The notes below the pieces were generated by a model. That model was not told where the DNA came from. It was given only the letters and a program-made list of their open reading frames with translations, and did not search any database. This document shows positions 1 to 64,000 of a DNA stretch of 64,000 bases, one piece after another; the stretch's first letter is position 1, and every line of letters begins with the position of its first letter. Location: positions 92,911-156,910 of the forward strand of contig CAZFYO010000003.1 in the NCBI GenBank assembly GCA_964523525.1, in the 5' to 3' direction. A program made the translations under genes and the position numbers. The stretch comes from an uncultured Elusimicrobia bacterium (lineage in GTDB: Bacteria > Elusimicrobiota > Elusimicrobia > 2-02-FULL-39-32).

Positions 1-753
1 GTGGTGCATACGCAGGGCAACGTGGACCCGGTGCGCGACATCGAGATCATTGAAACGGAACTGATGCTGGCGGATCTCCAGTCGATGGAAAAGCAGGCGG
101 ATAAATTGGCCAGCATGTCGAAGTCGGGTGATAAGGAAGCTCGCGCCCGCTTCGAGATCGCGGAAAAGATTCGGAAAGCGCTGGCCGAGGGAAAGCCGGC
201 GCGCGCTACGGGAGCGTCCGATGCGGAGATGAAAGGTTTCGGCCTTTTGACCTCCAAGCCCATTCTTTATCTGGGCAATGAAGATGAAGACGGCGCCAAG
301 GGCGCGGCGCATGTTGAGGCGCTCAAAAAATTTGCGGAAAGCCGCAAGGCCAACTGGCTGACGATTTCAGGAAAGCTGGAAGCCGAGATTGCGCAGCTCG
401 CGACCGAGGAAGAAAAGAAAACTTTCCGCGAGGAGATGGGCTTAAAAGAAACGGGCCTCGAGCGACTGATCAAGGAGTCTTATAAGCTACTCGGCCTGGC
501 TACCTATTTCACCGCGGGGCCGACCGAAGTCCGCGGTTGGACCATCACCCGGGGCGACAATGCCGTTCAGGCCGCGGGAAAAATCCATTCCGATATCTCC
601 AAGGGCTTTATCCGCGCGGACGTCTATAAGTTCGCCGACATAGACAAGTTCGAAACCGAAAAGGCCCTCCAGGAAAAGGGTCTCAAGCGCTCCGAAGGCA
701 AGGAATACCTCGTTCAGGACGGCGACGTCTGCTACTTCCACTTTAAAAACTGA
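1..753 (+). CDS. ychF: Ribosome-binding ATPase YchF (Obg-like GTPase family), C-terminal portion; 5' end lies outside the window
   Basis: ORF open at the window start; translation shows the YchF C-terminal TGS-like region (…GPTEVRGWTITRGDNAVQAAGKIHSDISKGFIRADVY…). Stop TGA at 751-753. Confidence 0.85.
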   Translation: MVHTQGNVDPVRDIEIIETELMLADLQSMEKQADKLASMSKSGDKEARARFEIAEKIRKALAEGKPARATGASDAEMKGFGLLTSKPILYLGNEDEDGAKGAAHVEALKKFAESRKANWLTISGKLEAEIAQLATEEEKKTFREEMGLKETGLERLIKESYKLLGLATYFTAGPTEVRGWTITRGDNAVQAAGKIHSDISKGFIRADVYKFADIDKFETEKALQEKGLKRSEGKEYLVQDGDVCYFHFKN

Positions 754-756
754 TCC

Positions 757-1104
757 ATGCAGGAAATCCTGATCGGGGCGGGCGTTCTCACCCTGATCGG
801 CGGTCTGGCGCTGGCCCAACAGTATCTCCGGTATGATTTTTTTATGGGGATCGGACTTGGATCCATCATCCTGGGCCTTTTACTGGGAGTTCCTGCAGGG
901 TTCATCTACCATTACAAGCTTTGGAAAGCGCTTAAAGACCGGATCGCGCTTCCCAAAAACTGGTGGCTGTTCCCGGGGCCCCTGCGGGAACGGCTGGATT
1001 CAAGGGAATGGGGGGAGCTCGAGCCCTGGTGGACCGCGGGGGGCTTGGGTTTTCTGCTAGCCATCGCGGGCTGCCTGCTGACGGGTATTGGCCTATTTTT
1101 GTGA
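757..1104 (+). CDS. Small hydrophobic membrane protein, hypothetical
   Basis: 115-aa ORF starting 4 nt after the ychF stop; three to four predicted hydrophobic helices; no recognisable family. Confidence 0.5.
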   Translation: MQEILIGAGVLTLIGGLALAQQYLRYDFFMGIGLGSIILGLLLGVPAGFIYHYKLWKALKDRIALPKNWWLFPGPLRERLDSREWGELEPWWTAGGLGFLLAIAGCLLTGIGLFL

Positions 1105-1114
1105 CCCAAAACTG

Positions 1115-1144
1115 TTGATTCGCCCCGCCGATTTGTGCTATAGT
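1115..1144 (+). promoter_or_regulatory. Candidate sigma-70 promoter for the rpsF operon (TTGATT-N18-TATAGT)
   Basis: -35-like TTGATT (1115-1120) and -10-like TATAGT (1139-1144) about 75 nt upstream of the rpsF start. Confidence 0.3.
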
Positions 1145-1220
1145 ATTCCCCGGTCTCCGTCCCCCAGCGGCGCACACCGATATTTCAAAACACAAATAAC
1201 TACATAAAGGAAGTCATCCA

Positions 1221-1649
1221 GTGAGCATATACGAAAGCATTTTTATTTGCCCGGGCGATATTTCGCAGGAGAAGGTTGAATCCACTCTTGAGAAAGTGAA
1301 GGGCATCATTTCCAAGGCCGACGGCAACATCACCACGTCGGAACTCTGGGGACGCCGCCGCCTCGCCTACCCTATCGAACGGCATCGCGACGGGTTTTAC
1401 GTTTACCTCGTTTTCAACGCGCCGCCCGCCAGCATGGCGTCGCTCAACCACCATTACCGCGTAACGGACACCATCATCCGGGGACTCACCATCAAGGTAG
1501 ACCCGAAGAACGTGGACAAGATCAAGCCCGCGGTGCGCCTCGCGCCCGCCGACGGCACGACCTCGCCCGAAGCTTCTGCCGTTGGAGCCGCGTCCGTAAC
1601 CGCAGCGCCGGTTGCCGCAGTTGCCGCTCCCGCTGCGGAGACCAAATAA
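1221..1649 (+). CDS. rpsF: 30S ribosomal protein S6 with Ala/Pro-rich C-terminal tail
   Basis: GTG start; N-terminal region matches S6 (MSIYESIFI…RRLAYPIERHRDGFYVYLVF); conserved rpsF-ssb-rpsR-rplI order. Confidence 0.85.
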   Translation: MSIYESIFICPGDISQEKVESTLEKVKGIISKADGNITTSELWGRRRLAYPIERHRDGFYVYLVFNAPPASMASLNHHYRVTDTIIRGLTIKVDPKNVDKIKPAVRLAPADGTTSPEASAVGAASVTAAPVAAVAAPAAETK

Positions 1650-1650
1650 C

Positions 1651-2106
1651 ATGATGACGCTCCGCCTTCACCAACTCAACGACGTCCGACTGGTCGGCCG
1701 TTTGACGCGGGACCCGGAGCTCCGTTTTACCGCGAAGGGGCAGGCCGTCTGCCGCATCGATCTGGCCATCAACCGCCGCTATAAGGATCAGACGGGCGAA
1801 TGGAAGGACGATACGTCTTACATCCCGGTCGTGGTCTGGCGCGAAGCCGCGCAGCGCTGCAGCGACCGACTCAAGAAGGGCAGCCCGGTTTACGTCGAAG
1901 GCCGCCTTCGTTCCCGCAACTGGGAAACCAAGGATGGGCAGAAGCGCACATCAATCGAAGTCGATTCCCGCAGCATCCAATTTTTGGCCAAGATGGAAAA
2001 CGAGTCGGAAGGCGCCGATGACGAGCCGAAGCCGGTGGAAGTTGCCGCCGGTTCCGCAAGTCCCGATACCGGCAATAACGGCGACGAAGAAGAGATTCCC
2101 TTTTAA
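1651..2106 (+). CDS. ssb: Single-stranded DNA-binding protein
   Basis: OB-fold SSB signature (VRLVGRLTRDPELRFT…VVVWREAAQ…VYVEGRLRSRNWETKDGQKR) and acidic C-terminal tail ending DEEEIPF; ATG at 1651 directly after the rpsF stop. Confidence 0.85.
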   Translation: MMTLRLHQLNDVRLVGRLTRDPELRFTAKGQAVCRIDLAINRRYKDQTGEWKDDTSYIPVVVWREAAQRCSDRLKKGSPVYVEGRLRSRNWETKDGQKRTSIEVDSRSIQFLAKMENESEGADDEPKPVEVAAGSASPDTGNNGDEEEIPF

Positions 2107-2136
2107 GGGCCGAAAGATCAAGGAGAACTATCAGTC

Positions 2137-2448
2137 ATGACCACCACCCCGCCGTCTTCCCATTCATCCAGCAGCCCTAGACCCGCAGGATCAGGCCCTT
2201 CGGCCCGTCCCGGCGGTCCCGGACGCTTCCGCAAACCCTTCGCGCGCCGCAAAGTCTGCCGCTTCTGCGTCGACAAGGTCGACTATATCGATTTCAAGAA
2301 CGTCAACGTGCTCCGGAACTTCATTTCCGACCGGGGTAAGATGCTCAGCTCGCGCTCCACGGGCGTTTGCGCGTCCCACCAGCGCCATCTGTCCGCAGCG
2401 ATCCGCCGCGCGCGCAACATCGCGATGCTGCCGTTCTCATTCATCTAA
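2137..2448 (+). CDS. rpsR: 30S ribosomal protein S18
   Basis: S18 core (…CRFCVDKVDYIDFKNVNVLRNFISDRGKMLSSRSTGVCASHQRHLSAAIRRARNIAMLPF). Confidence 0.85.
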   Translation: MTTTPPSSHSSSSPRPAGSGPSARPGGPGRFRKPFARRKVCRFCVDKVDYIDFKNVNVLRNFISDRGKMLSSRSTGVCASHQRHLSAAIRRARNIAMLPFSFI

Positions 2449-2461
2449 TTCAGGAGCCATC

Positions 2462-2911
2462 ATGAAAGTCCTTTTGTGCGAAGACGTAGATAAATGCGGT
2501 CAGGCCGGTGAAGTAAAGGTCGTTTCGGACGGTTTCGCCCGGAACTTCCTCCTCCCCAAGAAGCTCGCCACCGCCGCGACGGCCGCCGCGCTCCGCAAGT
2601 GGGAGTCGGAAAAGAAAGTCCGCCAGCTCAAGATCGAAAAGAATTTGGAAGCGGCCCGCAAATCGGCCGGAGAGCTGGAAGCGCTCCAAATCGAGATTCC
2701 CGCGAAGGCCGGCAAAGAGGGCCATCTGTTCGGGTCCATTACGAACCACAACATTGCCGACGCCCTGGCCGCCAAAGGCTTCGCCATCGATAAGAAAAAC
2801 ATCCACCTGGACGCTCCCATCAAAGCCGTCGGGGAGTTCACGGTGCCCGTGAAACTGCACGCGCAGGTCAACGCCCAGCTCAAAGTGCGCGTCGCGGCTT
2901 CCGAACAGTAA
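2462..2911 (+). CDS. rplI: 50S ribosomal protein L9
   Basis: L9 N-terminal motif (MKVLL…DVDKCGQAGEVKVVSDGFARNFLLPKKLA) and typical length. Confidence 0.85.
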   Translation: MKVLLCEDVDKCGQAGEVKVVSDGFARNFLLPKKLATAATAAALRKWESEKKVRQLKIEKNLEAARKSAGELEALQIEIPAKAGKEGHLFGSITNHNIADALAAKGFAIDKKNIHLDAPIKAVGEFTVPVKLHAQVNAQLKVRVAASEQ

Positions 2912-3010
2912 GTCCGAAGCAAAGCCGCAAAGTCCGGCAGAAGTCAGCCCCTCGATTCACAGCAGAAGCGCGAAGGCAGCGCGTTTAAATTTTAACCGCG
3001 GCGGGACGGT

Positions 3011-4438
3011 ATGGAACCTTCGACGATTGACGTAAAAATCAAATCCAACACCCTGCGCCCCGCGGGCGGATCCTCCTCAACAGACCTCAAAGTTCCACCC
3101 TATTCCATCGAAGCCGAAATGGCTGTCCTGGGCTGTATGCTCATCGAAAAGGACGCCCTTGAGCAGGCGCTCGAAATGCTGCATCCCGAAAGTTTTTACG
3201 ACGACCGGCATGGGAAGCTTTTCGCCGCCATCAAGGAGATGTCGAGCGGGAGCGCCGCGATTGATATCGTCACGCTGGTGGACCAACTCAAAAAGACCGG
3301 CACGCTGGAAGCCGTGGGAGGAGCCGATTATCTGACGGAAGTGATGAACGTGGTTCCCACCGCGGCCCATGTGGAAGCCTACGCGCGGATCGTACAGCAG
3401 AAAGAGATTTTGCGGGAGCTGATCAATACTTCCACGAACGTGGTCAGCAGCTGCTACAAGCAGGACGAAGAGCCTGGATTCCTGCTGGACAGCGCGGAGC
3501 AGGCCATCTACAAGATCGCCGACCGGCTGAACAGCAAAAAAGGGCTCCTGCCGCTTTCCGAAATGCTGGGCGAAACCATCGAGCAGCTGGAAACCCTGCA
3601 TCAGAAAAAAGCCGCCGTCACCGGCGTCCCGACGGGCTTCACCAAATTTGACACCATGACGTCCGGTTTCCAGCCGGGCAATCTCGTGATCCTGGCCGCG
3701 CGGCCCGGCATGGGTAAAACCGCGCTGGCGCTGGACATCGCCTTGCACGCCGGCGTGGTCAAGAAAATTCCCACCATCATCTACTCGCTCGAAATGAGCC
3801 AGCAGGAAATCGTGATGCGGCTGTTGTCCGCGCTCTCCATGGTCCCGCTGGGCAAACTGCGCACCGGGTTTTTCCGCAAGGAAGACTGGCCGGTGCTGAC
3901 GCGCAAGGCGGAAGTTCTGTCCGAGTCCCCGATTTACCTGGACCATTCCTCGTCGGGCGTTTCCATTATGACCCTGCGGGCCACGGCGCGGCGGCTCGCG
4001 TCGCAGTTGCGCGCCAAGGGCACGCCGCTCGGCCTCATCGTCATCGACTATTTGCAGCTCATGCAGGGTTCGCGCCGCACGCCGGAAAGCCGCCAGACGG
4101 AAATCGCGGAAATTTCTCGTTCGCTCAAAGGCCTGGCGCTCGATCTTAAAGTGCCCATCATCGCGCTTTCGCAGCTGAACCGCAGCCCCGAAGAGCACGG
4201 CCGCGACGGCAAGCCCCAGCTTTCCCACCTCCGCGAATCGGGCGCCATCGAACAGGACGCTGACCTCGTGGGCTTTATCTACCGCGAAGGCATGTACAAG
4301 AAGGACCCCGATCCCGAGACGCAGCGCAAGGCCAAGCTTATCATCGCCAAGCAGCGTAACGGCCCTCTGGGCGAAGTCGATCTCGTCTTCATCGGCGAAT
4401 GCGCGCGCTTCCAGAACCTCGAGCCCGACGCCGAGTAA
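3011..4438 (+). CDS. dnaB: Replicative DNA helicase DnaB
   Basis: DnaB N-terminal domain (PPYSIEAEMAVLGCML), Walker A (ARPGMGKT), DnaB-family motifs (IVIDYLQLM, SQLNR); 475 aa. Confidence 0.9.
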   Translation: MEPSTIDVKIKSNTLRPAGGSSSTDLKVPPYSIEAEMAVLGCMLIEKDALEQALEMLHPESFYDDRHGKLFAAIKEMSSGSAAIDIVTLVDQLKKTGTLEAVGGADYLTEVMNVVPTAAHVEAYARIVQQKEILRELINTSTNVVSSCYKQDEEPGFLLDSAEQAIYKIADRLNSKKGLLPLSEMLGETIEQLETLHQKKAAVTGVPTGFTKFDTMTSGFQPGNLVILAARPGMGKTALALDIALHAGVVKKIPTIIYSLEMSQQEIVMRLLSALSMVPLGKLRTGFFRKEDWPVLTRKAEVLSESPIYLDHSSSGVSIMTLRATARRLASQLRAKGTPLGLIVIDYLQLMQGSRRTPESRQTEIAEISRSLKGLALDLKVPIIALSQLNRSPEEHGRDGKPQLSHLRESGAIEQDADLVGFIYREGMYKKDPDPETQRKAKLIIAKQRNGPLGEVDLVFIGECARFQNLEPDAE

Positions 4439-4527
4439 TTTCTTCCCTAAATAATCGCCTTCCGCAGGGCCTTCCGGAGGTTTGAAAATCCCGCCGGAAC
4501 TTCATAGAATAATCCGACGATAAAACC

Positions 4528-5658
4528 ATGCCTACAACGCAAAAATTCTTCCGCCCCTGCTGGGTCGAAATCGACCACGACCGTCTTCAAAACAACCTGC
4601 AAGCCATCGCGAAACGGCTTCCGCACCGGAACATCCTGGCCGTGATCAAAGCCAACGCCTACGGGCACGGAGTGGTGCCGGTGGCGCGCACTCTGGCGAA
4701 ATCCAAAATCAAACCCAAATTTTTCGGCATCACGTCCATCGAAGAAGCCCTGCAGATCAAAAAAGCGGGCCTCAAAATCCCCAGCCTGATATTGGGCAAT
4801 ATCTTCCCGTTTTCAAACCTCGTGCACGCCGTCAAGAATGATATCCGGGTGACCGTGGCGAGCGCGGAGTCCGCGAAGATGTGCGACCATTACGGCAAGA
4901 AGCTCCGCCGGAAAGTGCATGCGCACGCGAAGATCGATACCGGAATGGGGCGGATCGGCGTCAACGTCTACAAGAGCGCCGAGTTTGTCCGGCAGATCAG
5001 CGCGCTCAGGCACGTCGAGCTCGAAGGGCTCTACACGCATTTTTCCGATTCCGCCGATGATCCCGGCTTCACGCAAAAGCAGATGGGGCTTTTCGCCGGC
5101 CTTGTGAAACAGGTGAAATCGGAAGGCATCTCCATACCGTACATCCACTGCGCCAACAGCGCGGCGATTTTCAAATATGACGCGGCGCACTTCACGCTGG
5201 TGCGTCCGGGCATTTCGTTGTATGGGATTCTCCCGATGCGCGAGCACTCGTTTTCGCTGGAACCCATCCTCGCCTGGAAGAGTCGCATCGTGTTTCTGAA
5301 AGACGTCCCGGTTGGGACGCCGGTCAGCTACGCGCGCACGTTCGTGACGCAGAGACCATCGCGCATCGCGACCGCGGCGTTCGGCTACGCCGACGGGTTT
5401 CGCCGCAGCTTTTCAAACAAGGCGCAGGTGCTGGTGAACGGGAAGCGCGCGCCGGTACTGGGCCGCATCACCATGGATATGACCATGCTCGACGTCACCG
5501 ATATCCCGGGAGTCCGGGTCGGGGACGAGGTGGTGATCCTGGGTCGGCAGGGAAAAGATGAAGTGTCCGTCTGGGAGCTGGCGGCCTGGGCGGGAACGTC
5601 GCCCTACGAAATATTTTGCGGCATCTCGACGCGAGTGCCGCGCGTGGACGTGCGCTGA
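4528..5658 (+). CDS. alr: Alanine racemase
   Basis: PLP-lysine region (AVIKANAYGHG) and C-terminal alanine-racemase domain; dnaB-alr adjacency as in E. coli. Confidence 0.85.
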   Translation: MPTTQKFFRPCWVEIDHDRLQNNLQAIAKRLPHRNILAVIKANAYGHGVVPVARTLAKSKIKPKFFGITSIEEALQIKKAGLKIPSLILGNIFPFSNLVHAVKNDIRVTVASAESAKMCDHYGKKLRRKVHAHAKIDTGMGRIGVNVYKSAEFVRQISALRHVELEGLYTHFSDSADDPGFTQKQMGLFAGLVKQVKSEGISIPYIHCANSAAIFKYDAAHFTLVRPGISLYGILPMREHSFSLEPILAWKSRIVFLKDVPVGTPVSYARTFVTQRPSRIATAAFGYADGFRRSFSNKAQVLVNGKRAPVLGRITMDMTMLDVTDIPGVRVGDEVVILGRQGKDEVSVWELAAWAGTSPYEIFCGISTRVPRVDVR

Positions 5659-6455
5659 TGGAAGAAAAACGGGCTCATAATCCTGTCGCCGCCGTTGGGG
5701 ACAGAGCTTTGAAGCTCGCGCATTCCTTTGGCGAGATCACGGTCTTGACGCAGAAGACATTTATATCCATTTTTCAGTTCACTCCCGGGCGCAATATCGG
5801 CCAGCAGCTTCTGGAGATGGGCGCGCGTTCTTTTTCAGTCACATCGCTCACGCTGCTTTTTACGGGAATGGTGCTGGCGCTGCAAACCGGAACCTCCTTT
5901 CTCAAACTGTTCAACGAGCCGCTTTATGTCGGACGGATCGTGGGCATTTCCATCGTGAAAGAGCTGGGGCCCGTGCTGACGGCGATGGTGTTCGCCGGAA
6001 GGGTCGGCGCCGCGATCGCCGCGGAGCTGGGCACGATGAAGGTCACGGAGCAGATCGACGCGCTCTATACGCTCGGCACCAATCCCATCAAGTATCTCAC
6101 GGTGCCGCGCTTTATCGCTGCCATCGCCATGCTGCCGTTCCTCACCATCTACTCCGATTTTCTCGGCGTCTTCGGCGGCTATCTCGTGGCGACGCTCAAA
6201 TTTTCCATCCCGAGTCCCGTTTATCTGGACGATATCTATGCGCTTCAGATCCGCGAGGTCGCGCACGGCCTCATCAAATCGGTGGTTTTTGGCTTGATCG
6301 TGGTATCCGTGTCCTGCTACAAGGGCCTGACCACCCACGGCGGCGCGGAAGGCGTGGGCAAGTCGACCACGTCGGCCGTGGTGATCTCCATGGTGTCCAT
6401 TTTGATCGGCGACTATTTCCTCTCCGCAGTGCTGGTCGCGCTCCGCATCGGCTGA
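5658..6455 (+). CDS. mlaE: ABC transporter permease, MlaE family (lipid-asymmetry/MCE-type transporter)
   Basis: Polytopic membrane protein with MlaE-like sequence; ATG at 5658 overlaps the alr stop; followed by an ATPase and an MCE protein. Confidence 0.8.
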   Translation: MEEKRAHNPVAAVGDRALKLAHSFGEITVLTQKTFISIFQFTPGRNIGQQLLEMGARSFSVTSLTLLFTGMVLALQTGTSFLKLFNEPLYVGRIVGISIVKELGPVLTAMVFAGRVGAAIAAELGTMKVTEQIDALYTLGTNPIKYLTVPRFIAAIAMLPFLTIYSDFLGVFGGYLVATLKFSIPSPVYLDDIYALQIREVAHGLIKSVVFGLIVVSVSCYKGLTTHGGAEGVGKSTTSAVVISMVSILIGDYFLSAVLVALRIG

Positions 6456-6458
6456 TCC

Positions 6459-7226
6459 ATGGCGATGATCGACGTCCAGGACCTGCATAAATCGTTCGGC
6501 TCCAAGGTTATACATAACGGCGTGACTTTCCAAGTCGAAGAGGGGGAGGTTCTGACCCTTATCGGAGGCTCCGGCAGCGGCAAATCCGTGCTGCTGAAGC
6601 AGCTGGTTGGGTTGCTTAAACCCAACTCCGGGACCATCACCATCGACGGAAAAGAGATCTCGCGGCTCGACGAGGATGAGTTACACAAAGTCCAAAAAAT
6701 GATAGGATATGTTTTCCAGGAAGCCGCGCTTTTTGATTCACTGACCGTCGGAGAAAACGTGGCTTTCGGCCTGCGCAATCTGATGGGCGTCGACAGCGAC
6801 GAAGCCCGCGGGATCGTGGAGGAAAAGCTGGCGCTGGTGGGACTGTCCGGCGCGGAGAACTTCAAGCCCGCGCAGCTGTCGGGCGGCATGAAGAAGCGCG
6901 TCGGCATCGCGCGCGCCATCGCGTTCACGCCCAAGATTTTGCTTTACGATGAGCCCACCACGGGCCTTGACCCCGTGATGTCCGACGTCATCAGCGACCT
7001 GATTTTGAAGCTCAAAAAAGAAACGGGAGTGACCTCCATCGCCGTCACGCACGACATGAAGTCCGCCTACAAGATTTCGAACCGCATCGCGATGCTCTAC
7101 GAAGGCAAGGTGCTTGAGACCGGCACCTCCGAACAGATGCAGCATTCGGCCAACCCTGTCGTCCGGCAGTTCATCTCCGGTTCCAGCGACGGGCCCATCC
7201 CCGTTCCCGACATGGAGACGGCTTGA
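6459..7226 (+). CDS. mlaF: ABC transporter ATP-binding protein, MlaF family
   Basis: Walker A (GGSGSGKS), ABC signature (LSGGMKKRVGIARA), Walker B (LLYDEPTTGLD). Confidence 0.85.
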   Translation: MAMIDVQDLHKSFGSKVIHNGVTFQVEEGEVLTLIGGSGSGKSVLLKQLVGLLKPNSGTITIDGKEISRLDEDELHKVQKMIGYVFQEAALFDSLTVGENVAFGLRNLMGVDSDEARGIVEEKLALVGLSGAENFKPAQLSGGMKKRVGIARAIAFTPKILLYDEPTTGLDPVMSDVISDLILKLKKETGVTSIAVTHDMKSAYKISNRIAMLYEGKVLETGTSEQMQHSANPVVRQFISGSSDGPIPVPDMETA

Positions 7227-8608
7227 ACCTCGAAACCAAGGTCGGATTCTTCGTCCTGCTCGGCCTGGCCATCCTGGCGGTCACCGTCATGAAGCTTTCC
7301 GACGTCCGGCTCGAGCGCCGCTATACAGTCTACATGGTTTTCCAGGACATTCAGGGGCTGAACGACAAGAGCCAGGTGCGGATCGCCGGGGTGGAAGTGG
7401 GCCAGGTGAAGAAGGTCGAGCTCGAAGAGGGCCGCGCGAAAGTCACCACCCAGATCAAGGGCGACGTTCCCATCTACGCCAACGCGGTCGTGCGCGTGAA
7501 GCTGATCGGATTGATCGGATCGCAATTTTTGGATCTGAACCCGGGAACGCCGGAGTCGCCGAAGCTGAAAGACGGCGATACGCTTTACGGCGCGCCGACC
7601 AAATCGTTGACCGATTTAATTGATAAGCTGAACGAGCTGATCGAAGGCAAGCCCGGGAAGCCCGGCATTGGCGACGACCTGAAGGCGACTGTTTCCAATC
7701 TGCGCAGCGTCACGGAATCCCTGAACTTCGCGATCGGCATGCAGCGCGACGAGATGAAAGGCATCGTCAAAAACCTCCATTCCTTCACCGTGGATCTGAA
7801 AGGCCTCGCGTCGGACCTGCACGAGATTTCCTCCAGCAAGAAAGCCGATATCGAAGCCTCCATCACCAAACTGCGATCGGTGCTGGAGCGCGTGGATGAA
7901 ATCATGGCCAAGGTCCAGCGCGGCGAAGGCGCCGTGGGTCGCCTGCTCGCGGACAAAGAAATGGGCGAAGAAGTGAAGAAGACCGTTTCCAATTTGAAAG
8001 ACACGTCCGAATCCGCGAAGGAAGTGCTGGGCCGCTTCACCAAGATCCGCTCCTTCTGGGAATTCCAGGGGCGCGCGGTGCCGGCGGCCGGCGTGGTTCG
8101 GGCGGACGGCGGCATCCGGCTTCAGCCGCGCGACCACAAGTATTATTACCTCGGCGTGTCGAACGCGGGCGACCGGAAAGACGAGTTTAAGACCGAGGGC
8201 GATTACGAGAAGAAAACCACGATCAACGCCCTGCTCGGCAAGGATTTCGGCCCCGTCACCGTGGAAATCGGCGCGGTGCGGTCTTCCGGCGGCCTCGGGT
8301 TCAAATATTATCCGTTCAAACCGTGGGTGGACCGGCGGAGCGCGAATCCCTGGCTTGAGAACATCGAGTTGAACGCCTACGCGTTCGACTTCCCGCGCGA
8401 CGAGATCCGCGGGCGCGCCGGCCGCGAGCGTCACTTCAAGGGCCCGCAGTACAACATCGGCGCCAAATACGGCGTGACGCGCTGGTTGAAAGTCGGCGCC
8501 AACGTGGAAGATCTGAGCGAAGTCCGGCAGTACAACGTCGCGACGCACCTGGTTTTCGAAGACCGCGATCTCGCCTATCTCTTCGGCTTCGTGAGTTTTG
8601 CCCGATAA
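7223..8608 (+). CDS. mlaD: MCE-domain protein (MlaD-like) with long C-terminal extension
   Basis: N-terminal TM helix then MCE domain; TTG start overlapping the mlaF stop; 461 aa, far longer than a canonical MlaD. Confidence 0.75.
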   Translation: MNLETKVGFFVLLGLAILAVTVMKLSDVRLERRYTVYMVFQDIQGLNDKSQVRIAGVEVGQVKKVELEEGRAKVTTQIKGDVPIYANAVVRVKLIGLIGSQFLDLNPGTPESPKLKDGDTLYGAPTKSLTDLIDKLNELIEGKPGKPGIGDDLKATVSNLRSVTESLNFAIGMQRDEMKGIVKNLHSFTVDLKGLASDLHEISSSKKADIEASITKLRSVLERVDEIMAKVQRGEGAVGRLLADKEMGEEVKKTVSNLKDTSESAKEVLGRFTKIRSFWEFQGRAVPAAGVVRADGGIRLQPRDHKYYYLGVSNAGDRKDEFKTEGDYEKKTTINALLGKDFGPVTVEIGAVRSSGGLGFKYYPFKPWVDRRSANPWLENIELNAYAFDFPRDEIRGRAGRERHFKGPQYNIGAKYGVTRWLKVGANVEDLSEVRQYNVATHLVFEDRDLAYLFGFVSFAR

Positions 8609-8644
8609 CGGTAAGCGAATCGGCTTTGATCGAATTCAAACAAT

Positions 8645-10033
8645 ATGTCACTGAAACTATCTAAATCGAAAACGATATTCCGCTGCCAGGAGTGCGGCTA
8701 TTCCACGGCGAAGTGGCTGGGAAAGTGTTCGGACTGCGGCAAGTGGAATTCCCTCGTGGAAGAGCGGCAGGTGGAGCCGAGCGCAGCGACACGGACCCTG
8801 CTGACGGATTTTTCGTCGCAGGTTCGGCTCATCTCTGAGGTTTCCACGGCGCAGCACGATCGCGTCCGGACAGGCATCGTCGAGTTCGATCGTATGATCG
8901 GCGGCGGCATCGTCCCGGGCAGCCTGGTGCTATTGGGCGGCGCGCCCGGAATCGGGAAGTCCACGCTGATGCTGCAGGTCGCGTCGAATCTTTCCAAGAA
9001 ACGCAAAGTCCTTTACGTTTCGGGTGAAGAGTCTCAGGAACAGATCAAATCGCGCTCGGACCGCTTAAAACTGTCATCGCCGGGGCTTTATCTTCTTTCC
9101 GAGACCAGCCTTGAGAACATCCTGGAGAGCATCAAGACGATCTCGCCCGATTTTTTGATCATTGATTCCATTCAGACGACATATCGTTCCGACATCGGCT
9201 CCGCTCCCGGCTCGGTGGGCCAGGTGCGCGAATGCGCCACGGAGTTTCTGCGCGTGGCGAAGTCTCAGAAGGTCACAACGTTCATTCTGGGTCACGTGAC
9301 GAAAGAGGGTGATCTCGCCGGGCCGCGCGTGCTGGAACATATTGTTGACACCGTTTTGTATTTTGAGAGCGAGCGCCACCAGATGTATCGGATTTTGCGC
9401 GCCTATAAAAACCGTTTCGGTCCGACGTCCGAGATCGGGCTTTTCGAGATGGGCGCAAGCGGACTCGAGGAAGTTTCGAACCCGTCGCAATTTTTTCTGA
9501 ACGAGCACCACCGCGGCCCCGGATCCATGCTGGTTTCAACGGTGGAAGGATCGCGGCCCATTTTGCTCGAAATCCAGGCGCTGGTCAGCCGCACGCCGTT
9601 CGGCCTGCCGCGGCGCCAGGTGACGGGACTGGACTTTAACCGCGTGCTCCTCATGATCGCCGTGCTGGAAAACCGGCTGGGAATTAATTTGCAGAACCAC
9701 GACGTTTTCGTGAACGTTACAGGCGGCGCAAAGATCAAAGAGCCGGCGATCGATCTCGGCATCGCCTGCGCCATCGCCAGCGCGTTCGGCGACTTTAACG
9801 CCGATACCGACGGCGTGCTGATCGGTGAAGTCGGCCTCGGCGGCGAAATCCGCAACGTCGGCCAGGTGCTGGAGCGCCTCAAAGAAGCCGAGAAGCTCGG
9901 CATGAAGTGGGCGGTTATTCCCAAGCGCGCGCTCAAAGAAAAATTTGTCTCGAACACGCTTAAAGTCGTGCCGGTAGAGTCGTTGGAAGAGACGGTCCGT
10001 TGGATGCGCCCGGCGGCATCCAAACCGTCTTAA
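8645..10033 (+). CDS. radA: DNA repair protein RadA/Sms
   Basis: N-terminal zinc ribbon (CQECGYSTAKWLGKCSDCGKWNS), RecA-like Walker A (GAPGIGKST), C-terminal Lon-protease-like domain. Confidence 0.9.
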   Translation: MSLKLSKSKTIFRCQECGYSTAKWLGKCSDCGKWNSLVEERQVEPSAATRTLLTDFSSQVRLISEVSTAQHDRVRTGIVEFDRMIGGGIVPGSLVLLGGAPGIGKSTLMLQVASNLSKKRKVLYVSGEESQEQIKSRSDRLKLSSPGLYLLSETSLENILESIKTISPDFLIIDSIQTTYRSDIGSAPGSVGQVRECATEFLRVAKSQKVTTFILGHVTKEGDLAGPRVLEHIVDTVLYFESERHQMYRILRAYKNRFGPTSEIGLFEMGASGLEEVSNPSQFFLNEHHRGPGSMLVSTVEGSRPILLEIQALVSRTPFGLPRRQVTGLDFNRVLLMIAVLENRLGINLQNHDVFVNVTGGAKIKEPAIDLGIACAIASAFGDFNADTDGVLIGEVGLGGEIRNVGQVLERLKEAEKLGMKWAVIPKRALKEKFVSNTLKVVPVESLEETVRWMRPAASKPS

Positions 10034-10081
10034 TTATTCTCATACAGCGTCATTATATTATCGTCATCAAGGAGCCTTTTC

Positions 10082-11104
10082 ATGATTCGATGGTCTGTTC
10101 GGGTGGCAGTGATTATAGCGGGTCCAATGGTCGGCTGGTTTCAGATCGCGCAAACGACGAAGGGTATCCTGGTCGGAGTGGTGTGTTCGCTGGCGATCAT
10201 CGCGGCGGAAATCATCATCGAGAGAATTCCTCTGGATAACCTGATCGCGGGTGCCTTGGGCGGCATCCTGGGCCTCATTTCAGCCAAGCTGATCGATTAC
10301 GGCGTTTTTCTTTTGGACCGCCCGGTTTTTTACGACAAGTTCCACAAGTATTCCCTGTTGATCAACCTCCTGATGACGTACCTCGGCATGGTGGTGGCCA
10401 TCTACAAGAAGGAAGAGGTGGAGCTGCTCGATAAAAACATATTTGTTCCGTCGGCCAAGAAGCGCGGACAGGACGTGCTGGCGCTCGACACCTCGGCGAT
10501 CATCGATGGCCGCATCGCCGACATCTGCGACACCAAGTTTTTGTCGGGGCGCATTCTGGTTCCCCGTTTCGTATTGAACGAGCTGCATACGCTTTCTGAT
10601 TCCGGCGACGCAATCAAGCGGCAGCGCGGCCGGCGCGGCCTGGATATCCTGGCGCGTCTGCAGGAAATGCCGGAAAATCCCGTCACGGTCTTCGAAAAGG
10701 ATTTTTCCAATTTGAAAGATGTCGATGCGAAGCTGGTGGAGCTTGGCAAGGATCTGAACGCCAAGATCGTCACCACGGACTTTAATTTGAACAAGATCGC
10801 CTCGCTCCAAGGCGTGCGCGTGCTGAACATCAACGATCTGTCCAACGCGCTCAAGGCCGTTGTGCTCCCGGGCGAAGCCATGTCGGTCTTCGTCGTGAAG
10901 GAAGGCAAGGAGCGCGACCAGGGCGTCGCGTACCTGGACGATGGCACGATGGTGGTGGTTGAAGAAGGCCGCCGTTTAGTTGGGAAGAAAGTGGAGGTGC
11001 TGGTCGCCTCCATCCTCCAGACGTCCGCGGGCCGGATGATTTTCACCAAGGCCAAAGACCACGGCAAGGGCGCTACCAGCCACAACGAAGGGTTGCCCGC
11101 GTAA
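10082..11104 (+). CDS. PIN/TRAM domain membrane-anchored protein (YacL-like)
   Basis: N-terminal hydrophobic helices, PIN-like region and C-terminal TRAM-like region; conserved position directly after radA and before ispD. Confidence 0.7.
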   Translation: MIRWSVRVAVIIAGPMVGWFQIAQTTKGILVGVVCSLAIIAAEIIIERIPLDNLIAGALGGILGLISAKLIDYGVFLLDRPVFYDKFHKYSLLINLLMTYLGMVVAIYKKEEVELLDKNIFVPSAKKRGQDVLALDTSAIIDGRIADICDTKFLSGRILVPRFVLNELHTLSDSGDAIKRQRGRRGLDILARLQEMPENPVTVFEKDFSNLKDVDAKLVELGKDLNAKIVTTDFNLNKIASLQGVRVLNINDLSNALKAVVLPGEAMSVFVVKEGKERDQGVAYLDDGTMVVVEEGRRLVGKKVEVLVASILQTSAGRMIFTKAKDHGKGATSHNEGLPA

Positions 11105-11125
11105 GGCGGCTGGAAATCGGATTTA

Positions 11126-11875
11126 ATGCGCGCCGCAAAAAATATCATGATCGTGCTTGCCGCGGGTGAGGGCAAGCGGATGAACCGTCCTTATCCCAAG
11201 ATGCTGATCCCTCTGCGAGGCAAGCCTCTGCTGCATTGGACGCTCGCGAACATGGAGCGCTGCGCCGCCGTGGATCAGGTGATCGTAACGGTGCCGAAAA
11301 AATGGCGCGGGCTTTTCGAAAAGAAAATTCCGCTTCGGAATTACTCCAAAGTTTCGGCATGGGTGAATGGCGGCAAGGAGCGCACCGATTCGACGCGCAA
11401 CGCCATGGCGGCGCTGCCGGACAGCTGTGAAGTGGTGGGGATTCACGATGCGGCGCGGCCTTTCGTGGCTGGCGAGCACGTGAAGCAATGTTTTGAAGCG
11501 GCGAAGCGCAAGGGTGCTGCTATTTTGGCGGTGCCGGCCACCGATACCATCAAGGTTGCGGCTAAAAACGGTTCCTCGAGCCAGGTGACAATCGAACGCA
11601 CCGTGCCCCGGGCGCAATGCTGGTCCGCCCAGACGCCGCAGGTTTTTAAGCGCAACATCGCGGAGACTCTGCACCGCAAGGTCCGCTCGGGCTCATTTAC
11701 CGATGATGCTTCCATCGCGGAATCGCTGGGCTATCGCGTTTCCATAGTCCCTGGCTCGCATGAGAATATTAAAGTTACGACACCCAAAGATTTGATTGCC
11801 GCGGAATCATTCGTGAAGTCCTTGAAAATGACAGTTAGGAGTAACGCAGTCCGCGCGAAGGGGAAGCGCTCATGA
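11126..11875 (+). CDS. ispD: 2-C-methyl-D-erythritol 4-phosphate cytidylyltransferase
   Basis: IspD N-terminal nucleotide-binding motif (LAAGEGKRM) and overall similarity; the start may instead be the ATG at 11147. Confidence 0.85.
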   Translation: MRAAKNIMIVLAAGEGKRMNRPYPKMLIPLRGKPLLHWTLANMERCAAVDQVIVTVPKKWRGLFEKKIPLRNYSKVSAWVNGGKERTDSTRNAMAALPDSCEVVGIHDAARPFVAGEHVKQCFEAAKRKGAAILAVPATDTIKVAAKNGSSSQVTIERTVPRAQCWSAQTPQVFKRNIAETLHRKVRSGSFTDDASIAESLGYRVSIVPGSHENIKVTTPKDLIAAESFVKSLKMTVRSNAVRAKGKRS

Positions 11876-12345
11876 TCCGCGTCGGGCTTGGATACGACGC
11901 GCACAGGCTGAAAAAAGGCCGCCCGCTTTATCTCGGCGGCGTGCGCGTCCCGTACTCGAAAGGGTTGGAAGGCCATTCCGACGCCGACGTTTTGCTCCAT
12001 GCGCTTGTGGACGCGCTGCTGGGCGCAGCCGGCCTGCCGGATATCGGCACTTATTATTCGAACAAAGATCCGCGCTGGAAGAATGTATCGAGCCTGCTGT
12101 TTCTAAAGGACGTACGGCAACTGCTGAAGAAACGTAAGGCGAAAGTTTTGAACGTGGACTGCGCGCTGCTCTCGGAAGAACCCAAGATTTCTCCATACAT
12201 CAAAGAAATGAAGCGCCGGATCGCCGACGCGCTGGGCATCAAGGAGTCCGCCATCGGCATCAAGGCATCGACCAACGAACGCATGGGGTTCGTGGGCAAA
12301 AAAGAGGGGATGTGCGCCCATGCCGTCGCCCTGATTCAAAGCTAG
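11872..12345 (+). CDS. ispF: 2-C-methyl-D-erythritol 2,4-cyclodiphosphate synthase
   Basis: IspF signature (IRVGLGYDAHRL…GHSDADVLLHAL); overlaps the ispD stop by 4 nt. Confidence 0.9.
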   Translation: MIRVGLGYDAHRLKKGRPLYLGGVRVPYSKGLEGHSDADVLLHALVDALLGAAGLPDIGTYYSNKDPRWKNVSSLLFLKDVRQLLKKRKAKVLNVDCALLSEEPKISPYIKEMKRRIADALGIKESAIGIKASTNERMGFVGKKEGMCAHAVALIQS

Positions 12346-12358
12346 GAAGGGATACCAC

Positions 12359-13753
12359 ATGAGCATACAATCGGCTATTCAGCTTTCCAATTCCCTGACG
12401 GGCAAACGCGAGGTATTCGCGCCAGCGACGCCGGGCAAGGTGAACATGTATGTCTGCGGCATCACGCCGTATGACGAGTGCCATCTCGGCCACGCCCGCT
12501 GCTACGTATTTTTCGATACGGTGAAACGCTTCCTCAAAGCCGCCGGCTACGAAGTGCGCCACGTCCAGAACTTCACGGACATCGACGATAAAATCATCCA
12601 GCGCGCCCAGCTCCTCGATCAGGATTCCAAAATGATTTCGGAAAAATTTATCGCCGACTATTTCACGCAGATGGGAAAATTGGGCGTCGTTTCGGCCGAC
12701 GTTTACCCCAAGGTCACGGAAACGGTCCCGCAAATCATTAAATTTATCGAAGAGCTGATCGCAAAAGGGTTTGCATACCCCGTCGAAGGCACGGTTTTCT
12801 TTTCGGTGCGGAACTTCAAAACCTACGGGCACCTCTCAAAGCGGAATTTTGACGATATGGAAGTTGGCGCGCGCGTGGAGGTGAACGAGCAAAAGAAGGA
12901 TCCGCTCGACTTCGCGCTCTGGAAGGCCGCGAAGCCCGGCGAACCAGCGTGGCCTTCTCCCTGGGGGGAAGGGCGCCCCGGCTGGCACATCGAATGCTCG
13001 GTGATGTCCATCATGCATTTAGGCGAAAGCTTTGATATTCACGGCGGCGGGCAGGATCTGATTTTTCCTCATCACGAAAACGAGATCGCCCAGTCCGAAG
13101 CCAAAACCGGCAAGCAGTTTTCGAAAGTGTGGCTGCACAACGGTTTCGTGACGGTCAACCGCGAAAAAATGTCAAAGTCGCTTGGCAATTTTTTCACGCT
13201 GCGCGAAGTTTTCGAAAAGTTTCAGCCGCCGGTGGTGCGGCTTTTCCTGCTCTCGCGCCATTACAAGAGCCCGCTTGATTTTTCCGATGATCTGCTCGTC
13301 CAGGCCCAGAGCGCGTACCGCAGTCTCGAGGATGTATATGTCAAAACCGCGTACGTTTTGGACGGCAAAACGGATGGCGGCAAGGTTCTGGAAGACATCA
13401 AGACCAAGTTCATGAAGGCGCTGGCAGAGGACATCAACACAGAAAAAGCCATTGCTGTTTTGTTTGAACTCAACAATTTGATGATCCCCGCGATTAAAGA
13501 TCGGAAGCTCGACTGGCTGAGGGACGCCGTGGCGACCATGAAGCACTGCGCGACGGACCTCTTGGGCATCCGGCTTGAGAGCAAATTGACGGCTGATATC
13601 ATCCGCGACTTTAAGGCCAGCCTCGCGCGGCGCGATGAGTTCCGCAAGCAGAAAGATTGGGCGAACGCCGACAAGGTTCGCATCGAGATCGAGGCGGCAG
13701 GTTACGCCATCGAAGATACCGCTCTCGGCCCCATCCTCAAGCCCAAGCGCTAA
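12359..13753 (+). CDS. cysS: Cysteine--tRNA ligase
   Basis: Class I aaRS motifs: HLGHAR (HIGH-type) and KMSKS; zinc-binding Cys present; SD AGGAAGGGA upstream. Confidence 0.9.
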   Translation: MSIQSAIQLSNSLTGKREVFAPATPGKVNMYVCGITPYDECHLGHARCYVFFDTVKRFLKAAGYEVRHVQNFTDIDDKIIQRAQLLDQDSKMISEKFIADYFTQMGKLGVVSADVYPKVTETVPQIIKFIEELIAKGFAYPVEGTVFFSVRNFKTYGHLSKRNFDDMEVGARVEVNEQKKDPLDFALWKAAKPGEPAWPSPWGEGRPGWHIECSVMSIMHLGESFDIHGGGQDLIFPHHENEIAQSEAKTGKQFSKVWLHNGFVTVNREKMSKSLGNFFTLREVFEKFQPPVVRLFLLSRHYKSPLDFSDDLLVQAQSAYRSLEDVYVKTAYVLDGKTDGGKVLEDIKTKFMKALAEDINTEKAIAVLFELNNLMIPAIKDRKLDWLRDAVATMKHCATDLLGIRLESKLTADIIRDFKASLARRDEFRKQKDWANADKVRIEIEAAGYAIEDTALGPILKPKR

Positions 13754-13757
13754 CCGC

Positions 13758-14492
13758 ATGTGGGAATGGTTTTGCGGCCGGCAGATCGTCCAGGAAGTTC
13801 TCGAAGCCGGCTGTTCCGTTAAAAAACTGCTGGTCGCGACGGACGCTTCCGGCGATACCCTCCAGGAAATTTCACAGATTGCCGCTGCCCGCCACATCAA
13901 CATTGAACGCGTTCCCAAAAGAGTCATTGAGGGTCTGGTTCGCGCAAACCATCAGGGCGTTGCCGTGCAAGCGGCGCTTCCCGGCCCGATGGACTTCAAA
14001 AATTTTCTCGACACGCTTCCCCTGGACAAGCAGACGTTCATCGGCGTTTTGGATGAAGTGCAGGACCCGCAAAACGTCGGCGCGATTCTGCGCAGCGCGG
14101 CGGCGTTCGGCTGCAAAGGCGTCGTCATCTCCAAGTGGCGCCAGGCCGGCATGAGCCAGGCCGTGATGCGCGCTTCCAGCGGCGCCGCCATGAAAGTCCC
14201 GCTGGCCGAGATCGCCAACATCGGAGTGGCCATCGAACGATTGAAGGAAAAAGGGTTTTGGATTTATGGCGCATCAGTGGAAGACGGTCATAAACTCGAG
14301 AATGCCAAAATCCGGTTTCCGATGGCCATCGTGCTGGGCAACGAACACCGCGGCATCAAGCCGATTTTGAAAAACAACTGCGACGAGCTCCTCTCCATTT
14401 CGCAAACCGACGACATACAGTCGCTCAACGTTTCCTGCGCCGCTTCCATCTTTTTTCATGAGATTCACATGCAGGCGCTCAAGGCATCATAA
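13758..14492 (+). CDS. rlmB: SpoU/TrmH-family RNA 2'-O-methyltransferase (RlmB-like)
   Basis: SPOUT methyltransferase motifs (VLDEVQDPQNVGAILRSAAAFG…AIVLGNEHRGI); conserved position after cysS. The track ORF starts upstream, inside cysS; trimmed to the ATG at 13758. Confidence 0.75.
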   Translation: MWEWFCGRQIVQEVLEAGCSVKKLLVATDASGDTLQEISQIAAARHINIERVPKRVIEGLVRANHQGVAVQAALPGPMDFKNFLDTLPLDKQTFIGVLDEVQDPQNVGAILRSAAAFGCKGVVISKWRQAGMSQAVMRASSGAAMKVPLAEIANIGVAIERLKEKGFWIYGASVEDGHKLENAKIRFPMAIVLGNEHRGIKPILKNNCDELLSISQTDDIQSLNVSCAASIFFHEIHMQALKAS

Positions 14493-14501
14493 AAGGGTGA
14501 T

Positions 14502-15233
14502 ATGACCGATAACGTTTCCATTTGGACGTCGTTCGTAGCGGGGGTCGCTTCATTTCTGTCACCCTGCGTCCTGCCGCTGGTTCCGGGCTACATTTCCTAC
14601 GTGTCGGGCCTGTCGCTGGACGAGCTTTCGAACAGCCAGGACCAGGGCGCCACGATGCGCAAAACGCTGGGCGGCGCGGCGCTCTTCGTTATCGGCTTTT
14701 CCATTGTCTTCACAGCGCTTGGCGCCTCCGCCAGCGCGGTCGGACGCATCCTGCTGGGCAATCTGCCCATCATCAACAAAATTGCGGGCGCTCTCATTGT
14801 GATTTTTGGCCTTCACACGATGGGCGTCATTCGCATCCCTTTCCTCTACTACGAGAAGCGCTTTCACACGAGCGGCCAGGCGGTGCGCTGGTTCAGCCCG
14901 CTGGTCATGGGCTTTGCGTTCGCTTTCGGCTGGACGCCCTGCATCGGCCCGATCCTGGCCGGAATTCTGGCGCTCGCCGCGACGCAGGAAACCGTTTTTC
15001 AGGGCACGCTGCTGCTTTTTATCTATTCGATGGGGCTGGGCATTCCCTTTCTGCTCACCGCGCTTGGCGTGCAATATTTCATGCGGTTTTTCGCGAAGTA
15101 TAAAAAATTCATCCGCTGGGGCGAGATTTTCGCCGGCATCCTGCTGGTATTTGTCGGCGTGCTGATTTTCACGAACAAGCTGACGGTTTTGATCAAGTTC
15201 CTGCCGGACTCGCTGTCGAAGTTCGCTATTTAA
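14502..15233 (+). CDS. ccdA: Cytochrome c-type biogenesis / thiol-disulfide transporter CcdA (DsbD-like membrane domain)
   Basis: Polytopic membrane protein with the two conserved Cys motifs of the CcdA/DsbD family (SPCVLPLVPGY and WTPCIGPILAGIL). Confidence 0.75.
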   Translation: MTDNVSIWTSFVAGVASFLSPCVLPLVPGYISYVSGLSLDELSNSQDQGATMRKTLGGAALFVIGFSIVFTALGASASAVGRILLGNLPIINKIAGALIVIFGLHTMGVIRIPFLYYEKRFHTSGQAVRWFSPLVMGFAFAFGWTPCIGPILAGILALAATQETVFQGTLLLFIYSMGLGIPFLLTALGVQYFMRFFAKYKKFIRWGEIFAGILLVFVGVLIFTNKLTVLIKFLPDSLSKFAI

Positions 15234-15255
15234 TCGTTACGGAGGCACTAAGAAC

Positions 15256-15801
15256 ATGAAAAACATTTTGATCGCTCTCGCCGTTATCGCGCTGGCCGCC
15301 GGCGGATATTACATTTACAGGAACAAAAGCCTCGGTAACGTGGGCGTGAAGCGCGGCGTGGAGTCCATGGCGCAGGGCGATTTCAGCAAGATGGGCAAAG
15401 CGCCGGATTTTTCCGTGACGGATCTGGACGGAAAAACGGTGACGCTCGCCGACCTGAAAGGTAAGGTCGTGGTGTTGAACTTCTGGGCCACCTGGTGCCC
15501 GCCCTGCCGCGAAGAAATTCCCGCGCTGATCGCGCTGCATGAAAAAAACAAAGCCAGGGGGTTGGTGGTGCTGGGCGTTTCCATGGACGAGGGCGGCGTC
15601 GCCGAAGTGAAAGAGTTTGTCGCAAAAAATAAGATGACCTATCCCGTGGCAATGGCGAGCAGCACGATTGCCGACGATTACGGCGGGGTGCGCGCGATCC
15701 CGACGACGTTTATCATCAACCGCGACGGCGCCATCATCGAGAAGATCGTGGGCGACCGCTCGCTCGAACAGTTTGAAAAATCGGTGCAACCCTCGCTGTA
15801 A
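15256..15801 (+). CDS. Thiol-disulfide oxidoreductase, TlpA/ResA-like thioredoxin-fold protein (membrane-anchored)
   Basis: N-terminal anchor helix plus thioredoxin active site WCPPC ([15 protein letters not shown]). Confidence 0.8.
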
Positions 15802-15827
15802 CGGAGAGTTGTAATCGAGATTTAACC

Positions 15828-18065
15828 GTGACCGAGACTTTGCAGAAAAAACCCAACCATCTGATTCAGGAGAAGAGCCCCTATCTTCTCCAGCACGCCT
15901 ATAACCCGGTCGAATGGTATCCCTGGGGCGATGAGGCGATCGCGCGCGCCCGGGCGGAGAATAAACCGATCCTGGTTTCCATTGGATACTCCACGTGCCA
16001 CTGGTGCCACGTGATGGAAAAGGAATCGTTTTCAAATCCCGCCGTGGCCGCGGTGATGAACGAACACTTAATCAACATTAAAATCGATCGGGAAGAGCGG
16101 CCGGATGTCGATAAAATTTACATGTCGGCTGTAACAGCCATGATCGGGTCGGGCGGATGGCCGCTGAACGTGTTCTTGACGCCGGACCTGCGCCCGTTTT
16201 TTGGCGGGACGTACTTTCCGCCGGAAGACCGCTTTGGAACCACGGGCTGGTCCAATCTGGTGAAGCGGATCCATGAGGTTTGGACGAACACGGAAAGCCG
16301 CGAGAAGATGCTGGCCTCCGCGGCCGATCTGACCGCGTACCTGCGCGAGACGCTGGGCGGTGTTACGCAGAAGGCGGAAGGAAGCGAGGCCGGGAAAGCG
16401 CCGGAAGCGTTATCCGCCGCCATCACGGAAAGCACGGCGAAGGCGATTCTGGACGTCTACGACCCGCACCTCGGCGGTTTCGGTTCGGCCCCCAAATTTC
16501 CCATGCCGGTTTATCACAATTTTCTGCAGGCGACTCAGACCGGGGCGAACCTTGAAGCCTCGCACCATTCGCTGCGCGCCATGGCGAAAGGCGGAATTTT
16601 TGACCATCTCGGCGGCGGATTCCATCGTTATTCCACGGACGGCCGCTGGCACGTGCCTCACTTCGAGAAGATGCTTTACGATAACGCCCAGCTCGCGTTC
16701 AACTATCTGAACGCATTCGTTCTCACCCGCGAGCCCGTCTTTGAGCGCGTGGCGCGGCAGACCCTGGATTATTTATTGCGCGACATGACGCATCCCCAAG
16801 GCGGCTTCTATTCCGCCGAAGATGCGGACAGCCTGCCGCCCGAACTGGCCGGGAAAGTGATCGATGATACGCACGAGCATCGCACCGAAGGCGCTTTTTA
16901 TGTCTGGGAAGCGAAAGAAATCGCAGAGATCGCGGGCGCCGAGGCTGGAAAAATATTTTCCTATCATTACGGCGTGGCCGATATGGGGAACGTGCGCGAA
17001 GATCCGCACGGCGAGCTGATCGGCAAAAACGTTTTGTTTGAAGCGCGTACGGCGGCAGAGACAGCGGCGCAGTTTTCCAAAAACGAATCGGAGATCGAAA
17101 AAATTCTGGCGGACGCACGAGCGAAGCTTTTTCAGAAGCGCGCGTCGCGGCCGAGACCGCATCTGGACGATAAAATCATCGCTTCCTGGAATGGTCTGGC
17201 CATTTCCGCGTTCGCGCGGGCCTATCAGGTCCTGGAGGATGAGAGATATCTCGCCGCCGCGAAGAAAGCGGGAGATTTTCTCTGGAACGAGATGGTGGAC
17301 CTGCCCAACGGGCAATTGTACCGGAGATGGCGGGACGGGGAGCGGAAGATCAAAGGCATCGCGGATGATTACGCGTTCGCCGCGCAGGGGTATCTGGACC
17401 TTTACGAAGCGGATTTCAACGAGCAGGACCTGCGCCGCGCGGTCCAACTTTGCCAGGATTTGAACGAGCGCTTCTTTGACCCCATTGATGGCGGATATTA
17501 CATGACAGAACCCAGTCATGACCCCAACCTTTTGATCCGCACTAAGGAAGATTACGATAACGTCGAACCTTCTGCCAGTTCCGTTGCCTGCGGGACCCTG
17601 CTGCGCCTTTCCGAAATGACCGGCCGCGGCGATTTTGTGGATGCGGCGGAAAAAACGTTCCATCACTTCGCTCCGACGCTCAACAATCACCCTCGGGCCA
17701 TGCCGCAGCTGGCGATGGCGCTCGATTTCCGGATGAAAAATTCCTGCCAGATCATTTTGATGGGCGATAAAGGCGCCACGGACACGCAGGCCATGCTGCG
17801 CGCCATCCGCGCCCTGCCGGTTTTCAGCAAGACCGTATTATTGATCGATAATTCAAAATTTCAACAGGAGTTGGCCCGTACGCTTCCTTATCTCGCGGGA
17901 TTCAAGCGGGAAGGAAACCGCGCCACGGCGTACGTCTGCGTGAATCAGGCCTGCCGGTTGCCGACGACGGACCCCCAGGCGCTCGCACAAGCAATCGGAG
18001 CGCAATCTAATGGAGCTGCAGGCGCTGCCGCGAATGCGATACCAGAAGCGAGGAAGTTACGATGA
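15828..18065 (+). CDS. Thioredoxin-domain protein, YyaL/DUF255 family (thioredoxin-like N-terminus plus six-hairpin glycosidase-like domain)
   Basis: N-terminal motif (…[22 protein letters not shown]) typical of the DUF255/YyaL family; 745 aa; GTG start. Confidence 0.8.
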
Positions 18066-19150
18066 GACGAAAATTACTCGATATTTTGATATGTCCCTCC
18101 TGCCAGGGCGGGCTGAACCTGACCGCGTTGCAGGAAGTGGAGCAGCGGATCGAAGAGGGCGTCCTGCAATGCGCGCGCTGCGGCGAACGCTACCCGGTCG
18201 TGGACGGGATTCCGCGCTTTGTCCCCAATGCGCTGTCGCTCCATCCCGGTTTCGTCAAAAAATATCCGGATGCGCTGGGCATGAAGGCTTCCAACGGCCG
18301 CGAAGACTTGTTCAAAGAAGTCCATGGCTCCACGCAGGAGCGGTTCAGCTACGAGTGGATGCGCTATCCCGGCTCGCTTCCCGAGGATAAACCCGTTTTT
18401 CTGGATGAAACGCAGATCCCTCCGGATGAGTGGAGGGGAAAGCGCATCATGGACGCAGGCTGCGGCATGGGCCGCTACAGCCGGGTCGCGCACGAGCTCG
18501 GCGCCGACGTGGTAGCGATCGATCTCGGCACCGCGCTCATCCGGCTCAAGGACCTGGCGGATCAATCCGACCGTATGCACATTGTCCAGGGCAATTTGAT
18601 GAGCCCGCCCATCAAAAAAGAAAGCTTTGACATCGTTTACAGTTTGGGGGTCATCCACCATACGCCGTCGGCCCATGCGACGTTTAAGAAGCTGGCGGAG
18701 CTGGTGAAGCCCGGCGGCCAGATTTCCGTCTGGGTCTATGGCACCAACGGGCCTTACGCCAATTTCAAAACCAATCCGCTCAAGTCGTCCCGCGCGTTTC
18801 TGGGCGCTCTCCGCTGGCCCGTCTGGCTGATCGGCCACATCCGGGAATTTTTGAGCGACACGCTGCGTCTCGTCACGGTCCACCTGCCGCACTCGCTGGT
18901 GTACGGTATCAGTTACCCCTTGGCCGCGCTTGGCAAGGTCCCAGGTCTCAAATACCTGACGTTTTCCGTTCACCCGCTCTGGCGCGTGCGCGTGCAGGAA
19001 AATTTTGACTGGCTTTCGCCGCCGTATCAGAGCCATCACACCAAAGAGGAACTTTCGGGCTGGAACGAGGCCTGCGGGTTCAAGGTCCTGAGGATTTTGC
19101 CGCACGGGTTTGTGCCGAAACCGGGCGTGCTGGGAAAGAAATCGTCATGA
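18062..19150 (+). CDS. Class I SAM-dependent methyltransferase with N-terminal Trm112-like zinc ribbon
   Basis: CPSC…CARC zinc-ribbon pattern at the N-terminus, then SAM motif I (DAGCGMGRY); overlaps the previous stop by 4 nt. Confidence 0.7.
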
Positions 19151-19836
19151 TCGGTTTGATCGCGGCGTTTTGCGGCATTATCGGCGCGCTGGCCGCGCCC
19201 GCCTTCGCCCTGGAGCCGGGAACGTTCGTGTCCGACGGGAAACGCGACCGGCAGCAGATCGCCCTCACCTTCGATGACGGCCCGGGAGAGTACACGAAGC
19301 AGGTGCTGGATGTGCTGGACCGCTACGGCGTCAAAGCCACGTTCTTTATGAACGGCGATCAGGTGGAGATGCGCCCCGACATCGCCCGCGACGTGCAGAA
19401 GCGCGGCCACGAGATCGCCGACCACACCTACAGTCACATGAATTTTTACGCGTACCTGAAGAAGCACGGCCTTGAAGCGACGCAGTCGAAGATCCGCTCG
19501 GAGATCAAAAAGTCCAAGGACGTGATCGAGAAGACCTGCGGCGGGACGATCAAAATCTGCCGCATGCCGCACGGTTTTCACAAGCCCTGGATGAAGGATA
19601 TTGCCAGGGAGTTCGGCTATACGCTGGTGAATTGGAGCTTTGGCGAGGACTGGCTGAACATTCCGGAGGCGAAGATGGGCGCGGATTATGTCAAAGCCGT
19701 GAAACCCGGCGCGATCCTGCTCTTCCACGATGGCGGGCGGAAGCGCGGCAAAACCGTGGCGGTGGTGCCTCTCGTCATTGAGGAAGCGAAACGCAAGAAT
19801 TTACAGGTTGTGACGGTGGGAGAGCTGCTGCGGTAA
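19147..19836 (+). CDS. Polysaccharide deacetylase (NodB-homology, CE4 family), secreted
   Basis: Signal peptide, NodB motif 1 (TFDDGP), conserved His motifs (HEIADHTYSH). Confidence 0.75.
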   Translation: MIGLIAAFCGIIGALAAPAFALEPGTFVSDGKRDRQQIALTFDDGPGEYTKQVLDVLDRYGVKATFFMNGDQVEMRPDIARDVQKRGHEIADHTYSHMNFYAYLKKHGLEATQSKIRSEIKKSKDVIEKTCGGTIKICRMPHGFHKPWMKDIAREFGYTLVNWSFGEDWLNIPEAKMGADYVKAVKPGAILLFHDGGRKRGKTVAVVPLVIEEAKRKNLQVVTVGELLR

Positions 19837-19866
19837 GTCCGGTCCAGCGCTCCGGATCTGTCCGGA

Positions 19867-20448
19867 TCAAAACTTGGTGATCGCGCGGATGTAATAGGTT
19901 TCGTTCGCCAGGAAGTTGTCCCTCGAAAAAGTCATCGTGTAGTTCCCCAATGGATACCTCGACCAGTCCGAAAACCCGAAGATCGACGAATAGAAGAGCG
20001 GCACGTCCAGGTTCGTCGAAAACTGCCTTCCGATATTTCCCGAATAGGTAAAAGTGACGACGGAAAATTTGCTCGCGGCCCGGCTGCGCGGCGTATCGTA
20101 AAAACTGTGGCGGATCACGATGCGGTTCGTGTCCAGCACGAATTCGTGGTCGGCCAGGGAAAACTGCCGGGGGATCATCTCGTTGATCTCCTTCAATATC
20201 GGGAAAAGGTTGATGAGGTCGCCCGGTTCATTGTATTTGTAAATCACCGGCGGTGGAAACAGGACGCTTTTATTGATGGCTCGTCGTTTAGCCTGGGTCT
20301 TGGCGGGGCTTCTGGCCTTGGTTCCGGTTGACTTCTGGACCGTATTGGAGTTTTTAGAGTCGGATGTTGCTTGGGCGGCGGCCACCTGCGGCGCCAGGGT
20401 GCCGCAGAGAAGTATCAGCGAAAATGCAACTCGGATCGCGCCAATCAA
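19867..20448 (-). CDS. Hypothetical secreted protein (possible outer-membrane protein)
   Basis: Signal peptide (…CGTLAPQVAAAQA), basic low-complexity linker, C-terminal aromatic residue (…ITKF); no family recognised. Confidence 0.5.
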   Translation of the reverse strand: MIGAIRVAFSLILLCGTLAPQVAAAQATSDSKNSNTVQKSTGTKARSPAKTQAKRRAINKSVLFPPPVIYKYNEPGDLINLFPILKEINEMIPRQFSLADHEFVLDTNRIVIRHSFYDTPRSRAASKFSVVTFTYSGNIGRQFSTNLDVPLFYSSIFGFSDWSRYPLGNYTMTFSRDNFLANETYYIRAITKF

Positions 20449-20825
20449 GACCGGCCCAGAACTGATTGGATTGTTTCTGTTAACGTGACGAGGTCAAACG
20501 GCTTTTCGATGAAAGCCTTGGCGCCGCTGGCGATGGCTTTCTGGGCGTTTTCCGGCTCGGCCTTGGCGGTGATGAAAATAATGGGGATTTTGCTGGCGAG
20601 AGGGTCTTCCCGCAGGGCTATCTGGACGTGAAAACCGTCCACTTTCGGCATCATGACGTCCAGAAGGATCAGGTCCGGGAGAAGTTTTTTGGCCAGTTCA
20701 ATGCCTTCTTCACCGTTCCGCGCCAGATGTCCCTCATAGCCGCGGATTTTCAGGAACAGCGCGATCAGGTCCTGGACTTCGGGTTCGTCGTCGATTAAAA
20801 GGATTCTTTTTGGAGCAGCGGGCAT
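20445..20825 (-). CDS. Stand-alone response-regulator receiver domain protein (CheY-like)
   Basis: Receiver motifs: LLIDDEP, LILLDVMMP, conserved Lys (EKPF); no output domain; 126 aa. Confidence 0.8.
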   Translation of the reverse strand: MPAAPKRILLIDDEPEVQDLIALFLKIRGYEGHLARNGEEGIELAKKLLPDLILLDVMMPKVDGFHVQIALREDPLASKIPIIFITAKAEPENAQKAIASGAKAFIEKPFDLVTLTETIQSVLGRS

Positions 20826-20914
20826 TTCGGCTTATTATACCTACTTATGCGCGGGTTGGTTGCAAGTTTCGCCCGGAAATTTTATTGTATGAATATGGAA
20901 GCGTTTTCAATCTG

Positions 20915-21898
20915 ATGCGGCACCGGATATTAGGGCGCACGAAGATCAAAGTTTCGGAAATCGGATTCGGCGCCTGGGCCATCGGCGGCGACATGTGGGG
21001 CCATCAGGATGACGCGGTGTCCCTGGACGCGCTCCGGCGGTCCATCGACCTGGGCGTCAACTTCGTGGACACGGCCGCGGTCTACGGCGACGGCCGATCC
21101 GAGCGCCTGGTCGGTAAAGTACATAAGGAAAGAAATCGCTCTTTTGCGGTCGCCACGAAGATTCCGCCCAAAAACATGCGCTGGCCCGCCGCGCATGGCA
21201 CCCCCCTTAAAGAAGCGTTCCCGTCCCGCTGGATCCGCGAAAAAACCGAGGCGAGCTTAAAAGACCTCGGCATTGATTGCGTGGACCTGCAGCAGCTGCA
21301 CGTATGGGCGCCGAACTGGGTCCGCGAATGCGACTGGTTCGAGGAGATGGAGAAGCTCAAGAAGGAAGGAAAGATCCGCCACATCGGCGTTTCATTGAAC
21401 GATCACGAGCCGACCGAAGCGGTTCCGCTGGTCGAGTCGGGCATGGCGGACGTGGTGCAAGTCATTTACAACATTTTTGATCAGTCGCCCGAAGACCGGC
21501 TTTTCCCGGCCTGCCTGAAGGCCGACGTCGGCGTTCTCGCGCGCGTGCCCCTGGACGAAGGCGCCCTGACCGGAAAGTTTACGGTGGATACGCGTTTCCC
21601 GCCCGGCGATTGGCGAAGCGACTACTTTTCTCCCGCGATTTTGAAAGAGACCGTGGCGCGAGTGGACCGGTTGAAGGCGTTGGCCGGCAAGCGCTTCCCT
21701 TCCCTGGCCGATTTGGCGCTCAAGTTCTGCCTCGCCCAACCCGCGGTTTCATGCGTGATCCCGGGGATCCGGAACAAGGCGCAGGCCGATCAAAACTGCG
21801 CCGCTTCGGAAGGTCCCGGCGAAGGCGCTTCCGGCGGCGCCGTCCTGGACGCGGGGCTGCGCGAAGAGTTGAAGCGCCACCGCTGGGTCCGGAAATAA
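20915..21898 (+). CDS. Aldo/keto reductase family oxidoreductase
   Basis: AKR N-terminal signature (RILGRTKIKVSEIGFGAWAIGG…FVDTAAVYGDGRSE). Track ORF begins at 20810; first in-frame ATG with AKR-like N-terminus is 20915. Confidence 0.8.
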   Translation: MRHRILGRTKIKVSEIGFGAWAIGGDMWGHQDDAVSLDALRRSIDLGVNFVDTAAVYGDGRSERLVGKVHKERNRSFAVATKIPPKNMRWPAAHGTPLKEAFPSRWIREKTEASLKDLGIDCVDLQQLHVWAPNWVRECDWFEEMEKLKKEGKIRHIGVSLNDHEPTEAVPLVESGMADVVQVIYNIFDQSPEDRLFPACLKADVGVLARVPLDEGALTGKFTVDTRFPPGDWRSDYFSPAILKETVARVDRLKALAGKRFPSLADLALKFCLAQPAVSCVIPGIRNKAQADQNCAASEGPGEGASGGAVLDAGLREELKRHRWVRK

Positions 21899-23367
21899 TG
21901 AGCATGGACCAGCGTCCGGTACTGGTGTTCGGCGGGTCGGGATACATCGGCTCGCGGCTGGTCTTGAGCCTCCTGCAACGGCGCTTTCTCGTGCGCGCCA
22001 CTTCCCGCGACATGGCGCGTCTGCGCAAGCGGCCCTGGTCGGCCTATCCCGGGCTGCAGCGCGTCGAAGCCGACGTTTTCGACGACGATTCTCTAAAGAA
22101 AGCCTGCGAAGGCGCCGTCGTGGCCTTCTACTTCGCGCAATGTTCCGACCGCGGATACTGGAATTTTCCCAAACTGAACCGGCAGGCGGCGGAACGTTTT
22201 CTTAAAGCCGCCGAGGATGCCGGCGTCGAACGGATCATTTATCTTGGCGGTCTGGGCGAATCGGAGAGCGTTTCAAGCCGCCTGCTCAAATCCCGCCTGG
22301 AAGTCGAACAGATCCTAAAGTCGGGCAAAATCCCCGTCACGGTTTTTCGCGCCGGGCTCATCCTGGGCTCCGGCAACCTCGCGTTTGAAATCCTTCGGCA
22401 CCTGACGGACCGATGGCCGCTGTTCGCCGATACCGGCTGGATGAAAACCGACTGCCAGCCGGTTTCGGTGCGCGACGTGGTCGAATGCCTGGCGCGTTCC
22501 CTGGAAACTCCGGGCGCGGTCGGCCAGAGTTTCGACGTGGGCGGCAAGGAAGTCCTTCCCTACGAGCGGTTCCTGCAGATATACGCGGAAGAAGCGGGTC
22601 TGCGCCGTCGCGCCATCCTTCCGTTCCGCTTTCTCGGATCGTGGTTGGGCGCCCGCTGGATCGATTTCGGCACGCCTTTGAATGGCAGCCAGGCGCTTCC
22701 GGTTCTGGAATCGATGAAGGAACGCGCGCTCTGCCGCGACACCAAAATCAACGACGTGATTCCCTTTGAATACGCGGGTCCGCGCGACGCGATCAAGACG
22801 ATCCTCTACGAAACCGTCGAGATTCTCGAACGCACCCTGGCCGCGGACGCCCTGCCTCTGGAATGGAGCATGAAAGGCGATCCCGAGGGGTCGGGCGGGA
22901 CCGTGTTCCGCTTCGCGGATTCCTCCGTGATCGCGGCCCTGCCCGAAGACGCCTGGCGCGTTCTGTCGCGCATGGGTGGGCGGACGGGCTGGTATCACGC
23001 AGACTGGTTCTGGACGCTGAGGGGATTTATGGACCGACTTTTGGGCGGGAAAGGAATGACGCCCGGGCGCAAGAGCGATATTCAGTTGAAAACCGGCGAG
23101 CCGATGGACTGCTGGCGGATCCAAATCGCAGAACCGCTGCGCCGGTTGTTGCTGCTTTCGGAGCTGAAAATGCCGGGCCGCTGTTACTGGGATTTCCGGA
23201 TCGAGGCCGTCGATTCCGAGAAAGTACGGCTGTCCCAGGAAATGATCTTCATTCCGCGAGGCCTGCCGGGTTTCATCTTCTGGCATGCGTTCAAGAAAGT
23301 TCGCCGCCATGTATTCGACGGCGCGGCTGTGGCGATTGCCAAACGCGTCAGCCTGAAAATTATTTAA
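21898..23367 (+). CDS. NAD(P)H-binding (NmrA/SDR-a-like) protein fused to a DUF2867-like C-terminal domain
   Basis: Rossmann motif (VLVFGGSGYIGSRL) at the N-terminus. Track ORF extends upstream to 21610 through the AKR gene; the real start is taken as the ATG overlapping the AKR stop. Confidence 0.7.
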   Translation: MSMDQRPVLVFGGSGYIGSRLVLSLLQRRFLVRATSRDMARLRKRPWSAYPGLQRVEADVFDDDSLKKACEGAVVAFYFAQCSDRGYWNFPKLNRQAAERFLKAAEDAGVERIIYLGGLGESESVSSRLLKSRLEVEQILKSGKIPVTVFRAGLILGSGNLAFEILRHLTDRWPLFADTGWMKTDCQPVSVRDVVECLARSLETPGAVGQSFDVGGKEVLPYERFLQIYAEEAGLRRRAILPFRFLGSWLGARWIDFGTPLNGSQALPVLESMKERALCRDTKINDVIPFEYAGPRDAIKTILYETVEILERTLAADALPLEWSMKGDPEGSGGTVFRFADSSVIAALPEDAWRVLSRMGGRTGWYHADWFWTLRGFMDRLLGGKGMTPGRKSDIQLKTGEPMDCWRIQIAEPLRRLLLLSELKMPGRCYWDFRIEAVDSEKVRLSQEMIFIPRGLPGFIFWHAFKKVRRHVFDGAAVAIAKRVSLKII

Positions 23368-24572
23368 GCTCCGTATTCGTTCAGCTCTTCCCTGACAAAC
23401 TTCTTCACGAAACCAATCAGTCCCGTTGCTTCTTCTCCGGCGATGCCTTCCTTCAGGGTGTAAAACCGAAGCTCATCCTTGCGGCGGTCATAAGCGGAAA
23501 TCAATACGGGTTCCTTCACGCAGATGGCTCCAGACGGCCGGTCCATGAGCGGAACCATCAGGAGCGGGATGCCCATTCCGCATATCCGCCGGATCAGGAC
23601 GTGCATGAAACGAACCCGATAGGGCGTCCCGAGCGCCAGTTCTTCGGCGAATTCCGAGAGCAGGCGCTCCGCCGATTCCCGAGAAACACCCACCTCTGCC
23701 ATCAGTTCTTTGAGCTTTCCGGCCTGAACGGATGCCAGCCTGCCCTGCACTGCGGCGGAAAAATCATCATCGTGCAGTATCGCTTCAACCCGGGCTTCGC
23801 ATTCCCGTTTGGACAGGGATTTCAGCGATTCGAAATAGATCCGCTGCGCGAACTCGCGGAATACATACAGGATGCGGGTATTGTGGATGACCCCGCCGCC
23901 CACCGCCGCGCAGACCGGGTTCCCGCTCTTTAATCCGCGCAGTATGTTGAAGATTGCTTCCCGGACGTGCGCTTTGCGGAAGAACAGGTTCTGCGCCCAG
24001 GTCCCGCTGCCGGGCATCCGGTCCACCGCGATGAAACCCGAGTGCACCAATCCCGCATAGAGTCCTCCGAGCCAGCCGGGGAGAGTGTCCAGGGCGAAGG
24101 GATCGATGGCCTGCATGACCATCAGGTATTTATTGGGAAAACATTGGCCCGAGGTTTGGACCGTATGGTAGATCAGGTCTCCAAGCCTGTACGCTTCCTC
24201 GTTGGAAGTTTCGGGGTGGGAGGTGATAAAAAAAACTGCGGGTTCCTTTTTGAGCGAGTCACGGGCGCGGCGGCTGAGCGCGGAGACCTTTTCGATATTT
24301 ACCCGGCTGGCAGCGTCCAGCGCCGGGGGCGTCCGTTTGGATTTCAGATGGGTAAAGTGCGCGGTGAGCGCGTTTGCGAAACGGGCGGGAGCCATCCGCA
24401 GGCAGACCATGCCGATGGCGTAGCCGGCCGCGTTGAAAAGGATCTGGAGGGCTTTTTGGGAACGGCTTAAGGCGAAGGGTTTTTTACCGTAGAGTTTGCG
24501 GTCGAGCGTAATGGCGAGCGCCATGCGGCGCGCCTGGTGCTGGTTCCCGCCTTGAACCGAGCGGGCATCCAT
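23364..24572 (-). CDS. Hypothetical protein (402 aa)
   Basis: Long ORF convergent with the previous gene; no recognisable motif from inspection. Coding call rests on length and co-linear frame only. Confidence 0.5.
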   Translation of the reverse strand: MDARSVQGGNQHQARRMALAITLDRKLYGKKPFALSRSQKALQILFNAAGYAIGMVCLRMAPARFANALTAHFTHLKSKRTPPALDAASRVNIEKVSALSRRARDSLKKEPAVFFITSHPETSNEEAYRLGDLIYHTVQTSGQCFPNKYLMVMQAIDPFALDTLPGWLGGLYAGLVHSGFIAVDRMPGSGTWAQNLFFRKAHVREAIFNILRGLKSGNPVCAAVGGGVIHNTRILYVFREFAQRIYFESLKSLSKRECEARVEAILHDDDFSAAVQGRLASVQAGKLKELMAEVGVSRESAERLLSEFAEELALGTPYRVRFMHVLIRRICGMGIPLLMVPLMDRPSGAICVKEPVLISAYDRRKDELRFYTLKEGIAGEEATGLIGFVKKFVREELNEYGA

Positions 24573-24582
24573 GGGGGCCGGA

Positions 24583-25605
24583 TTACCGGTGAACGCCTTC
24601 GATGCGGACGGGCAGAATGTACTTCACGTCGCCGCTTCGCACGAACTTTTCCCAGACGCGCAGAATATCGCCGTCCCACCAGCCTTTTTTAACCTCGTCG
24701 TACATGACGTTGAACGCCCGGTCCATGTCCCAGGCTTCCTTATAGGAGCGGCGGGTGGTGAGGGCGTCGTAAATATCGACGACATTGATGATGCGGACCA
24801 GGACCGAAATCTCGTCCTTTTTGAGGCCGTCGGGATAGCCGGAGCCGTTGAGCTTTTCGTGGTGATGGCGGATGAGGGGGATGGCGTCCTTGGCGGAACG
24901 TAACCGTTCGCAAATCGTGCAGCCCATCACGGGATGGCTCTTCATGATGTCGAATTCATCCTTGGTGAGCGGTCCCGGTTTCATCAAAATGCTGTCGGGG
25001 ATCGCCATCTTGCCGATGTCGTGGAGCACGCCGCCGCGGTCGAGGGTGTCGAGCTCCGCCGGGGTACGGTTCAAAAGCTTGCCGAGCGCGACCGCAAAGC
25101 GCGAAACGCGGTCCGCGTGGCCGAGCGTGTAGGAATCCTTGGCTTCGATGACTCGGGCGAGAGTGAAAATGATGGACTCGGCGTCGTCCAGCTGGTCGTT
25201 GAGCGCTTTGACGCGCAGCAGCGAACGGATGCGCGTGAGCAGCTCCACCGGGCGGTAGGGTTTCGTGATGTAATCGTCCACGCCGGCTTCGAGCCCCTCG
25301 AGCTTCGCGCCCAGTTCGCTTAAGGCGGTCAGCATGATGATGGGGACGAAACGCGTCGCCCGGTGAGACTTCAGCTGGCGCGCGACTTCATAGCCGTTTT
25401 CGCCGGGCATATCGACGTCGAGCAAAACGAGGTCGGGATATTCCTTGATGGCTGTTTCAATCGCGTCAATGCCGTTCGAGGCGATAAACGAATGGTAGCC
25501 GTTATCGATCAGCAGCTGCTGAAGGACTTCAGCGTCGGGGCGGCTGTCGTCCGCGATCAGGATCTTTTTCTGGCGGTGCGGGGATTTATCGTCCAGCGGG
25601 AACAT
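24583..25605 (-). CDS. Response regulator with HD-GYP output domain (putative c-di-GMP phosphodiesterase)
   Basis: N-terminal receiver (ILIADD…LVLLDVDMP…KP) plus HD-GYP motifs (HD…HHEKLNGSGYPDGL). Confidence 0.8.
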   Translation of the reverse strand: MFPLDDKSPHRQKKILIADDSRPDAEVLQQLLIDNGYHSFIASNGIDAIETAIKEYPDLVLLDVDMPGENGYEVARQLKSHRATRFVPIIMLTALSELGAKLEGLEAGVDDYITKPYRPVELLTRIRSLLRVKALNDQLDDAESIIFTLARVIEAKDSYTLGHADRVSRFAVALGKLLNRTPAELDTLDRGGVLHDIGKMAIPDSILMKPGPLTKDEFDIMKSHPVMGCTICERLRSAKDAIPLIRHHHEKLNGSGYPDGLKKDEISVLVRIINVVDIYDALTTRRSYKEAWDMDRAFNVMYDEVKKGWWDGDILRVWEKFVRSGDVKYILPVRIEGVHR

Positions 25606-26482
25606 GTTCCGCTCCTTTCGCGAGTAAAACGGTATTTTTGAGCAGCATGGCGATGGTCATGGGGCCGACGCCGCCGGGCACGGGGGTGATCCAGCTGGTT
25701 TTATCTTTTACGGCTTCGAAGTCCACGTCGCCGCAGATTTTTCCGTCCGGCAAACGGTTAATGCCGACGTCCATCACGGCCGCGCCGCTCTTCACCATGC
25801 CGGCGGTAATAAATTTGGGTTTGCCGATGGCCGCTACCAGAACGTCAGCCTGGGCGCAGATTTCCGGCAGGTTTTTCGTCTGGGAATGAACGATGGTCAC
25901 CGTGGCGTGTTTCGACAGCAGCAGCGCCGCCATGGGTTTTCCGACAATCATGGAACGTCCGACCACGACCGCGTTCTTGCCGGCCAGCTGGACGCCGCAG
26001 CGATCCAGCATCTCCATGACCCCGAGCGGCGTGCAGGGAACGGGGAGGGGGCGCTTCGAACCCACGATCTCCTTAAAATCTTTCGCGGCAAAAAGTCTTC
26101 CCAGATTGTAGGGATGAAATCCATCCGCGTCTTTTTCGGGGCGCATGATCTTCAAAACTTCGTCGGGGTCCACCTGCGGCGGCATGGGAAGCTGGACGAG
26201 GATCCCGTGCACTTTGGGGTCGCCGTTCAGCTCTTCTACCTTTCGGAGCACATCCTTTTGCGATGATTCCTTTGGCATCACGTGGTTGAAGGACGTCATG
26301 CCCGCGTCCTGGCAGGCCTTGTGCTTGTTGCGGACGTAAATTTCGGAGGCGGCGTTGTCGCCGACCAGGAGCGTGGCGAGGCCTGGCGTGACACCATTTT
26401 TTTTGAGAGCGTCCACCTCGCGCCGCAGTTCGGCGCGGATGTCGGCCGCGATCTGTTTTCCGTCAATCAATTGGAAGCTCAT
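25586..26482 (-). CDS. folD: Bifunctional methylenetetrahydrofolate dehydrogenase / methenyl-THF cyclohydrolase
   Basis: FolD motifs (…LVGDNAASEIYVRNKHKAC…GILVQLPMP…DADGFHPYNLGRL…GKNAVVVGRSMIVGKPMA). Confidence 0.9.
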   Translation of the reverse strand: MSFQLIDGKQIAADIRAELRREVDALKKNGVTPGLATLLVGDNAASEIYVRNKHKACQDAGMTSFNHVMPKESSQKDVLRKVEELNGDPKVHGILVQLPMPPQVDPDEVLKIMRPEKDADGFHPYNLGRLFAAKDFKEIVGSKRPLPVPCTPLGVMEMLDRCGVQLAGKNAVVVGRSMIVGKPMAALLLSKHATVTIVHSQTKNLPEICAQADVLVAAIGKPKFITAGMVKSGAAVMDVGINRLPDGKICGDVDFEAVKDKTSWITPVPGGVGPMTIAMLLKNTVLLAKGAEHVPAGR

Positions 26483-26504
26483 TAAAATCCTTTATGGGCT
26501 TCGC

Positions 26505-28211
26505 CTATTTCGAGCCGTCATAAAGAGGCGGCGGCAGAATGGGCGGGCGCTGTTTGTCTTCGCGCAGGCGCTGGAGTTCCACTTCGCGCACCAGCGTGTA
26601 GGGCGCGACGGTCGAAACGGGGATGGTGCCGGACTCGGCGACGCAGAACGCGTTGCTCACTTCCTGATCTTCCCCGGCCGCGATGATCTTGTTGATGGTG
26701 ATGAGGGGGGTTCCGACCAGCTCGACGCCGCGGACCAGCGTTTCTATGCCGGTTTCGGCGTCCACCTGGTACACTTCCTCCGGCGTCCCGCGGAACGCCT
26801 GGTAGCGCCCGCGCGTCGTCGAGGTATCGCCCGACCGCGTTTTGCGGATCAGGAGACCGAAGGGTTTATTCTGCCGTTTGCATTCTTCCATGAGCATTTT
26901 TTTAAGAGTTGAAAGGGGAAATGATTTTTCTGATTTTACAAAAAGATTCGACATCCTTCCAATTGGGTCCCTCCCGAACTGGGCGCGGCCGTGGCCGTTG
27001 GATTTCGAATAGCCCGCGATGGGCCGGCGGGAAAGCAGATAGTTCCGCAGGACGCCCTTTTCGATCAGCAAAACTTTCCGGGCCGGCACCGCTTCTTCGT
27101 CGTACCGGTAGTAGCCGTTCAGATCTTTTCCTTTCCATGCCGCGAGCGTGGGGTCGTCTTCCACCGTCAGGAACTCGGGGATAATGACCTTTCCGACCTG
27201 TCCCTTGAAGGTCTGGCCCTCGTCATCATCCCTCTGGCGCTCCCCTTCAAGCCGGTGGCCGATCGCCTCGTGAAACAGCACTCCGGTGGACTCCGGGTCG
27301 AGGATCGCGGGCGAGGTGTAGGGGTCGGCGGTCTTCGCCTGCCGGAGTTTCAGCAGTTGCGCGGACATTTCTTCGCGCGTCCTGGAAAGCTCGGCTTCGT
27401 CCGGCAGCCTGGGGACCGACAGGATCGAAAACGTTCGCGACACGTCGAGCGTCATGCCGTCGGACGCCTGTGTCGTGGCCCACAGGTAGATGAAGAACGG
27501 GTTGCCCGGCGCGCGGGTGACCAGCTCCGTGCCTTCCGAGTTTACGGTATAGTGATTTTTCATCACCCGGCGGAGCATGACGCCGCTGTTTTGAATTTCG
27601 CGGTACTTCTTAAAACCTTCCGAAACTTTTTTGATCGTCTGGCGATAGGAGTCCAGCTGGGGAACGTCGAGCGAAGGCGCGTCCTTTTCCTTCACCGGCT
27701 TTTCCACGGAAAAATCATCCAGCTTTTCCTTTTCGATTTCGGCGACGCGCTTGCCCTGCTTCTGCAGGTAGTCCTTGATCGCCTGCTTGTACGACTGGTC
27801 GGAAAGCAGCCAGAGCTGGTGGCGGATCGCGTCGGAATCGTCTTCGAGCACGGTCCCTTCATAGGCGCCGCGCGACCCTTCGTGGGAGTTGTCGAGCGAG
27901 CGCGACCCGTAGCGCACGTCCACGTAAAGATAACGGTTGCGGAGAGTCTGGTCCTGCGTCAGCGCCCCGTACCGCGCCGTGATCGTGGTATCCATGGAAT
28001 CCATCAGCTGATGCGACGCGTAATAGGGCGTCGAAAAATTTTCGAACGAGAGTTTTTTCATGGTGCGGCGCAGTTCCTGCCGGAGCGGCGCCAGGATTTT
28101 TTCATGGCTGGCCGCGGGATGGGCCCGTGCGGCCGTTGCGTTCAATGCCAGCGCGAAGACCGGCCATAAAATCAGTTGAAAAGCGCCGAACAGGGGGCGT
28201 GCGAATTTCAT
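26505..28211 (-). CDS. TldD/PmbA-family metallopeptidase, secreted form
   Basis: N-terminal signal peptide; HExxxH motif (HEAIGHRLEG) in the expected position; 568 aa. Confidence 0.7.
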   Translation of the reverse strand: MKFARPLFGAFQLILWPVFALALNATAARAHPAASHEKILAPLRQELRRTMKKLSFENFSTPYYASHQLMDSMDTTITARYGALTQDQTLRNRYLYVDVRYGSRSLDNSHEGSRGAYEGTVLEDDSDAIRHQLWLLSDQSYKQAIKDYLQKQGKRVAEIEKEKLDDFSVEKPVKEKDAPSLDVPQLDSYRQTIKKVSEGFKKYREIQNSGVMLRRVMKNHYTVNSEGTELVTRAPGNPFFIYLWATTQASDGMTLDVSRTFSILSVPRLPDEAELSRTREEMSAQLLKLRQAKTADPYTSPAILDPESTGVLFHEAIGHRLEGERQRDDDEGQTFKGQVGKVIIPEFLTVEDDPTLAAWKGKDLNGYYRYDEEAVPARKVLLIEKGVLRNYLLSRRPIAGYSKSNGHGRAQFGRDPIGRMSNLFVKSEKSFPLSTLKKMLMEECKRQNKPFGLLIRKTRSGDTSTTRGRYQAFRGTPEEVYQVDAETGIETLVRGVELVGTPLITINKIIAAGEDQEVSNAFCVAESGTIPVSTVAPYTLVREVELQRLREDKQRPPILPPPLYDGSK

Positions 28212-29090
28212 TTAGTCGAGCAGCTTCATTTTTTTCAGATTTTCGACGATCTTTTTGGTCGAGGTGGATCGGTTCAGCGTGTAAAAATGGATCCCGGGCG
28301 CGCCCTGCTCCAGGAGCTGGGCGCATTGCCGCGTGGCGAATTCGATGCCGTATTTTTGCACGGCTTCCAGGTTGTCCTTGATGGGTTCGAGATCTCTCCG
28401 CACTTCGGGAGGCACCTTGGCGCCGCACATCTCGGTGAACCGCACCAGCTGCCCGAAATTCGTGATGGGCATGATGCCGGGGATGATGGGCGCCGTGACG
28501 CCCTTGGCGCGCATGCGGCCTTCAAAAGCCGTGAAGTCGCGGTTATCAAAGAAAAGCTGGGTGATGATGACGTCGCCGCCCGCGCGGATTTTGGACTGAA
28601 GGTGCGTCCAGTCGGTCTCGCGGTTGGACGATTCGACGTGGCCCTCGGGATAACCCGCGACCGCGACGCAGAAAGAGTATCCGGCCTTAATGAATTCCAC
28701 CAGTTCGCTCGCGTGGGAGAACCCGTCCGGGTGCGGCGTGAACTTCGTCTCGCCTTTGGGGGGATCGCCTCGCAGAGCGATCACGTTTTCGATGCCGGCG
28801 CTTTTGATCTGGTCCAGAATGCCGCGCAGCTCCTCGCGCGAATGGCCGACGCAGGTGAGGTGCGCCATGCTTTCGATGCCAAGCTCCTTCTTGATCTTGC
28901 GAACGATCTCGATGGTCTTCTGACGCGTGCTGCCGCCCGCCCCGTACGTCACGGAAACGAACCCGGGGCCGAGGACTTTGATCTCGCGCGCCGTGGCATA
29001 GAGCTGGTCCATCGCCTCGTCGGTCTTGGGCGGGAAAAACTCGCAGGAGAACACGCGCTTTTTGCCCTTCAGGATGTCGGATATCTTCAT
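28212..29090 (-). CDS. metF: 5,10-methylenetetrahydrofolate reductase
   Basis: MetF signature (FSCEFFPPKT…VSVTYGAGGSTR…HLTCVG…IALRGDPP); adjacent folD suggests a one-carbon cluster. Confidence 0.85.
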   Translation of the reverse strand: MKISDILKGKKRVFSCEFFPPKTDEAMDQLYATAREIKVLGPGFVSVTYGAGGSTRQKTIEIVRKIKKELGIESMAHLTCVGHSREELRGILDQIKSAGIENVIALRGDPPKGETKFTPHPDGFSHASELVEFIKAGYSFCVAVAGYPEGHVESSNRETDWTHLQSKIRAGGDVIITQLFFDNRDFTAFEGRMRAKGVTAPIIPGIMPITNFGQLVRFTEMCGAKVPPEVRRDLEPIKDNLEAVQKYGIEFATRQCAQLLEQGAPGIHFYTLNRSTSTKKIVENLKKMKLLD

Positions 29091-29971
29091 CGCGCGGTTA
29101 AAAACCGGGCCTTGCCGGCCATTTTGAATGTCGCTTCATGAATTTCGGAAAGAGAGGGGACGACTTCTCCGTCCGCCATGATCCAGACCGGCAGATCGCT
29201 CCTTAAAATCATTTCGGAAGCCTTTGATTTCCAGACCGCGGTATCGTGATGGCGCCGCATCATGGCGAAACCGCGCACGCCCAGCAGAAGTTTGGTCAAC
29301 AGGCGGAATTTGCTGATGCTCTTCACGCCGAAAAACTCCAGGTAACCGTCCGATGGGTCGGAATCGTTGGAAAAATGCAATCCATTGGAAAAATATGGAG
29401 CGTTGACGGCGAGCAGCATCAGAAAGGAATCGTCGTGGCGGTGGTTGCCCCAGCGGAGCGACGCGGGCACGGGTTTCAGCGCGCGCAGCGTGCCGAGCAG
29501 TCCGCGCTTTTTTTGCGTCGGATGGCGCCGTCCGAATCCCGCGTTGTTGATAAAGTAGTGCTCGTTCACTTTGGCGACCGCCATTTCCCGGACATGGTGC
29601 TTGTGGATGATGTCTCCCGCGATCTGCAGGTTGCGCCGCAGGGTCCGGCCTTTCCGGAACCCGAGTATCTTAGCAAAATCGTTGCAGGTGCCCAGCGGAA
29701 GCAGGCCCAGCGTATAGCGCGCGAGGGCATTTTTGCGCGCCAGGTAGTTGATCACCCGGTTCAACGTTCCGTCGCCCGCCCCGATGATCAACGTATCGAA
29801 CCCGCCCTGTTCGATCGCGGCCATGTGGCCTTCCAGCGACTGCGGCTGGTCCCGATCCACCGCGAAAAATTCCGACGGGACCGGGATCCGGGCTTGAATG
29901 AGGGATATGAGTTTCGGGAGGGGCGTTCGTTTCCAGCGTTGCGACGGATTCAGTAAGAACGCGGCCTTCAC
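29087..29971 (-). CDS. Diacylglycerol-kinase-catalytic-domain lipid kinase (YegS/BmrU-like)
   Basis: DAGK_cat motifs (LIIGAGDGTLNRV…LPLGTCNDFA). Confidence 0.7.
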   Translation of the reverse strand: MKAAFLLNPSQRWKRTPLPKLISLIQARIPVPSEFFAVDRDQPQSLEGHMAAIEQGGFDTLIIGAGDGTLNRVINYLARKNALARYTLGLLPLGTCNDFAKILGFRKGRTLRRNLQIAGDIIHKHHVREMAVAKVNEHYFINNAGFGRRHPTQKKRGLLGTLRALKPVPASLRWGNHRHDDSFLMLLAVNAPYFSNGLHFSNDSDPSDGYLEFFGVKSISKFRLLTKLLLGVRGFAMMRRHHDTAVWKSKASEMILRSDLPVWIMADGEVVPSLSEIHEATFKMAGKARFLTAR

Positions 29972-30384
29972 TACTCACCCATGACTTTGACGATGACCCG
30001 CTTCTTGCGCTGCCCGTCAAACTCCGCGTAAAAAATCTGCTGCCAGGGCCCGAAATCCAGCTTGCCGCCCGTGATGGGCGCGATGATCTGGTGGTGGACC
30101 AGCATGGACTTCAAATGGGTGTCGCCGTTGGTCTCGCCGGTGCGGTGATGGCGGTAATTGAGGCCGGACGGAGCCAGCTTCTCCAGCCACTCGTCGATAT
30201 CCTCGAGCAGGCCGGATTCGTCGTCATTCACCCAGACGCCCGCCGTGATATGCATGGCGCTGACCAGCACCATCCCTTCCTTGATCTTGGATTTCGCCAG
30301 GATCTCTTCGACCTGAGGCGTAATATTGATGTACTCGCGGATTTTTTTGGTGTTGAACCAGAGGTACTCCGTGTGCGACTTCAT
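29971..30384 (-). CDS. yjbQ: YjbQ-family protein (UPF0047; secondary thiamine-phosphate synthase-like)
   Basis: Characteristic YjbQ length and motifs (…[31 protein letters not shown]…[20 protein letters not shown]). Confidence 0.8.
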
Positions 30385-30393
30385 TGTGGGCTA

Positions 30394-30891
30394 TTAGCGA
30401 TAGTTGGTGAACTGCAGATCGAGCCCGAAATCCTGCGGCCGCAGGAAATTCATGACGGCCTGGAGCTCGTCCTTGCTTTTGGAAACGATGCGGAGCTGAT
30501 CGCCCTGAATGGAGGGCGTGACTTTCATCTTCGCATCCTTAATAAGCCGCACGATCTCCTTGGCTTTCTCGGAGGGGATGCCCTGCTTCAGCTTCACGAG
30601 CTGGCGCACCGTGGCTTTCTCGGCCGTCTCGATGGCCTGGTAGTCGAGCGCCTTGAGCGAAACGTTCCGCTTGATAAATTTGTTCTGAACGATATCAATG
30701 ACGCTCTTCAGTTTTCCTTCATCGTCGGAAAAAAGCGTGATGGAGGGGGCCTTCTTGTCGAAGTCGACGCGCGAGACCGAGCCGCGGAAATCGAAGCGGG
30801 TCGTCATTTCCTTGTTCATCTGGTTAACGGCATTTTCCACTTCCTGCAAATCGAGTTTGGATACAACGTCAAATGAGAATTCATCCGCCAT
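30394..30891 (-). CDS. yajQ: YajQ-family nucleotide-binding protein (UPF0234; reported cyclic-di-GMP effector family)
   Basis: YajQ family similarity across 165 aa (MADEFSFDVVSKLDLQEVENAVNQ…). Confidence 0.8.
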   Translation of the reverse strand: MADEFSFDVVSKLDLQEVENAVNQMNKEMTTRFDFRGSVSRVDFDKKAPSITLFSDDEGKLKSVIDIVQNKFIKRNVSLKALDYQAIETAEKATVRQLVKLKQGIPSEKAKEIVRLIKDAKMKVTPSIQGDQLRIVSKSKDELQAVMNFLRPQDFGLDLQFTNYR

Positions 30892-30909
30892 GTGAGACTC
30901 CTTTTTCGG

Positions 30910-31767
30910 TTATGTGTGGATCCGCGCGGCGCGCGTGACGAAGGTCTTTCCCCGCGGTTCGACCATCAGCAGATGGCCGTTGGGGACGTCGCGCCAGGCT
31001 CGGGCTCCTGACCGGTCCATCGGCTCGGAAGCGAACGCGACGGCGCCTTTTGACTTATTGTAACACATTTGGAAGTAGGGCCTTTTCGGCCAGCAGAAGG
31101 AACGGGCCTTGGATGGAAAATAGCTGCATTGCGCCGCCAGCATCTTTCCATCCGTGACAATGACGTTCAATCCCTCCGCAAAACTCCGGTACTTCCGCCT
31201 GGACTTGGGAATAGAGTCCCATACCTTTTTCATTTGTCTCCGCGCTTCAATAAAGATGCGCGGCCAATCCGTCTTGACGCCCTTTTTAGCGTGTTCTTCC
31301 CAAATTTTGACGATCAGCAGGAACAAAACCTCGCTGTCGTTGTTGCCGGTGCGGTATTTTTTGAAACGTCCCAGAGTTTTGGCGACTTCATTCGGTATGT
31401 TCAGCGTCCCATTATGGATAAAGGTCAGGTTTTTATATCGAAAGGGCTGGGTGTGCTTGCGCCCGATCAGTTTGCGATGGGGAAGCTTGTCGGGATTGGA
31501 GGCATAGCGGATATGGGCGAGGATCGCGACTGGTTTTATATCCGCCACCTGCTTTTTGAAGAGGGCCTTTTCCCTAAAGACGGGTTTGCAGGACTTGAAC
31601 GTCCGCCAATCAGCTTCACTGCCTTCCTTATATGTGATGCCCCAACCATCCTTTTGCCGCGATTTGGGGTTCCAATCGCTTTGCTTCAGAAGGGAGAAGG
31701 GCGCGTCGAGCAGGTAACGGGATGGATTGCGCGGCGCGACGGAAATCTGGGCGAAAAGCCGGCACAT
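30910..31767 (-). CDS. Class II (Ntn-type) glutamine amidotransferase-like protein (YafJ-like)
   Basis: Cys at position 2 (MCRLFA…), typical of Ntn amidotransferases; 285 aa. Confidence 0.6.
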   Translation of the reverse strand: MCRLFAQISVAPRNPSRYLLDAPFSLLKQSDWNPKSRQKDGWGITYKEGSEADWRTFKSCKPVFREKALFKKQVADIKPVAILAHIRYASNPDKLPHRKLIGRKHTQPFRYKNLTFIHNGTLNIPNEVAKTLGRFKKYRTGNNDSEVLFLLIVKIWEEHAKKGVKTDWPRIFIEARRQMKKVWDSIPKSRRKYRSFAEGLNVIVTDGKMLAAQCSYFPSKARSFCWPKRPYFQMCYNKSKGAVAFASEPMDRSGARAWRDVPNGHLLMVEPRGKTFVTRAARIHT

Positions 31768-31826
31768 GTCGATGAAATCGTATCATAAATGAAATTGATT
31801 TTGTATGATGTGGCCGAGGCGCCGAC

Positions 31827-32228
31827 ATGACCAGCCCCAACACCAAGACTATTCTGATCGTAGATGACGACGAGTTCATCTGCCTCTTCATCAAAACCAT
31901 CCTTGAAAAAGACGGTTTCAACGTTGCCATCGCCTATAACGGCGAAGAGGCGCTGAAAACCATCGAAACCGCAAGCGTTGACCTGATTTTGCTCGACTGG
32001 ATGATGCCGGTCCTGAGCGGCTTCGACGTTCTTAAAAATTTACAGAACAACCAGGATAAAAGCAGGATCCCCGTGATGGTGGTGACGGCCAGCGTGACGG
32101 ACTCCGACACGGTTTCCTTTATTCGCAAGCAGATGAACGTCGTCGAGTTCATGCCCAAACCCATCGAACACGTCTACCTTTTGCAGCGCGTCCACGAAAC
32201 CTTGAAAACCCAGCCGGAGAAGGCCTGA
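31827..32228 (+). CDS. Stand-alone response-regulator receiver domain protein (CheY-like)
   Basis: Receiver motifs (ILIVDDDEF, LILLDWMMP, conserved Lys in MPKPI); first gene of a four-gene overlapping operon. Confidence 0.75.
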   Translation: MTSPNTKTILIVDDDEFICLFIKTILEKDGFNVAIAYNGEEALKTIETASVDLILLDWMMPVLSGFDVLKNLQNNQDKSRIPVMVVTASVTDSDTVSFIRKQMNVVEFMPKPIEHVYLLQRVHETLKTQPEKA

Positions 32229-32698
32229 TGGCCCTCAAAGATTCGCGCTGGGTGAAGAACGCCCTTTGGATCGCAAGTACCATTGCCATTCTTTACGGGA
32301 TGGTTTATGTTGATGTGATCCTGCGAGCGCGTGAATCCTACATGGAAGGCGAGAAGTATTGGCGCTGGAGCGAGCATCCGGAAGAAAAGTCGGCCGCCTT
32401 GGAGCAGGAGTTTAACAAGGAAAAGGCCGGGCTGGATGAAAAGCTGGCCAAAAACAAATTGACGAAAGACGAGTACGACCGCCGGCTGGAGATCGCGCAG
32501 TTTGACCGCGACCGCAGCCTGGACGAATCGTCCATCAAATACGCCTACGTCTGGTACAAGACCGCTTACGAGCTATTTTCTCCGCCCGAATCCAAATGGG
32601 TCCGGCTGTCCCGCGAAAAAGCCCCTCTCGCCAAGGAAAAGTGGCGCGAGGAACTGCGAGCCAGGAAAATTCCCTTCGAAGAATACATGTTGGATTAG
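32228..32698 (+). CDS. Hypothetical membrane-anchored protein
   Basis: ATG overlaps the preceding stop (ATGA-type coupling); one N-terminal TM helix then a charged coiled-coil-like region. Confidence 0.5.
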   Translation: MALKDSRWVKNALWIASTIAILYGMVYVDVILRARESYMEGEKYWRWSEHPEEKSAALEQEFNKEKAGLDEKLAKNKLTKDEYDRRLEIAQFDRDRSLDESSIKYAYVWYKTAYELFSPPESKWVRLSREKAPLAKEKWREELRARKIPFEEYMLD

Positions 32699-32701
32699 CG
32701 T

Positions 32702-34456
32702 TTGCGCGGACGCGCCGTTCTTCCGATTATTATCCTCCTTCCTCTCCTCTTACTCGCCGCAGCCGTCCGAATCCCGTACATTTACTATTGGGACGTTTTC
32801 TATAACGCCGATTACGCGTTGATGAACCTCGTGGGTTTGCACGCCATGCGGGGCGAGTTTTCCTTCTATCTTTGGGGTCAGAACTACCATGCGGCGGTCG
32901 AGCCCCTTTTGATGGCGCCGCTCTTCAGGATTTTCTCGCCCACGCCGATGGTGGCCGCCGTGATCCCCGCCGTTTTCTCGCTGCTCTTCCTGTTTTTGTA
33001 TCACCGCTATTTGACTCGCGTGACCGATACCTGGACCGCCGGGATTGCGACTCTGATTCTTTGCGTTCCCGCGCCCTTTTTTCTGTCCATCGCGTCGCGC
33101 AACGGAAATTACATCGAGATCTTGTGCCTGGGGATGATTCAGTTCCTGCTTTTTCAAAAGATCATGGAGGGCGACCGGCGTAAATCGCTTTTGCTTCTTT
33201 TCGGTCTGGCGGCGGGCTTTTCCTGGTTTTATCTGCGCCTCATCCTGATATTCTGGGCCGCGATGTTCCTGCATTGGCTTTCCCGGACGCTGGAGCCGCG
33301 CGACTATGACCGCGCCCGCCGGTTCGTAACGTCGCTTTCGCCTTCCATTTTCTGGAACCGCCTGATCTTGCTGCGGGGAGTGGAAGTTCATCCCTGGCTG
33401 CGCATCCCGCTTGCGGTACTCAACATCTATAACCTCGGGAATTTCCTGCTGTCTGCGATTCTCTGGTTTCACGGACCTTACATCCGGATGATCGGGTCCA
33501 CCAAACTGAGCCTGGATTTCTGGCCGCTGCTGGAATCTTCGATTAAGATGACGGTCGCGGCGCTTTTCCTCGTCCATTGGCGCGCACTGCTCGACCGGGC
33601 CAAGGCGGCCTGGCGCGATCCCGTGCTCCGGATGCTTCCCATTGGATTTTTGATCGGCTATTCACCGGCGATCATCGGGATGTTTTTCGGCGAGTTTCCC
33701 GATTCGCGGAACGGGATCGCGAATGCGGCGGAGCTGATCCGCAACTTCAAGCTGGTCGGGGCGTCGCTCCTGCCGATGTTCGCCGGGGAGGGAACGATCT
33801 TGCCGCTCCGGCTGTTCGCCGTCGCCGCGTCGGGGCTGGCGCTGCTGTATTTTTTCCGCGAATTCTTTTCGTCCCTATCCGGCGTGATGGCGCTCGACCA
33901 GAAAACTCCCGACTATTTTCCTCTGCTCTGCCTGGGCGCGGTCACCTTTTTGCTGGGCATCAGCTATGACCGGCTCATCGATCCGTCGACTCTGCGCTAC
34001 TTTTTTCCGCTCTTTTTGTGTCTCCCGGTCGGCCTCGCCTGGATTTTGAAGCGCTTTCAACCGCTGCTGCGCTGGGGAATCTACGGTCTGCTGGCCCTAT
34101 TTCTAGCGAACAGTGTCGATGCGAACATGGAAGCGCTCCGCCGCCATGAAGATCCGCTCCCGCAGCAGGTTCTGGCGGACCGGCTGATCGAGCAGGGCGT
34201 GACGGGAGGTTATTCCAACTACTGGCTGGCCTATTATGTGACGTTCATCAGCCAGGAGAAGCTCATTTTGGTTTCAACGGAGGATCAGGATCGGTACGTG
34301 CCGCATTTGGAGTTTGTGCGAGGGTTGGAGCGTCCGGTATTTGTGGGGGAACCGCATCCGGGTTCCGGAACCGAAGTTACGATTAAAGGGACGCATTATC
34401 GTGTGACCCATTCTGAAACCATCGCCGGGACAGCGGTCGCTTATCTTGAGAAATGA
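32702..34456 (+). CDS. Large polytopic membrane protein (possible GT-C-like glycosyltransferase; function uncertain)
   Basis: 584 aa with more than ten hydrophobic helices and a large periplasmic-like C-terminal domain; the glycosyltransferase call is an architecture-based guess only. Confidence 0.6.
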   Translation: MRGRAVLPIIILLPLLLLAAAVRIPYIYYWDVFYNADYALMNLVGLHAMRGEFSFYLWGQNYHAAVEPLLMAPLFRIFSPTPMVAAVIPAVFSLLFLFLYHRYLTRVTDTWTAGIATLILCVPAPFFLSIASRNGNYIEILCLGMIQFLLFQKIMEGDRRKSLLLLFGLAAGFSWFYLRLILIFWAAMFLHWLSRTLEPRDYDRARRFVTSLSPSIFWNRLILLRGVEVHPWLRIPLAVLNIYNLGNFLLSAILWFHGPYIRMIGSTKLSLDFWPLLESSIKMTVAALFLVHWRALLDRAKAAWRDPVLRMLPIGFLIGYSPAIIGMFFGEFPDSRNGIANAAELIRNFKLVGASLLPMFAGEGTILPLRLFAVAASGLALLYFFREFFSSLSGVMALDQKTPDYFPLLCLGAVTFLLGISYDRLIDPSTLRYFFPLFLCLPVGLAWILKRFQPLLRWGIYGLLALFLANSVDANMEALRRHEDPLPQQVLADRLIEQGVTGGYSNYWLAYYVTFISQEKLILVSTEDQDRYVPHLEFVRGLERPVFVGEPHPGSGTEVTIKGTHYRVTHSETIAGTAVAYLEK

Positions 34457-35160
34457 AAAAGTTTACCTGGGGTCTCATCCTCCTGCCTTTTGGTCTCGCT
34501 ACTTTTTACGAATTGCCTGCGCTCCTATTCGTTTTGCGCGCGCAGGTGCCGCCCCTGATGTGGCTGGCCGGGGGAGCGGTCGCCTACTGCGCGTTTGAAG
34601 TCATTTTCAGCCGGCCGATGCGGACTTATGTTTTCGGCCACGAGCTGACGCACGCCATCGCCGGTCTCGCCGTCGGGAGCAAAATCCATTCGTTCAAGGT
34701 TTCGAAGAAGGGCGGCAGCGTCACCATGTCCAAATCCAATTTCGTGATCGCCCTGGCGCCCTATTGCGTTCCTCTTTACACGTTCGGCGCGCTCGCGCTT
34801 TATGCGGGGCTGAGCTATTTTTATCCGCTTCCCTATTTGTCAGAAGGCGCGCAGTTTCTGGTCGGCGCCACGCTCGCGTTTCACGTCTCGCTGACGCTGT
34901 ACGCAGTCCAGCAGCGCCAGCCCGACATCCACAAGACGGGACTGTTTTTCTCCGCGATTTTCATTCTGATGATCAACGCCTGGGTTCTCGTTGGCTTGGC
35001 CAAAATTCTGTTCTGGAACGACGTTTCCCTGCGGGATTTTGCGATGCGGACGCTCCGGACGCAGAACGAAATATGGGTCTGGTCCGCGCACCGCGCTTAT
35101 GAGGGCGTGATGTGGGGGTTCAGCTCGTTGAAGTCTTTGAAGGTTCCGTCGGCTCACTGA
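34453..35160 (+). CDS. Integral membrane protein with HExxH motif (putative intramembrane metalloprotease-like)
   Basis: HELTH motif at the edge of a TM helix (YVFGHELTHAIAGL); overlaps the upstream stop by 4 nt. Confidence 0.55.
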   Translation: MKKFTWGLILLPFGLATFYELPALLFVLRAQVPPLMWLAGGAVAYCAFEVIFSRPMRTYVFGHELTHAIAGLAVGSKIHSFKVSKKGGSVTMSKSNFVIALAPYCVPLYTFGALALYAGLSYFYPLPYLSEGAQFLVGATLAFHVSLTLYAVQQRQPDIHKTGLFFSAIFILMINAWVLVGLAKILFWNDVSLRDFAMRTLRTQNEIWVWSAHRAYEGVMWGFSSLKSLKVPSAH

Positions 35161-36101
35161 CCCTGGGCGGCGGGTTTTTTCCTGAAGCGGGTCGTGAGTT
35201 TTTGCCACAGGCCGGGTTTGACCGGAGCGGCGGGCACGGCGAGCGCGGACGGCGCCGGCGGGTTGAGAATTAATTTTTTATCCTGATAAGACATCAGTTC
35301 AGATACGCGCGATTCGCCGTTGGCCGTTCCCACCGAAGCTAAAACAAATCCTACATCCGGCGCGTAATATTCCAGCTTCCAGCTTTCATCTTCCGGCGCG
35401 TTCTGGATCCGCAGCTTGAGGCAATGCGTGAATTCTCCGGCCTGGATCGCCACGGTCTCGTCGTCGCCTTCGATTTTGAACAGCGTTTTCTTTCCGTCCC
35501 GGATTGTTTCCCATTGCTTCCCCGGCTCGATGGGAAACGAGAGGATCGCGGCGGCCGCGGCGGAGCCGAGCGGATACTCGTTGACCCCGTTGCCAGTTTT
35601 TTCGTAAATCCTTTCGAACGTGCTCACGATCCGGTCCCCGGCATAGATCGTCCGCTTCATCCTAAAGCGCCCGGCGGGCTGGGCCAGCGCTTCCAGCCGG
35701 TCTTCGGTCTGCATGTATTTCCCGCCGCTCTGCGAATCGCCCGTCCTGCGGACGAAATCCGGCTGCAACGGAAAATAGTCGGGGCAATGAGCGAGGGCTT
35801 TCTGGGCCAGGCCGGACCAGGACGTTCCGGGGTGCCGCGCGGAAACCTCGGCGTAAAACGCGCGCGCTTTGGGGTAATCGCGGAAGACGGTCCGGTAAAT
35901 CTCGGCGGAGCGGTACCGCGCCTCCGCTGCGCCGGAGGGATCCTGCGCGATCTTCTTTTCGTAAGAGGCGAGCGCCGATGGATATCGTCCCAGCCGCTCC
36001 ATCCGTTTCGCTTCGGCCAGAGAATCTTTCCCGCAGGCGGAAAATAACGGCAAAGCGCAGGATAAAAATACAAAAATCGCTAAAATTCGGGGGTTCATCA
36101 T
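35154..36101 (-). CDS. Lipoprotein with TPR-like N-terminal region
   Basis: Signal peptide with lipobox (LFSAC) then TPR-like repeats; 315 aa. Confidence 0.6.
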   Translation of the reverse strand: MMNPRILAIFVFLSCALPLFSACGKDSLAEAKRMERLGRYPSALASYEKKIAQDPSGAAEARYRSAEIYRTVFRDYPKARAFYAEVSARHPGTSWSGLAQKALAHCPDYFPLQPDFVRRTGDSQSGGKYMQTEDRLEALAQPAGRFRMKRTIYAGDRIVSTFERIYEKTGNGVNEYPLGSAAAAAILSFPIEPGKQWETIRDGKKTLFKIEGDDETVAIQAGEFTHCLKLRIQNAPEDESWKLEYYAPDVGFVLASVGTANGESRVSELMSYQDKKLILNPPAPSALAVPAAPVKPGLWQKLTTRFRKKPAAQGQ

Positions 36102-36244
36102 TCCATGTCCCTGGAAATCTCTTTTCGGACGGAGTCTTTGGATTTATTGCGGCGGTACAACTTGTCGCTTTCCTTAACTTTGGTGGCGGGTTTGGTCTTC
36201 CAGGTCCGGCGCACCTTGATGGCGCGCTTTTTGTTTCTTGGCAT
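36098..36244 (-). CDS. Candidate small basic protein (48 aa, MPRNKKRAIKVRRTWKTKPATKVKESDKLYRRNKSKDSVRKEISRDME)
   Basis: Not in the ORF track (below length cutoff). ATG at 36244; TGA overlaps the ATG of the downstream lipoprotein gene. Overlaps the 3' end of the VanZ-like ORF in another frame, so only one of the two readings can be fully correct. Confidence 0.25.
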   Translation of the reverse strand: MPRNKKRAIKVRRTWKTKPATKVKESDKLYRRNKSKDSVRKEISRDME

Positions 36245-36554
36245 TTCTTAGATCATAATAAAAACCGATCATGGCTCCAAGAGAATCGATGAACACGTCG
36301 CGGATGGTTCCCGTGCGGCCGAAAACGAAGGATTGGTGCCACTCGTCGCCGGCGGCGTAAAGGACGACAAGGACGAAGCTCAGGAGGAAATGCCAGCGCC
36401 AGAAATCCGGCCGGGTCTTTTGGACCGCTCCGTGGATCAGAACGAACAAAACGGCATACTCCAAAAGATGGGCGATCTTGCGGGCAACGAAATTGAGGGC
36501 GCCCAGCCAGCTGTCCAGTTCGCGGTAGGGCCCGTAGTCCGGCCGGGACGACAT
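36174..36554 (-). CDS. VanZ-family membrane protein
   Basis: VanZ-like hydrophobic core (…HLLEYAVLFVLIHGA…LYAAGDEWHQSFVFGRTGTIRDVFIDSLGAMIG); the C-terminal 20-25 codons overlap the small basic ORF and may be over-extended. Confidence 0.6.
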   Translation of the reverse strand: MSSRPDYGPYRELDSWLGALNFVARKIAHLLEYAVLFVLIHGAVQKTRPDFWRWHFLLSFVLVVLYAAGDEWHQSFVFGRTGTIRDVFIDSLGAMIGFYYDLRNAKKQKARHQGAPDLEDQTRHQS

Positions 36555-36622
36555 ATAAAATATCAGGCAGCACCAGGCGAGCGCCTTGATCCAGGCGATA
36601 AGGAGGTCCTGTTTCGGGGAGG

Positions 36623-37102
36623 TCAGTTGACGGCGGCGCGGCGCGCCTGGGGATTGAGGCGCCGCATGATTTTGGCTTTACGTTCTTCGGAGGTGGCGGG
36701 CCAGGCAAAATGTTCGGGAACATCGAGAGGAATCGTGATCGTCATGCCGGCCTCGAGGTGGTCGAAATCGCCGATCTTTTCCTCGTTGGCCTTCCAGATG
36801 TCGTACCAGCGGCGTCCCGCGCCGAAATGTTCCGGCATCTTGGCGATTTTCCAAAAAGTGTCGCCCTTTTGAACGGTGTAGTTGACGGGGACGGGCAGAG
36901 CCGCTTGCGCGGAGGGGGAAGCCGGCCGCGACGCGCTATCGGTCGAGGAGGCCACGGTTTCGGACTGACGCTGTTCTTCCATCCGCAGGGCTTCTTCCCT
37001 GAGCTTTATCTCTTTCTTCTTCTGCTTGAAATAATAATGGCCCGAAAACGCGAGCGCGCACATCAGGAAAAGTCCGAGCAGGTGCAGTTTTGTAATTCTC
37101 AT
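36623..37102 (-). CDS. LysM-domain protein, membrane-anchored
   Basis: N-terminal TM helix; LysM motif (YTVQKGDTFWKIAK…WKANEEKIGDFDHLEAGMTITIP). Confidence 0.7.
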   Translation of the reverse strand: MRITKLHLLGLFLMCALAFSGHYYFKQKKKEIKLREEALRMEEQRQSETVASSTDSASRPASPSAQAALPVPVNYTVQKGDTFWKIAKMPEHFGAGRRWYDIWKANEEKIGDFDHLEAGMTITIPLDVPEHFAWPATSEERKAKIMRRLNPQARRAAVN

Positions 37103-37132
37103 CTCTAAATTCTGTTTTCTCCGTGCCTCGGA

Positions 37133-38248
37133 TTATCTTACAACATTTTCCTTGGACAGTTTTTCGCTGACTTGAATTCCCATCCGGATGCTGTCCGCCA
37201 AACCCTTGAAAATGACGGCCACGATATAGATGATGAGGCCGACGAGCAGCGAACCGAAGACCGCGAAGATAAAATTTTGCGTGATGAAGCTGATGAACAC
37301 AACCACCGCCATGACGACGCCCGTGGTCGCGGAGAGCCAGGAAAGATACTGGAACGCGTTGGAAATGAGTTCCAGGCCGCGGAAGGGCGTGACGGTGATC
37401 TGATCGCGGGTCGCGGCCACCTGAAGCGCCGCGCCACAGGTCGCGCAGTACCAGGCGCGGAGGCCGTTTTCCGACTGGCAGTGGTCGCAGACCTTCTTGC
37501 TGCTTTCGCCGAGCTGTCGCCGTTTGAATATGTAGAGTTTTTCGGCGATGCCGAGCACGAACCATTGCAGAACGCCTACCACGCCGCCCGCGCAAAGCTC
37601 GAGGCTGCGTCCCACGGCCCAGGACAGGTTCTCGCGGCCGTGAATCTCGATCAGCATCGCGCCGTACATCTGCGCTCCCACTCCGCCGCCCAGCATCCCG
37701 CCGACGAGTCCGCCGATGGTTCCGGCCAGAATTTTGCTCTTCGTGCCTTCCAGGATGCCGCTGGTGAGCCCCAGCATCGCGCCGGCGATGCCCCAGGCGC
37801 CCGCCATGGAGAAAGAATAGCTGTAGAGATAACCGGTAAAAATTTGTTTGAAGTGCGGGTATGAAAGGCTGCCGAGAAGCCCGCCCAACGCGCCCAGGAT
37901 ACCGCCGAGAAAACATTTGTAGGTGGATCGCTCGATCATGCCGCCGACGGTGCCGATGAAACAGCCGGCGACCGCGGTGGAAAGGGGAATTTGTCCGGGA
38001 AAATAGTCCAGCGTGCGGGCGAAGGCGTCGGTGGAGACGCTTTCAAACTGCAGAGTGCGCGCGATGGCGATGGCGACCGTGCATCCGACCGCTCCCGCGG
38101 AGAATCCGCTGAGCGCGCGGCGCGCCACCCAGCCGAAATTACCGATGACCTTCGCGACCTGGATGCTGCGTTGGTTGATGGCGATGCCGCAATGCGTGCA
38201 ATGCGCCGGACGGTCTGCTAAGGACTCGCTGCAGCTAGGACAGATCAA
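37133..38248 (-). CDS. Membrane protein with two zinc-ribbon motifs and Gly-rich helices
   Basis: CPSC…CTHC at the N-terminus and CDHC…CATC internally, separated by Gly-rich hydrophobic segments; 371 aa. Confidence 0.6.
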   Translation of the reverse strand: MICPSCSESLADRPAHCTHCGIAINQRSIQVAKVIGNFGWVARRALSGFSAGAVGCTVAIAIARTLQFESVSTDAFARTLDYFPGQIPLSTAVAGCFIGTVGGMIERSTYKCFLGGILGALGGLLGSLSYPHFKQIFTGYLYSYSFSMAGAWGIAGAMLGLTSGILEGTKSKILAGTIGGLVGGMLGGGVGAQMYGAMLIEIHGRENLSWAVGRSLELCAGGVVGVLQWFVLGIAEKLYIFKRRQLGESSKKVCDHCQSENGLRAWYCATCGAALQVAATRDQITVTPFRGLELISNAFQYLSWLSATTGVVMAVVVFISFITQNFIFAVFGSLLVGLIIYIVAVIFKGLADSIRMGIQVSEKLSKENVVR

Positions 38249-38263
38249 TGGTTCGGCTGAAGA

Positions 38264-38527
38264 TCACTTCTTGCCGGCGGTTAAGGAAAGAATCTCGATG
38301 AGGGTGCAGACGGTGCGGAGGGTGGCGATGTGAATTTCGTCCGTCGGGGCTTCGTTGAAAATAGCCTGATTGATCTGGGAGGATTCCTGATCGAAGTTTC
38401 TGCGAAAATCCTTCAGGGATTTTGAGGAGTCGTCGTATTGCGCCCGGTTTTCTTCGACGCTTTTTTTAATCTGGTCCAAGATCGACGATAAATCCTTCCC
38501 GTTCATCGTTCCGTTGGAAGCTGCCAT
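38264..38527 (-). CDS. Hypothetical small protein (87 aa)
   Basis: ORF between the BatD-like gene and the zinc-ribbon membrane gene on the same strand; no family recognised. Confidence 0.4.
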   Translation of the reverse strand: MAASNGTMNGKDLSSILDQIKKSVEENRAQYDDSSKSLKDFRRNFDQESSQINQAIFNEAPTDEIHIATLRTVCTLIEILSLTAGKK

Positions 38528-38580
38528 GATTTGAATATATCAAATTCATTTTCTGTTATCAACGAAAAATGACGATTTGA

Positions 38581-41226
38581 TCAGATTTTCTCGAACGCGT
38601 TCTTCCCGATCCACCCGCGCACGCCGGCTTTGGGGATGCCGATCTCGGTCCATTCCGCGTCGTCGCGCTCGTTTAAAATCAGGACGCGGCGGCCTTCTGG
38701 AACGGTGAAGCCGACGCGGAACCTCTGGCCGGGGCCGGAGCGCACTTCCGCGCTTTGCTGGGTGATCACGGCTTCGGTTTGAACCTGTTCGCGGTAAACC
38801 CGCCCGATCCACCAGGCGCCGATCATTATGAAAAACGCCAGCGCCAGAAAAGCCCTGGCGCGGAAGAGCGAGTTTCCGGAAAATAAAATCAAAGTCCAGT
38901 AGATGCAAAGTCCCCAGAATGACATGAGATAGAGGATCGAAAGCTGGTTCAAATTGAGGATGTGAGCCGCGCGATAAAGCATGCGAGTCAAAAACGATTC
39001 CGGCTCGAAGGTTTCGCCAGTTTGAACGCCGACGAGCTGGAGATTGCTTTTTAGATCGGCGTCTGCCGGCTTCATGCGCCGCGCTCTTAACCAATGGGCG
39101 ATGGCCTTTCCGTTCATCCCCAATTTCTGATAGGTGTTGCCCAAATTGTATTCGACGGCAAAGTTTGGTCCGGTTTCCATCGCAAGCGATTCGTAAAGCG
39201 CCCGGGCATTTTCGAATTGGCCGGATTGATAATAATTGTTAGCTTCTTTGAAGGCATCGGCGGGGCTTTGCGCAGAGTTTTGTGATTGCGCGATTGTTGC
39301 ACCTGCTGCAATCAGCAACGGGATGAAAAACGGAAGCAGTATTGCCGCAAGCCGGTTAGATTTTTTCTTATCGCCTCCCTTCGCGACGGACTTCATGCTT
39401 TTTCGCAGTTCGGAGTCGATTTCTTCGATCAAATTTCGCGCTTCGCCCAGCAAACGGTCCGCGTCCTGTGTGCGGAATTGGGCTGGCGCGTAGCTGGCGA
39501 GCTCAAATTCGCTCCAGATTTTCTGCAGGCGCGATTTAAGCGTGGCCGCGGTTCCCGGGATTGCTGCGTGAGCTTCCAGAAACGCCGCAACGCTTTTTGA
39601 AGAGAGCGATGTTTCGCGCGACAGCATTTTATCGGCAAAATAGTCCTGAAACGCCTGGAAAATCCGGCCCGTTGCGTCTGCATCCTGCGTCCGGATCGAC
39701 TTAACCGCCGCATTCCATTTCCCGAGCGCCCCGCTCGCGCGTCTCCGCTCCGGATCCCGCGCGATCCAGGCCAATCTCACCCGGCGCCCGATGCCCGCCA
39801 GCAGTCCGAGCGCCGGCAGGAGGTGCAGAATTAAAAACAGCGGCGTTTTGTTCAGCCATCGGAAAGGTTTCAGCTCGCCTTCCTGCTTGATGTAGCTGAT
39901 CTCGCGGCTGACATTGGCGATCTGCGGCGCCATCGATCCGGGCCCGATCGCAAAGGTCTGCGATTTGCCCGGCGCCACTTCAATGGACAGCGCCTGCGTG
40001 GTCAGCGTCTTGTAGGATTTTCCGGGCAGATTAAAATAGCTGAATTTAATCGGCGCGATGTTGTGCGTGCCCGAAGTCTGCGGCACGAGCACGATCTTGT
40101 AAACCTTTGATCCCTCAACAAACCCCTTGGACTTCTCGATGTTCAGAGAACTCGCGGTATCGTATTTGCGGAAGCCGTCGAACTCGGGGAAAACAGGATC
40201 GCCCAAAGCCTTGATGTTGCCCTTGCCGCTGATCGTGAGCGTCAGGGTCAAGGGTTCGCCGACGGACGCTTTGCGTTTGTCGGCCATGATCGCAACGTTG
40301 AATTCGCCGACGCCGCCCGAAAATCCGTCCGGCTTTCCGGAGGGAAGGGGAACCGCGGTTAATTTGGCGGGATCGGACTTCAGCATATACTCCCGCGCGC
40401 CGCCGCCGAAAAACTGCTGGAAAATATCTTCCTGCGATCCGCTGAAATCCTGCACCGCGATTTTCAGCTGCGCGGGAGAAAGCGTTAAAGCGCCGTCGCG
40501 CGCGGGAAAAAGCGCGGTTTTGATTTCGGTGACATTATAAGGAACGCCGCCCACGCTTTCCGTAAAATTGCGCGGCGGCGGAAGGTCTTCGGTCAAAAAC
40601 CCGGAAGTGTCGGGCGGCTGGTAGTTTGGATTTGCGACCATGCGAACGCGGTAATAAAAACGGAACGCCATCGTGACCTGCTCATTGACGTACGCTTTCG
40701 GTTTGTCCAGGGATAGTTTCACGAACGCTCCAGGCGCCTGGCGGTTTCCCTGCGCGGCATTCCCCTGCGCTCCACCGGCTGCGGGAGCGGGCGCAGCCTG
40801 ACCCGCGGGCACGACTTCGATCGCGATGGGTTGAGACTGGGCCGTTTTGCCGTCCAACGTCGCGCTGAAAGGCCCGATCGTGAATTTGCCCAGGCTCTTC
40901 GGGGAAAGCATATAGGTGAAGTTCACTGACGAAGACATTTTTCCGTTTACGAATGACACATTTTGCGCCTGTCCGGAGGGGTAGACGGAAAATGCGGAAA
41001 GGTCGGGCATCTGCGGCTGGGGCATGCTCGCCGCGTCTCCCGCGATGGTCACGAGCAGCCGGACGGAATCGTTCAGAGCGACCTGCGTCTTGTCGGCGCT
41101 CGCCGATACCGTGAGATCCGCGGAAGCGCGCGCGGTCAGCGCGCAGGCGAGCAGAGCGGATGCGCAGGCCGCGCTAAAAATTTTTCCGAATGCGCGTTGG
41201 TTCAATTTACCAGTCTTCGTCATCAT
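38581..41226 (-). CDS. BatD-like oxygen-tolerance family protein fused to TPR and a C-terminal SH3-like domain
   Basis: 881 aa: signal peptide, BatD-like repeated beta-rich region, TM helix, TPR-like segment (ANNYYQSGQFENARALYESLA…), further TM helices and a C-terminal SH3b-like tail; last gene of the MoxR-DUF58-VWA operon. Confidence 0.7.
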   Translation of the reverse strand: MMTKTGKLNQRAFGKIFSAACASALLACALTARASADLTVSASADKTQVALNDSVRLLVTIAGDAASMPQPQMPDLSAFSVYPSGQAQNVSFVNGKMSSSVNFTYMLSPKSLGKFTIGPFSATLDGKTAQSQPIAIEVVPAGQAAPAPAAGGAQGNAAQGNRQAPGAFVKLSLDKPKAYVNEQVTMAFRFYYRVRMVANPNYQPPDTSGFLTEDLPPPRNFTESVGGVPYNVTEIKTALFPARDGALTLSPAQLKIAVQDFSGSQEDIFQQFFGGGAREYMLKSDPAKLTAVPLPSGKPDGFSGGVGEFNVAIMADKRKASVGEPLTLTLTISGKGNIKALGDPVFPEFDGFRKYDTASSLNIEKSKGFVEGSKVYKIVLVPQTSGTHNIAPIKFSYFNLPGKSYKTLTTQALSIEVAPGKSQTFAIGPGSMAPQIANVSREISYIKQEGELKPFRWLNKTPLFLILHLLPALGLLAGIGRRVRLAWIARDPERRRASGALGKWNAAVKSIRTQDADATGRIFQAFQDYFADKMLSRETSLSSKSVAAFLEAHAAIPGTAATLKSRLQKIWSEFELASYAPAQFRTQDADRLLGEARNLIEEIDSELRKSMKSVAKGGDKKKSNRLAAILLPFFIPLLIAAGATIAQSQNSAQSPADAFKEANNYYQSGQFENARALYESLAMETGPNFAVEYNLGNTYQKLGMNGKAIAHWLRARRMKPADADLKSNLQLVGVQTGETFEPESFLTRMLYRAAHILNLNQLSILYLMSFWGLCIYWTLILFSGNSLFRARAFLALAFFIMIGAWWIGRVYREQVQTEAVITQQSAEVRSGPGQRFRVGFTVPEGRRVLILNERDDAEWTEIGIPKAGVRGWIGKNAFEKI

Positions 41227-42868
41227 CCTTCTTCTTGTTTTTGTTCTTGGGGTCCGGCTTGAAAATTGGTTTGTCGCCGTTATCGCCCGCCGCGCTCTTC
41301 AAAACGCGCTTTGCGTTCTCTGCTTTGTCCTTTTTTTTGTCATCTTCTTTCGCTTGCCCGCCCTGCCCCTGTTTTTGGTCCTTATTTTTATCATTCTGCT
41401 TGTTCTGATGTTGTTGCTGCGGCGGGTTGCGCATATATTGCAGTGACAGCTTCAAATTGTGGCGCGCATCCGCATCGTAAGGGCTCAGCTTGAGGCTTTG
41501 CTTGTAGGCTTCGGCCGCTTCCTGATATTTTCCCTGCTGAAAATATGAATTCGCCAGATTGTACAGCGACTGCGCGCTCAAGCCCCGGCTGCTGCCGATG
41601 GCGCTCTTTTGAAACTCTTCCTGCGCCCCTTCAAAATTGTTCATTTTGTAGAGCGCCCCGCCCCGGTTGAAGTTCGCGCGCCGGTCGGAAGGCTTTTCCT
41701 TTTGCGCTTCATTGTAACTTTCCGCGGCCTCCGAATACATCCCTTCATCGTACTGCTGGCCGCCCCGGCGCATTTTGTCGCGGAATCCGGCGGCGTCCGA
41801 ATTCGAGGGAAGCATCGTGAATCCAAGGCCGAACAGAATCAGAAGAGCGGTAATTGCGGAAAATCCAGACGGTTTTTTGCGCGGCAGATAGGCCAGCGAT
41901 TCGGCGCTAATCAGGCAAAGGAGGCCGATCAAAAGGAACCATTGATAGCGATTTTCATAAACGTTTTTGCGTTGCGTGAGCGTATTGCCGCCGCCATGCA
42001 GTTGATCGGCCAGCAAATCGATTTCGGATTCGGCGTCCGAGGCGCGGTAGTAAGAGCCGCCGGTTTCCGTGGCAATTTTGGCGAGGGTCGCTTCGTCCAG
42101 GCGGCTCAGCACGACTTCGCCGTTCTTTTGCTTGCGATAACCCGTCACGCTGCCGCTTCCATCGCGGATCGGAATGGGTTCTCCCTCCGGATTGCCGATA
42201 CCGATCGCGAAAATACGGATGTCCTGCTCCTTGGCTTCCTTCGCCGCGCCTTCGGGGTCGGATTTGTGGTCCTCGCCGTCGGTCAGGAGCACGATGGATC
42301 CCGAGCCGCGCTCGCCGCCCATGCGCTCGAGGGCGAGGCGGATCGCGGTGCCGATGTGCGTCCCCGGCTGCGGCACCATGCCGGGCTCGATGCCTTTCAG
42401 AAATTGCTTGGCGGTGGATAGATCAAACGTCATCGGGCAGTAAACGTAGGCTTCGCCGGCAAACGCGATGATGCCGACGCGGTTGCCATGCATCTTTTCC
42501 AGCAGCCCGGTGAGCATGCGCTTGGATTTCTCAAGGCGGGTGGGCTTAAAGTCCTCGGCCAGCATGGAGTCCGAGCAATCAAAGAGGATAAAGACGTTGC
42601 CGCCTTTAATCGTGATGGTTTCAAGTTTCTGTCCGACCTCGGGACCGGCCAACGCGAGGACGACAAAGAAGAGCCCGGCAGCAAGCAACGCATACTGGGT
42701 GAGCGTTCGGGAGCGCCAGGCGGCGAATGGGAAAACCTTTTCGATCAGCCCGAAGTCTATCAAGCCGCGCAGCGCGCCGCTCCGCGACTTTACGCTCCAG
42801 AGCAGCGCTCCGAAGAGCAATGCCAGGGGAATCAGCCAGAAGAATTGCGAGGAATGCGCGAGGTCCAT
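41207..42868 (-). CDS. VWA-domain protein with TPR repeat and charged low-complexity tail (BatB-like)
   Basis: N-terminal TM helices, VWA MIDAS motif (DCSDSM), TPR (YNLANSYFQQGKYQEAAEAYKQSLKLSP), C-terminal K/D/N/Q-rich tail. Confidence 0.8.
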   Translation of the reverse strand: MDLAHSSQFFWLIPLALLFGALLWSVKSRSGALRGLIDFGLIEKVFPFAAWRSRTLTQYALLAAGLFFVVLALAGPEVGQKLETITIKGGNVFILFDCSDSMLAEDFKPTRLEKSKRMLTGLLEKMHGNRVGIIAFAGEAYVYCPMTFDLSTAKQFLKGIEPGMVPQPGTHIGTAIRLALERMGGERGSGSIVLLTDGEDHKSDPEGAAKEAKEQDIRIFAIGIGNPEGEPIPIRDGSGSVTGYRKQKNGEVVLSRLDEATLAKIATETGGSYYRASDAESEIDLLADQLHGGGNTLTQRKNVYENRYQWFLLIGLLCLISAESLAYLPRKKPSGFSAITALLILFGLGFTMLPSNSDAAGFRDKMRRGGQQYDEGMYSEAAESYNEAQKEKPSDRRANFNRGGALYKMNNFEGAQEEFQKSAIGSSRGLSAQSLYNLANSYFQQGKYQEAAEAYKQSLKLSPYDADARHNLKLSLQYMRNPPQQQHQNKQNDKNKDQKQGQGGQAKEDDKKKDKAENAKRVLKSAAGDNGDKPIFKPDPKNKNKKKDDDEDW

Positions 42869-42869
42869 G

Positions 42870-43856
42870 TCAGGGCACCGTCTTCCAGACCGTGGCTTCG
42901 AGCAGCGCGGCCGTAAAAATGCAAGCCATCGCCGCGATCAGCAGGCCGAGATATGCATCGTGAACTTTGGAAGTGGACTCAATGTCAATTTTGGTCTTTT
43001 CCATCGCATCGATCTCGTTATAAATCTCCTTAAAACGTTTGGCGCTGGTGACGCGGAAATATTTGGCGTTCGTCACGCGGGAAATTTCGAGCAGGGTCGT
43101 TTCGTCCAGATCTTCCGCCATTTGGACGAGGCGTTTTCCAAAAACGGGGTCTTCAACCGGAACGACGCCGCCGCCCGGCACCGCGGTTCCGATCGCATAG
43201 ATTTTGATACCTAAATCTTTCGCCGCGTTCGCCGCCGTGACCGGATCGATGTTCCCAACGTTGCTCCGCCCGTCCGTCAGCAGAATCACAATTTTCGTTT
43301 TCGCTTCGCTTTGCGACAGCAGGTTCGCGGATGCGGCCAGCGCCGTTCCAATTGCGGTCCCATCCGTCTGCGTCGCGTTCATCGGAATCGTCTTCAGAAA
43401 ATCCCGCAGCGTTTCGTGGTCCAGCGTCAGCGGGCATTGCACAATCGCCCTGCCGCCGAACACCACGAGTCCGATGCGGTCGTAAAGCCTCTTGCTGATG
43501 AACTCATCGGCCGCCTTCTTCGCCTGATCGAGCCGGTTCTGCGGATCAAAGTCCAGCGCCGACATGCTCATGGACGTGTCGAGGCAGAGCACAATGTCCA
43601 CCACCGGTTTGGGCGGCTCGTTCATCTTCGATACCGTTTGTGGCCGCGCCAGCGCGACAATCATCAGCGAAAATGCCACGAGCTTCAACACGTCCAAAAT
43701 CACCTCTTCCTTATGATAAGAAACCGCATGGGCCTTCACGAGCGAAAGGTCGGAATAGGTGAGCGCGGGTTTGTTTCGGCGCGCGGTAAAAATCCACCAG
43801 GCCCAGAGCGCCAGGGGAATGAACGTTAAAAACCATTCGGGATTAGCCCACCGCAT
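42870..43856 (-). CDS. VWA-domain membrane protein (BatA-like)
   Basis: Two N-terminal TM helices, VWA MIDAS motif (DTSMSM), C-terminal TM helix. Confidence 0.8.
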   Translation of the reverse strand: MRWANPEWFLTFIPLALWAWWIFTARRNKPALTYSDLSLVKAHAVSYHKEEVILDVLKLVAFSLMIVALARPQTVSKMNEPPKPVVDIVLCLDTSMSMSALDFDPQNRLDQAKKAADEFISKRLYDRIGLVVFGGRAIVQCPLTLDHETLRDFLKTIPMNATQTDGTAIGTALAASANLLSQSEAKTKIVILLTDGRSNVGNIDPVTAANAAKDLGIKIYAIGTAVPGGGVVPVEDPVFGKRLVQMAEDLDETTLLEISRVTNAKYFRVTSAKRFKEIYNEIDAMEKTKIDIESTSKVHDAYLGLLIAAMACIFTAALLEATVWKTVP

Positions 43857-44766
43857 GGGTTTTCCTCACGAAGTCCTGAATTTTGGCGAAGTCGTCCTCA
43901 ATTTCCTTGGCGGACGGCGCGAATTTGGCGAACTTTACCAGATCGCATTGGGATAGCAGGTCTTTTGATTCCAGATTAAGCCGTCGATCGACATTCGCAT
44001 TCTTCATGGCCGAATAAATTTCCGACGTGGTTTTCTCGAGGCTGTCGAAATTAAACCGCTTTCCCAGATATTCGCGGAAGATGTCGGAGAGCGCCGCATA
44101 AAACTCCTTTAATTGGCCGGAAGATTGATAGGCGGCGCGCGCGGCCTCCAGTTTTTCCAAAATCACTTGATCGAGCGGGCGCGGCGGTTCGGGCGGCGTA
44201 ACCATTTCGGGGGTCGCTAACTGGCGCTGGCGGCGGTAATGGATCACGGCGGCAATCCCGGCCAAAACCAGCGCCGCAACAATCCAGGGCCAGATGGGGC
44301 CGAAGCGGATCGGCTCTTTGATATCGCGCAAACCTTCCTGCGGAGCGCCGGGCGTGGGCGCCGCCGCGGGCGCGACCGTGATTTTAACCGGCGGCGATTG
44401 AATGAAGCCCGATCCACCCTTCCCTTTATAAGGAATGGAGAGGCTCGGAATGTCGAACGTCCCTTCGCCGAGCGGCAGGATGTCGATCTGAATCATCGAT
44501 GCCCACTGCCCGCCGGATTCTTTGAAAGGTGCGGTCTTGGCGCGGAGAAATTGCAGGTCTTCGATGGAGGGGAGCGCGACGCTGGAAATCGAAATGTCCT
44601 GATTGGATGTGATGTAAATGTTCAGGCCCGCCGGATCCGCGACCGCGAGCGTCGTGGAGGGCAACACCTCATTCCGCACGGAAAATATTGCCTCTGCCCT
44701 AGCCGCGTCAGGCGAACCTATCGCGCAAAAAATACCGGCGACCCAAAGAATTGCGGATAGCTTCAT
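43843..44766 (-). CDS. Hypothetical secreted/membrane protein of the MoxR operon (DUF4381-like position)
   Basis: Signal peptide, Pro-rich linker, one TM helix; sits between DUF58 and VWA genes as in Bat-type operons. Confidence 0.55.
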   Translation of the reverse strand: MKLSAILWVAGIFCAIGSPDAARAEAIFSVRNEVLPSTTLAVADPAGLNIYITSNQDISISSVALPSIEDLQFLRAKTAPFKESGGQWASMIQIDILPLGEGTFDIPSLSIPYKGKGGSGFIQSPPVKITVAPAAAPTPGAPQEGLRDIKEPIRFGPIWPWIVAALVLAGIAAVIHYRRQRQLATPEMVTPPEPPRPLDQVILEKLEAARAAYQSSGQLKEFYAALSDIFREYLGKRFNFDSLEKTTSEIYSAMKNANVDRRLNLESKDLLSQCDLVKFAKFAPSAKEIEDDFAKIQDFVRKTHAVG

Positions 44767-44768
44767 GG

Positions 44769-45671
44769 TTAGCGCTGTCGCTTAGCGCGTTTGCGGAAAA
44801 ACGCGAGCATCTGCTTTACGTAGGATTCCCCGGTCTGAAGCTCAATGACATCAATATTGAGCTTCTCGATGCCGCGCTTCCAGTTTGAGAAGCGCCGCTC
44901 GTTGTCGGATTTCATTTTTGAGAGATCTGCGGCGGAGAGACGGACGAGCGCGGGTTGACCCGTCTCGGCGTCGCGGAAACGGAACCGTCCGGGTACCGGA
45001 ACTTGCGCTTCCATCGGGTCTCCGATCCGCAGAGCAATCACGTCATGCTTCTTCGAGAGGCCGCGGAGCGCGCTCTCGTAATTAAAGGGAGACAGAAAAT
45101 CGGAGATCAAAAAGCAGACCGCACGCCGCTTGATCACTTTGCCGAGGAACTCGAGGCCCGCGCCAATGCTAGTGGCGTTTCCTTGCGGACGGAACGTCAA
45201 AATTTCGCGCACGAGACGCAAAATGGAGCGGGAACCCTTGGCGGGCGGAATATATTTTTCGACGGTATCGGTGAAGATCAGCAGGCCGACCTTATCATTG
45301 TTGCGGATGGCGGAGAAGGAGAGGAGCGCGGCGATTTCTGCGGCGATTTCGGATTTCAGATTACCGCGGCTGCCGAAGAACAGGCTGCGGGATGCGTCGA
45401 TCAGGATAAGAACCGTGAGTTCGCGCTCTTCCAGAAACTCTTTCGTGAAAAGCCCGCCGGACGAACGCGCCGTAACGTTCCAATCAATCTGTTTGGGATC
45501 ATCCCCCGGTTGATATTCCCGCACCTGCGCGAACTGCATGCCGCGCCCTTTGAAAATGCTGGAATATTGCCCCGAAAAAATCTCGTTGACGAGTTTCCGC
45601 GTGCGGATCTCGATGCCGCGGACTTGTTTCAGGACTCCTTCGGGAATGGAGCGGGTGGGGCTTTGAAGCAT
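44769..45671 (-). CDS. DUF58-domain protein (MoxR-associated, VWA-like fold)
   Basis: DUF58 signature region (…EYQPGDDPKQIDWNVTARS…LTVLILIDASRS…). Confidence 0.8.
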   Translation of the reverse strand: MLQSPTRSIPEGVLKQVRGIEIRTRKLVNEIFSGQYSSIFKGRGMQFAQVREYQPGDDPKQIDWNVTARSSGGLFTKEFLEERELTVLILIDASRSLFFGSRGNLKSEIAAEIAALLSFSAIRNNDKVGLLIFTDTVEKYIPPAKGSRSILRLVREILTFRPQGNATSIGAGLEFLGKVIKRRAVCFLISDFLSPFNYESALRGLSKKHDVIALRIGDPMEAQVPVPGRFRFRDAETGQPALVRLSAADLSKMKSDNERRFSNWKRGIEKLNIDVIELQTGESYVKQMLAFFRKRAKRQR

Positions 45672-45696
45672 GGCGGCTTCGCGCGGGCCCGAAAGG

Positions 45697-46686
45697 TTAC
45701 GGAACTTCGACCGCGTTAAAAATCGTCTTAACGATCTCTTCCGAGGTGGTTTCTTCCGCCTCGGCTTCGTAGGTGGGGATCACCCGGTGGCGCAGGACGT
45801 CGGGTCCGACCGCTTTCACGTCTTCGGGCGTCACATAGCCGCGTCCCTGCAGGAACGCGAAGGCCTTGGCGGCCTGCGTCAGGTAAATCGTGGCGCGCGG
45901 CGACGCTCCATAAAGAATCAGCTTCTTCAAATCCGCGACCTTGAAGTCTTCGGGCTGGCGCGTCGCGATCACGAGATCGAGAATGTAATTCTTGATCTTA
46001 TCATCGATATAAATCTGCTTGATGGACTGGCGCGCGTTCAGGATTTCCTGCGGCGAGACGACGGACTTGGCGGAAGGCAGCCCGGCCTGCGTCATGCGGT
46101 TCAGGATTTCGCTTTCTTCCGCGCGGGAGGGATAAGTGACTTTCAGCTTCAGCATGAAGCGGTCGATCTGCGCTTCAGGCAGCGGATACGTGCCTTCCTG
46201 CTCGATCGGGTTCTGCGTGGCGAGCACCAGGAACAGCTCCGGCAGGGCATGCGACGTGTCGCCGATTGTTACCTGTTTTTCCTGCATCGCTTCGAGCAAA
46301 GCGGATTGCACTTTGGCGGGCGCTCGGTTGATTTCATCGGCCAGCAACAGGTGCGTGAAGATGGGCCCCTTGCGCATCGTAAACTCCTGCGTCTTCGGGC
46401 TGAAAATCATAGTGCCGATGAGGTCGGCCGGCAGCAGGTCCGGCGTAAACTGGATGCGTTTGAACTCCGTCTGAATCGCGCTCGCCAGGGTTTTAATCGT
46501 TAACGTCTTCGCCAGGCCCGGGACGCCCTCGAGCAGGATATGCCCGCCCGCGAACAGTCCCACCAAAATTTTTTCGATCAGCTCATCCTGTCCCACCACC
46601 ACTTTAGCCAGCTCATTTTTGAGCGCGTGGATGAAGGCGCTTTCCTTCTGAATCTTCTCATGAATTTGCTTGATGTCGTTATCCAT
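45697..46686 (-). CDS. MoxR-family AAA+ ATPase
   Basis: Walker A (GVPGLAKT), Walker B (LLADEINRA) and MoxR-family length (329 aa); perfect SD AGGAGG upstream. Confidence 0.9.
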   Translation of the reverse strand: MDNDIKQIHEKIQKESAFIHALKNELAKVVVGQDELIEKILVGLFAGGHILLEGVPGLAKTLTIKTLASAIQTEFKRIQFTPDLLPADLIGTMIFSPKTQEFTMRKGPIFTHLLLADEINRAPAKVQSALLEAMQEKQVTIGDTSHALPELFLVLATQNPIEQEGTYPLPEAQIDRFMLKLKVTYPSRAEESEILNRMTQAGLPSAKSVVSPQEILNARQSIKQIYIDDKIKNYILDLVIATRQPEDFKVADLKKLILYGASPRATIYLTQAAKAFAFLQGRGYVTPEDVKAVGPDVLRHRVIPTYEAEAEETTSEEIVKTIFNAVEVP

Positions 46687-46743
46687 GAAGTTCCTCCTTA
46701 AGGCTTATATTAAAATGATTACTTCTAAAATCCACTCTGAAAA

Positions 46744-47535
46744 TCAGCGAAAATCGTTGGGGTCGCTCGATCGGAACTTCCAGGCCAGCCACTCGACGAA
46801 CTTCGGGAAAAAGAAATGCAGCCCGTACAGCACGTGGGTCGCGAAAGGCACAAAAACCTCGTCTTTCCTTTTCTCGATGGCTTCCAGCACCGATTCGGCG
46901 ACGTCTTCGGCCTGGATATAGCGCACTTTCTTGCCGCGCGCTTTCGCCTTTTCCAATATATCTTTCGTGAGCGGGGTGTACACGGTTCCGGGGTTCACCA
47001 GGCCCACGTGTATGCCTTTGGATGCAACTTCCTGCCGCAAAGTTTCAGAAAAACCGGTGAGAGCAAACTTGCTGGCGGCGTAATAACCGAGGTTGGGAAA
47101 TCCCACGCGGCCCGAAACCGACGCGAGATTGATGATCGTCCCCGACCCCTGCGTTAAAAAGTGGGGCATGACGGTCCGGGCGCAGACCACCTGCGCGAAA
47201 AAGTTCAGCTCCATGACGCTCCGGATCTCGTCCATGGAAGTATCGTTCATTGGCTTATAAATGAGCAGGCCGGCGTTATTGATCAGGATATCGACGCGCC
47301 CAAACTTTTCGATCGCCTGGTCCACCAGGCGGCGGACGTCGGACTCTTTCGTAACGTCCGCCGGAACCGCCAGCGACCCGGGCAGTTCGCGCGCGGCCTC
47401 GTTCAGCCGGTTTTCGCGCCGCGCTGCCAGCACCACTTTCGCTCCCTTGCGGTGCAAAAGCCGCGCGATCGCAAGCCCGATCCCCTCGGAGGCTCCCGTA
47501 ATAATCGCGACTTTATTTTGAACGGTGTATCTCAT
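46744..47535 (-). CDS. Short-chain dehydrogenase/reductase (SDR) family oxidoreductase
   Basis: TGASEGIG cofactor motif, NNAG, catalytic YAASK. Confidence 0.85.
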   Translation of the reverse strand: MRYTVQNKVAIITGASEGIGLAIARLLHRKGAKVVLAARRENRLNEAARELPGSLAVPADVTKESDVRRLVDQAIEKFGRVDILINNAGLLIYKPMNDTSMDEIRSVMELNFFAQVVCARTVMPHFLTQGSGTIINLASVSGRVGFPNLGYYAASKFALTGFSETLRQEVASKGIHVGLVNPGTVYTPLTKDILEKAKARGKKVRYIQAEDVAESVLEAIEKRKDEVFVPFATHVLYGLHFFFPKFVEWLAWKFRSSDPNDFR

Positions 47536-47581
47536 GGATTTTTTGGAATAAGAAAATTACGCATTGGGATCATCATTCAGT

Positions 47582-48217
47582 TCATATCTCTCTGGCCGGG
47601 CAGACCGCGACGAGCGGGCATTCCGGACATTGCGGGTTGATGGCTTTGCAAATTTGGCGGCCGTGGGTGATCATCGCGTGGGAAAACCAGATCCAGTCCG
47701 GTCGCCTCAAAACTTTGATCAGGTCCGCCTCGACTTTGACCGGATCTGTCTGCCGCGTAAAGCCCAGTTTTTTGGCGATCCGCTTCACATGCGTGTCCAC
47801 GACCACGCCGGAGGCGACCTTGAACGCGGTTCCCATGACGACGTTGGCGGTCTTGCGCCCCAGACCGGGAAGCTGCGTCAATTGATCAAAATTCTGCGGC
47901 ACTTCGCCGCCATATTTCTGATCGATAATCTTGCAGGCGCCCTGGATCCACCGCGCTTTCTGCCGGAAAAATCCCGTGGACTTGATGAGCGTCTCCAGTT
48001 CCTTAATAGGCGCATTGGCAAAGTCCCGCGCGGTCTTAAATCGCGCAAAAAGCGCGGGCGTCACCATGTTCACGCGTTTGTCGGTGCATTGCGCGGACAG
48101 AACCGTGGCCACCAGCAATTGCAGGGGCGTCTCGTGCGCCAGAGCGCACTCCACGTCGGGATAATTTTTCTTCAGAATTTGGAGGGCCTTGGAAAGATTT
48201 GCTTTGGGTTTTGGCAT
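47582..48217 (-). CDS. nth: Endonuclease III (DNA glycosylase/AP lyase)
   Basis: HhH-GPD motif (LPGLGRKTANVV) and C-terminal 4Fe-4S cluster Cys motif (CKAINPQCPECPLVAVC). Confidence 0.9.
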   Translation of the reverse strand: MPKPKANLSKALQILKKNYPDVECALAHETPLQLLVATVLSAQCTDKRVNMVTPALFARFKTARDFANAPIKELETLIKSTGFFRQKARWIQGACKIIDQKYGGEVPQNFDQLTQLPGLGRKTANVVMGTAFKVASGVVVDTHVKRIAKKLGFTRQTDPVKVEADLIKVLRRPDWIWFSHAMITHGRQICKAINPQCPECPLVAVCPAREI

Positions 48218-48286
48218 GAGAATAAATATATATCATTTTTTGCTGCACCGTGATAGAATATGCCGAACGTGCGGGGGCGCGAAAAT

Positions 48287-49354
48287 ATGCCAAAATTTTA
48301 CGCCAAGATTGACGAAGCCGTCGAAGGCCCCTTCGAGCCGCGCTTATTAAGGTATCTCCCCGGGTTTAATGAGGAAACCCTCGTTTCGCCCGAGGATTTG
48401 AACAGCCAGGATTGGACCCAGGCGCATCACGTCCCCGAGATCCGGCCGCATCTCCACCTCACTCCCGAGCTTTTGCCGCCCTCCGCCTTCGCGCCTCGCG
48501 CGGCGGCTCCGAATGTGTCCGCGCCGCCGGTTTCACCCGCAGAGTCTACTCAGCGCCTCAGCGATCCGGCGGTCTATCCGCCCATGCAGGCCAAGGCGGC
48601 TCCCGATCAGGAGCTCCTGGACGTCATGGAACAGTTTTCCGGCCAGATTCCAGCGGCGTCCGCTCAAAAGCCGGCCGCTCCCGCTGATATTCCGACTTTC
48701 AACCCGCCCGATCTGGGCGCGGCCGATGTATCCACGCTGGTCCCGCCCATGCAGGAGAAGTTCATCCCCAAAAAGGCGGTCAAATCCCGCAAGACACTCT
48801 GGATTTTGCTGGCGATCGCGGTCGTTTCGGCTGCCTTGGGTTATTTGGCCTGGACTATGGGCCTGCTGGACGCCTGGTTGAACCCGGCCGCGCCGCCCGT
48901 CCAGGTTGCACCCCCTCTCGAACCGGTCGCGCTGCCCATTGCGGAGAAGCCGGTTGAGCCGCCCAAGCCGCCGGAAGCGAAAAAGCCCGCCAAGAAGGCG
49001 AAGAAAGCAGTCACTCCGCCTCCCCCGGCGCCCAAACCCAAACCGGTCCGCCAGGATCCGCTCAAAATGCAGAAGTACATGATGCCCGGCGTCCCGTCGC
49101 CCAAGATGGAGGAAAAATCCAAGACTCCCGAAGTGCCAAAGCCGGAAGCGGAAGAGGCAAAGCCGGCGGATGAAGCGGGTCGGGACGCGGCCAAGCCGTC
49201 CCCCGAAAAACCGGACGACGAATATGAGCGCGAATTAAAGAAGGCCAAGAAGAAAGAAGCCGCGGAGAAGAAAAAACCCAAGCCAAAGTCCGCCAACGAT
49301 GAGGATTATTTCGATTTCCAATGGATCGGAGCCGACCCCGGCGAGAAGCGCTGA
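48287..49354 (+). CDS. Proline-rich membrane-anchored protein, hypothetical
   Basis: Single TM helix (LWILLAIAVVSAALGYLAW) flanked by Pro/Ala/Lys-rich low-complexity sequence; start taken as the ATG at 48287 (the track ORF begins at 48260). Confidence 0.5.
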   Translation: MPKFYAKIDEAVEGPFEPRLLRYLPGFNEETLVSPEDLNSQDWTQAHHVPEIRPHLHLTPELLPPSAFAPRAAAPNVSAPPVSPAESTQRLSDPAVYPPMQAKAAPDQELLDVMEQFSGQIPAASAQKPAAPADIPTFNPPDLGAADVSTLVPPMQEKFIPKKAVKSRKTLWILLAIAVVSAALGYLAWTMGLLDAWLNPAAPPVQVAPPLEPVALPIAEKPVEPPKPPEAKKPAKKAKKAVTPPPPAPKPKPVRQDPLKMQKYMMPGVPSPKMEEKSKTPEVPKPEAEEAKPADEAGRDAAKPSPEKPDDEYERELKKAKKKEAAEKKKPKPKSANDEDYFDFQWIGADPGEKR

Positions 49355-49406
49355 TCCGTTGAAGCCGCCCTCGGGCTTTGGTATCATATAAGACAACAGG
49401 TTGAAT

Positions 49407-49479
49407 GTGCCCGTAGCTCAGTTGGTAGAGCACTCGACTTTTAATCGAGTTGTCGAGAGTTCGAATCTCTCCGGGCACA
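49407..49479 (+). tRNA. tRNA-Lys (anticodon UUU)
   Basis: Cloverleaf folded by hand: acceptor stem GTGCCCG/CGGGCAC, D-arm GCTC-AGTTGGTA-GAGC, anticodon stem-loop CTCGA-CTTTTAA-TCGAG, T-arm GAGAG-TTCGAAT-CTCTC, discriminator A; 73 nt. Confidence 0.85.
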
Positions 49480-49523
49480 CCCTTTAACCTTCCTCCTCCC
49501 CAAAGAAAAAAACGCGCAGGATA

Positions 49524-49552
49524 TTGACAATCTGAAGCGTTGGGTGTATAAT
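49524..49552 (+). promoter_or_regulatory. Consensus sigma-70 promoter (TTGACA-N17-TATAAT) upstream of the TetR gene
   Basis: Perfect -35 TTGACA (49524-49529), 17-nt spacer and perfect -10 TATAAT (49547-49552); imperfect palindrome AACCAATC/GGATGGTT just downstream (49553-49568) could be an operator. Confidence 0.5.
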
Positions 49553-49573
49553 AAACCAATCGGATGGTTATTT

Positions 49574-50185
49574 ATGGCTAGACCACATAATTTTGAGGCA
49601 AAACAGCGCATCCTCTGCGCGGCGTACGGGCTCTTCCACGAGAAGGGGTTCCGGGGCGTCAGCATGGATGACGTGGCCGGGGCCGCCAAGGTCAAGAAGG
49701 CCAACCTCTTCCACTATTTCCCGAGCAAGGAAGACCTGGGGCTCGCGGTTTTCGATTACGCCGCCGCCTGCCAGAAGGAGCGGATCCTGAACACCTACGC
49801 CCCGGAAAACAGCGAAGACCCGGTCCGGTTCGTCGGGCAGATCTTTGCGGCGTCGCAGGAGAACATGAAAAAGAACAGCTGCTGCCGGGGCTGTTTCATG
49901 GGGAACTTCGCGCAGGAGATGAGCGACCATAACGAGAAGATCCGCAAAAAGATCGAGCAGTATTTCGATTTCTGGCTGGAACAGATGGCGGACGTGCTGG
50001 AACGGGGGAAGGAAAAGGGCTTCTTCAGGAAGGACCTGAAGCCCAGGGAGTCGGCAGGGGCCATTTTGGCATTACTGGAAGGGGCTCTGATGTTTTCCAA
50101 GACGCGCAAGAACGTGACGGCGCTGCAAAACGCCGGGCGGATGGCCTCGGAATACCTGGAAAATTATCGGACCGCGAGAAATTGA
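49574..50185 (+). CDS. TetR/AcrR-family transcriptional regulator
   Basis: N-terminal HTH typical of TetR (…GFRGVSMDDVAGAAKVKKANLFHYFPSKEDL…); start at the ATG at 49574. Confidence 0.85.
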   Translation: MARPHNFEAKQRILCAAYGLFHEKGFRGVSMDDVAGAAKVKKANLFHYFPSKEDLGLAVFDYAAACQKERILNTYAPENSEDPVRFVGQIFAASQENMKKNSCCRGCFMGNFAQEMSDHNEKIRKKIEQYFDFWLEQMADVLERGKEKGFFRKDLKPRESAGAILALLEGALMFSKTRKNVTALQNAGRMASEYLENYRTARN

Positions 50186-50203
50186 CACTACTAAGGAGAT
50201 AAC

Positions 50204-51100
50204 ATGTCCAACGAGTTGATTGTAGTGACGGCGGCGACGGGGAATATCGGAAGCAAACTGTCCGGGTTGCTGCTGGCGAAGGGAAAAAAGATCCGGGTCG
50301 TGGGGCGCGACGCTTCGAAGCTCGAAACGTTCAAGAAGAAGGGCGCCGAAGCCGCGGTCGGGAACGTGGAAGATCAAGGATTTGTCGAGAAGGCGTTTGC
50401 CGGGGCCGGAGCGGTCTTTACGCTCGTGCCGCCCAATTACGGGACGCCCCAGTTTCGCGCTTATCAGAATAAGGTAGGCGATATTTACGCGAAGGCTCTT
50501 GAAAACTCCGGTGCAACGCACGTGGTAAACCTCAGCAGCGTTGGGGCGCACCTCCCCGAGAAAGTGGGCCCGATCAAGGGGCTTTACGATATCGAGCAGA
50601 AGCTGAACCAGTTAAAGGCGAATGTGATCCATCTGCGCCCGACGTTCTTCATGGAAAACACGCTGATGAACATCGGCCTGATCAAGCAGATGGGAATTAA
50701 CGGAACGCCGATGAAGGCCAGCCTCAAAGTTTCCATGATTGCCACCGCGGATATCGCGAAGGCGGCGGCGGAACGGCTAACGAATCTGAACTGGACGGGA
50801 AAATCGGTGCTGGAGCTTTTCGGCCAGCGGGACCTGACCATGGCGGAAGTGACGGGCATCATCGGAAAGGCGATCAATAAAAGCGATCTAAAGTACGTCG
50901 AGTTTCCTTACGCGGACGCCGAGAAGGCGCTGCTGGGAATGGGGATGTCGGCGGATGCCGCCAAAAACATGGTGGAGATGTATCAGGCCTTTAACGACGG
51001 GATCGTGAAGCCGACGCAGTCGCGGAATGCCGAAACTACGACGGAAACATCCATCGAAAAGTTTGTTGAAACTGTATTCGCAAAAGCGTATCTAAATTAG
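50204..51100 (+). CDS. NmrA-like NAD(P)H-binding protein
   Basis: Rossmann motif (IVVTAATGNIGSKL) and NmrA-like length; adjacent to TetR, a common regulator-target pair. Confidence 0.8.
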   Translation: MSNELIVVTAATGNIGSKLSGLLLAKGKKIRVVGRDASKLETFKKKGAEAAVGNVEDQGFVEKAFAGAGAVFTLVPPNYGTPQFRAYQNKVGDIYAKALENSGATHVVNLSSVGAHLPEKVGPIKGLYDIEQKLNQLKANVIHLRPTFFMENTLMNIGLIKQMGINGTPMKASLKVSMIATADIAKAAAERLTNLNWTGKSVLELFGQRDLTMAEVTGIIGKAINKSDLKYVEFPYADAEKALLGMGMSADAAKNMVEMYQAFNDGIVKPTQSRNAETTTETSIEKFVETVFAKAYLN

Positions 51101-51184
51101 AGAGCTTTGAAGTTATCTTTATAAGGAGGTGAGCATTATGGGTCCGAAAAGTCCTTGTGGTTGCTAGTTCTGAATTATCAGTAA

Positions 51185-51231
51185 AAAAGAGAAAGGCCTG
51201 ATCGCTAACGCGATTACGGCCTTTCTCTTTT
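51185..51231. terminator. Bidirectional intrinsic-terminator-like hairpin between the NmrA-like gene and aceK
   Basis: 14-bp stem (AAAAGAGAAAGGCC / GGCCTTTCTCTTTT) with inner ATCGC/GCGAT stem; U-rich 3' flank on both strands; the aceK stop codon lies in the loop. Confidence 0.5.
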
Positions 51232-52974
51232 GAGGCGGGACGGTTCCTTGTAGGGGAGTATTTCCGCGATTTCGCCGGCTGCGAGGCGCTTCTGGAGGTC
51301 CTGCCAGTAGCGCACCGTGAAGAGGTCGCCGTGGAGCGGGTCGAAGACCTTGCGCATCCTCGGGTCGAGTCCGATGAACGTCCTGAACTCCTGGGGAAAG
51401 ATGTCGGCATCGCCCACGTAGAACCAGGGTTCGCTTTCCAGCTCCTCGCTTTCGTCCCGCGCCGCCGGGACCTCGCGGATATTGCAGTCCGTCAGCAGGC
51501 ATAGCTCATCGTAGTCGTAAAAGACCACCCGTTCGTTGCGGGTCACGCCGAAATTCTTCAGCAAAATGTCGCCCGGAAAGATGTTGGCCTTGGCCATGTC
51601 CTTGATGGCGCTCCCAAAATCCACCGCCGCATCCCGCGCCAGCTCTTCCGGCGCTTCCTTCAAGTAAATGTTGAGCGGCACGACGCGGCGCTCCGTATAG
51701 AGATGGCGGATGATCACGGTGTCGCCGGAAATCGAGACGGATTTGGCGGCCTGTTGAGTGAGCTCCTGCAGAAGCTCTTCAGTGAAGCGGCTCTTATCGA
51801 ACTCCAAATGTTCAAATTCTTGCGCATCCACAAGGCGCCCGGCGCGGTCGTGCTGGAACACGAGGTGGTACTTGGCCAATACCTGCTGGCGCGACGTGCG
51901 TTTTGTGTAACTGAATTTGTCTTTAATGATTTTGAAAACTACGTCATAAGATGGCAGCTCGAACACGGTCATCACCATGCCCTTTTCGCCCGGGGAGATG
52001 CGGAATTTATCTTTTGATTCCTGAAGGTGGCGGTAGAGGTCGCGGTAGAGCTCGGTTTTTCCGTGCTTGTTGAATCCGATGGAAATGTAGAGCTCGGCTT
52101 TGGGCTTTTGCGGCATTATAGACTGCAGGAAATCGACCAGCTCCCGGGGCTTTTTGACCTTCACGTGAAAATAGGAGCGCGTGAAGCTGAATACGATGCT
52201 GACTTCGGAATCATTGAGCAAAACCGCGTCCACCAGGATCTGGCCCGCAGGGTTGCGGAGCGCCAACACCAGCGGCAGTTCGCCTTTGGCGGCGCGGATT
52301 TTACCGACGATAAATGCGCCGTTGCCGCGATAAAAGACGGGCTTGATCACGTCGATCTGTTCGAACTTTGCCGAGCCGAAACGGGATTGGAGCTGCTGTT
52401 CAATGCGCCGCGCGCACAGTTCCGCGTCTCCGCCGATATCTTCGAATGGCGCGTTGAATTCGTAGCGTTTCAGAAGCTCTATCAAAAGGTTCGGCAGGGG
52501 CCCGTTGCTGGGATAGGAACGGTAAATGGGTTTTTCGCTCTGGATCGGCGGCGTATCGAGCTCGGAGTCGAGATACTCCGCGCCGGGCTCGGTGCCAATC
52601 ACCACCATGACCTTGCGCAGGGTGGAGTTGTAAAACGTTTTGGCCAGTTCGATATCCTGCCGCGCCGCTACGAGAGCGGTAAAATTCATTTTAGCCTGCG
52701 ACCAGAGGCGGCTGTCGTTGTGTCCGCTGCCGACCAGCTCCTTGACCTTGGGGATCAGCTGGTTGATGATCTTGGTATAGAGGTCGAGGCGCTCGATGGC
52801 GTCGCGCTGCGCGCCGGTCCAGTCGCACTTCTCGAAACGGGTGCGGGCCCGGGAGGTGATCTCCGTAAATTTTTCCTGATAGATGTTGAACGCTTCGAGG
52901 ATGAGCGCGGCGCAGCCGGCGGCGGCGGCCGCGCGGGCGGCGGGGTCGGAGGAGGAGGACGGTTCGCGGCTCAT
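51214..52974 (-). CDS. aceK: Isocitrate dehydrogenase kinase/phosphatase
   Basis: AceK-family similarity over 586 aa (…NIYQEKF…, kinase-like C-terminal region); divergent from aceB. Coordinates are taken from the ORF track; my own base indexing disagreed by 1 nt near 52.92 kb. Confidence 0.85.
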   Translation of the reverse strand: MSREPSSSSDPAARAAAAAGCAALILEAFNIYQEKFTEITSRARTRFEKCDWTGAQRDAIERLDLYTKIINQLIPKVKELVGSGHNDSRLWSQAKMNFTALVAARQDIELAKTFYNSTLRKVMVVIGTEPGAEYLDSELDTPPIQSEKPIYRSYPSNGPLPNLLIELLKRYEFNAPFEDIGGDAELCARRIEQQLQSRFGSAKFEQIDVIKPVFYRGNGAFIVGKIRAAKGELPLVLALRNPAGQILVDAVLLNDSEVSIVFSFTRSYFHVKVKKPRELVDFLQSIMPQKPKAELYISIGFNKHGKTELYRDLYRHLQESKDKFRISPGEKGMVMTVFELPSYDVVFKIIKDKFSYTKRTSRQQVLAKYHLVFQHDRAGRLVDAQEFEHLEFDKSRFTEELLQELTQQAAKSVSISGDTVIIRHLYTERRVVPLNIYLKEAPEELARDAAVDFGSAIKDMAKANIFPGDILLKNFGVTRNERVVFYDYDELCLLTDCNIREVPAARDESEELESEPWFYVGDADIFPQEFRTFIGLDPRMRKVFDPLHGDLFTVRYWQDLQKRLAAGEIAEILPYKEPSRLKRERP

Positions 52975-53062
52975 GCTATTTCTTATCAGGAATGGCCCGT
53001 TTAATCAAGAGGCAGAAACGAGCCGAAAAAGGCGTGGCAAGTGCGTTGCGTCTCGATGTCCG

Positions 53063-53102
53063 GCGGAAAAAAATAAACTGAAATTTCCGCTTGAAATTTT
53101 CC
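53063..53102. promoter_or_regulatory. Candidate operator in the aceK-aceB divergent intergenic region
   Basis: Inverted repeat GCGGAAA-N14-TTTCCGC (53063-53090) plus direct repeat TGAAATTTCC / TGAAATTTTCC (53079-53102), overlapping a -35-like TTGAAA about 35 nt upstream of the aceB ATG. Confidence 0.3.
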
Positions 53103-53130
53103 TTAACTTCATTAGAGTTAGAGAGCCATT

Positions 53131-54732
53131 ATGCCAAACGACCCCTATTCCGCCCTCGGAGTCCGGTTCACGGAACCGGTCGCGCCGGACCAGCAAAGCA
53201 TCCTTTCGGAGGCCGCGGTCTCCTTTTTAGCCAAACTCGTCCGCGAATTCGGGCCAAGGCGCGCGGAGCTGCTGCGTAAACGCACCGAACGGCAGATGCG
53301 GATTGACGACGGCCTGAGGCCTTCATTTCTGCTGGAAACCCACGGCGTGAGGGAAGGAAACTGGACCTGCGCTCCCATCCCGAAGGATTTGATGGACCGC
53401 CGGGTTGAGATCACCGGTCCCACCGACCGCAAGATGATCATCAACGCGCTCAATTGCGGCGCCAACGTCTTCATGGCGGACTTTGAGGACTCGAACGCTC
53501 CCACCTGGAAGAACATGATCCAGGGCCAGATCAACCTGCGCGACGCGGTCCGCGGCAAAATCGATTTTACCAGCCCCGAGGGCAAGGAATATAAGCTTAA
53601 ACCCAAAACCGCGACCCTGATGGTCCGGCCGCGCGGCTGGCACCTCGAAGAAAAGCACGTGCTTGTCGACGGAAAACCGGTCTCGGCTTCACTTTTTGAT
53701 TTTGCGGTCTTCTTCTTCCACAACGCGCAGGCGCTCATCGATAAAGGCACCGGCCCTTACTTTTATCTGCCCAAAATGGAGAGCCATCTGGAAGCGCGGC
53801 TCTGGAACGACGTATTTTTGCGCGCTCAGGACGAGTTGAAGATTCCGCGCGGCACGATCCGCGCGACCGTGTTGATCGAAACGATCCTGGCGGCCTTCGA
53901 GATGGACGAAATCCTCTATGAGCTGCGCGACCATTCCGCCGGGCTCAACTGCGGGCGATGGGACTACATCTTCAGCTTCATCAAGAAGTTCTGCGCCTAT
54001 CCCGATAATATATTCCCCGACCGCGCCCAGGTCGGCATGACCACCCATTTCCTCCGTTCCTATTCCAAACTGCTCATTCAGACCTGCCACCGGCGCGGCA
54101 TCCACGCGATGGGCGGCATGGCGGCGCAGATTCCCATTAAAAACAATCCCGCGGCCAACGACGCGGCCATGGCCAAGGTGCGGGCCGACAAGGAACGCGA
54201 AGTCACCGACGGCCATGACGGCACCTGGGTGGCGCATCCCGACCTCGTGGGCATCGCCAAAGAGATTTTTGACAAACATATGAAGGGCCCGCATCAAATT
54301 GATAAAAAAATCACCGATCTGAAGGTGACGGCCGAGGATTTATTGATGGTTCCCAAGGGCGATATCACCGAAGCAGGGCTGCGCACCAACATCGACGTGG
54401 GTGTGGCGTATCTCGAAGCCTGGCTGCGCGGACAGGGCTGCGTTCCCATCTACAATTTGATGGAAGACGCCGCGACCTCCGAGATTTCTCGGGCGCAGGT
54501 CTGGCAGTGGATCCATCACCGGGCCAAAATGACCGACGGGCGGATGGTGACCGCCGAGCTGTACCGTTCGCTGCTGAAGGAAGTCATTGAAGCGGTGCGC
54601 TCGCATCTGGGCCAGGAAAAATTTGAGCAGAGCAAATTCGCCTTGGCCAGCCTTCTTTTCGAAAAGATGGTGACGGCCGAACACTTCCCGCAGTTTCTGA
54701 CGCTGGAAGCCTATGGCAAACTCGAGGGATAA
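53131..54732 (+). CDS. aceB: Malate synthase A
   Basis: Malate synthase A family similarity across 533 aa (…[22 protein letters not shown]…[40 protein letters not shown]…). Confidence 0.9.
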
Positions 54733-54736
54733 CTCC

Positions 54737-56035
54737 ATGAACGAATCACAGCGGATCGCGCAGGACTGGAAAAGAAATCCCCGTTGGAAAGGAATCGTTC
54801 GCAATTATTCGCCTGCCGATGTACTGCGTTTGCGCGGGTCCATGAAGATTGAGCATACGCTCGCGCGGCGCGGAGCGGAAAAATTTTGGAAGCTGCTGCA
54901 TTCGGAGCCCTACATTCACGCTTTGGGCGCCATGACGGGCAACCAGGCCGTCGAGATGGTGCAGGCGGGGCTGAAAGCGATCTATTTGAGCGGCTGGCAG
55001 GTTGCCGCCGACGCCAACAATACGGGGCAGATGTATCCCGACCAGAGTTTATATGCCGTGAGCTCGGTGCCCGAGAAGGTGCAGGCGATCAACCGCGCGT
55101 TGCAGCGCGCCGATCAGGTTTGGCACCTCGAGCGGAAGTCCAAGATCGACTGGTTTGCGCCCATTGTGGCCGATGCCGAGGCTGGGTTTGGCGGGGCGTT
55201 GAATGCCTACGAGCTCATGAAGGCGATGATCGAAGCGGGCGCCGCCGCGGTTCACTTTGAAGACCAGCTCGCCAGCGAAAAAAAGTGCGGACACATGGGC
55301 GGCAAAGTCCTCGTGCCCGCGCAGGAGTTTATTCGCAAACTCGAGGCGGCGCGCCTCGCTTCCGACGTGCTCGGGGTCCCGACTTTGATCGTGGCGCGCA
55401 CGGATGCCGATGGAGCCAAGCTTTTAACCAGCGATATCGACGAGCGCGACCAGGAATTCATGACCGGCGAACGGACCGCGGAAGGGTTTTACCGCATCAA
55501 GGCCGGCGTGGACTGCGCCATCGCGCGCGGCGTCGCCTACGCGCCCTACGCGGACCTGGTCTGGTGCGAAACCTCCAAGCCCGATCTGCATGACGCCAAA
55601 AAATTCGCGGAAGGCGTGCTCAAAAAGTATCCCCGCAAGCTGCTGGCCTACAACTGTTCGCCTTCCTTCAACTGGAAATTGAACCTGAGCCCGTCGCAAA
55701 TCGCAAAATTCCAACAGGAAATCGGCCGGATGGGTTATAAATTCCAGTTTGTGACGCTCGCGGGCTTCCACGTGCTGAACGCGGGCATGTTTGAGCTGGC
55801 CTCCGGCTACAAAAAGGCCGGCATGGCCGCCTACTCCAAATTCCAGGAAAAAGAATTCGAGATGGAAAAGAAACAGGGATTTGCCGCCGTCAAACATCAG
55901 AGTTTCGTCGGCGCGGGCTATTTCGATGAGATTCAAAACGTACTGACCGGCGGCCAATCGTCCACAAAGGCGCTCAAAGACTCCACCGAGGAAGACCAGT
56001 TCAAGCCGGGTCAGAAGAAAGGCCGGCGCAAGTAA
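54737..56035 (+). CDS. aceA: Isocitrate lyase
   Basis: Isocitrate lyase active-site region (KKCGHMGGK) and family similarity; start at ATG 54737, 5 nt after the aceB stop. Confidence 0.9.
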
Positions 56036-57169
56036 GTGACGTCAAAAATTTCTTCCTTTAACCCTCCTATCCGCACCCTCCTGGGGCCCGGACCCTCCAA
56101 CCTGCACCCGCGCGTTCTGGCCGCGATGGCCAAACCCACGATTGGGCACCTCGATCCCGAGTTTATCCGCATGATGGACGAGCTGCAGCTGCTTCTGCGC
56201 GACGCTTTTCAGACCCGGAATGAAATGACGATGGTCGTCTCCGGCCCCGGGTCGGCCGGAATGGAAACCTGCTTCGTGAATTTGATCGAACCCGGCGAGA
56301 AAGTGATCGTCTGCCAGAACGGCGTCTTCGGAGGCCGGATGAAGGAGAACGTCGAACGCGCGGGCGGAACCTGCGTTTTGATCGAAGACCCCTGGGGCCG
56401 CGCGGTGGACCCGCAAAAGCTCGAGGACGCGCTCAAGAAAAACCCCGACGCGAAACTGGTCGCTTTCGTCCACGCGGAAACGTCCACGGGCGCGCTGAGC
56501 GACGCGAAGACCCTGGCGCAGATCGCGCACAGCGCGAATTGCCTCGTGATCGCCGATACCGTGACATCTTTGGGCGGCGTTCCGCTTCTGGTGGACGAGT
56601 GGGAGCTGGACGCGGTCTATTCCGGCAGCCAGAAGTGCCTGTCCTGCGCTCCGGGACTGTCGCCCATCACGTTCAGCGAGCGGGCCATGAAGAAAGTGAA
56701 GGGACGCTCCGGCAAGGCGCGCAGCTGGTTCCTGGACCTGAACCTCGTCACGGCCTATTGGAACGCCGGGACAGGGGCCGGCGGCAAGCGGGTCTATCAC
56801 CATACCGCTCCGGTCAACGCTCTTTACGGGCTGCACGAGGCGCTGGTTCTCCTGCAGGAAGAGGGGATCCAAAATTCCTGGGCTCGCCATCAAAAAAATC
56901 ATGAAATTTTGAAAAAAGAGCTGGCCGCGCTGGGCATGACGTTCTTCGTGCCCGAGAAAGAGCGGCTGCCGCAATTGAACGCGGTCGTGATTCCCGAGGG
57001 AAAAGACGACGCGCAGATCCGTTCCCGCCTCCTGAACGAGTTCGGCATCGAAATCGGCGCGGGGCTGGGCGTGCTCGCCGGAAAAATCTGGCGTATCGGC
57101 CTGATGGGCTACTCCTCCAACCCCGAAAACGTCAGGCACCTTAAAGAAGCGCTGAAGAAACTGATTTGA
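56036..57169 (+). CDS. Class V aminotransferase (alanine/serine--glyoxylate aminotransferase-like)
   Basis: PLP fold-type I class V features (…FVHAETSTGAL…VDEWELDAVYSGSQKCLSCAPGLS…); GTG start abutting the aceA stop. Confidence 0.8.
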   Translation: MTSKISSFNPPIRTLLGPGPSNLHPRVLAAMAKPTIGHLDPEFIRMMDELQLLLRDAFQTRNEMTMVVSGPGSAGMETCFVNLIEPGEKVIVCQNGVFGGRMKENVERAGGTCVLIEDPWGRAVDPQKLEDALKKNPDAKLVAFVHAETSTGALSDAKTLAQIAHSANCLVIADTVTSLGGVPLLVDEWELDAVYSGSQKCLSCAPGLSPITFSERAMKKVKGRSGKARSWFLDLNLVTAYWNAGTGAGGKRVYHHTAPVNALYGLHEALVLLQEEGIQNSWARHQKNHEILKKELAALGMTFFVPEKERLPQLNAVVIPEGKDDAQIRSRLLNEFGIEIGAGLGVLAGKIWRIGLMGYSSNPENVRHLKEALKKLI

Positions 57170-57197
57170 TGGCACGCAAAATGAAGGTGAAATCTTG

Positions 57198-58292
57198 ATG
57201 GCGCGCGAAATCCGGCCCGCTCTGAGAACGGGCGTCAGCGTCAAAGCCCAGCTGATCGCCCGGCTGCGCTTCAGCCACGTCCTCACGCTTTCCGAGAAGG
57301 AATTTGCCCGGATGATCAGCGACATCGAGAATGATCCGCTTTTCCAGAAATTTCTATACCCCAAAGATTCCGGACCCAAGGCCATTTTCAAGCGGCGCGT
57401 CCCGCACCAGCGCCTGTCCCCCGCCTTCTACGAAGCGAAGGACGAGATCAGCGCCGGCGCGGAAGGCGTGGACGTTGAGAATATCCTGGAGCAGCACCGG
57501 GGAGTGATCGATTTGATCCGCAAAATCGGCCAGGAGTCCTTTGAAAAGCATTTCCTCTACAAGGAGGGGACCGAATCCGCCGCTTCCATCGCCGAGAAGT
57601 GCGGGGTTTTCCCGGAGGACGTGATGAGGGTTCAGGCGGCGGTCACCCAGCTTTCCGTGCATTCGGAGTTTTTCAATCCGACCACACTGCCGGCCGAAAC
57701 GGGCCTGCGCTACACCCTGATCGCCCGGATCGACCCCGATGAACAGGGCTCGTTCTGGATCTCGTTCACGTCGCCGCACCTGGCGGCGGGGCGTTACGTC
57801 ATCAATCCGGAGCGCGTGGACGCGCTCAAAAAAGATTTGGCCGCCTCCGAAAGAAAAGCGGTCACGAACCTGATTCAGAAGCTGGAGCTCATCAACCTGC
57901 GGCAGGACACCCTGCACAAGATGCTGCAGGAAGTCCTGGTCCGGCAGAAAGGCTATCTGAGCTCCAACGACGCGTCGCGCCGCCTGCCGCTTTCCCAGCG
58001 CGACATGGCCGCCCACCTCGGCGTTGCCGCCTCCACGGTTTGCCGGGCGCTCTACGGAAAAAGCGTGCTCGCTCCCTGGGGCCGGGAAATGCCGCTCAAG
58101 GATTTCTTCGTCAACAAGAAAAACGCCGCCGAGGAGTGGGTCCGGCAGATCCTCGAGGAAATGCCCGAGGAAAAAAGGGACCAGTTGAGCGACAATGATT
58201 TGCGCGGCCTCCTCGCCCAGCGTTTTCGGTGCAAGGCGTCCCGCAGGTCCGTCAATCTCTATCGCCGCGCGGTTGAACAAAAATCAAAGTAG
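57198..58292 (+). CDS. rpoN: Compact sigma-54-like factor (RpoN family), about 365 aa
   Basis: Region-I-like N-terminus (VLTLSEKEFARMISDIENDPLFQK), sigma-54 HTH (LPLSQRDMAAHLGVAASTVCRAL…LKDFF) and RpoN-box-like C-terminus (SRRSVNLYRRA). Shorter than typical RpoN. Confidence 0.65.
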   Translation: MAREIRPALRTGVSVKAQLIARLRFSHVLTLSEKEFARMISDIENDPLFQKFLYPKDSGPKAIFKRRVPHQRLSPAFYEAKDEISAGAEGVDVENILEQHRGVIDLIRKIGQESFEKHFLYKEGTESAASIAEKCGVFPEDVMRVQAAVTQLSVHSEFFNPTTLPAETGLRYTLIARIDPDEQGSFWISFTSPHLAAGRYVINPERVDALKKDLAASERKAVTNLIQKLELINLRQDTLHKMLQEVLVRQKGYLSSNDASRRLPLSQRDMAAHLGVAASTVCRALYGKSVLAPWGREMPLKDFFVNKKNAAEEWVRQILEEMPEEKRDQLSDNDLRGLLAQRFRCKASRRSVNLYRRAVEQKSK

Positions 58293-58466
58293 TTTCTCCG
58301 ACGGAAAAGTGCCTCCCGCGGCCCCAAATTGTTACACATTATTTACATTAACTTCAGGTCTAATTTAACTCCCGACTGATATACTTTTGGCTCTGACGCA
58401 GAGCTTAAATAAGGAAAGGAGAACCTCCTGAAAGAGGCCAGCCTCGGGAAAAACCGTCCAACCGCC

Positions 58467-61400
58467 GTGAATCGGGGCCGCAAAGCGGTCGCCTGCGCTC
58501 TCGTGCTGTCCCTTTTACAGTCCGTGCTGCTCGCCCCGGCGGTTCAGGCGGGGTTGTGGCAGGACCGCCGCGAAGCGGCGAAGTCGCTTCCCTTGCTGGC
58601 GCAGCTGCCGGCGGACCTGGCCCCTATGGGTCCGTCGAACTGGCAGATGGACGCGCCAGCCAGCCCGCTCGCTTCGAGCCTGCAGAATTTCGCCGCTCCT
58701 TCCTGGCTCCGAAACCTTCCCCTCCAATACGCCAGTCTGAGGCGTTTGTCATTCCCGCCCGGCTGGAACCCTTCCGACCCCATCGTCATCCATATCCAGG
58801 ACGTGCACCAGAACGCCGAGGCGCAGGAGAACATCAGCCTGACGCTGCGTGAGCTGATCCGCGGGGGCCGGTTGAACCTGGTCGCGCTCGAAGGCTCGTT
58901 TGAAACGATGGATTTCAGCCGGTTCCGCTCCTACGAGGACGCGGATTCGGTGCGAAAGGTAACGGACTATCTGCTGCGCGAGGGGAAAATTTCCGGCGCG
59001 GTGCATGCCGCGTTCGCCAGCGAGAAGGCCCCGCCCAAATTTGCCGGCGTCGATGACCGCGAGCACTATTTCGCGCATGTCGATGCATACAAGAATTCGC
59101 GGGGCGCGGCGCAGGAAGTGAAAAAGGCTCTGGCGTCCCAAATGCAGGCGCTGGAAACGGAGAAAGCCGCGAAACTGAACCCCGATCTCAAAGCATTTGA
59201 CGCCGCCGTGCGCGATTTCCGCGCTGAAAAAACGAAGCTGGGCGCTTACGTCCAGTTTTTGACGGCCCGAAGCAAGAAGACCCTTCCCGAGGTCCAGAAA
59301 TTCCTGAAAGCCTTCAAAGCCGAATCGAGCCTCGATTTCGCGCGGGCGGAAAAAGAGCGCGGCGAGATCATCAACAAGCTCGTGAAGAACCTCGGCCGCG
59401 ATCAGGTCAACGGACTTTTGAATGCCAGCCTCTCTTATCGCGTGGGCCGAACGCGCCACGGCGATTTCTACGTCTATCTCCGCGATCTTTGCGCCAAGAA
59501 CGGCGTCGAGTTTGCAAAGTACGCCGCGATGGACGCCTATCTCCAATATGTTTTGTTGTCGGACAGCATCAACGCCGAGAAGCTGCTGCATGAAGTGGAT
59601 TCAATGGAAGCGGCGGGCTATCAGGCGCTCGCCAAAACCCCGCAGGAAACCATCCTGATTAAAAAATCCAAATGGCTTCATCTGGCGGACAAGCTGGTGG
59701 ATTACTCGCTGTCTCCCAAAGAGTGGAAGGAATATCACTCGATGCGGGACTTGGGAGATTCCATGCTGCGCGATCTGGAGCCTTTCGAGGGATTCTTTAA
59801 AGAGGCCCTGATTCGCGATGAGGCGATGGCCGCCAACTTCATCCGCTCCATCGGGACGGATAGGAATGCGGCGGCGGTGCTGGTGACCGGCGGATTCCAT
59901 TCCGAGGGCATTGAAGAGCGTCTGAAACGCAAAGGGATCGCGGTGTTGACGCTGGCACCCAAAATCAGCAAGGTCGAGACGAAAGACGGCGCGGCGTACC
60001 TCAACGTTTTCACGCAGGAAAAAACCCCGCTCGAAAAACTCTTCCAGGGAGAAAAGCTTTTCGTCACTCCGGAAGTGTTTTCACATTCCACGGAATTGTC
60101 TGCTGCGGCCTTTATCGCCCTCTTCAAACGGACAGTTGAGTCAGCCAACGACGCATTCCACCGGCTGAGCGGTTCAAAAGGCGCCGCCTACAATATCATT
60201 TCGGTTGAGCTCACTGAGGGCATCGTCGGTACATTGGAAGGGCCGCAGGGCTCGGAGCGCTTCAAAATCCAGGCCAACGATGAATCCATCGAAAGCGTTC
60301 AATTCATTCCGTTTTCAGGCATGCGCGGCGTCATGGGTCTTTTCCTGGGGAAGGCCAAAGCCATGGGCCTGTACGGCGAAAAATTATGGACGTTTGTCAG
60401 CCGGATCAATTCCGCGCCGATGTCGGTCAAAATGGTGATGGCCGCCGCGGTCGCCCTGCCGCTGTCGTTCCTGTTCAATGAAATGGCGCCCGGACTGGTG
60501 ATGATGGCCACGGTCGGAAGCTCGATGGGGCCCGGCGAGACCGGAAACGAAGCGCGCGCCAAAGTGCTCTGGCACATCGGCTTCGCGCCCGTGCCGAACG
60601 CGCCGGAACGGACCCTTTTTCTGCGAAGCGAAGCGGAGGCCGCCCGCCTCATGCCGGTTCCCCCGGCGGACACGTGGGTCGAAGTCCGTTACCTGGGAGA
60701 GCGGTCCGAATTCCTGCGCATGTCCATGTACCGGCGCGATCCGGGTGAGACCGAGGACCAGTTTTGGGGACGGCACATGCGCGATTCCGAGGAACGGAAA
60801 CTTTTCGACCTGTACCTCACCATCGATCCGTCGTTTTCCGACACGGTCTGGCTGAGTCCGGGCAAGGCGTATCCGGCGCTCCGCGAATTGTTCGGCCCCG
60901 GCGGCTATTCCAGCGAGGCCTGGATACGCGACACGCTCCTGCCCTGGCTGACCGAGCGCGGGTTCGTGGAAGTAAAAGTCGGCCTGCAGGAATCCAGCGA
61001 TAAGCTTTTCAAATCCCTGGGGTTCACGAAATTCGGCGGAGGGACGATGCGAAAAGTCCTGAACGCCAAGTTAAGGCGGCGTTCGGCGCGTTCTCTGACT
61101 CGGGCACCCGCGCCCTGGACGCTCGAAGAGCGGAGGAAGGACGCCATCCTGCGGATATTGAACGGTAGGACGGAGTCGGCCAACATTGTCCAGCTGTACG
61201 CGGAATTCGCGAAGGACCCGGCCTTTGAAGACGCGACCCAATCCGAGTTCGCCGACCTGGTGATGCGGACGCCCGCGATCCTTGACCACCCGATGCTGAG
61301 CCGGTCCCGGAGCGGGGCGTGGCACGTAGGTGATATGGCTCAAATCGTGGCCAAACAGCTGGTGTCCTCAAGCGACCGGCTTGTTTCCAGGTTTACGGCC

Positions 61401-64000
61401 GATTTAGCAGAACCCCTGAGGCAGGTTATTCTCTCGGCCCTTGCGAAATCAAGAGAAGCCGGGAGTGGAGGATATCAGACTTTTATCGATAACTTAACTT
61501 TTGAGGATCGTCCGATAAGCGAAGAAGAATATATGGATATGCTCTATACGTGGTCTGAAAAGTCCACTGTTGAATTTAACAGCGATCTTCAAAAAAGAGT
61601 TGAGGACAGCATTGTCAGGCAATACCAGCGCAATGGGTCAAAAGTAGAGTCGAGGAGAGGGGCTCAGGCGCGAGTATCCGGCAAGGGAAATTATTCGATG
61701 ACGGTTCTGATCAGCCAGCAGGGTTATCCCGCTCTGACATTCAACATTCTCTTGTCCAACAGAAGGAGGTTTTTCGCGGATCCGGACAACCATATTCTCG
61801 CCCAGCATCGTCCTATATCGTTCGGCGCTTATAATTACTTGCTGCTCCTCCAATCAAGGGTTTTTGATCTGGATGACGCGATACTTGATCTTGTTATCAA
61901 GCATGAGATTGAAGAGATGATGGTAAAACACCGGTCCAGGAACCGGATCGGCGCGGCGGAGGCTCACCGCCTTGCGCTTCAATCCTCGGGGGATGAGCGC
62001 TCTGTTGGAAAAGTGCAGGCCGCGCTTCGCGCACAGAATCAAAAAGACGTTTCCGTCCGCAGGGTGCAAAAATTCCTGGGATCCGCGATCGACGAATCCT
62101 TCATCCGGGAAAATGTGGATGCGCTGGAATTGGTGTGCCTGGACGCTGACGACTATCTGGAACTCCTGCCTTCGGATTATTTGGAGGTTAAGAAATATGC
62201 AGCTAACGTCAGTCCGATTCATTTGATGCTGGATTTGATATTTCTAAATTGGAAAGACCCCGCGGAGCCTGCCGAGTTCATCGCGAATTTGCCCCGCATT
62301 CAGCGGCTTTTGGGGAAGGATTGGTTTACGCACAATTGGACCAATCTGGTAACGCAGTACAGCCAGATGGGCGCGGAGCAATTCAATGGAATTTTTGAGC
62401 GTCAGAGGAACGATCCTTGGATCAGGAATAAAAGCCGGGACTGGCTGAGAGAGTATTTTCTGGACATTCCCAATATCCGCCCCATGAAGGAGGAAAAGGA
62501 CATTGAAGCCGTTTTTGAAGGCGGCCTGGAAAACAGCGGATCCGAATTTGACGACTTAAGATCCGCGATCCGGTCCTATCCCGATATATTGACCGAATCC
62601 ATCAAGGCAATTTACAGGGTTCAAGCGGTCGATTTCAGGACGGATGACATCGTTAAGGTAGGGGTCAAAAAAATCGGCGACGGCACCAGCAACGCGGTTT
62701 TCCTGCTGACTGAAATCGTTTTGTCCAATGGCAGGGTGGTTTCCCAATATCCGATCGTCATGAAGGTCAGCAAGGAATCGACCTATGATCTGACCCATCA
62801 GGGAATGCAGCAGATCGTTCAGGCCGCGCGGGAGCTTGCCGCTCAGGATCCTCCGCTGTATCCCAGGATCGGGGGGCAGTGGATTTTTGACTATCTGCAT
62901 GAGTTTTGGATTGTGAGCGAAGAGTTTGTCCCGGGTCCCACGCTTTGGAACGAGATAGCAGGAGTCCGGATGGATCCCGATCTCGGCGATGCCGAAAAGG
63001 AAAGAAGGATCATCGATCTCCTTGCCAGGCAGTTCGACGTGTATCTTCGAGCCTGGAAAACGTGGAACGAACGTTCCGGGGCCCCGCATTGGATCGAAAG
63101 CAAATTTATCGGCGATCCCAATTCTCTTAATATCATCGGAAGAATGATTGTTGACCTGAACTCGCTGCAGGAGTCCATGACACCGGCCGAAATCGTCGAA
63201 CAGATGATACCGGAGGATGTTCTGGCGGATTCGTCTCCACTGTATTCAATATTTGTCCGGCTGGCCCAGGATATCATGGGCGGAGACAGCGGCCGCCAGT
63301 TTCTGTACAGCTCGCACAATCTCAAAATTTTGAGCGCGCTGGAAGAGTATGAGGAATCCGAGGCCGAAAATGACGGCGGCATTGAGCCCGTTAACTCTCT
63401 CGCCTACTGGATCGCCGATCTGGCGCGCTTGAGCCCGTCCAAAGCGAGAGCGGTCGGCCTCGCGGGGCTGGCCGTGGAAATCCCGGCGCTGATCGCGGCC
63501 GGACTGGTGTTGCCGTTCTTCGGCATGGCAGCCTTCCTGGGAGTCTTCGCGGGCGCCCACATCCTCCTGGAAAAAATTTCTGCCGGCCGCCAGAACCGCG
63601 GCCCCCCGACTTTACGCCAGACGGCCGCCCAAATCATCGCGTTCCTTCCGTATCTGCTGATTTCCATCGCAGGAATTTTTTCCGACTCCATTTTAAGTCA
63701 GTATTTCCTTCCCGCTCTCACCGCGGTCTTCGTCCACGCGAAATTTGACCTGCCACTGATCACCCGGCGTTTCCCCAAAGCCGTTTTCAGCCCTGCCGCG
63801 GCCGCCGGGCCTGCGATGCGCCTGTCGGGACAGGGATTGACGGCCGCGCAGCACGTCGTGGTCAACGAAGCGGTCGCAGGATTTTTCAACCGTCCGGTGA
63901 CGGCAAGTGAGCGGCGCATGCTGATCCCAAGAACCCAGGACTACCGCGCTCTGGATCCCACCGGCGCGCTGGCGGCGGAAGGCGTCCGCATCTATGCCCT
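58467..64000 (+). CDS. Giant secreted/membrane multidomain protein, 5' portion (frame open to the window end; more than 1,840 codons in window)
   Basis: Frame 0 has stops at 58377-58379 and 58410-58412 and then none to position 64000 (checked by hand at several coordinates). Not in the track, presumably because no stop lies in the window. Strong SD AAGGAAAGGAGA at 58411-58422; candidate starts CTG 58428 or GTG 58467; signal-peptide-like N-terminus (NRGRKAVACALVLSLLQSVLLAPAVQA). Confidence 0.75.
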   Translation, partial: MNRGRKAVACALVLSLLQSVLLAPAVQAGLWQDRREAAKSLPLLAQLPADLAPMGPSNWQMDAPASPLASSLQNFAAPSWLRNLPLQYASLRRLSFPPGWNPSDPIVIHIQDVHQNAEAQENISLTLRELIRGGRLNLVALEGSFETMDFSRFRSYEDADSVRKVTDYLLREGKISGAVHAAFASEKAPPKFAGVDDREHYFAHVDAYKNSRGAAQEVKKALASQMQALETEKAAKLNPDLKAFDAAVRDFRAEKTKLGAYVQFLTARSKKTLPEVQKFLKAFKAESSLDFARAEKERGEIINKLVKNLGRDQVNGLLNASLSYRVGRTRHGDFYVYLRDLCAKNGVEFAKYAAMDAYLQYVLLSDSINAEKLLHEVDSMEAAGYQALAKTPQETILIKKSKWLHLADKLVDYSLSPKEWKEYHSMRDLGDSMLRDLEPFEGFFKEALIRDEAMAANFIRSIGTDRNAAAVLVTGGFHSEGIEERLKRKGIAVLTLAPKISKVETKDGAAYLNVFTQEKTPLEKLFQGEKLFVTPEVFSHSTELSAAAFIALFKRTVESANDAFHRLSGSKGAAYNIISVELTEGIVGTLEGPQGSERFKIQANDESIESVQFIPFSGMRGVMGLFLGKAKAMGLYGEKLWTFVSRINSAPMSVKMVMAAAVALPLSFLFNEMAPGLVMMATVGSSMGPGETGNEARAKVLWHIGFAPVPNAPERTLFLRSEAEAARLMPVPPADTWVEVRYLGERSEFLRMSMYRRDPGETEDQFWGRHMRDSEERKLFDLYLTIDPSFSDTVWLSPGKAYPALRELFGPGGYSSEAWIRDTLLPWLTERGFVEVKVGLQESSDKLFKSLGFTKFGGGTMRKVLNAKLRRRSARSLTRAPAPWTLEERRKDAILRILNGRTESANIVQLYAEFAKDPAFEDATQSEFADLVMRTPAILDHPMLSRSRSGAWHVGDMAQIVAKQLVSSSDRLVSRFTADLAEPLRQVILSALAKSREAGSGGYQTFIDNLTFEDRPISEEEYMDMLYTWSEKSTVEFNSDLQKRVEDSIVRQYQRNGSKVESRRGAQARVSGKGNYSMTVLISQQGYPALTFNILLSNRRRFFADPDNHILAQHRPISFGAYNYLLLLQSRVFDLDDAILDLVIKHEIEEMMVKHRSRNRIGAAEAHRLALQSSGDERSVGKVQAALRAQNQKDVSVRRVQKFLGSAIDESFIRENVDALELVCLDADDYLELLPSDYLEVKKYAANVSPIHLMLDLIFLNWKDPAEPAEFIANLPRIQRLLGKDWFTHNWTNLVTQYSQMGAEQFNGIFERQRNDPWIRNKSRDWLREYFLDIPNIRPMKEEKDIEAVFEGGLENSGSEFDDLRSAIRSYPDILTESIKAIYRVQAVDFRTDDIVKVGVKKIGDGTSNAVFLLTEIVLSNGRVVSQYPIVMKVSKESTYDLTHQGMQQIVQAARELAAQDPPLYPRIGGQWIFDYLHEFWIVSEEFVPGPTLWNEIAGVRMDPDLGDAEKERRIIDLLARQFDVYLRAWKTWNERSGAPHWIESKFIGDPNSLNIIGRMIVDLNSLQESMTPAEIVEQMIPEDVLADSSPLYSIFVRLAQDIMGGDSGRQFLYSSHNLKILSALEEYEESEAENDGGIEPVNSLAYWIADLARLSPSKARAVGLAGLAVEIPALIAAGLVLPFFGMAAFLGVFAGAHILLEKISAGRQNRGPPTLRQTAAQIIAFLPYLLISIAGIFSDSILSQYFLPALTAVFVHAKFDLPLITRRFPKAVFSPAAAAGPAMRLSGQGLTAAQHVVVNEAVAGFFNRPVTASERRMLIPRTQDYRALDPTGALAAEGVRIYA

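Follow-up and report, generated by a model that had tools for sequence, protein, structure and literature searches.

The far end of the window, by which we mean the whole 64,000-nt stretch of DNA analysed here, is occupied by a single giant gene. Its open reading frame runs on the plus strand from 58413 to 63998, is stop-free for 1,862 codons and is cut by the window end. The start of the gene is uncertain because an AAGGAG sequence at 58416-58421 sits 7 nt before an in-frame CTG (58428); the likely GTG start is the one used in Table 1. Genes for isocitrate lyase and malate synthase neighbour the giant gene, at a locus that also holds aceK, an aminotransferase gene and a sigma-54-DBD gene. Its visible 1,843 aa match no Pfam family above threshold and nothing in NCBIfam, PADLOC or PHROGs.

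Table 1 Layout of the giant gene (window coordinates)
Feature	Position	Strand	Basis or remark
Giant ORF	58467-63998	+	more than 1,844 codons from likely GTG start 58467; sole frame of at least 400 codons here
Signal-peptide-like or membrane-anchor segment, N-terminal, MNRGRKAVACALVLSLLQSVLLAPAVQA followed by GL	58467-58556	+	hydrophobicity scan, maximum 2.24
Conserved family head, TIKI/ChaN/erythromycin-esterase fold with large helical insert	58560-60410	+	GC3 0.74, host-like
Transmembrane-like hydrophobic segment after the head	60417-60488	+	hydrophobicity scan; family has transmembrane clusters at the same place
Soluble region, 240 aa	60600-61319	+	GC3 0.77, host-like; without relatives or family match
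Compositionally foreign block, ~645 codons	61320-63260	+	GC3 change-point, CUSUM, null distributions, tetranucleotide outlier
Block part 1, ~407 aa	61320-62540	+	no detectable relative, no family or fold assignment
Block part 2, rare protein-kinase-like-fold domain	62544-63315	+	putative K / DxxxxN / D motif set
Putative beta3 Lys (VMK)	62763-62765
Putative catalytic-loop D-x-x-x-x-N (DPNSLN)	63114-63131
Putative DFG-like Asp (VDLN)	63153-63155
Transmembrane cluster, ~3 helices	63444-63698	+	host-like composition; directly after the block

A low-GC block within an open frame

The original prediction was that, between about 61.4 and 63.4 kb, the giant ORF turns low in GC and uses AGA, AGG, ATA and TTA codons that are rare elsewhere in the window, yet stays open. 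The hand counts behind it (GC of 0.58 at 59101-59200 and 0.38 at 61501-61600) proved exact. When GC was computed in sliding windows of 1,970 bp, the one at 61401 was the lowest in the 64 kb (0.505; mean 0.576, sd 0.018), and it was also the most deviant in tetranucleotide usage (0.367 vs 0.212±0.022, z ~7). Codon usage was compared with that of the 43 other genes in the window (16,016 codons), which have a GC3 of 0.743 (sd 0.037, minimum 0.68) and a CAI of 0.722 (sd 0.043). Segment 61401-63371 has a GC of 0.505, a GC3 of 0.597 and a CAI of 0.573, corresponding to a GC3 z of -3.8 to -4.6 and a CAI 3.5 sd below the reference genes; in the same ORF outside the segment, GC3 is 0.74-0.77. The four codons singled out in the prediction amount to 5.3 per 100 codons of the segment. 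AGA and AGG make up 17% and 34% of its Arg codons (2.3% and 5.4% in the reference) and ATA 16.7% of its Ile codons (4.1% in the reference), so the rare-codon claim stands for these three but not for TTA, which is hardly enriched (4.6% vs 3.1%). The frame does remain open: a run of 693 codons would be stop-free by chance with a probability of ~8e-16, and each of the remaining five frames contains 9-34 stops.

The edges of the block were determined with two statistics. A GC3 change-point analysis returned 61320-63260 with an LLR of 24.5; the controls peaked at 13.5 for 24 same-length concatenations of real genes and at 8.4 for shuffles. A CUSUM of the codon log-ratio returned 61323-63252, its mean dropping from 0.50 ahead of the block to 0.067 within it and returning to 0.48 behind it (Welch t = -9.6, p = 2e-20). 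Since both agree on ~61320 and ~63260, the segment proposed at 61400-63370 is confirmed as a block but its edges are shifted, the start by ~80 bp and the end by ~110 bp, both towards lower coordinates. Computed in this way, GC3 and CAI are not uniform across the gene; they describe one sharp-edged block with host-like flanks in the same ORF. GC3 is 0.59 in the block vs 0.75 in the remainder of the giant gene, AGA and AGG together are 51% of its Arg codons vs 7.7% elsewhere, and the DNA visibly shifts in character at the 61320 junction. Scattered AGG and ATA codons begin before the block, at 60924-61167.

Three explanations that involve no transfer between genomes bear directly on these numbers. 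Firstly, low GC may be a by-product of the amino acids encoded: compared with the remainder of the protein, Ile and Asn are up and Ala is down in the block, and its GC2 is 0.36. The synonymous-codon statistics already refute this reading, to which we attach practically no weight, as the biggest shift is at third positions and in synonymous choice, with CAI, a measure that weighs only codons synonymous for one amino acid, falling from 0.72 to 0.57 and AGR rising from 8% to 51%. Secondly, a fragment of another organism could have been joined into the contig during metagenomic assembly, and the window does resemble a contig assembled from metagenomic reads of an uncultured lineage. A single frame is, however, open across both junctions for more than 1,860 codons, against the ~8e-16 chance of a stop-free block; host composition resumes on both sides within that ORF; the junctions offer no repeats for assembler template switching; a family-typical transmembrane cluster follows the block; and the same architecture is found in the independent assemblies L010 and L011. 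We regard such a chimera as very improbable. Thirdly, rare codons and low GC might be selected, to slow translation for folding or membrane insertion, or because the block houses a regulatory element or antisense gene. Rare-codon clusters do fall between transmembrane clusters, and minus-strand ORFs of 122-177 aa lie within the block. These ORFs have no family match, though, and their frames hold 9-31 stops; no Rfam match was found at the block; the shift spans 1.9 kb, all synonymous families and the tetranucleotides rather than a few pause sites; and of seven further family genes that were profiled, five lack a comparable block (best-segment LLRs of 3.8-12.1). Functional selection is therefore very unlikely to account for it.

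Position-specific GC sets the block between two gene pools. GC1/GC2/GC3 are 0.561/0.364/0.599 in the block, 0.592/0.411/0.740 in the host and 0.502/0.360/0.361 in an Omnitrophota locus (L001), so that the block composition is intermediate; its GC1 and GC2 are inside the host gene-to-gene range (z -0.9 and -1.2) and GC3 alone is an outlier. The host-vs-Omnitrophota codon log-ratio is ~0.5 outside the block and -0.2 to +0.25 inside it, near the value of a low-GC genome; in the host, just 0.2% of 100-codon windows have a value under 0. In the stretch of lowest GC3 (61320-61919, GC3 0.515), the Omnitrophota codon table fits better than the host table. The amino-acid content (R 7.2%, exceeding K 4.1%) is not typical of a 40% GC genome.

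Neither junction carries a mobility signature: no direct repeats, integrase, transposase or tRNA target were found, and such repeats as occur there are short and at chance level. The sole tRNA of the window is 12 kb from the block. Recombination between homologous flanks does not require a mobility signature. The window holds no copy, template repeat or paralogous cassette of the block at the DNA or protein level. The variable region of a diversity-generating retroelement is typically far smaller than the 1.9-kb block, and we rejected the block as a target of such an element because no template repeat was found, nothing in the window resembling it.

Relatives of the block and of the head

An exhaustive phmmer search of 1.84 billion representative proteins returned three relatives of the block only (P0090, P0091 and P0092), all matching just its last ~260 aa; the first ~400 aa have none. 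When the segment was searched alone, as the original prediction had proposed, the best hits thus concerned only this last part, and they all came from contigs of 39-44% GC, two of the three named Candidatus Omnitrophota. Identity is 22-33% (best 33%), and three relatives are too few for a tree. The closest named relatives of the head, by comparison, are Elusimicrobia/Elusimicrobiota proteins, and it is from these head matches that we take the phylum of the host. In P0090, the homologous part has a GC3 of 0.388 vs 0.361 for its genome, which makes the domain a good compositional fit there but not here. Other searches were negative: a word-indexed protein search with the segment alone or a 4-sequence profile gave no match, and no part of the block matches Pfam, NCBIfam, PADLOC, PHROGs or PDB sequences. 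Close relatives of the giant gene, with or without the block, were absent from GTDB genomes and JGI metagenomes by exact 50-mer search, from genomes, metagenomes and viral contigs by back-translated pattern scans, and from plasmids and phages by tblastn; exact-protein look-ups of the neighbouring isocitrate lyase and malate synthase were negative too. Having no relatives does not by itself point to a foreign origin, because the host-like region 60600-61319 equally has none. Opposite a Lys of the relatives stand 5 of 25 AGR Arg codons and 4 of 21 CGN codons, a comparison that is uninformative as to whether the AGR codons are relics of Lys.

For the part of the block that has relatives, structural searches returned kinase folds from a model of low confidence (pLDDT 55.5, TM 0.2-0.3). 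The motifs in Table 1 were assigned by position, through inspection of the alignment (A2), in which the Lys at 62763 is invariant and the Asp at 63114, Asn at 63129 and Asp at 63153 are present in the query and two of the three relatives; P0092 has lost the catalytic residues. No signal came from hhalign comparisons of the kinase-like profile with the APH-containing neighbour of P0090 or with P0070, a family member that contains a Pkinase domain. Because the positions that would anchor ATP (Lys), form the D-x-x-x-x-N catalytic loop and bind metal (Asp) are all kept, the predicted kinase-fold domain, with its intact K / DxxxxN / D set, probably adds a phosphotransferase activity to the scaffold. 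Should the head be exported and the helix at 60417-60488 cross back, this kinase-like activity would reside on the cytoplasmic side.

The scaffold belongs to a family. Its 89 homologues, from Elusimicrobiota and Omnitrophota MAGs, share just the first ~560 aa, and the modules downstream almost never recur from one member to another (the fraction of this region in common with any other member has a median of 0); at the level of the family, the suggestion that the segment is a variable module therefore holds. In the members, a signal peptide precedes a TIKI/ChaN-fold head of ~600 aa, after which come soluble modules split by transmembrane clusters, and most have the signal-peptide-like or anchor feature seen here at the N-terminus. 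The cluster at 63444-63698 is weakly similar to those of members P0029 and P0001. Modules include central-metabolism enzyme domains (malate synthase with isocitrate lyase, PGK, PGM, hexokinase, glycogen enzymes), rare kinase-like domains and sequences without relatives. The head has a parallel beta-sheet core, a fold like that of ChaN, Bcr135/136, EreC, RRSP, HopBA1, TraB and PMT. Residues H113, E141, R449, G474 and H477 (numbering from 58470) are invariant in 49 sequences, and, judged from its sequence, the head has the conserved His-Glu pair, putatively catalytic, and the GxxH motifs. The PF04187 (ChaN) profile scores 17.1 bits on the head, below its cut-off of 27.7, and several homologues carry a precomputed PF04187 match. 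The family is apparently undescribed: no mention of it, or of PF04187 in such a context, was found in the papers searched. The 'giant genes' published for Omnitrophota (bioRxiv 10.1101/2023.11.21.568195) are a different family.

Origin of the block

Two family members, P0017 and P0029, occupy syntenic loci whose flanks are 75-84% identical in nucleotide sequence. Their N- and C-terminal parts are 67% and 70% identical, whereas their centres, of 2,004 and 887 aa, are unrelated. The centres have a GC3 of 0.44 (P0017) and 0.41 (P0029), compared with 0.58-0.64 in the ends and 0.65 in neighbouring genes, and the right composition boundary coincides closely with the homology breakpoint (codon 2625 vs 2626 in P0017, 1495 vs 1483 in P0029). 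In this pair, the central cassette has been replaced.

The most serious competitor of an acquired cassette is a native block, i.e. a unique, fast-evolving cassette drifting under AT-biased mutation in a local regime where, for want of a homologous partner in the population, it escapes GC-biased gene conversion or codon selection. Several observations agree with it. AGG exceeds AGA in the block (34% and 17%), the order expected from CGG decay (CGG to AGG is one synonymous step) and not the AGA-over-AGG order of low-GC loci; GC1 and GC2 stay within the host range; four family members from higher-GC3 contexts have a whole-gene GC3 below that of their neighbours; and in both P0017 and P0029 it is the unique part of the gene, its centre, that is low in GC. 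But the edges are sharp and not graded, the adjacent region 60600-61319 is equally devoid of relatives yet host-like (GC3 0.77), and the sole relatives belong to low-GC genomes whose composition the domain matches. Moreover, the two sibling centres cannot be aligned and one is 2.3 times as long as the other, between flanks that are ~75-78% identical in DNA, a pattern that in-situ divergence cannot make. Overall, we consider a native origin unlikely.

Composition, codon usage, tetranucleotides, the relatives and the sibling pair all favour the horizontally acquired or recombined cassette originally proposed, and we think it likely that 61,320-63,260 is an in-frame, acquired low-GC cassette within a resident, otherwise native giant gene. 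Acquisition in this particular gene is something we infer, since no close relative without the block was found. In the scheme that we propose for the family, the head (and the C-terminal end where visible) would be conserved while the central modules act as replaceable cassettes, and the block would be either a whole cassette of this kind or the more recent portion of one, recombined in frame into the gene from a gene pool richer in AT. As to the donor, our best guess is a lineage like the Omnitrophota. Either the cassette may have been partly ameliorated towards the 57.5% GC of the host, or the donor may have had a GC of ~45-52%. It would have brought in ~400 aa without an assigned fold together with the kinase-fold domain.

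More speculatively, and as a minority reading, these genes may represent an undescribed Elusimicrobiota/Omnitrophota system of giant membrane proteins that start with a signal-peptide-like segment and a hydrolase-like TIKI-fold head, with conserved ends and transmembrane-bracketed cassettes drawn from a low-GC inter-phylum pool. Under this cassette-system reading the head could be a protease whose processing frees or activates the modules, making the proteins bacterial 'polyprotein' delivery scaffolds.

Because amelioration wipes out the signal, the transfer of a single domain into the interior of a resident gene is difficult to detect; here, the block edges are still readable to ~30 codons, and the sibling pair shows the same event by direct comparison. 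What appear to be cassette-like centres swapped between conserved ends offer a handle on how giant proteins diversify in the uncultured phyla Elusimicrobiota and Omnitrophota. Two unstudied objects come with them, a TIKI-headed giant membrane family with metabolic cargo and a kinase-fold domain with three relatives. If it is true that the cassette pool crosses phyla, the genes would be useful for marking where Elusimicrobiota and Omnitrophota are in physical contact or exchange genes.

Comparison with known systems

The head resembles the TIKI superfamily (Tiki, TraB/PrgY, ChaN, erythromycin esterases, RRSP, HopBA1, PMT) but has a ~260-aa helical insertion within the domain and is fused to giant, variable, membrane-spanning downstream regions. 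The domain in the block has the secondary-structure order of the protein-kinase-like superfamily (APH / choline kinase / Bud32-type, eukaryotic-like), with the VMK Lys, DPNSLN and VDLN at the expected motif places. It differs from known kinases in that Pfam, NCBIfam, a PDB profile search and hhalign all fail to recognise its sequence.

In modular giant proteins of the MARTX type, recombination shuffles the effector arrays. Polymorphic toxins join a conserved N-terminal part to diverse downstream domains via cassette recombination (PMC3482391), and the giant-gene family has a likewise conserved N-terminal part and highly diverse downstream domains. RRSP, a MARTX effector, has a TIKI fold (PMC6254334), which is the fold of the family head. 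The differences from polymorphic toxins and MARTX are several. The TIKI-fold domain serves here as the conserved head instead of a cargo. The variable part occupies the middle of the protein, flanked by transmembrane clusters, and P0017/P0029 have a conserved C-terminal end after it. In the visible 1,843 aa there was no match to RTX, RHS or filamentous-haemagglutinin repeats, to a cysteine protease domain or to a known toxin domain. Lastly, the family carries central-metabolism enzyme domains among its cargo.

A further parallel is provided by the flagellin gene fliC and by mosaic surface-protein genes, in which conserved ends enclose a laterally exchanged hypervariable centre. P0017 and P0029 combine conserved 5' and 3' ends with an atypical centre in the same manner, and this is the model that we propose for the giant gene: homologous recombination in the ends could swap a non-homologous centre. 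There is no sign of a role in antigenic variation, and the cassette differs in being multi-domain, 2-6 kb long and able to carry enzyme domains, within a host protein that is a multi-pass membrane protein of 1,100-3,200 aa.

A block of foreign composition within the giant gene

The giant gene, which encodes a membrane protein, lies in an open frame of 1,862 codons (58413-63998, +) running past the end of the window. Its start is ambiguous: GTG 58467, the first canonical start, yields a textbook signal peptide but lacks a clear ribosome-binding site, while a strong AAGGAG lies 7 nt upstream of an in-frame CTG at 58428 (start region 58416-58469).

The original prediction placed a low-GC segment within this gene, at 61400-63370 of the window, and its hand counts (GC 0.58 at 59101-59200 and 0.38 at 61501-61600) are exact. 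Against a reference of 43 plausible window genes (16,016 codons; GC3 0.743, per-gene sd 0.037; CAI 0.722, sd 0.043), 61401-63371 has a GC of 0.505, a GC3 of 0.597 and a CAI of 0.573, and the tetranucleotide comparison likewise confirms it. Uniform GC3 over the ORF is thereby refuted, as the remainder is host-like (0.74 for 58470-60599, 0.77 for 60600-61400, 0.75 for 63372-63998). AGA and AGG, claimed as enriched, make up 17% and 34% of arginine codons (2.3% and 5.4% in the reference) and ATA 16.7% of isoleucine codons (4.1%), but the enrichment also claimed for TTA does not hold, this codon being almost unaltered (4.6% vs 3.1%).

A two-change-point likelihood scan on GC3 delimits the block at 61320-63260 with an LLR of 24.5, compared with a maximum of 13.5 for 24 equal-length blocks of real genes joined end to end and of 8.4 for shuffled sequence. 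A CUSUM of the per-codon log-ratio of the probability of each codon given its amino acid in the host to that in the Omnitrophota locus places the edges at 61323 and 63252 (mean 0.067 inside, 0.50 before, 0.48 after). The two methods agree, and the true edges thus lie about 80 and 110 bp upstream of those predicted. The block has the lowest GC of any 2-kb stretch in the 64-kb window and is its strongest tetranucleotide outlier (0.367 vs 0.212±0.022). It is a real, well-delimited intragenic mosaic. Selection for rare codons, or an effect of amino-acid composition, fits neither the breadth of the synonymous shift nor that of the tetranucleotide shift. The frame does stay open, as predicted: the chance of no stop over 693 codons is about 8e-16, the remaining five frames hold 9-34 stops apiece, and GC1 > GC2 < GC3 in the block, the pattern expected of coding sequence.

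Deviations far weaker than the block's are seen in the second-lowest-GC 2-kb region (0.525), also the next tetranucleotide outlier (0.275), and in a Bat/MoxR-cluster gene with 200-codon stretches at GC3 0.58-0.60, the lowest in the reference genes. Six rare codons (AGG, ATA, TTA) cluster between about 150 and 400 bp before the change in composition, where GC3 is still host-like; they may be remnants of an older, since ameliorated stretch of this cassette or of one that preceded it, or have arisen by chance.

Features of the window and of two related loci
Feature	Sequence	Position	Strand	Remark
Second-lowest-GC region	window	30.5-33.2 kb		
BatD/TPR/SH3 gene	window	38581-41226	-	Bat/MoxR cluster
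aceK	window	51214-52974	-	
Malate synthase	window	53131-54732		
Isocitrate lyase	window	54713-56035		
365-aa protein	window	57195-58292	+	sigma-54 DNA-binding domain only (PF04552, E 6e-18); immediately upstream of giant gene
Hydrophobic segments of giant protein	window	58479-58556, 60417-60488, 63444-63698	+	hydrophobicity scan
Rare-codon cluster	window	60924-61167		
21-nt direct repeat	window	60483-60503, 63492-63512		86% identity
P0017	L010	8326-17397		family member
P0010	L010	20927-24256		family member
Family gene	L011	6001-11640		

A putative kinase-like domain with relatives in low-GC genomes

The first part of the block (61320-62540, ~407 aa) had no match in a word-indexed search or an exhaustive phmmer search of 1.84 billion representatives, nor in Pfam, NCBIfam, PADLOC, PHROGs or PDB. 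For 62544-63315, the same phmmer search returned exactly three relatives, P0090 (33% identity), P0091 and P0092. These have in common a Gly-rich stretch with 'VMK' after it, then 'F-I-x-D-P-N-x-x-N-I' and 'V-D-L-D/N', which match the kinase beta3 Lys, the catalytic-loop D-x-x-x-x-N and the DFG Asp in order and spacing. P0092 has lost the motifs; the window's protein retains them all. We therefore assign 62544-63315 a kinase-like fold with moderate confidence, and it may be active as a kinase. P0090, the closest relative, is encoded on an Omnitrophota MAG contig (L001; region 1-3982), 4 kb downstream of a called 11,849-aa gene, and adjoins 1,230- and 1,233-aa proteins, one with epimerase and APH-type kinase domains.

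A search with the segment alone, proposed to see whether its best matches come from a different lineage, points tentatively that way: at 22-33% identity, P0090 and P0092 are annotated Candidatus Omnitrophota and P0091 is unnamed, and all three contigs have 39-44% GC, whereas the closest named relatives of the head, the conserved TIKI/ChaN-fold N-terminal domain, are from Elusimicrobia/Elusimicrobiota. The kinase-like domain is compositionally at home in the P0090 locus (GC3 0.388 for the homologous part, near the 0.361 of the locus), not in the window. Codon usage of the block is intermediate between that of the host and that of Omnitrophota; 61320-61919 fits the Omnitrophota table better than the host's, and on that log-ratio scale just 0.2% of the 100-codon windows of the host are negative. 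GC1/2/3 are 0.561/0.364/0.599 for the block, 0.592/0.411/0.740 for the host and 0.502/0.360/0.361 for L001. These values are compatible either with partial amelioration of low-GC sequence or with an intermediate-GC donor, and the excess of R over K speaks against the block having come very recently from a genome of 40% GC. The donor may equally have been a low-GC member of the Elusimicrobiota, since such genomes exist (L009, neighbour GC3 0.34).

The main rival is decay of GC in situ, in a unique, non-recombining, fast-evolving region. It would account for AGG exceeding AGA and for normal GC1 and GC2, but leaves the sharp edges unexplained; moreover, 60600-61319 is equally without relatives yet host-like in composition, and the only relatives of the block sit in low-GC genomes.

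Neither repeats, a template copy nor a mobile-element gene was found at the junctions, and nothing resembling the block in the plasmid or phage collections searched. A diversity-generating retroelement is excluded, no template being found in the window. A 21-nt direct repeat lies in the hydrophobic segments (MAPGLVM, IAAGLVL) bracketing the whole soluble module, at the positions in which one would look for anchors of recombination, but probably reflects chance similarity between codons for like hydrophobic residues.

Replaced central cassettes in sibling genes

For the visible protein as a whole, 89 homologues were found, all aligning solely with the first ~560 residues; where named, those with 29-40% identity are from MAGs of Elusimicrobia/Elusimicrobiota and those with 21-25% from Omnitrophota. 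Downstream of the head, the fraction of sequence that a member has in common with any other is, at the median, zero, and precomputed Pfam domains are very diverse: 4-alpha-glucanotransferase, PGK, malate synthase with isocitrate lyase, phosphoglucomutase, hexokinase, glycogen phosphorylase, UDP-glucose dehydrogenase, epimerases, sigma-70, GNAT, rhomboid, DnaJ, HEAT, WD40, and Pkinase with a cNMP-binding domain. In hydrophobicity scans an N-terminal anchor is common, and most members, the window's protein included, have transmembrane-like clusters after the head and again between large soluble stretches.

In the window, the giant gene is preceded, at a distance of 2.4 kb, by glyoxylate-shunt genes (51214-56035); in the 3,074-aa member P0048, isocitrate lyase and malate synthase domains are fused within the giant protein, the latter 28% identical to the window's stand-alone enzyme (E 3e-27). 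Fusion in one genome and proximity in another hint that the family is functionally tied to enzymes of central carbon metabolism. Sigma-70 domains occur in P0043 and P0044, and a Fic gene adjoins the family gene in three loci (L007, L008, L011).

No near relative of the giant gene was found in the collections searched, and we profiled seven other family genes for GC3 blocks. Five (P0008, P0014, P0032, P0001, P0002; loci L004-L007 and L009) lack a block of this kind (LLR 3.8-12.1). In four of these whole-gene GC3 is below that of the neighbours (0.58/0.64, 0.61/0.67, 0.54/0.68, 0.47/0.65), while in the low-GC genome of L009 it is above (0.40 vs 0.34); family genes thus tend to intermediate composition whatever the host, which could reflect weak codon selection or frequent whole-gene transfer.

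The remaining two, P0017 (L010) and P0029 (L011), both carry a comparable block (LLR 43.9 and 54.8), and this pair is decisive. The loci are syntenic: the genes on either side show 75-84% DNA identity. The proteins share 67% identity over residues 1-622/1-596 and 70% over the last 397, with no relationship between their centres of 2,004 and 887 aa. GC3 of N-terminal part, centre and C-terminal part is 0.62/0.44/0.60 in P0017 and 0.64/0.41/0.58 in P0029 (neighbouring genes 0.65), and at the right-hand edge composition changes at codons 2625 and 1495, where homology breaks at 2626 and 1483, respectively. Thus, in this family a low-GC3 block marks a central cassette replaced between conserved ends. 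Decay in situ leaves unexplained why the centres are unalignable between flanks 75-78% identical. An assembly chimera, which would have to create two in-frame junctions, is unlikely, the same architecture recurring in independent assemblies. Part of the P0017 cassette is found again in P0033 (44% identity) and a paralogue, P0010, lies 3.5 kb downstream (N-terminal domains 44% identical), so material for exchange is at hand. Between the two lie an AAA_14 gene and one that may be antitoxin-like (faint PhdYeFM match).

A model for the block and its likeness to known systems

The resident gene has a conserved, compositionally native head, followed by an in-frame 1.9-kb block of foreign composition with sharp edges; the transmembrane cluster directly after it is host-like and family-typical, with weak similarity to P0029 and P0001. 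These results support the predicted domain cassette, possibly a variable module, although for the window's own gene we infer the acquisition. Recombination, whether illegitimate or with conserved segments of the family as anchors, may have brought in the block from a pool that is richer in AT and shared with Omnitrophota. Since its frame is open, the block would be maintained by selection. It would supply a putative phosphotransferase-type module, cytoplasmic if the head is exported and the single helix at 60417-60488 crosses back.

No account of this family came to light in the literature searched; most of the interest of the finding lies in the family and in an unusually clean record of domain-cassette exchange. 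In mode of working, the most similar kinds are genes with conserved ends and exchangeable centres, and the giant polymorphic-toxin/MARTX proteins, which diversify by cassette recombination (for polymorphic toxins, PMC3482391). The family belongs to neither. The visible giant protein showed no repeats and neither processing nor toxin domains. The variable part is central and flanked by transmembrane clusters, and the TIKI-fold domain forms the constant head instead of being cargo.

What the first reader, a model, noticed from the sequence alone, without database searches (positions are those of the whole stretch)
62670..63165. Protein-kinase-like (APH/ePK-like fold) motif set inside the giant protein
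In the low-GC segment the translation reads …KKIGDGTSNAVFLLTEIVL…YPIVMKVSKE…EEFVPGPTLW…FIGDPNSLNIIGRMIVDLNSL…. The order and spacing resemble a glycine-rich nucleotide loop, a VxK lysine, a hinge, a D-x4-N catalytic-loop-like element and a downstream Asp of protein-kinase-like phosphotransferases. The residue before the catalytic-loop Asp is not His, so it could be an atypical kinase or a pseudokinase.
Basis: inference. Interest (0 to 1): 0.6.

Follow-up and report, generated by a model that had tools for sequence, protein, structure and literature searches.

The report
Divergent kinase-like domain in giant protein
A stretch of a very large membrane protein is a real but extremely divergent relative of protein kinases; it belongs to a tiny family with no database name and still carries the residues needed to bind ATP and transfer phosphate.

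Summary
They are more than a chance pattern. The surrounding ~290-aa domain (aa 1357-1645, 62535-63401) has three true relatives among 1.84 billion cluster representatives, all in large Omnitrophota proteins.

In two of the three relatives, the second Gly of the glycine loop, the aC Glu, D-x4-N and the downstream Asp are conserved, and the beta3 Lys is conserved in all three. The third relative has lost all of them except the Lys.

Standard HMM searches (Pfam, NCBIfam, PDB sequences) find no kinase. Two AlphaFold models are low-confidence, and their fold searches are inconclusive. Profile-profile comparison does connect the family to kinases. Against a Ser/Thr protein-kinase profile it gives 82-90% probability (E 1e-5 to 1.5e-6), aligned in register from the glycine loop through the Lys, aC and hinge into aD. 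Among 48 real control families, the top three matches are APH/SrkA and ABC1 kinases.

The C-lobe is only motif-level similar. The His of HxD is Ile, and the N-to-D hairpin is 8 residues against at least 11 in 362 reference kinases.

Verdict: a new, very rare and divergent protein-kinase-like family, probably catalytically competent here. Its substrate is unknown.

The parts
58467..63998 (+). Giant ORF of at least 1844 aa that runs off the window end; host of the domain
   Evidence: No stop codon from 58413 to the window end. N-terminal homologues align from residue 1-13, which supports the GTG 58467 start.
58479..58556 (+). N-terminal hydrophobic signal peptide or anchor (aa 5-30)
   Evidence: Kyte-Doolittle scan, peak 2.24. 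The sequence RGRK-hydrophobic-AVQA-G looks like a Sec signal; this is inference.
58479..60146 (+). Conserved N-terminal module (aa ~5-560), the only part shared with 53 Elusimicrobiota/Omnitrophota giant proteins; weak ChaN/Tiki match
   Evidence: 21-46% identity and always query residues ~5-560. PF04187 matches at aa 417-480 with E 0.0057, below the curated cut-off.
60417..60488 (+). Predicted transmembrane segment (aa 651-674)
   Evidence: Hydropathy scan.
62535..63401 (+). Kinase-like domain as delimited by family conservation (aa 1357-1645)
   Evidence: phmmer and hmmsearch envelopes; alignment A1.
62667..62702 (+). Glycine loop KKIGDGTSNAVF (G1404, G1406) at the predicted b1-b2 turn
   Evidence: Aligned to the ePK GxGxfGxV with high posterior. 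G1406 is conserved in 3 of 4 members. AF2 secondary structure places it at the b1-b2 turn.
62763..62765 (+). K1433, equivalent to the b3 (VAIK) lysine, PKA K72
   Evidence: Invariant in all 4 family members. Aligned to the ePK, ABC1 and APH lysine. Lies in the predicted b3 strand.
62832..62834 (+). E1456, candidate aC glutamate (PKA E91)
   Evidence: Conserved in 3 of 4 members, Gln in P0056. Lies in the predicted helix after b3. Aligned to the aC region of SrkA, APH and ePK.
62907..62945 (+). b5-hinge segment WIVSEEFVPGPTL with invariant W1481 and E1485
   Evidence: Aligned to the ePK/APH 'vmE..G..L' hinge. It follows the predicted b5 strand.
63105..63131 (+). Catalytic-loop-like FIGDPNSLN (I1548 in place of the HxD His; D1550; N1555)
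   Evidence: F, I and P are invariant; D and N are conserved in 3 of 4 members. There is no profile-level support. It lies about 10 residues after the predicted aE helix.
63132..63155 (+). Short b6-turn-b7 hairpin IIGRMIV ending in D1563 (DFG-Asp equivalent, here D-L-N)
   Evidence: D is conserved in 3 of 4 members. The N-to-D spacing is 8, against at least 11 in 277 ABC1/APH and at least 12 in 85 ePK sequences. AF2 predicts a bridge pair across the turn in P0054. The low-confidence extended hhalign puts this Asp on the DFG Asp.
63444..63698 (+). Cluster of predicted transmembrane segments (aa 1660-1702 and 1719-1744) just after the domain
   Evidence: Hydropathy scan. The region aa 1643-1768 resembles two regions of giant P0004.

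Best explanation
Residues ~1357-1645 of the giant protein form a highly divergent protein-kinase-like (PKL) domain. It belongs to a tiny family that Pfam and NCBIfam do not describe. The N-lobe is recognisably kinase: a b1-GxG-b2 hairpin, the b3 Lys (K1433), the aC Glu (E1456), b4-b5 and a hinge. After two helices (aD and aE) comes a compressed catalytic core. It has F-I-G-D1550-P-x-x-x-N1555, a tight two-residue-turn hairpin, and D1563 in the DFG-Asp position, followed by an all-helical C-terminal part with no activation segment or APE motif. Because K, E, D, N and D are all present, the domain most likely binds Mg-ATP and acts as a phosphotransferase, or as an ATPase in the manner of UbiB-type enzymes. 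The all-helical C-lobe and the missing H158/H164/D220 network fit a small-molecule or lipid substrate better than a protein, but the substrate is unknown. Shown: membership of a conserved domain family, N-lobe homology to kinases, and conservation of the key residues. Inferred: C-lobe equivalence, nucleotide binding, catalysis and cytoplasmic location.
Confidence: 0.58

Rival explanations
1. A kinase-derived but non-catalytic domain. It has the PKL fold and is used as a nucleotide-binding or purely structural and regulatory module inside the giant protein.
For: The H158/H164/D220 network is missing, the HxD His is Ile, and the catalytic hairpin is unusually short. One family member (P0056) is clearly degenerate, so the fold is retained without the active site. 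The C-lobe has no detectable profile similarity to active kinases.
Against: In the window protein, P0054 and P0055 the full K/E/D/N/D set is retained across 25-33% overall identity, which argues for selection on catalysis. [quoted passage not shown]
Confidence: 0.22
2. Only the N-terminal ~130 residues are a kinase-type ATP-binding lobe. The helical C-terminal half is an unrelated domain, and its D-x4-N...D pattern is not a kinase catalytic loop.
For: All significant profile signal lies in A1 columns 44-167. The C-half gives nothing. The spacing is outside the kinase range. Fold-search hits for model 2 are generic helical bundles.
Against: The conserved F-I-x-D-P-x3-N-I-hairpin-D follows the predicted aD and aE helices exactly where the catalytic loop follows aE in kinases. 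D, N and D are lost together with the N-lobe G and E in P0056. No other conserved acidic or amide residues exist in that region.
Confidence: 0.11
3. Chance resemblance: an unrelated domain of unknown fold whose conserved residues happen to mimic kinase motifs.
For: No HMMER-level hit to any kinase family or structure. Fold searches are not significant. The motif regex was defined post hoc.
Against: hhalign gives E 1e-5 to 1.5e-6 against the ePK profile, with clean separation from 42 non-kinase families and from reversed and shuffled controls. Three further kinase families rank 1-3 of 48 and align in register.
Confidence: 0.09

Closest known systems
Eukaryotic-type Ser/Thr protein kinases (Pfam Pkinase, PF00069)
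   Same: This is the best profile-profile match. GxGxxxxV[FY], the b3 Lys, aC, b4-b5, the hinge and the start of aD align in register. The order D-x4-N then Asp is also shared.
   Different: No hmmscan hit. There is no HRD His/Arg (F-I-G-D instead), no DFG Phe-Gly (D-L-N/D), no activation segment, no APE, and no aF Asp. The N-to-D spacing is 8 against at least 12. The C-terminal part is all helical.
APH / SrkA(YihE)-type small-molecule and stress kinases (Pfam APH, PF01636)
   Different: Below Pfam detection. The His of the HxDxxxxN motif is absent. The hairpin is shorter. The SrkA HMM gives the domain only 4.3 bits, rank 30 of 3508 background ORFs.
ABC1 / UbiB / COQ8 atypical kinases (Pfam ABC1, PF03109)
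   Same: F-I-[GA]-D-P-x3-N-I resembles F-H-A-D-P-H-P-G-N-I. Both have N-terminal helices before b1. There are weak in-register hhalign matches on G-loop/Lys (scores 23-31, P 0.002-0.03). A true ABC1 domain is a module in the related giant P0051.
   Different: There is no KxGQ motif, no Ala-rich loop, and no long aC insertion. ABC1 HMMs do not rank family members above background. There is no Pfam hit.
Multi-enzyme giant proteins of Omnitrophota ('Archaeovorins', bioRxiv 10.1101/2023.11.21.568195)
   Same: Both are very large membrane-associated proteins of Omnitrophota-type bacteria that string together HEAT repeats and metabolic-enzyme domains such as PGM/PMM. The relatives of this giant carry PGM/PMM, transaldolase, ICL/malate synthase, HD, GNAT, ABC1 and HEAT_2.
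   Different: The proteins here are 1-3 kaa, not tens of thousands of residues. They share a specific ~550-aa N-terminal module with a weak ChaN/Tiki match. That paper, as far as I searched it (kinase, ChaN, Tiki, N-terminal), describes neither that module nor this kinase-like domain.

Membership tests
Protein-kinase-like (PKL) superfamily | Significant sequence-profile similarity to a member family | tested here: met
   hhalign of A1 against 45 Pkinase domains gives prob 82.4%, E 1e-5, 96 columns. Against 92 domains it gives prob 90.2%, P 1.5e-6. Controls are clean. The match covers the N-lobe to aD only.
Protein-kinase-like (PKL) superfamily | ATP-binding key residues G52, K72, E91 (Kannan 2007, PMC1821047) | tested here: met
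   G1406 (3 of 4), K1433 (4 of 4) and E1456 (3 of 4), each in the expected predicted secondary-structure element and in aligned profile columns.
Protein-kinase-like (PKL) superfamily | Catalytic residues D166, N171, D184 | tested here: inconclusive
   D1550, N1555 and D1563 are present in the right order after the predicted aE helix and are conserved in 3 of 4 members. There is no profile-level alignment support, and the N-to-D spacing is 8 against at least 11-12.
Protein-kinase-like (PKL) superfamily | H158 / H164 / D220 hydrogen-bond network | tested here: not met
   The H164 position is an invariant Ile (I1548). No conserved His lies in the predicted aE (W1530 and W1533 are conserved instead). 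No invariant Asp follows D1563. Kannan et al. note that such losses occur in bona fide families.
Protein-kinase-like (PKL) superfamily | Bilobal fold with the nucleotide cleft between the lobes | tested here: inconclusive
Pfam Pkinase (PF00069) | hmmscan score above the gathering threshold; HRD, DFG and APE motifs | tested here: not met
   No hit at E<=10 for any of the 4 members. The motifs read F-I-G-D and D-L-N, with no APE.
Pfam APH (PF01636) | hmmscan score above the gathering threshold; HxDxxxxN motif | tested here: not met
   No hit. The His is replaced by Ile.
Pfam ABC1/UbiB (PF03109) | hmmscan score above the gathering threshold; KxGQ motif and Ala-rich loop | tested here: not met
   No hit. 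No KxGQ in the N-terminal helices, and the loop is G-D-G-T-S-N-A. ABC1 HMM ranks are 136-383 of 3508.
Any kinase | ATP binding and phosphotransfer | not testable with these tools
   Requires biochemistry.

The most novel reading that the evidence does not exclude
This is the founding example of an undescribed kinase-like family with a minimal catalytic core: no HxD His and an 8-residue N-to-D hairpin. It would be one interchangeable enzyme 'cargo' among many in a class of Elusimicrobiota/Omnitrophota membrane giants that share an exported ChaN/Tiki-like head. In at least one relative (P0054) the only hydrophobic segment is at the N-terminus, directly before the domain, so there it could be exported. 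It could then act outside the cell on a host or prey, or carry out non-canonical chemistry such as the AMPylation or glutamylation done by SelO and SidJ.
Probability: 0.15. Interest if true: 0.65.

Novelty: new variant of a known kind. Interest (0 to 1): 0.42.

Why it matters
The find adds a new, extremely rare branch to the protein-kinase-like superfamily: four members among 1.84 billion cluster representatives. It shows how far the catalytic core can be trimmed, with no HxD His, none of the H158/H164/D220 network, and the shortest N-to-D hairpin among 362 compared kinases. It is also a case where routine annotation (Pfam, NCBIfam) and AlphaFold with fold search all fail, and only profile-profile comparison against custom-built profiles recovers the relationship. 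The domain sits in a class of giant, modular membrane proteins of poorly known phyla whose biology is open. A testable enzymatic module inside one of them gives an experimental entry point.

Tried and rejected
- Pfam and NCBIfam hmmscan of the whole giant, the region, and all four family members up to E 10: no kinase family.
- phmmer and hmmsearch against PDB sequences with the region, the family profile, and the P0054 and P0055 domains: only noise such as RecX, eL32 and NuoL.
- Word-indexed homologue search with the region and with A1: nothing.
- Search for more family members: two loci in the genome-contig scan (both Omnitrophota, matching P0054 and P0056), none in the metagenome-contig scan, and none among the 53 giant homologues or the six-frame ORFs of the window.
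- BLASTP and hhalign of A1 against single kinase sequences (UbiB, SrkA, WaaP, WaaY, P0051 ABC1, an APH): indistinguishable from 22 non-kinase controls. Single-sequence templates are too weak.
- Reciprocal HMMER with SrkA and ABC1 HMMs: only the SrkA HMM places the window domain in the top 1%.
- C-lobe-only hhalign: no signal.
- A viral-contig scan for ABC1 relatives by protein alignment and a RIO-kinase motif scan found nothing.
- Exact-protein look-ups of the window's isocitrate lyase and malate synthase found no source contig, so the organism and the rest of the gene could not be recovered.
- The antisense ORFs 62556-63089 and 62891-63382 were treated as spurious. The + frame is conserved at protein level in three other genomes.
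Full report
**Observation.** The frame containing 62670 is open from 58413 to the end of the window. With the GTG at 58467 as start, it encodes at least 1844 residues. The quoted peptides are there exactly. In this numbering:
- the glycine loop is K1401-F1412 (G1404, G1406)
- the VMK lysine is K1433
- the hinge Glu is E1485
- the FIGDPNSLN element is F1547-N1555 (D1550, N1555)
- the downstream Asp is D1563

A permissive ordered regular expression for the whole motif set matches once in the protein and in none of 5000 shuffles. That pattern was written post hoc, so it counts for little. The region is only modestly GC-poor, 52.2% against 57.6%.

**Host protein.** Fifty-three homologues, 1-3 kaa long, come from Elusimicrobiota and Omnitrophota MAGs and metagenomes. 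They share only residues ~5-560 with the window protein. This head follows a signal-peptide-like segment and has a weak ChaN/Tiki match. Downstream the homologues differ completely. Per precomputed or verified Pfam hits, they carry ICL plus malate synthase, PGM/PMM, transaldolase, HD, GNAT, AAA+, M48, ABC1 and other domains. Hydropathy predicts transmembrane segments at aa 651-674 and at 1660-1744. The kinase-like region lies between them, so a cytoplasmic location is plausible but only inferred.

**The domain family.** The word-indexed search found nothing for the region. An exhaustive phmmer over 1.84 billion cluster representatives found three true relatives:
- P0054 (E 2.9e-35)
- P0055 (E 5.6e-12)
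- P0056 (E 8.1e-8)

A fourth hit, P0057, is a repeat-protein artefact. All three true relatives are annotated as hypothetical proteins. P0054 and P0056 are from Omnitrophota MAGs, and P0055 is from a JGI metagenome contig. Each places the domain in a different multidomain context. No further members turned up in the genome or metagenome scans or among the giants.

Alignment A1 has 25 invariant columns. K1433 is invariant. G1406, E1456, D1550, N1555 and D1563 are identical in the window protein, P0054 and P0055. In P0056 they are all replaced (D, Q, N, S, I), while the hydrophobic core, the Lys and the hinge Glu are kept. P0056 loses 17 of the 42 three-way-identical columns overall, so the joint loss of 5 of the 6 key positions is only mildly significant (about 0.04). 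Qualitatively it is still the pattern of a degenerated active site.

**Standard tests for a kinase fail.** No Pfam or NCBIfam family matches any member, even at E 10. PDB sequence searches with single sequences or the profile return only noise.

AlphaFold2 with the four-sequence alignment gives low confidence:
- window domain: pLDDT 56.8
- P0054 domain: pLDDT 61.3

The predicted secondary structure does follow the kinase order b1-b2-b3-aC-b4-b5-aD-aE. The GxG falls at the b1-b2 turn, the Lys in b3, the Glu in the helix after b3, and the hinge Glu just after b5. The F-I-x-D-P-x3-N element lies about 10 residues after aE, with a bridge pair across the short hairpin.

Fold searches are inconclusive:
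- Foldseek on model 2 finds nothing below E 0.4.

**Profile-profile comparison.** No profile library was available, so I built kinase-family alignments by scanning public contigs for catalytic-loop DNA patterns and clustering the encoded ORFs. This gave ABC1, SrkA/APH and Ser/Thr-kinase sets, with labels verified by Pfam on representatives.

Single-sequence templates were useless. Family profiles gave the following:
- ABC1 and SrkA sets scored 23.0-30.7 (P 0.002-0.033), against 13-18 for the reversed query. Each aligned the same A1 columns, G-loop to Lys, in register. One of 120 column shuffles reached the ABC1 score.
- At low stringency, the SrkA alignment runs co-linearly through G-loop, Lys, aC Glu, the 'vP' proline, hinge, D..N and D.
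- Clustering all 3867 background ORFs gave 48 real families. Against these, A1's top three matches are SrkA/APH (30.6), ABC1 (23.7) and APH (23.5). The best non-kinase family scores 19.6. Six of the 48 families are kinase families, so the chance that the top three are all kinases is about 0.001.
- Reversed A1 and 12 shuffled queries never reproduce that ranking.

The decisive result came from the Ser/Thr-kinase profile:
- score 47.4, probability 90.2%, P 1.5e-6
- with the session's own comparison tool on 45 of those sequences: probability 82.4%, E 1e-5, 96 aligned columns from the glycine loop through the Lys, aC, b4-b5 and hinge into aD
- controls: reversed 14.5, and 100 shuffles at most 22.1
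- the same kinase profile separates all six known kinase-like families (37.6-94) from all 42 non-kinase families (19.6 or less), which puts A1 inside the kinase range

**What remains unproven.** The C-terminal half alone has no detectable profile similarity to any kinase family. Three things set it apart:
- the position of the HxD His is an invariant Ile
- equivalents of H158 and D220 are missing
- the N-to-D distance is 8 residues, against at least 11 in 277 ABC1/APH and at least 12 in 85 Ser/Thr kinases

The turn residues (GR, DK, GD, HN) are typical of tight two-residue b-turns, so a compressed b6-b7 hairpin is structurally reasonable; this is inference. Kannan et al. 2007 list G52, K72, E91, P104, H158, H164, D166, N171, D184 and D220 as the shared PKL residues. 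They report that all but one of these has been lost in some family (PMC1821047). Having seven of ten is therefore compatible with membership.

**Interpretation.**

| Reading | Probability |
|---|---|
| Kinase-like domain with an intact catalytic set, likely active as an ATP-dependent phosphotransferase or ATPase | about 0.58 |
| Kinase-derived but non-catalytic module | about 0.22 |
| Kinase-type N-lobe joined to an unrelated helical domain | about 0.11 |
| Chance resemblance | about 0.09 |

I put the kinase-like nature of at least the N-lobe at about 0.9. Catalytic competence is inferred from the retained residues. The all-helical C-terminal part, without an activation segment, resembles small-molecule kinases (APH, SrkA, ABC1) more than protein kinases, but the substrate is unknown.

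The domain cannot be filed under Pkinase, APH or ABC1, because each family's defining score and motifs were tested and not met. It is best described as a new, very small family within the kinase-like superfamily. Its setting is the modular giant proteins of Omnitrophota-type bacteria, as described for much larger proteins in bioRxiv 10.1101/2023.11.21.568195. Bona fide ABC1 and APH modules also occur there. A literature search found no paper linking Omnitrophota to kinase-like or pseudokinase families.

Noticed in passing
window 58467-60146 and homologues P0001-P0053: The giant belongs to a family of 1-3 kaa Elusimicrobiota/Omnitrophota proteins that share only a ~550-aa N-terminal head. The head has a signal-like segment and a weak ChaN/Tiki PF04187 match. 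Behind it the proteins carry completely different enzyme 'cargo' (ICL/malate synthase, PGM/PMM, transaldolase, HD, GNAT, AAA+, M48, ABC1, DnaJ and others). Even 46%-identical heads have unrelated tails.
   Followed up: partly
window 51214-58292; L484 697-9921: A glyoxylate-shunt cluster lies directly upstream of the giant gene: aceK (51214-52974, minus strand), malate synthase (53131-54732), isocitrate lyase (54713-56035) and a class-V aminotransferase (56036-57169). In homologue P0035 (3074 aa), malate synthase and ICL domains lie inside the giant protein itself. This suggests a recurrent link between the giant family and these enzymes.
   Followed up: partly
window 57195-58292 (+): The 365-aa ORF immediately upstream of the giant matches only the sigma-54 DNA-binding domain (PF04552, aa 230-361). 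It is shorter than a full RpoN, judging by length from my own knowledge.
   Followed up: no
window 61467-62966: This 1.5-kb stretch, covering the upstream part of the kinase-like domain and the sequence before it, is 47-52% GC against 57.6% for the window. The only relatives of the domain come from 40-44% GC Omnitrophota contigs. Horizontal acquisition of this cargo segment is possible.
   Followed up: no
window 63393-63770 (aa 1643-1768): The transmembrane cluster after the domain is similar to two separate regions of giant P0004 (aa 2226-2329, E 1e-10; aa 1392-1522, E 6e-8). It is a repeated membrane module with no Pfam match.
   Followed up: no
L001 (Omnitrophota JAUSEX010000037.1) 1-20291: P0054 lies in a head-to-tail row of large same-strand ORFs (1910+, 397, 196, 632, 1002, 1240 and 1266 aa). 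The next ORF fuses an NAD-dependent epimerase/dehydratase with an APH kinase domain. An IS200-type Y1 transposase sits at 7171-7761.
   Followed up: partly
P0055 aa ~2240-2300; P0054 aa 441-937: Downstream of the kinase-like domain, P0055 has a G-S-x-x-R-G-D...D-I-D-F motif resembling a Pol-beta-type nucleotidyltransferase; I saw this by eye only. P0054 has weak HEAT, papain-like-toxin and SAM-methyltransferase matches, all below the Pfam cut-offs.
   Followed up: no
P0054 aa 1-28; P0055; P0056 aa 158-181: The predicted membrane context of the domain differs between relatives. In P0054 the only hydrophobic segment is at the N-terminus, directly before the domain, so the domain may be exported. 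P0055 has no hydrophobic segment. P0056 has one upstream.
   Followed up: partly
window 49406-49482 (+): tRNA-Lys(UUU) is the only Rfam or ARAGORN RNA hit in the window.
   Followed up: yes
viral contig loci L127-L246: The HGDLHPGN pattern scan of IMG/VR returned mostly one large cluster of ABC1-like kinases. Of 90 ORFs, 79 fell in this cluster, many from giant-virus (GVMAG) contigs. I had expected APH enzymes.
   Followed up: no

Follow-up and report, generated by a model that had tools for sequence, protein, structure and literature searches.

Giant membrane-threaded multi-enzyme proteins of the Omnitrophota and their relatives were discovered only recently and are still poorly understood. 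Those of the Omnitrophota have been described as 'Archaeovorin'-type and 'multi-enzyme metabolic' giants (10.1101/2023.11.21.568195; 10.64898/2026.06.07.730766). Published work on such membrane-threaded giants leaves their topology ambiguous and the question of cleavage open; in both of these studies the helices were counted, no conserved transmembrane (TM) domain was defined and the TM regions were excluded from structure prediction (10.1101/2023.11.21.568195; 10.64898/2026.06.07.730766). The giant open reading frame (ORF) described here shares several traits with these proteins: its product is a long polyprotein whose N-terminus is signal-like, large soluble regions alternate with scattered membrane helices, in its relatives as well, and the bulk of the protein is predicted to lie on the cytoplasmic face (10.64898/2026.06.07.730766). 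Domains found in the relatives include SecA_DEAD, HATPase_c, phosphoglucomutase, transaldolase and malate synthase/ICL. Unlike the Omnitrophota giants, the named relatives here are mostly Elusimicrobiota-type MAGs, the proteins measure 1-8 kaa rather than >10 kaa, and the helices form a discrete, recurrent and sequence-conserved cassette. This four-helix domain is new and previously unannotated; the giant-protein architecture that houses it is already known.

The ORF occupies the end of the window, by which we mean the whole stretch of 64,000 nucleotides that was analysed. Its codons begin at positions divisible by 3, and no stop interrupts the frame between 58413 and the end of the window; the GTG at 58467 is taken as the start because it corresponds to the start called for this gene on a separate Logan contig (L001). 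The exact 40-mer at the window end had no match in genome_contigs or metagenome_contigs, and the last 385 aa, used as protein patterns, found no relative in either contig collection. The neighbouring gene led to only two short Logan contigs, neither of which reaches beyond aa 1056 of the giant ORF. Kyte-Doolittle means over 19 residues (KD19) reveal only four hydrophobic clusters of comparable strength in the 1844 residues, falling at aa 8-26, 651-674 and 1660-1757. The main features of the ORF are as follows.

58467..64000, + strand: giant ORF, 1844 codons seen, stop-free up to the window end
58479..60242, + strand: conserved N-terminal domain (aa ~5-592), common to 53 giant Elusimicrobiota/Omnitrophota proteins
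58488..58544, + strand: N-terminal hydrophobic segment VACALVLSLLQSVLLAPAV, KD19 2.24, after RGRK and before VQA/G
60417..60536, + strand: second hydrophobic segment (aa 651-690), KD19 1.86, after the N-terminal domain
63387..63770, + strand: conserved membrane module (aa 1641-1768), HMM match 145 bits, AF2 pLDDT 90.1
63771..63998, + strand: soluble region after the module, non-conserved in relatives, pLDDT <50, running past the window

The N-terminal domain is the only part of the ORF common to those 53 giants. Over the N-terminal 550 aa, 52 of them, proteins of 1.1-3.1 kaa, share 21-46% identity with it and the 53rd matches in short stretches only; the named organisms among these relatives are Elusimicrobiota, Omnitrophica or 'bacterium F11'. 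The hydrophobic segment near the start resembles a signal peptide or a signal anchor, and the segment at aa 651-690 probably forms one membrane helix, at whose place the relatives have 1-4 hydrophobic segments. The topology of the whole protein is unsettled: the N-terminus is signal-peptide-like, yet a K/R-rich stretch lies ahead of the 651-674 helix. Pfam returned zero domains above threshold over the 1844 aa seen, and no SecA DEAD-like or other enzyme domain was recognised in them. A weak, sub-threshold match to the ChaN/Tiki superfamily covers aa 417-480. Apparent kinase-like and HExxE-like motifs at aa ~1140-1600 found no Pfam or PDB support and no claim is made for them.

The initial annotation had placed a cluster of hydrophobic helices about 1,650 residues into the giant protein, as two consecutive hydrophobic stretches between 63430 and 63720. 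The cluster is indeed present, beginning at about residue 1657 when counted from the GTG at 58467, with KD19 means of 1.63-2.25. Both peptides stand in the frame of the giant ORF (AVGLAGLAVEIPALIAAGLVLPFFGMAAFLGVFAGAHILL at 63450-63569 and QIIAFLPYLLISIAGIFSDSILSQYFLPALTAVFVHA at 63630-63740), but they belong to a larger unit, made of a short amphipathic helix and then four hydrophobic helices of 23-25 residues, the last of which extends to ~63764 rather than ending at 63720. The parts of this module are given below, with the predicted orientation of each helix.

63399..63422, + strand: short amphipathic helix with a semi-conserved P-N-S-x-x-Y (here NSLAYWIA); N in 25/39 copies, S in 25/39, Y/F in 31/39
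63435..63509, + strand: TM1, predicted in to out, stripe G..GL..E(I)(P).L; Glu codon GAA at 63477-63479
63516..63590, + strand: TM2, predicted out to in, L..F...H..L; His codon CAC at 63558-63560
63591..63611, + strand: loop 2-3, predicted cytoplasmic, K/R-rich, with an R-x-P-P motif (RGPP)
63612..63680, + strand: TM3, predicted in to out, F.PY.LL; invariant Tyr codon TAT at 63651-63653
63690..63764, + strand: TM4, predicted out to in, A...H...D; His codon CAC at 63735-63737, Asp codon GAC at 63747-63749

AF2 prediction on the module with 39 copies (pLDDT 90.1, pTM 0.83) superseded an earlier model from 9 sequences (pLDDT 68) and places helices at 12-19, 24-48, 51-75, 83-105 and 109-133. The predicted fold, a plain up-down bundle of four helices, had no specific structural neighbour in fold searches; being generic, it offers no functional hint. 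The P-N-S motif upstream of TM1 was considered as an autoproteolytic site and dropped as a main claim because its N and S each occur in just 25 of the 39 copies.

Among the proteins collected, the 128-residue module is conserved in 42 giants with 1-5 copies each, so the hydrophobic cluster is no chance effect. Local matches include P0004 and P0015 (two copies each), P0011, P0001, P0002 and P0028, and the mean column identity among copies is ~21%. An exhaustive HMMER search of 1.84 billion (1.84e9) representative proteins recovered 31 carriers at E<=1e-3, several of which match the HMM in 2-3 stretches. Nearly all are 1-7.7 kaa long (most 1.4-7.6 kaa, five <1.1 kaa), and those with organism names are Elusimicrobiota-type MAGs. 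We are confident that the module is a real conserved TM domain; it is almost confined to giant multi-domain proteins of Elusimicrobiota-type bacteria, and its profile provides a reproducible domain definition. The exhaustive search was used in place of a word-preselected protein homology search, which returned nothing for the module alignment A1 or for the CPBP segment of the relative P0027 discussed below. Word pre-selection apparently fails on membrane sequence.

Membrane nature and topology were judged by composition, charge bias, conservation and structure prediction. The proposal that this part of the protein is embedded in the membrane is supported by composition: across the 39 copies charged residues make up 2.4-5.5% of all four helices, as against 26.9% of the soluble part of the same protein, and hydrophobic or small residues account for 69-82% of the helices, figures that leave out the five conserved polar positions. 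Summed Hessa free energies for the single helices are marginal (2-8 kcal/mol). That the helices are instead the buried core of a soluble helical domain is barely credible, since a soluble four-helix bundle would require a polar outer face, whereas every face of all four helices is hydrophobic in the 39 copies, with 2-5% charged residues. The outer loops of merely 4-7 residues and the strong asymmetry of charge between loops also speak against a soluble domain. Averaged over the copies, the stretches assigned to the inside contain 1.79 K+R ahead of TM1, 2.95 within loop 2-3 and 2.26 beyond TM4, and those assigned to the outside contain 0.18 (loop 1-2) and 0.05 (loop 3-4); this amounts to 7.0 over three loops versus 0.23 over the other two, a ~30-fold bias. 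Combined with the even number of helices, the bias makes an N-in/C-in topology quite likely, so that both flanks would share the cytoplasmic side. The earlier suggestion that upstream and downstream domains lie on opposite sides of the membrane is not supported by these two observations.

The neighbours of the module in its relatives bear on this assignment. For instance, P0054 carries a SecA ATPase motor (SecA_DEAD) directly upstream of the module with no hydrophobic segment between them, and in P0063 a MutS ABC ATPase domain (MutS_V) sits between two modules, again with no intervening hydrophobic segment; both arrangements are consistent with cytoplasmic flanks. In P0056, one hydrophobic segment separates the module from a HATPase_c domain, which does not fit a simple picture with all flanks inside. 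If correct, the in/in topology supplies a rule for the side on which neighbouring domains lie.

Each helix bears one conserved stripe, with conserved positions at i, i+3/4 and i+7. The polar residues on these stripes are a Glu in TM1, a His in TM2, a Tyr in TM3 and a His-x-x-x-Asp in TM4; in the giant ORF they correspond to E1671, H1698, Y1729, H1757 and D1761. Y96, H124 and D128 are invariant in 39/39 copies, and E38 (35/39), G31 (36/39) and L42 (34/39) are nearly so. H65 is present in 36/39 copies and is Glu in the other three, a replacement of the kind that a metal ligand or general base tolerates. By their depth in the helices, the five polar residues would sit between the middle of the bilayer and its inner side, and helix depth and periodicity, the only grounds used here, suggest that they converge. 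It is an even call whether such a polar centre would be functional (metal-binding or catalytic) rather than purely structural, and its being specifically a protease is unlikely.

The structural alternative is that the module is an anchor only, whose polar residues form an interhelical hydrogen-bond or salt-bridge network that performs no chemistry and would hold a marginally hydrophobic bundle together or drive its insertion. A generic bundle suits this role; the module acts as a portable cassette, its flanks being entirely different from one copy to the next; and module copy number rises with protein length, just as TM helices scale with length in Omnitrophota giant proteins generally (10.64898/2026.06.07.730766). 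However, the invariance of Tyr, His and Asp in a family as divergent as this exceeds the conservation usual for anchors. The Glu/His and His/Asp pairs together with Tyr are typical of active sites or ligand sets, and the signature was not found in the other membrane clusters of the same proteins. A pure anchor is possible, though on the unlikely side.

A second alternative starts from the two histidines, which lie on the parallel TM2 and TM4 at equal depth (the distance to the outer end of these same-direction helices is 14 residues for H65 and 15 for H124) and could bind a cofactor or ion, either a b-type haem by bis-His ligation or a Zn/Fe ion, making the module a redox, sensing or ion-binding unit. 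Four-helix cytochromes of the FdnI/CybB type hold b-type haem by bis-His ligation, and cation-diffusion facilitators (CDF) use HxxxD metal sites; the likeness to these families, in two equal-depth His on parallel helices plus an HxxxD, is a lead only. Conserved Gly31 and Gly34 on TM1 at about the depth of the His, a carboxylate partner for each His (E38, and D128 at i+4) and a conserved Arg in the inner loop would suit such a site, and Foldseek returned weak rows for ZnT1, ZnT7 and Dcytb (E 3.5-9). Yet the module has only two His and no second HxxxD helix, and it shows no Pfam, NCBIfam or PDB similarity to cytochrome b or CDF families, nor a fold match to them. Glu at the His65 position in three copies would be unusual for a haem axial ligand, though acceptable for a metal ion; a single inner-leaflet haem has no obvious partner for transmembrane electron transfer; and four helices are too few for a known ion transporter unless oligomeric. 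On balance, a cofactor- or ion-binding module of this kind appears doubtful.

The chemical set also recalls the CPBP/Rce1 (Abi) superfamily of intramembrane glutamic proteases (PMC6588880, PMC5874806); as a member, the module would use its Glu to activate water, with the two His and the Asp making up the rest of the site, and its substrate, cleaved within the membrane, would be either the giant protein itself or a partner. Both the residues and the order of helices agree, with E on helix n, FxxxH on n+1, none on n+2 and HxxxD/N on n+3, and the Glu-to-His spacing of ~27-33 residues is CPBP-like. The module contains the FxxxH motif (F61 in 25/39 copies, Leu in 7; H65) and the HxxxN/D motif (H124 and D128), hhalign setting its HxxxD on the CPBP HxxxN. 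For this comparison the CPBP reference alignment was built from annotated CPBP genes, a home-made CPBP-like probe having served only to fish them out. The score of 18.5 (P 0.013, 35 columns) lies above all 150 block-shuffled controls (10.9 +/- 1.3; 0/150 reach 18.5), but the probability is just 3.3% and TM3-TM4 alone are aligned. Two further points bear on kinship: cleavage of giant proteins has been posed as an open question (10.1101/2023.11.21.568195), and Pfam recognises an Rce1-like domain in the first membrane cluster of the relative P0027 (aa 669-769 versus PF02517, 22.9 with a cut-off of 22.4), a match that doubles as a positive control. A tblastn search of plasmids with the P0027 CPBP segment produced chance ABC-permease matches only.

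Most other features separate the module from this superfamily. The 39 copies gave no Rce1-like (PF02517), PrsW, DUF2324 or APH-1 match at E<=10, and the module has neither an NCBIfam match nor a PDB sequence match. The EExxxR motif is missing: the single Glu stands in an xEIPxL context with no second Glu and no Arg, whereas reference CPBP domains have [EN]E..[F/Y/M]R in 14/14. The two His are 59 residues apart in the module but 31-36 apart in 11/14 reference CPBPs (range 31-54). By charge bias the Glu helix runs in to out in the module and out to in in CPBPs: in the module K+R rises from 0.18 in the loop joining the Glu and His helices to 2.95 in the loop that follows the His helix, and in CPBPs it falls from 2.6 behind motif 1 to 0.14 behind motif 2. 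The module has four helices in all, as against a common core of six in Rce1/APH-1, and comparison of folds did not reveal similarity to Rce1 (4CAD) or APH-1 (5A63). Straight CPBP membership, which was the first candidate, was rejected because spacing, orientation, HMM and fold all disagree; that the module is a genuine but strongly diverged superfamily member is highly improbable.

The reading that we favour, and regard as somewhat better than even, is that the module is a membrane staple with a candidate metal-binding or hydrolytic centre. It would insert as two helical hairpins with both ends cytoplasmic, and in this way would pin the cytoplasmic stretches before and after it in the polyprotein to the inner surface of the cytoplasmic membrane. 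The Glu, His, Tyr and His-Asp residues would come together in a buried centre accessible from the cytoplasm, a putative metal-ion or water-activating site, so that the module may be a small intramembrane hydrolase-like or metal-binding unit with the chemistry, not the architecture, of CPBP/Rce1 proteins. A bolder version, decidedly unlikely, would make it a new minimal intramembrane enzyme class whose four-helix Glu/His/Tyr/His-Asp centre opens towards the cytoplasmic leaflet and either acts in cis or trans to process the giant protein at every staple, or holds a catalytic metal; such a class might have arisen independently of the CPBP/Rce1 proteases or be an inverted-topology offshoot of them.

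On this analysis, at least some of the helices of giant proteins are a discrete, portable four-helix cassette and not generic anchors. The five residues identified here are targets for mutation that would separate anchoring from catalysis or metal binding. Were the centre only structural, the finding would come down to a domain of unknown function, new in itself but set in a known architecture; were the enzyme reading true, the module would be the first concrete candidate for cutting membrane-threaded giants into working pieces. A protein of 7681 aa carries up to five copies of the module, three of them ~570 aa apart.

The two hydrophobic peptides from which the initial annotation proposed a cluster of membrane helices at 63430-63720 lie at 63450-63569 and 63630-63740, in a frame open from 58413 through to the window's final base. 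Residues are counted here from GTG 58467, a start equivalent to the one called independently on Logan contig L001, giving a visible part of 1844 residues without a stop codon before the window end. Across these residues, Kyte-Doolittle 19-residue windows exceed 1.6 in four places only, aa 8-26, 652-674, 1660-1693 and 1720-1738, with further hydrophobic sequence running on from the last of these to 1757. The cluster is thus real, while its 3' limit and its number of helices had been misjudged.

The cluster is a conserved domain (the module, aa 1641-1768, window 63387-63770) and not an effect of composition. A whole-protein search returned 53 relatives of 1.1-3.1 kaa, the named organisms being Elusimicrobiota, Omnitrophica or 'bacterium F11'. 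By BLAST, these share only their first ~550 residues with the query, save for aa 1643-1768, which matches the relative P0004 twice. Further carriers were found with phmmer and a first profile (P0011, P0001, P0002, P0015, matched twice, and P0028). With nine module copies (alignment A1) as query, HMMER was run exhaustively against 1.84 billion representative proteins; only 31 matched at E<=1e-3, mostly of 1.4-7.6 kaa and several hit in two or three stretches. A rebuilt profile detects the module in 42 of 89 sequences (88 fetched proteins plus the query ORF), with one to five copies in each; where a carrier is named, it is a hypothetical protein of an Elusimicrobia MAG or of 'bacterium F11'. In the 7681-aa protein P0082, three copies at aa 3943-5231 are spaced ~570 residues apart and two more follow further on, an arrangement that points to tandem duplication of a soluble domain together with its module. 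No Pfam model, NCBIfam model or PDB sequence matches any copy, making the module an unannotated domain. Homology searches relying on a word index found no hits with membrane-domain queries for which the same profile gives known members >90 bits, so their empty result is no evidence of absence for hydrophobic domains.

The module helices (TM1-TM4) are very probably membrane helices belonging to a genuine conserved transmembrane domain. With five conserved polar positions left out of the counts, they are 2.4-5.5% charged and 69-82% hydrophobic or small across the family, compared with 26.9% and 44.6% in aa 701-1630 of the same protein, and the membrane embedding first proposed for the cluster is thereby supported. 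A soluble domain, which would need a polar outer face on its helical bundle, is scarcely credible. Plain Hessa-scale sums are marginal (2-8 kcal/mol), as is common where helices carry functional polar residues; the membrane call is therefore not independent of the family evidence.

An AlphaFold2 model based on the 39-copy alignment A2 (mean pLDDT 90.1, pTM 0.83) contains a short helix, 12-19, and four long ones, 24-48, 51-75, 83-105 and 109-133, where ORF residue = 1633 + model residue n. The most conserved positions, in model numbering, are as follows.

Conserved positions of the module
Gly31, TM1: 36/39 copies
Glu38, TM1, G..GL..EIP.L: 35/39 copies
His65, TM2, L..F...H..L: 36/39 copies, Glu in the other three
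Tyr96, TM3, F.PY.LL: 39/39 copies
His124, TM4, A...H...D: 39/39 copies
Asp128, TM4, A...H...D: 39/39 copies

Conserved positions recur at i, i+3/4 and i+7, forming one stripe per helix, as expected for faces that meet in a core. The conserved polar residues could instead make up a purely structural network, though this is a less likely reading. Module copies also bear a semi-conserved P-N-S-x-x-Y upstream of TM1 and an R-x-P-P motif in loop 2-3.

The distribution of lysine and arginine, read by the positive-inside rule, indicates that the module is probably N-in/C-in.

Mean K+R per module copy
Before TM1: 1.79
Loop 1-2 (mean length 7 residues): 0.18
Loop 2-3: 2.95
Loop 3-4 (mean length 4 residues): 0.05
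After TM4: 2.26

Domain order in two relatives provides independent support. In P0054, whose module is closest to that of the query (38% identity), the module at aa 1550-1679 comes after a SecA DEAD/P-loop motor (aa 747-1262), and the stretch between them contains no hydrophobic segment. P0063 has modules at aa 1659-1806 and 3024-3176, and its MutS domain V ATPase (aa 2321-2504) lies between them, with nothing hydrophobic separating it from either. SecA-type and MutS-type ATPases act in the cytoplasm. Given these ATPases beside modules and the charge bias, the earlier view that upstream and downstream domains lie on opposite membrane sides is not supported. One protein, P0056, fits all-inside flanks poorly, having a hydrophobic segment between a module and an HATPase_c domain. 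The N-in/C-in assignment applies to the module and not to the query as a whole, which also has a signal-like N-terminus and a single helix at aa 651-674.

With Glu on helix 1, FxxxH on helix 2 and HxxxD on helix 4, the module recalls the CPBP proteases, defined by EExxxR plus one His on each of two other helices (PMC6588880), and Rce1, with its Glu, two His and Asn (PMC5874806). The relative P0027 carries a canonical Rce1-like domain recognised at Pfam level (aa 669-769; EELIFR, FAFH, HMSYN), directly after the shared N-terminal domain; in the query, the equivalent place holds one hydrophobic segment (aa 651-690, window 60417-60536). The CPBP reference alignment comprised P0027 and 13 annotated CPBP genes from plasmid records, found via a probe sequence. 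Aligned to it by hhalign, A2 scores 18.5 (P 0.013, probability 3.3%) over TM3-TM4 only, with HxxxD set on HxxxN, against 10.9 +/- 1.3 (maximum 15.1) for 150 block-shuffled controls: the signal is not random, but it is small and nowhere near proof. In the references, Glu-to-His and His-to-His spacings are mostly 31-35 and 31-36, whereas those of the module are 27 and 59. K/R average 2.6 after the CPBP Glu helix and 0.14 after the motif-2 His; the module instead has an uncharged loop of 4-7 residues between its Glu and His helices and a K/R-rich loop past the His helix, so that its helices would traverse the membrane in the opposite sense. CPBP membership was rejected on spacing and orientation, and a true divergent CPBP is very unlikely. 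A CPBP-like function may nonetheless apply, given the same catalytic type of residue set.

The module is a portable four-helix membrane cassette that recurs along giant proteins, with neighbouring domains varying from copy to copy. It would staple successive cytoplasmic domains onto the inner membrane face. Judged by conservation and depth, its invariant polar set would form a buried centre. Counted from the outer ends of two parallel helices, His65 and His124 are 14-15 residues in; the depth of Tyr96 and Gly31/34 is similar, and Glu38 and Asp128 could back the histidines. A rival reading of the module as a haem- or metal-binding unit is rather unlikely. For the proposed centre, the replacement of His65 by Glu in three copies favours a metal ligand, or else a general base, rather than a haem axial ligand. 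These three copies also have a polar inner half of TM2 (KWQERRYE or the like), suggestive of a site near the cytoplasmic surface.

That giant multi-enzyme proteins can have membrane helices dispersed along them is already known, and two papers on such membrane-threaded proteins (10.1101/2023.11.21.568195; 10.64898/2026.06.07.730766) describe no discrete conserved transmembrane domain with the signature of the module, which has no entry in Pfam, NCBIfam or PDB either.

Elsewhere in the protein, the N-terminal domain of ~550 aa (aa 5-592, window 58479-60242) is common to 53 giant proteins with unrelated downstream parts, including phosphoglucomutase, transaldolase, AAA/Clp, DnaJ, GNAT, metallophosphoesterase and others. 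Its sole family signal is to ChaN/Tiki 'Cofac_haem_bdg', at 17-22 bits, below the cut-off of 27.7. For the ~950 residues that separate the module from the first membrane segment (aa 691-1640, window 60537-63386), Pfam, NCBIfam and the PDB gave no match, and none of the fetched proteins is homologous there; two tentative motifs can be made out by eye, HEIEE...H near aa 1145 and, near aa 1400-1500, a G-x-G...VMKV...EEFVPG pattern that might be kinase-like.

Directly upstream of the giant gene lies a glyoxylate-shunt cluster (window 51214-58292).

Genes upstream of the giant gene
51214-52974, minus strand: aceK
53131-54732: malate synthase
54713-56035: isocitrate lyase, sharing 20 nt with the malate synthase ORF
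56036-57169: class-V aminotransferase
57198-58292: 364-aa protein matching the sigma-54 DNA-binding domain only (aa 229-360)

Isocitrate lyase and malate synthase Pfam domains occur within the giant relative P0035 itself (3074 aa); the enzymes that are neighbours in the window are thus fused there. The sigma-54-domain protein, presumably shorter than a full-length RpoN, is encoded by the gene next to the giant gene on its upstream side; the two genes adjoin on two Logan contigs too.
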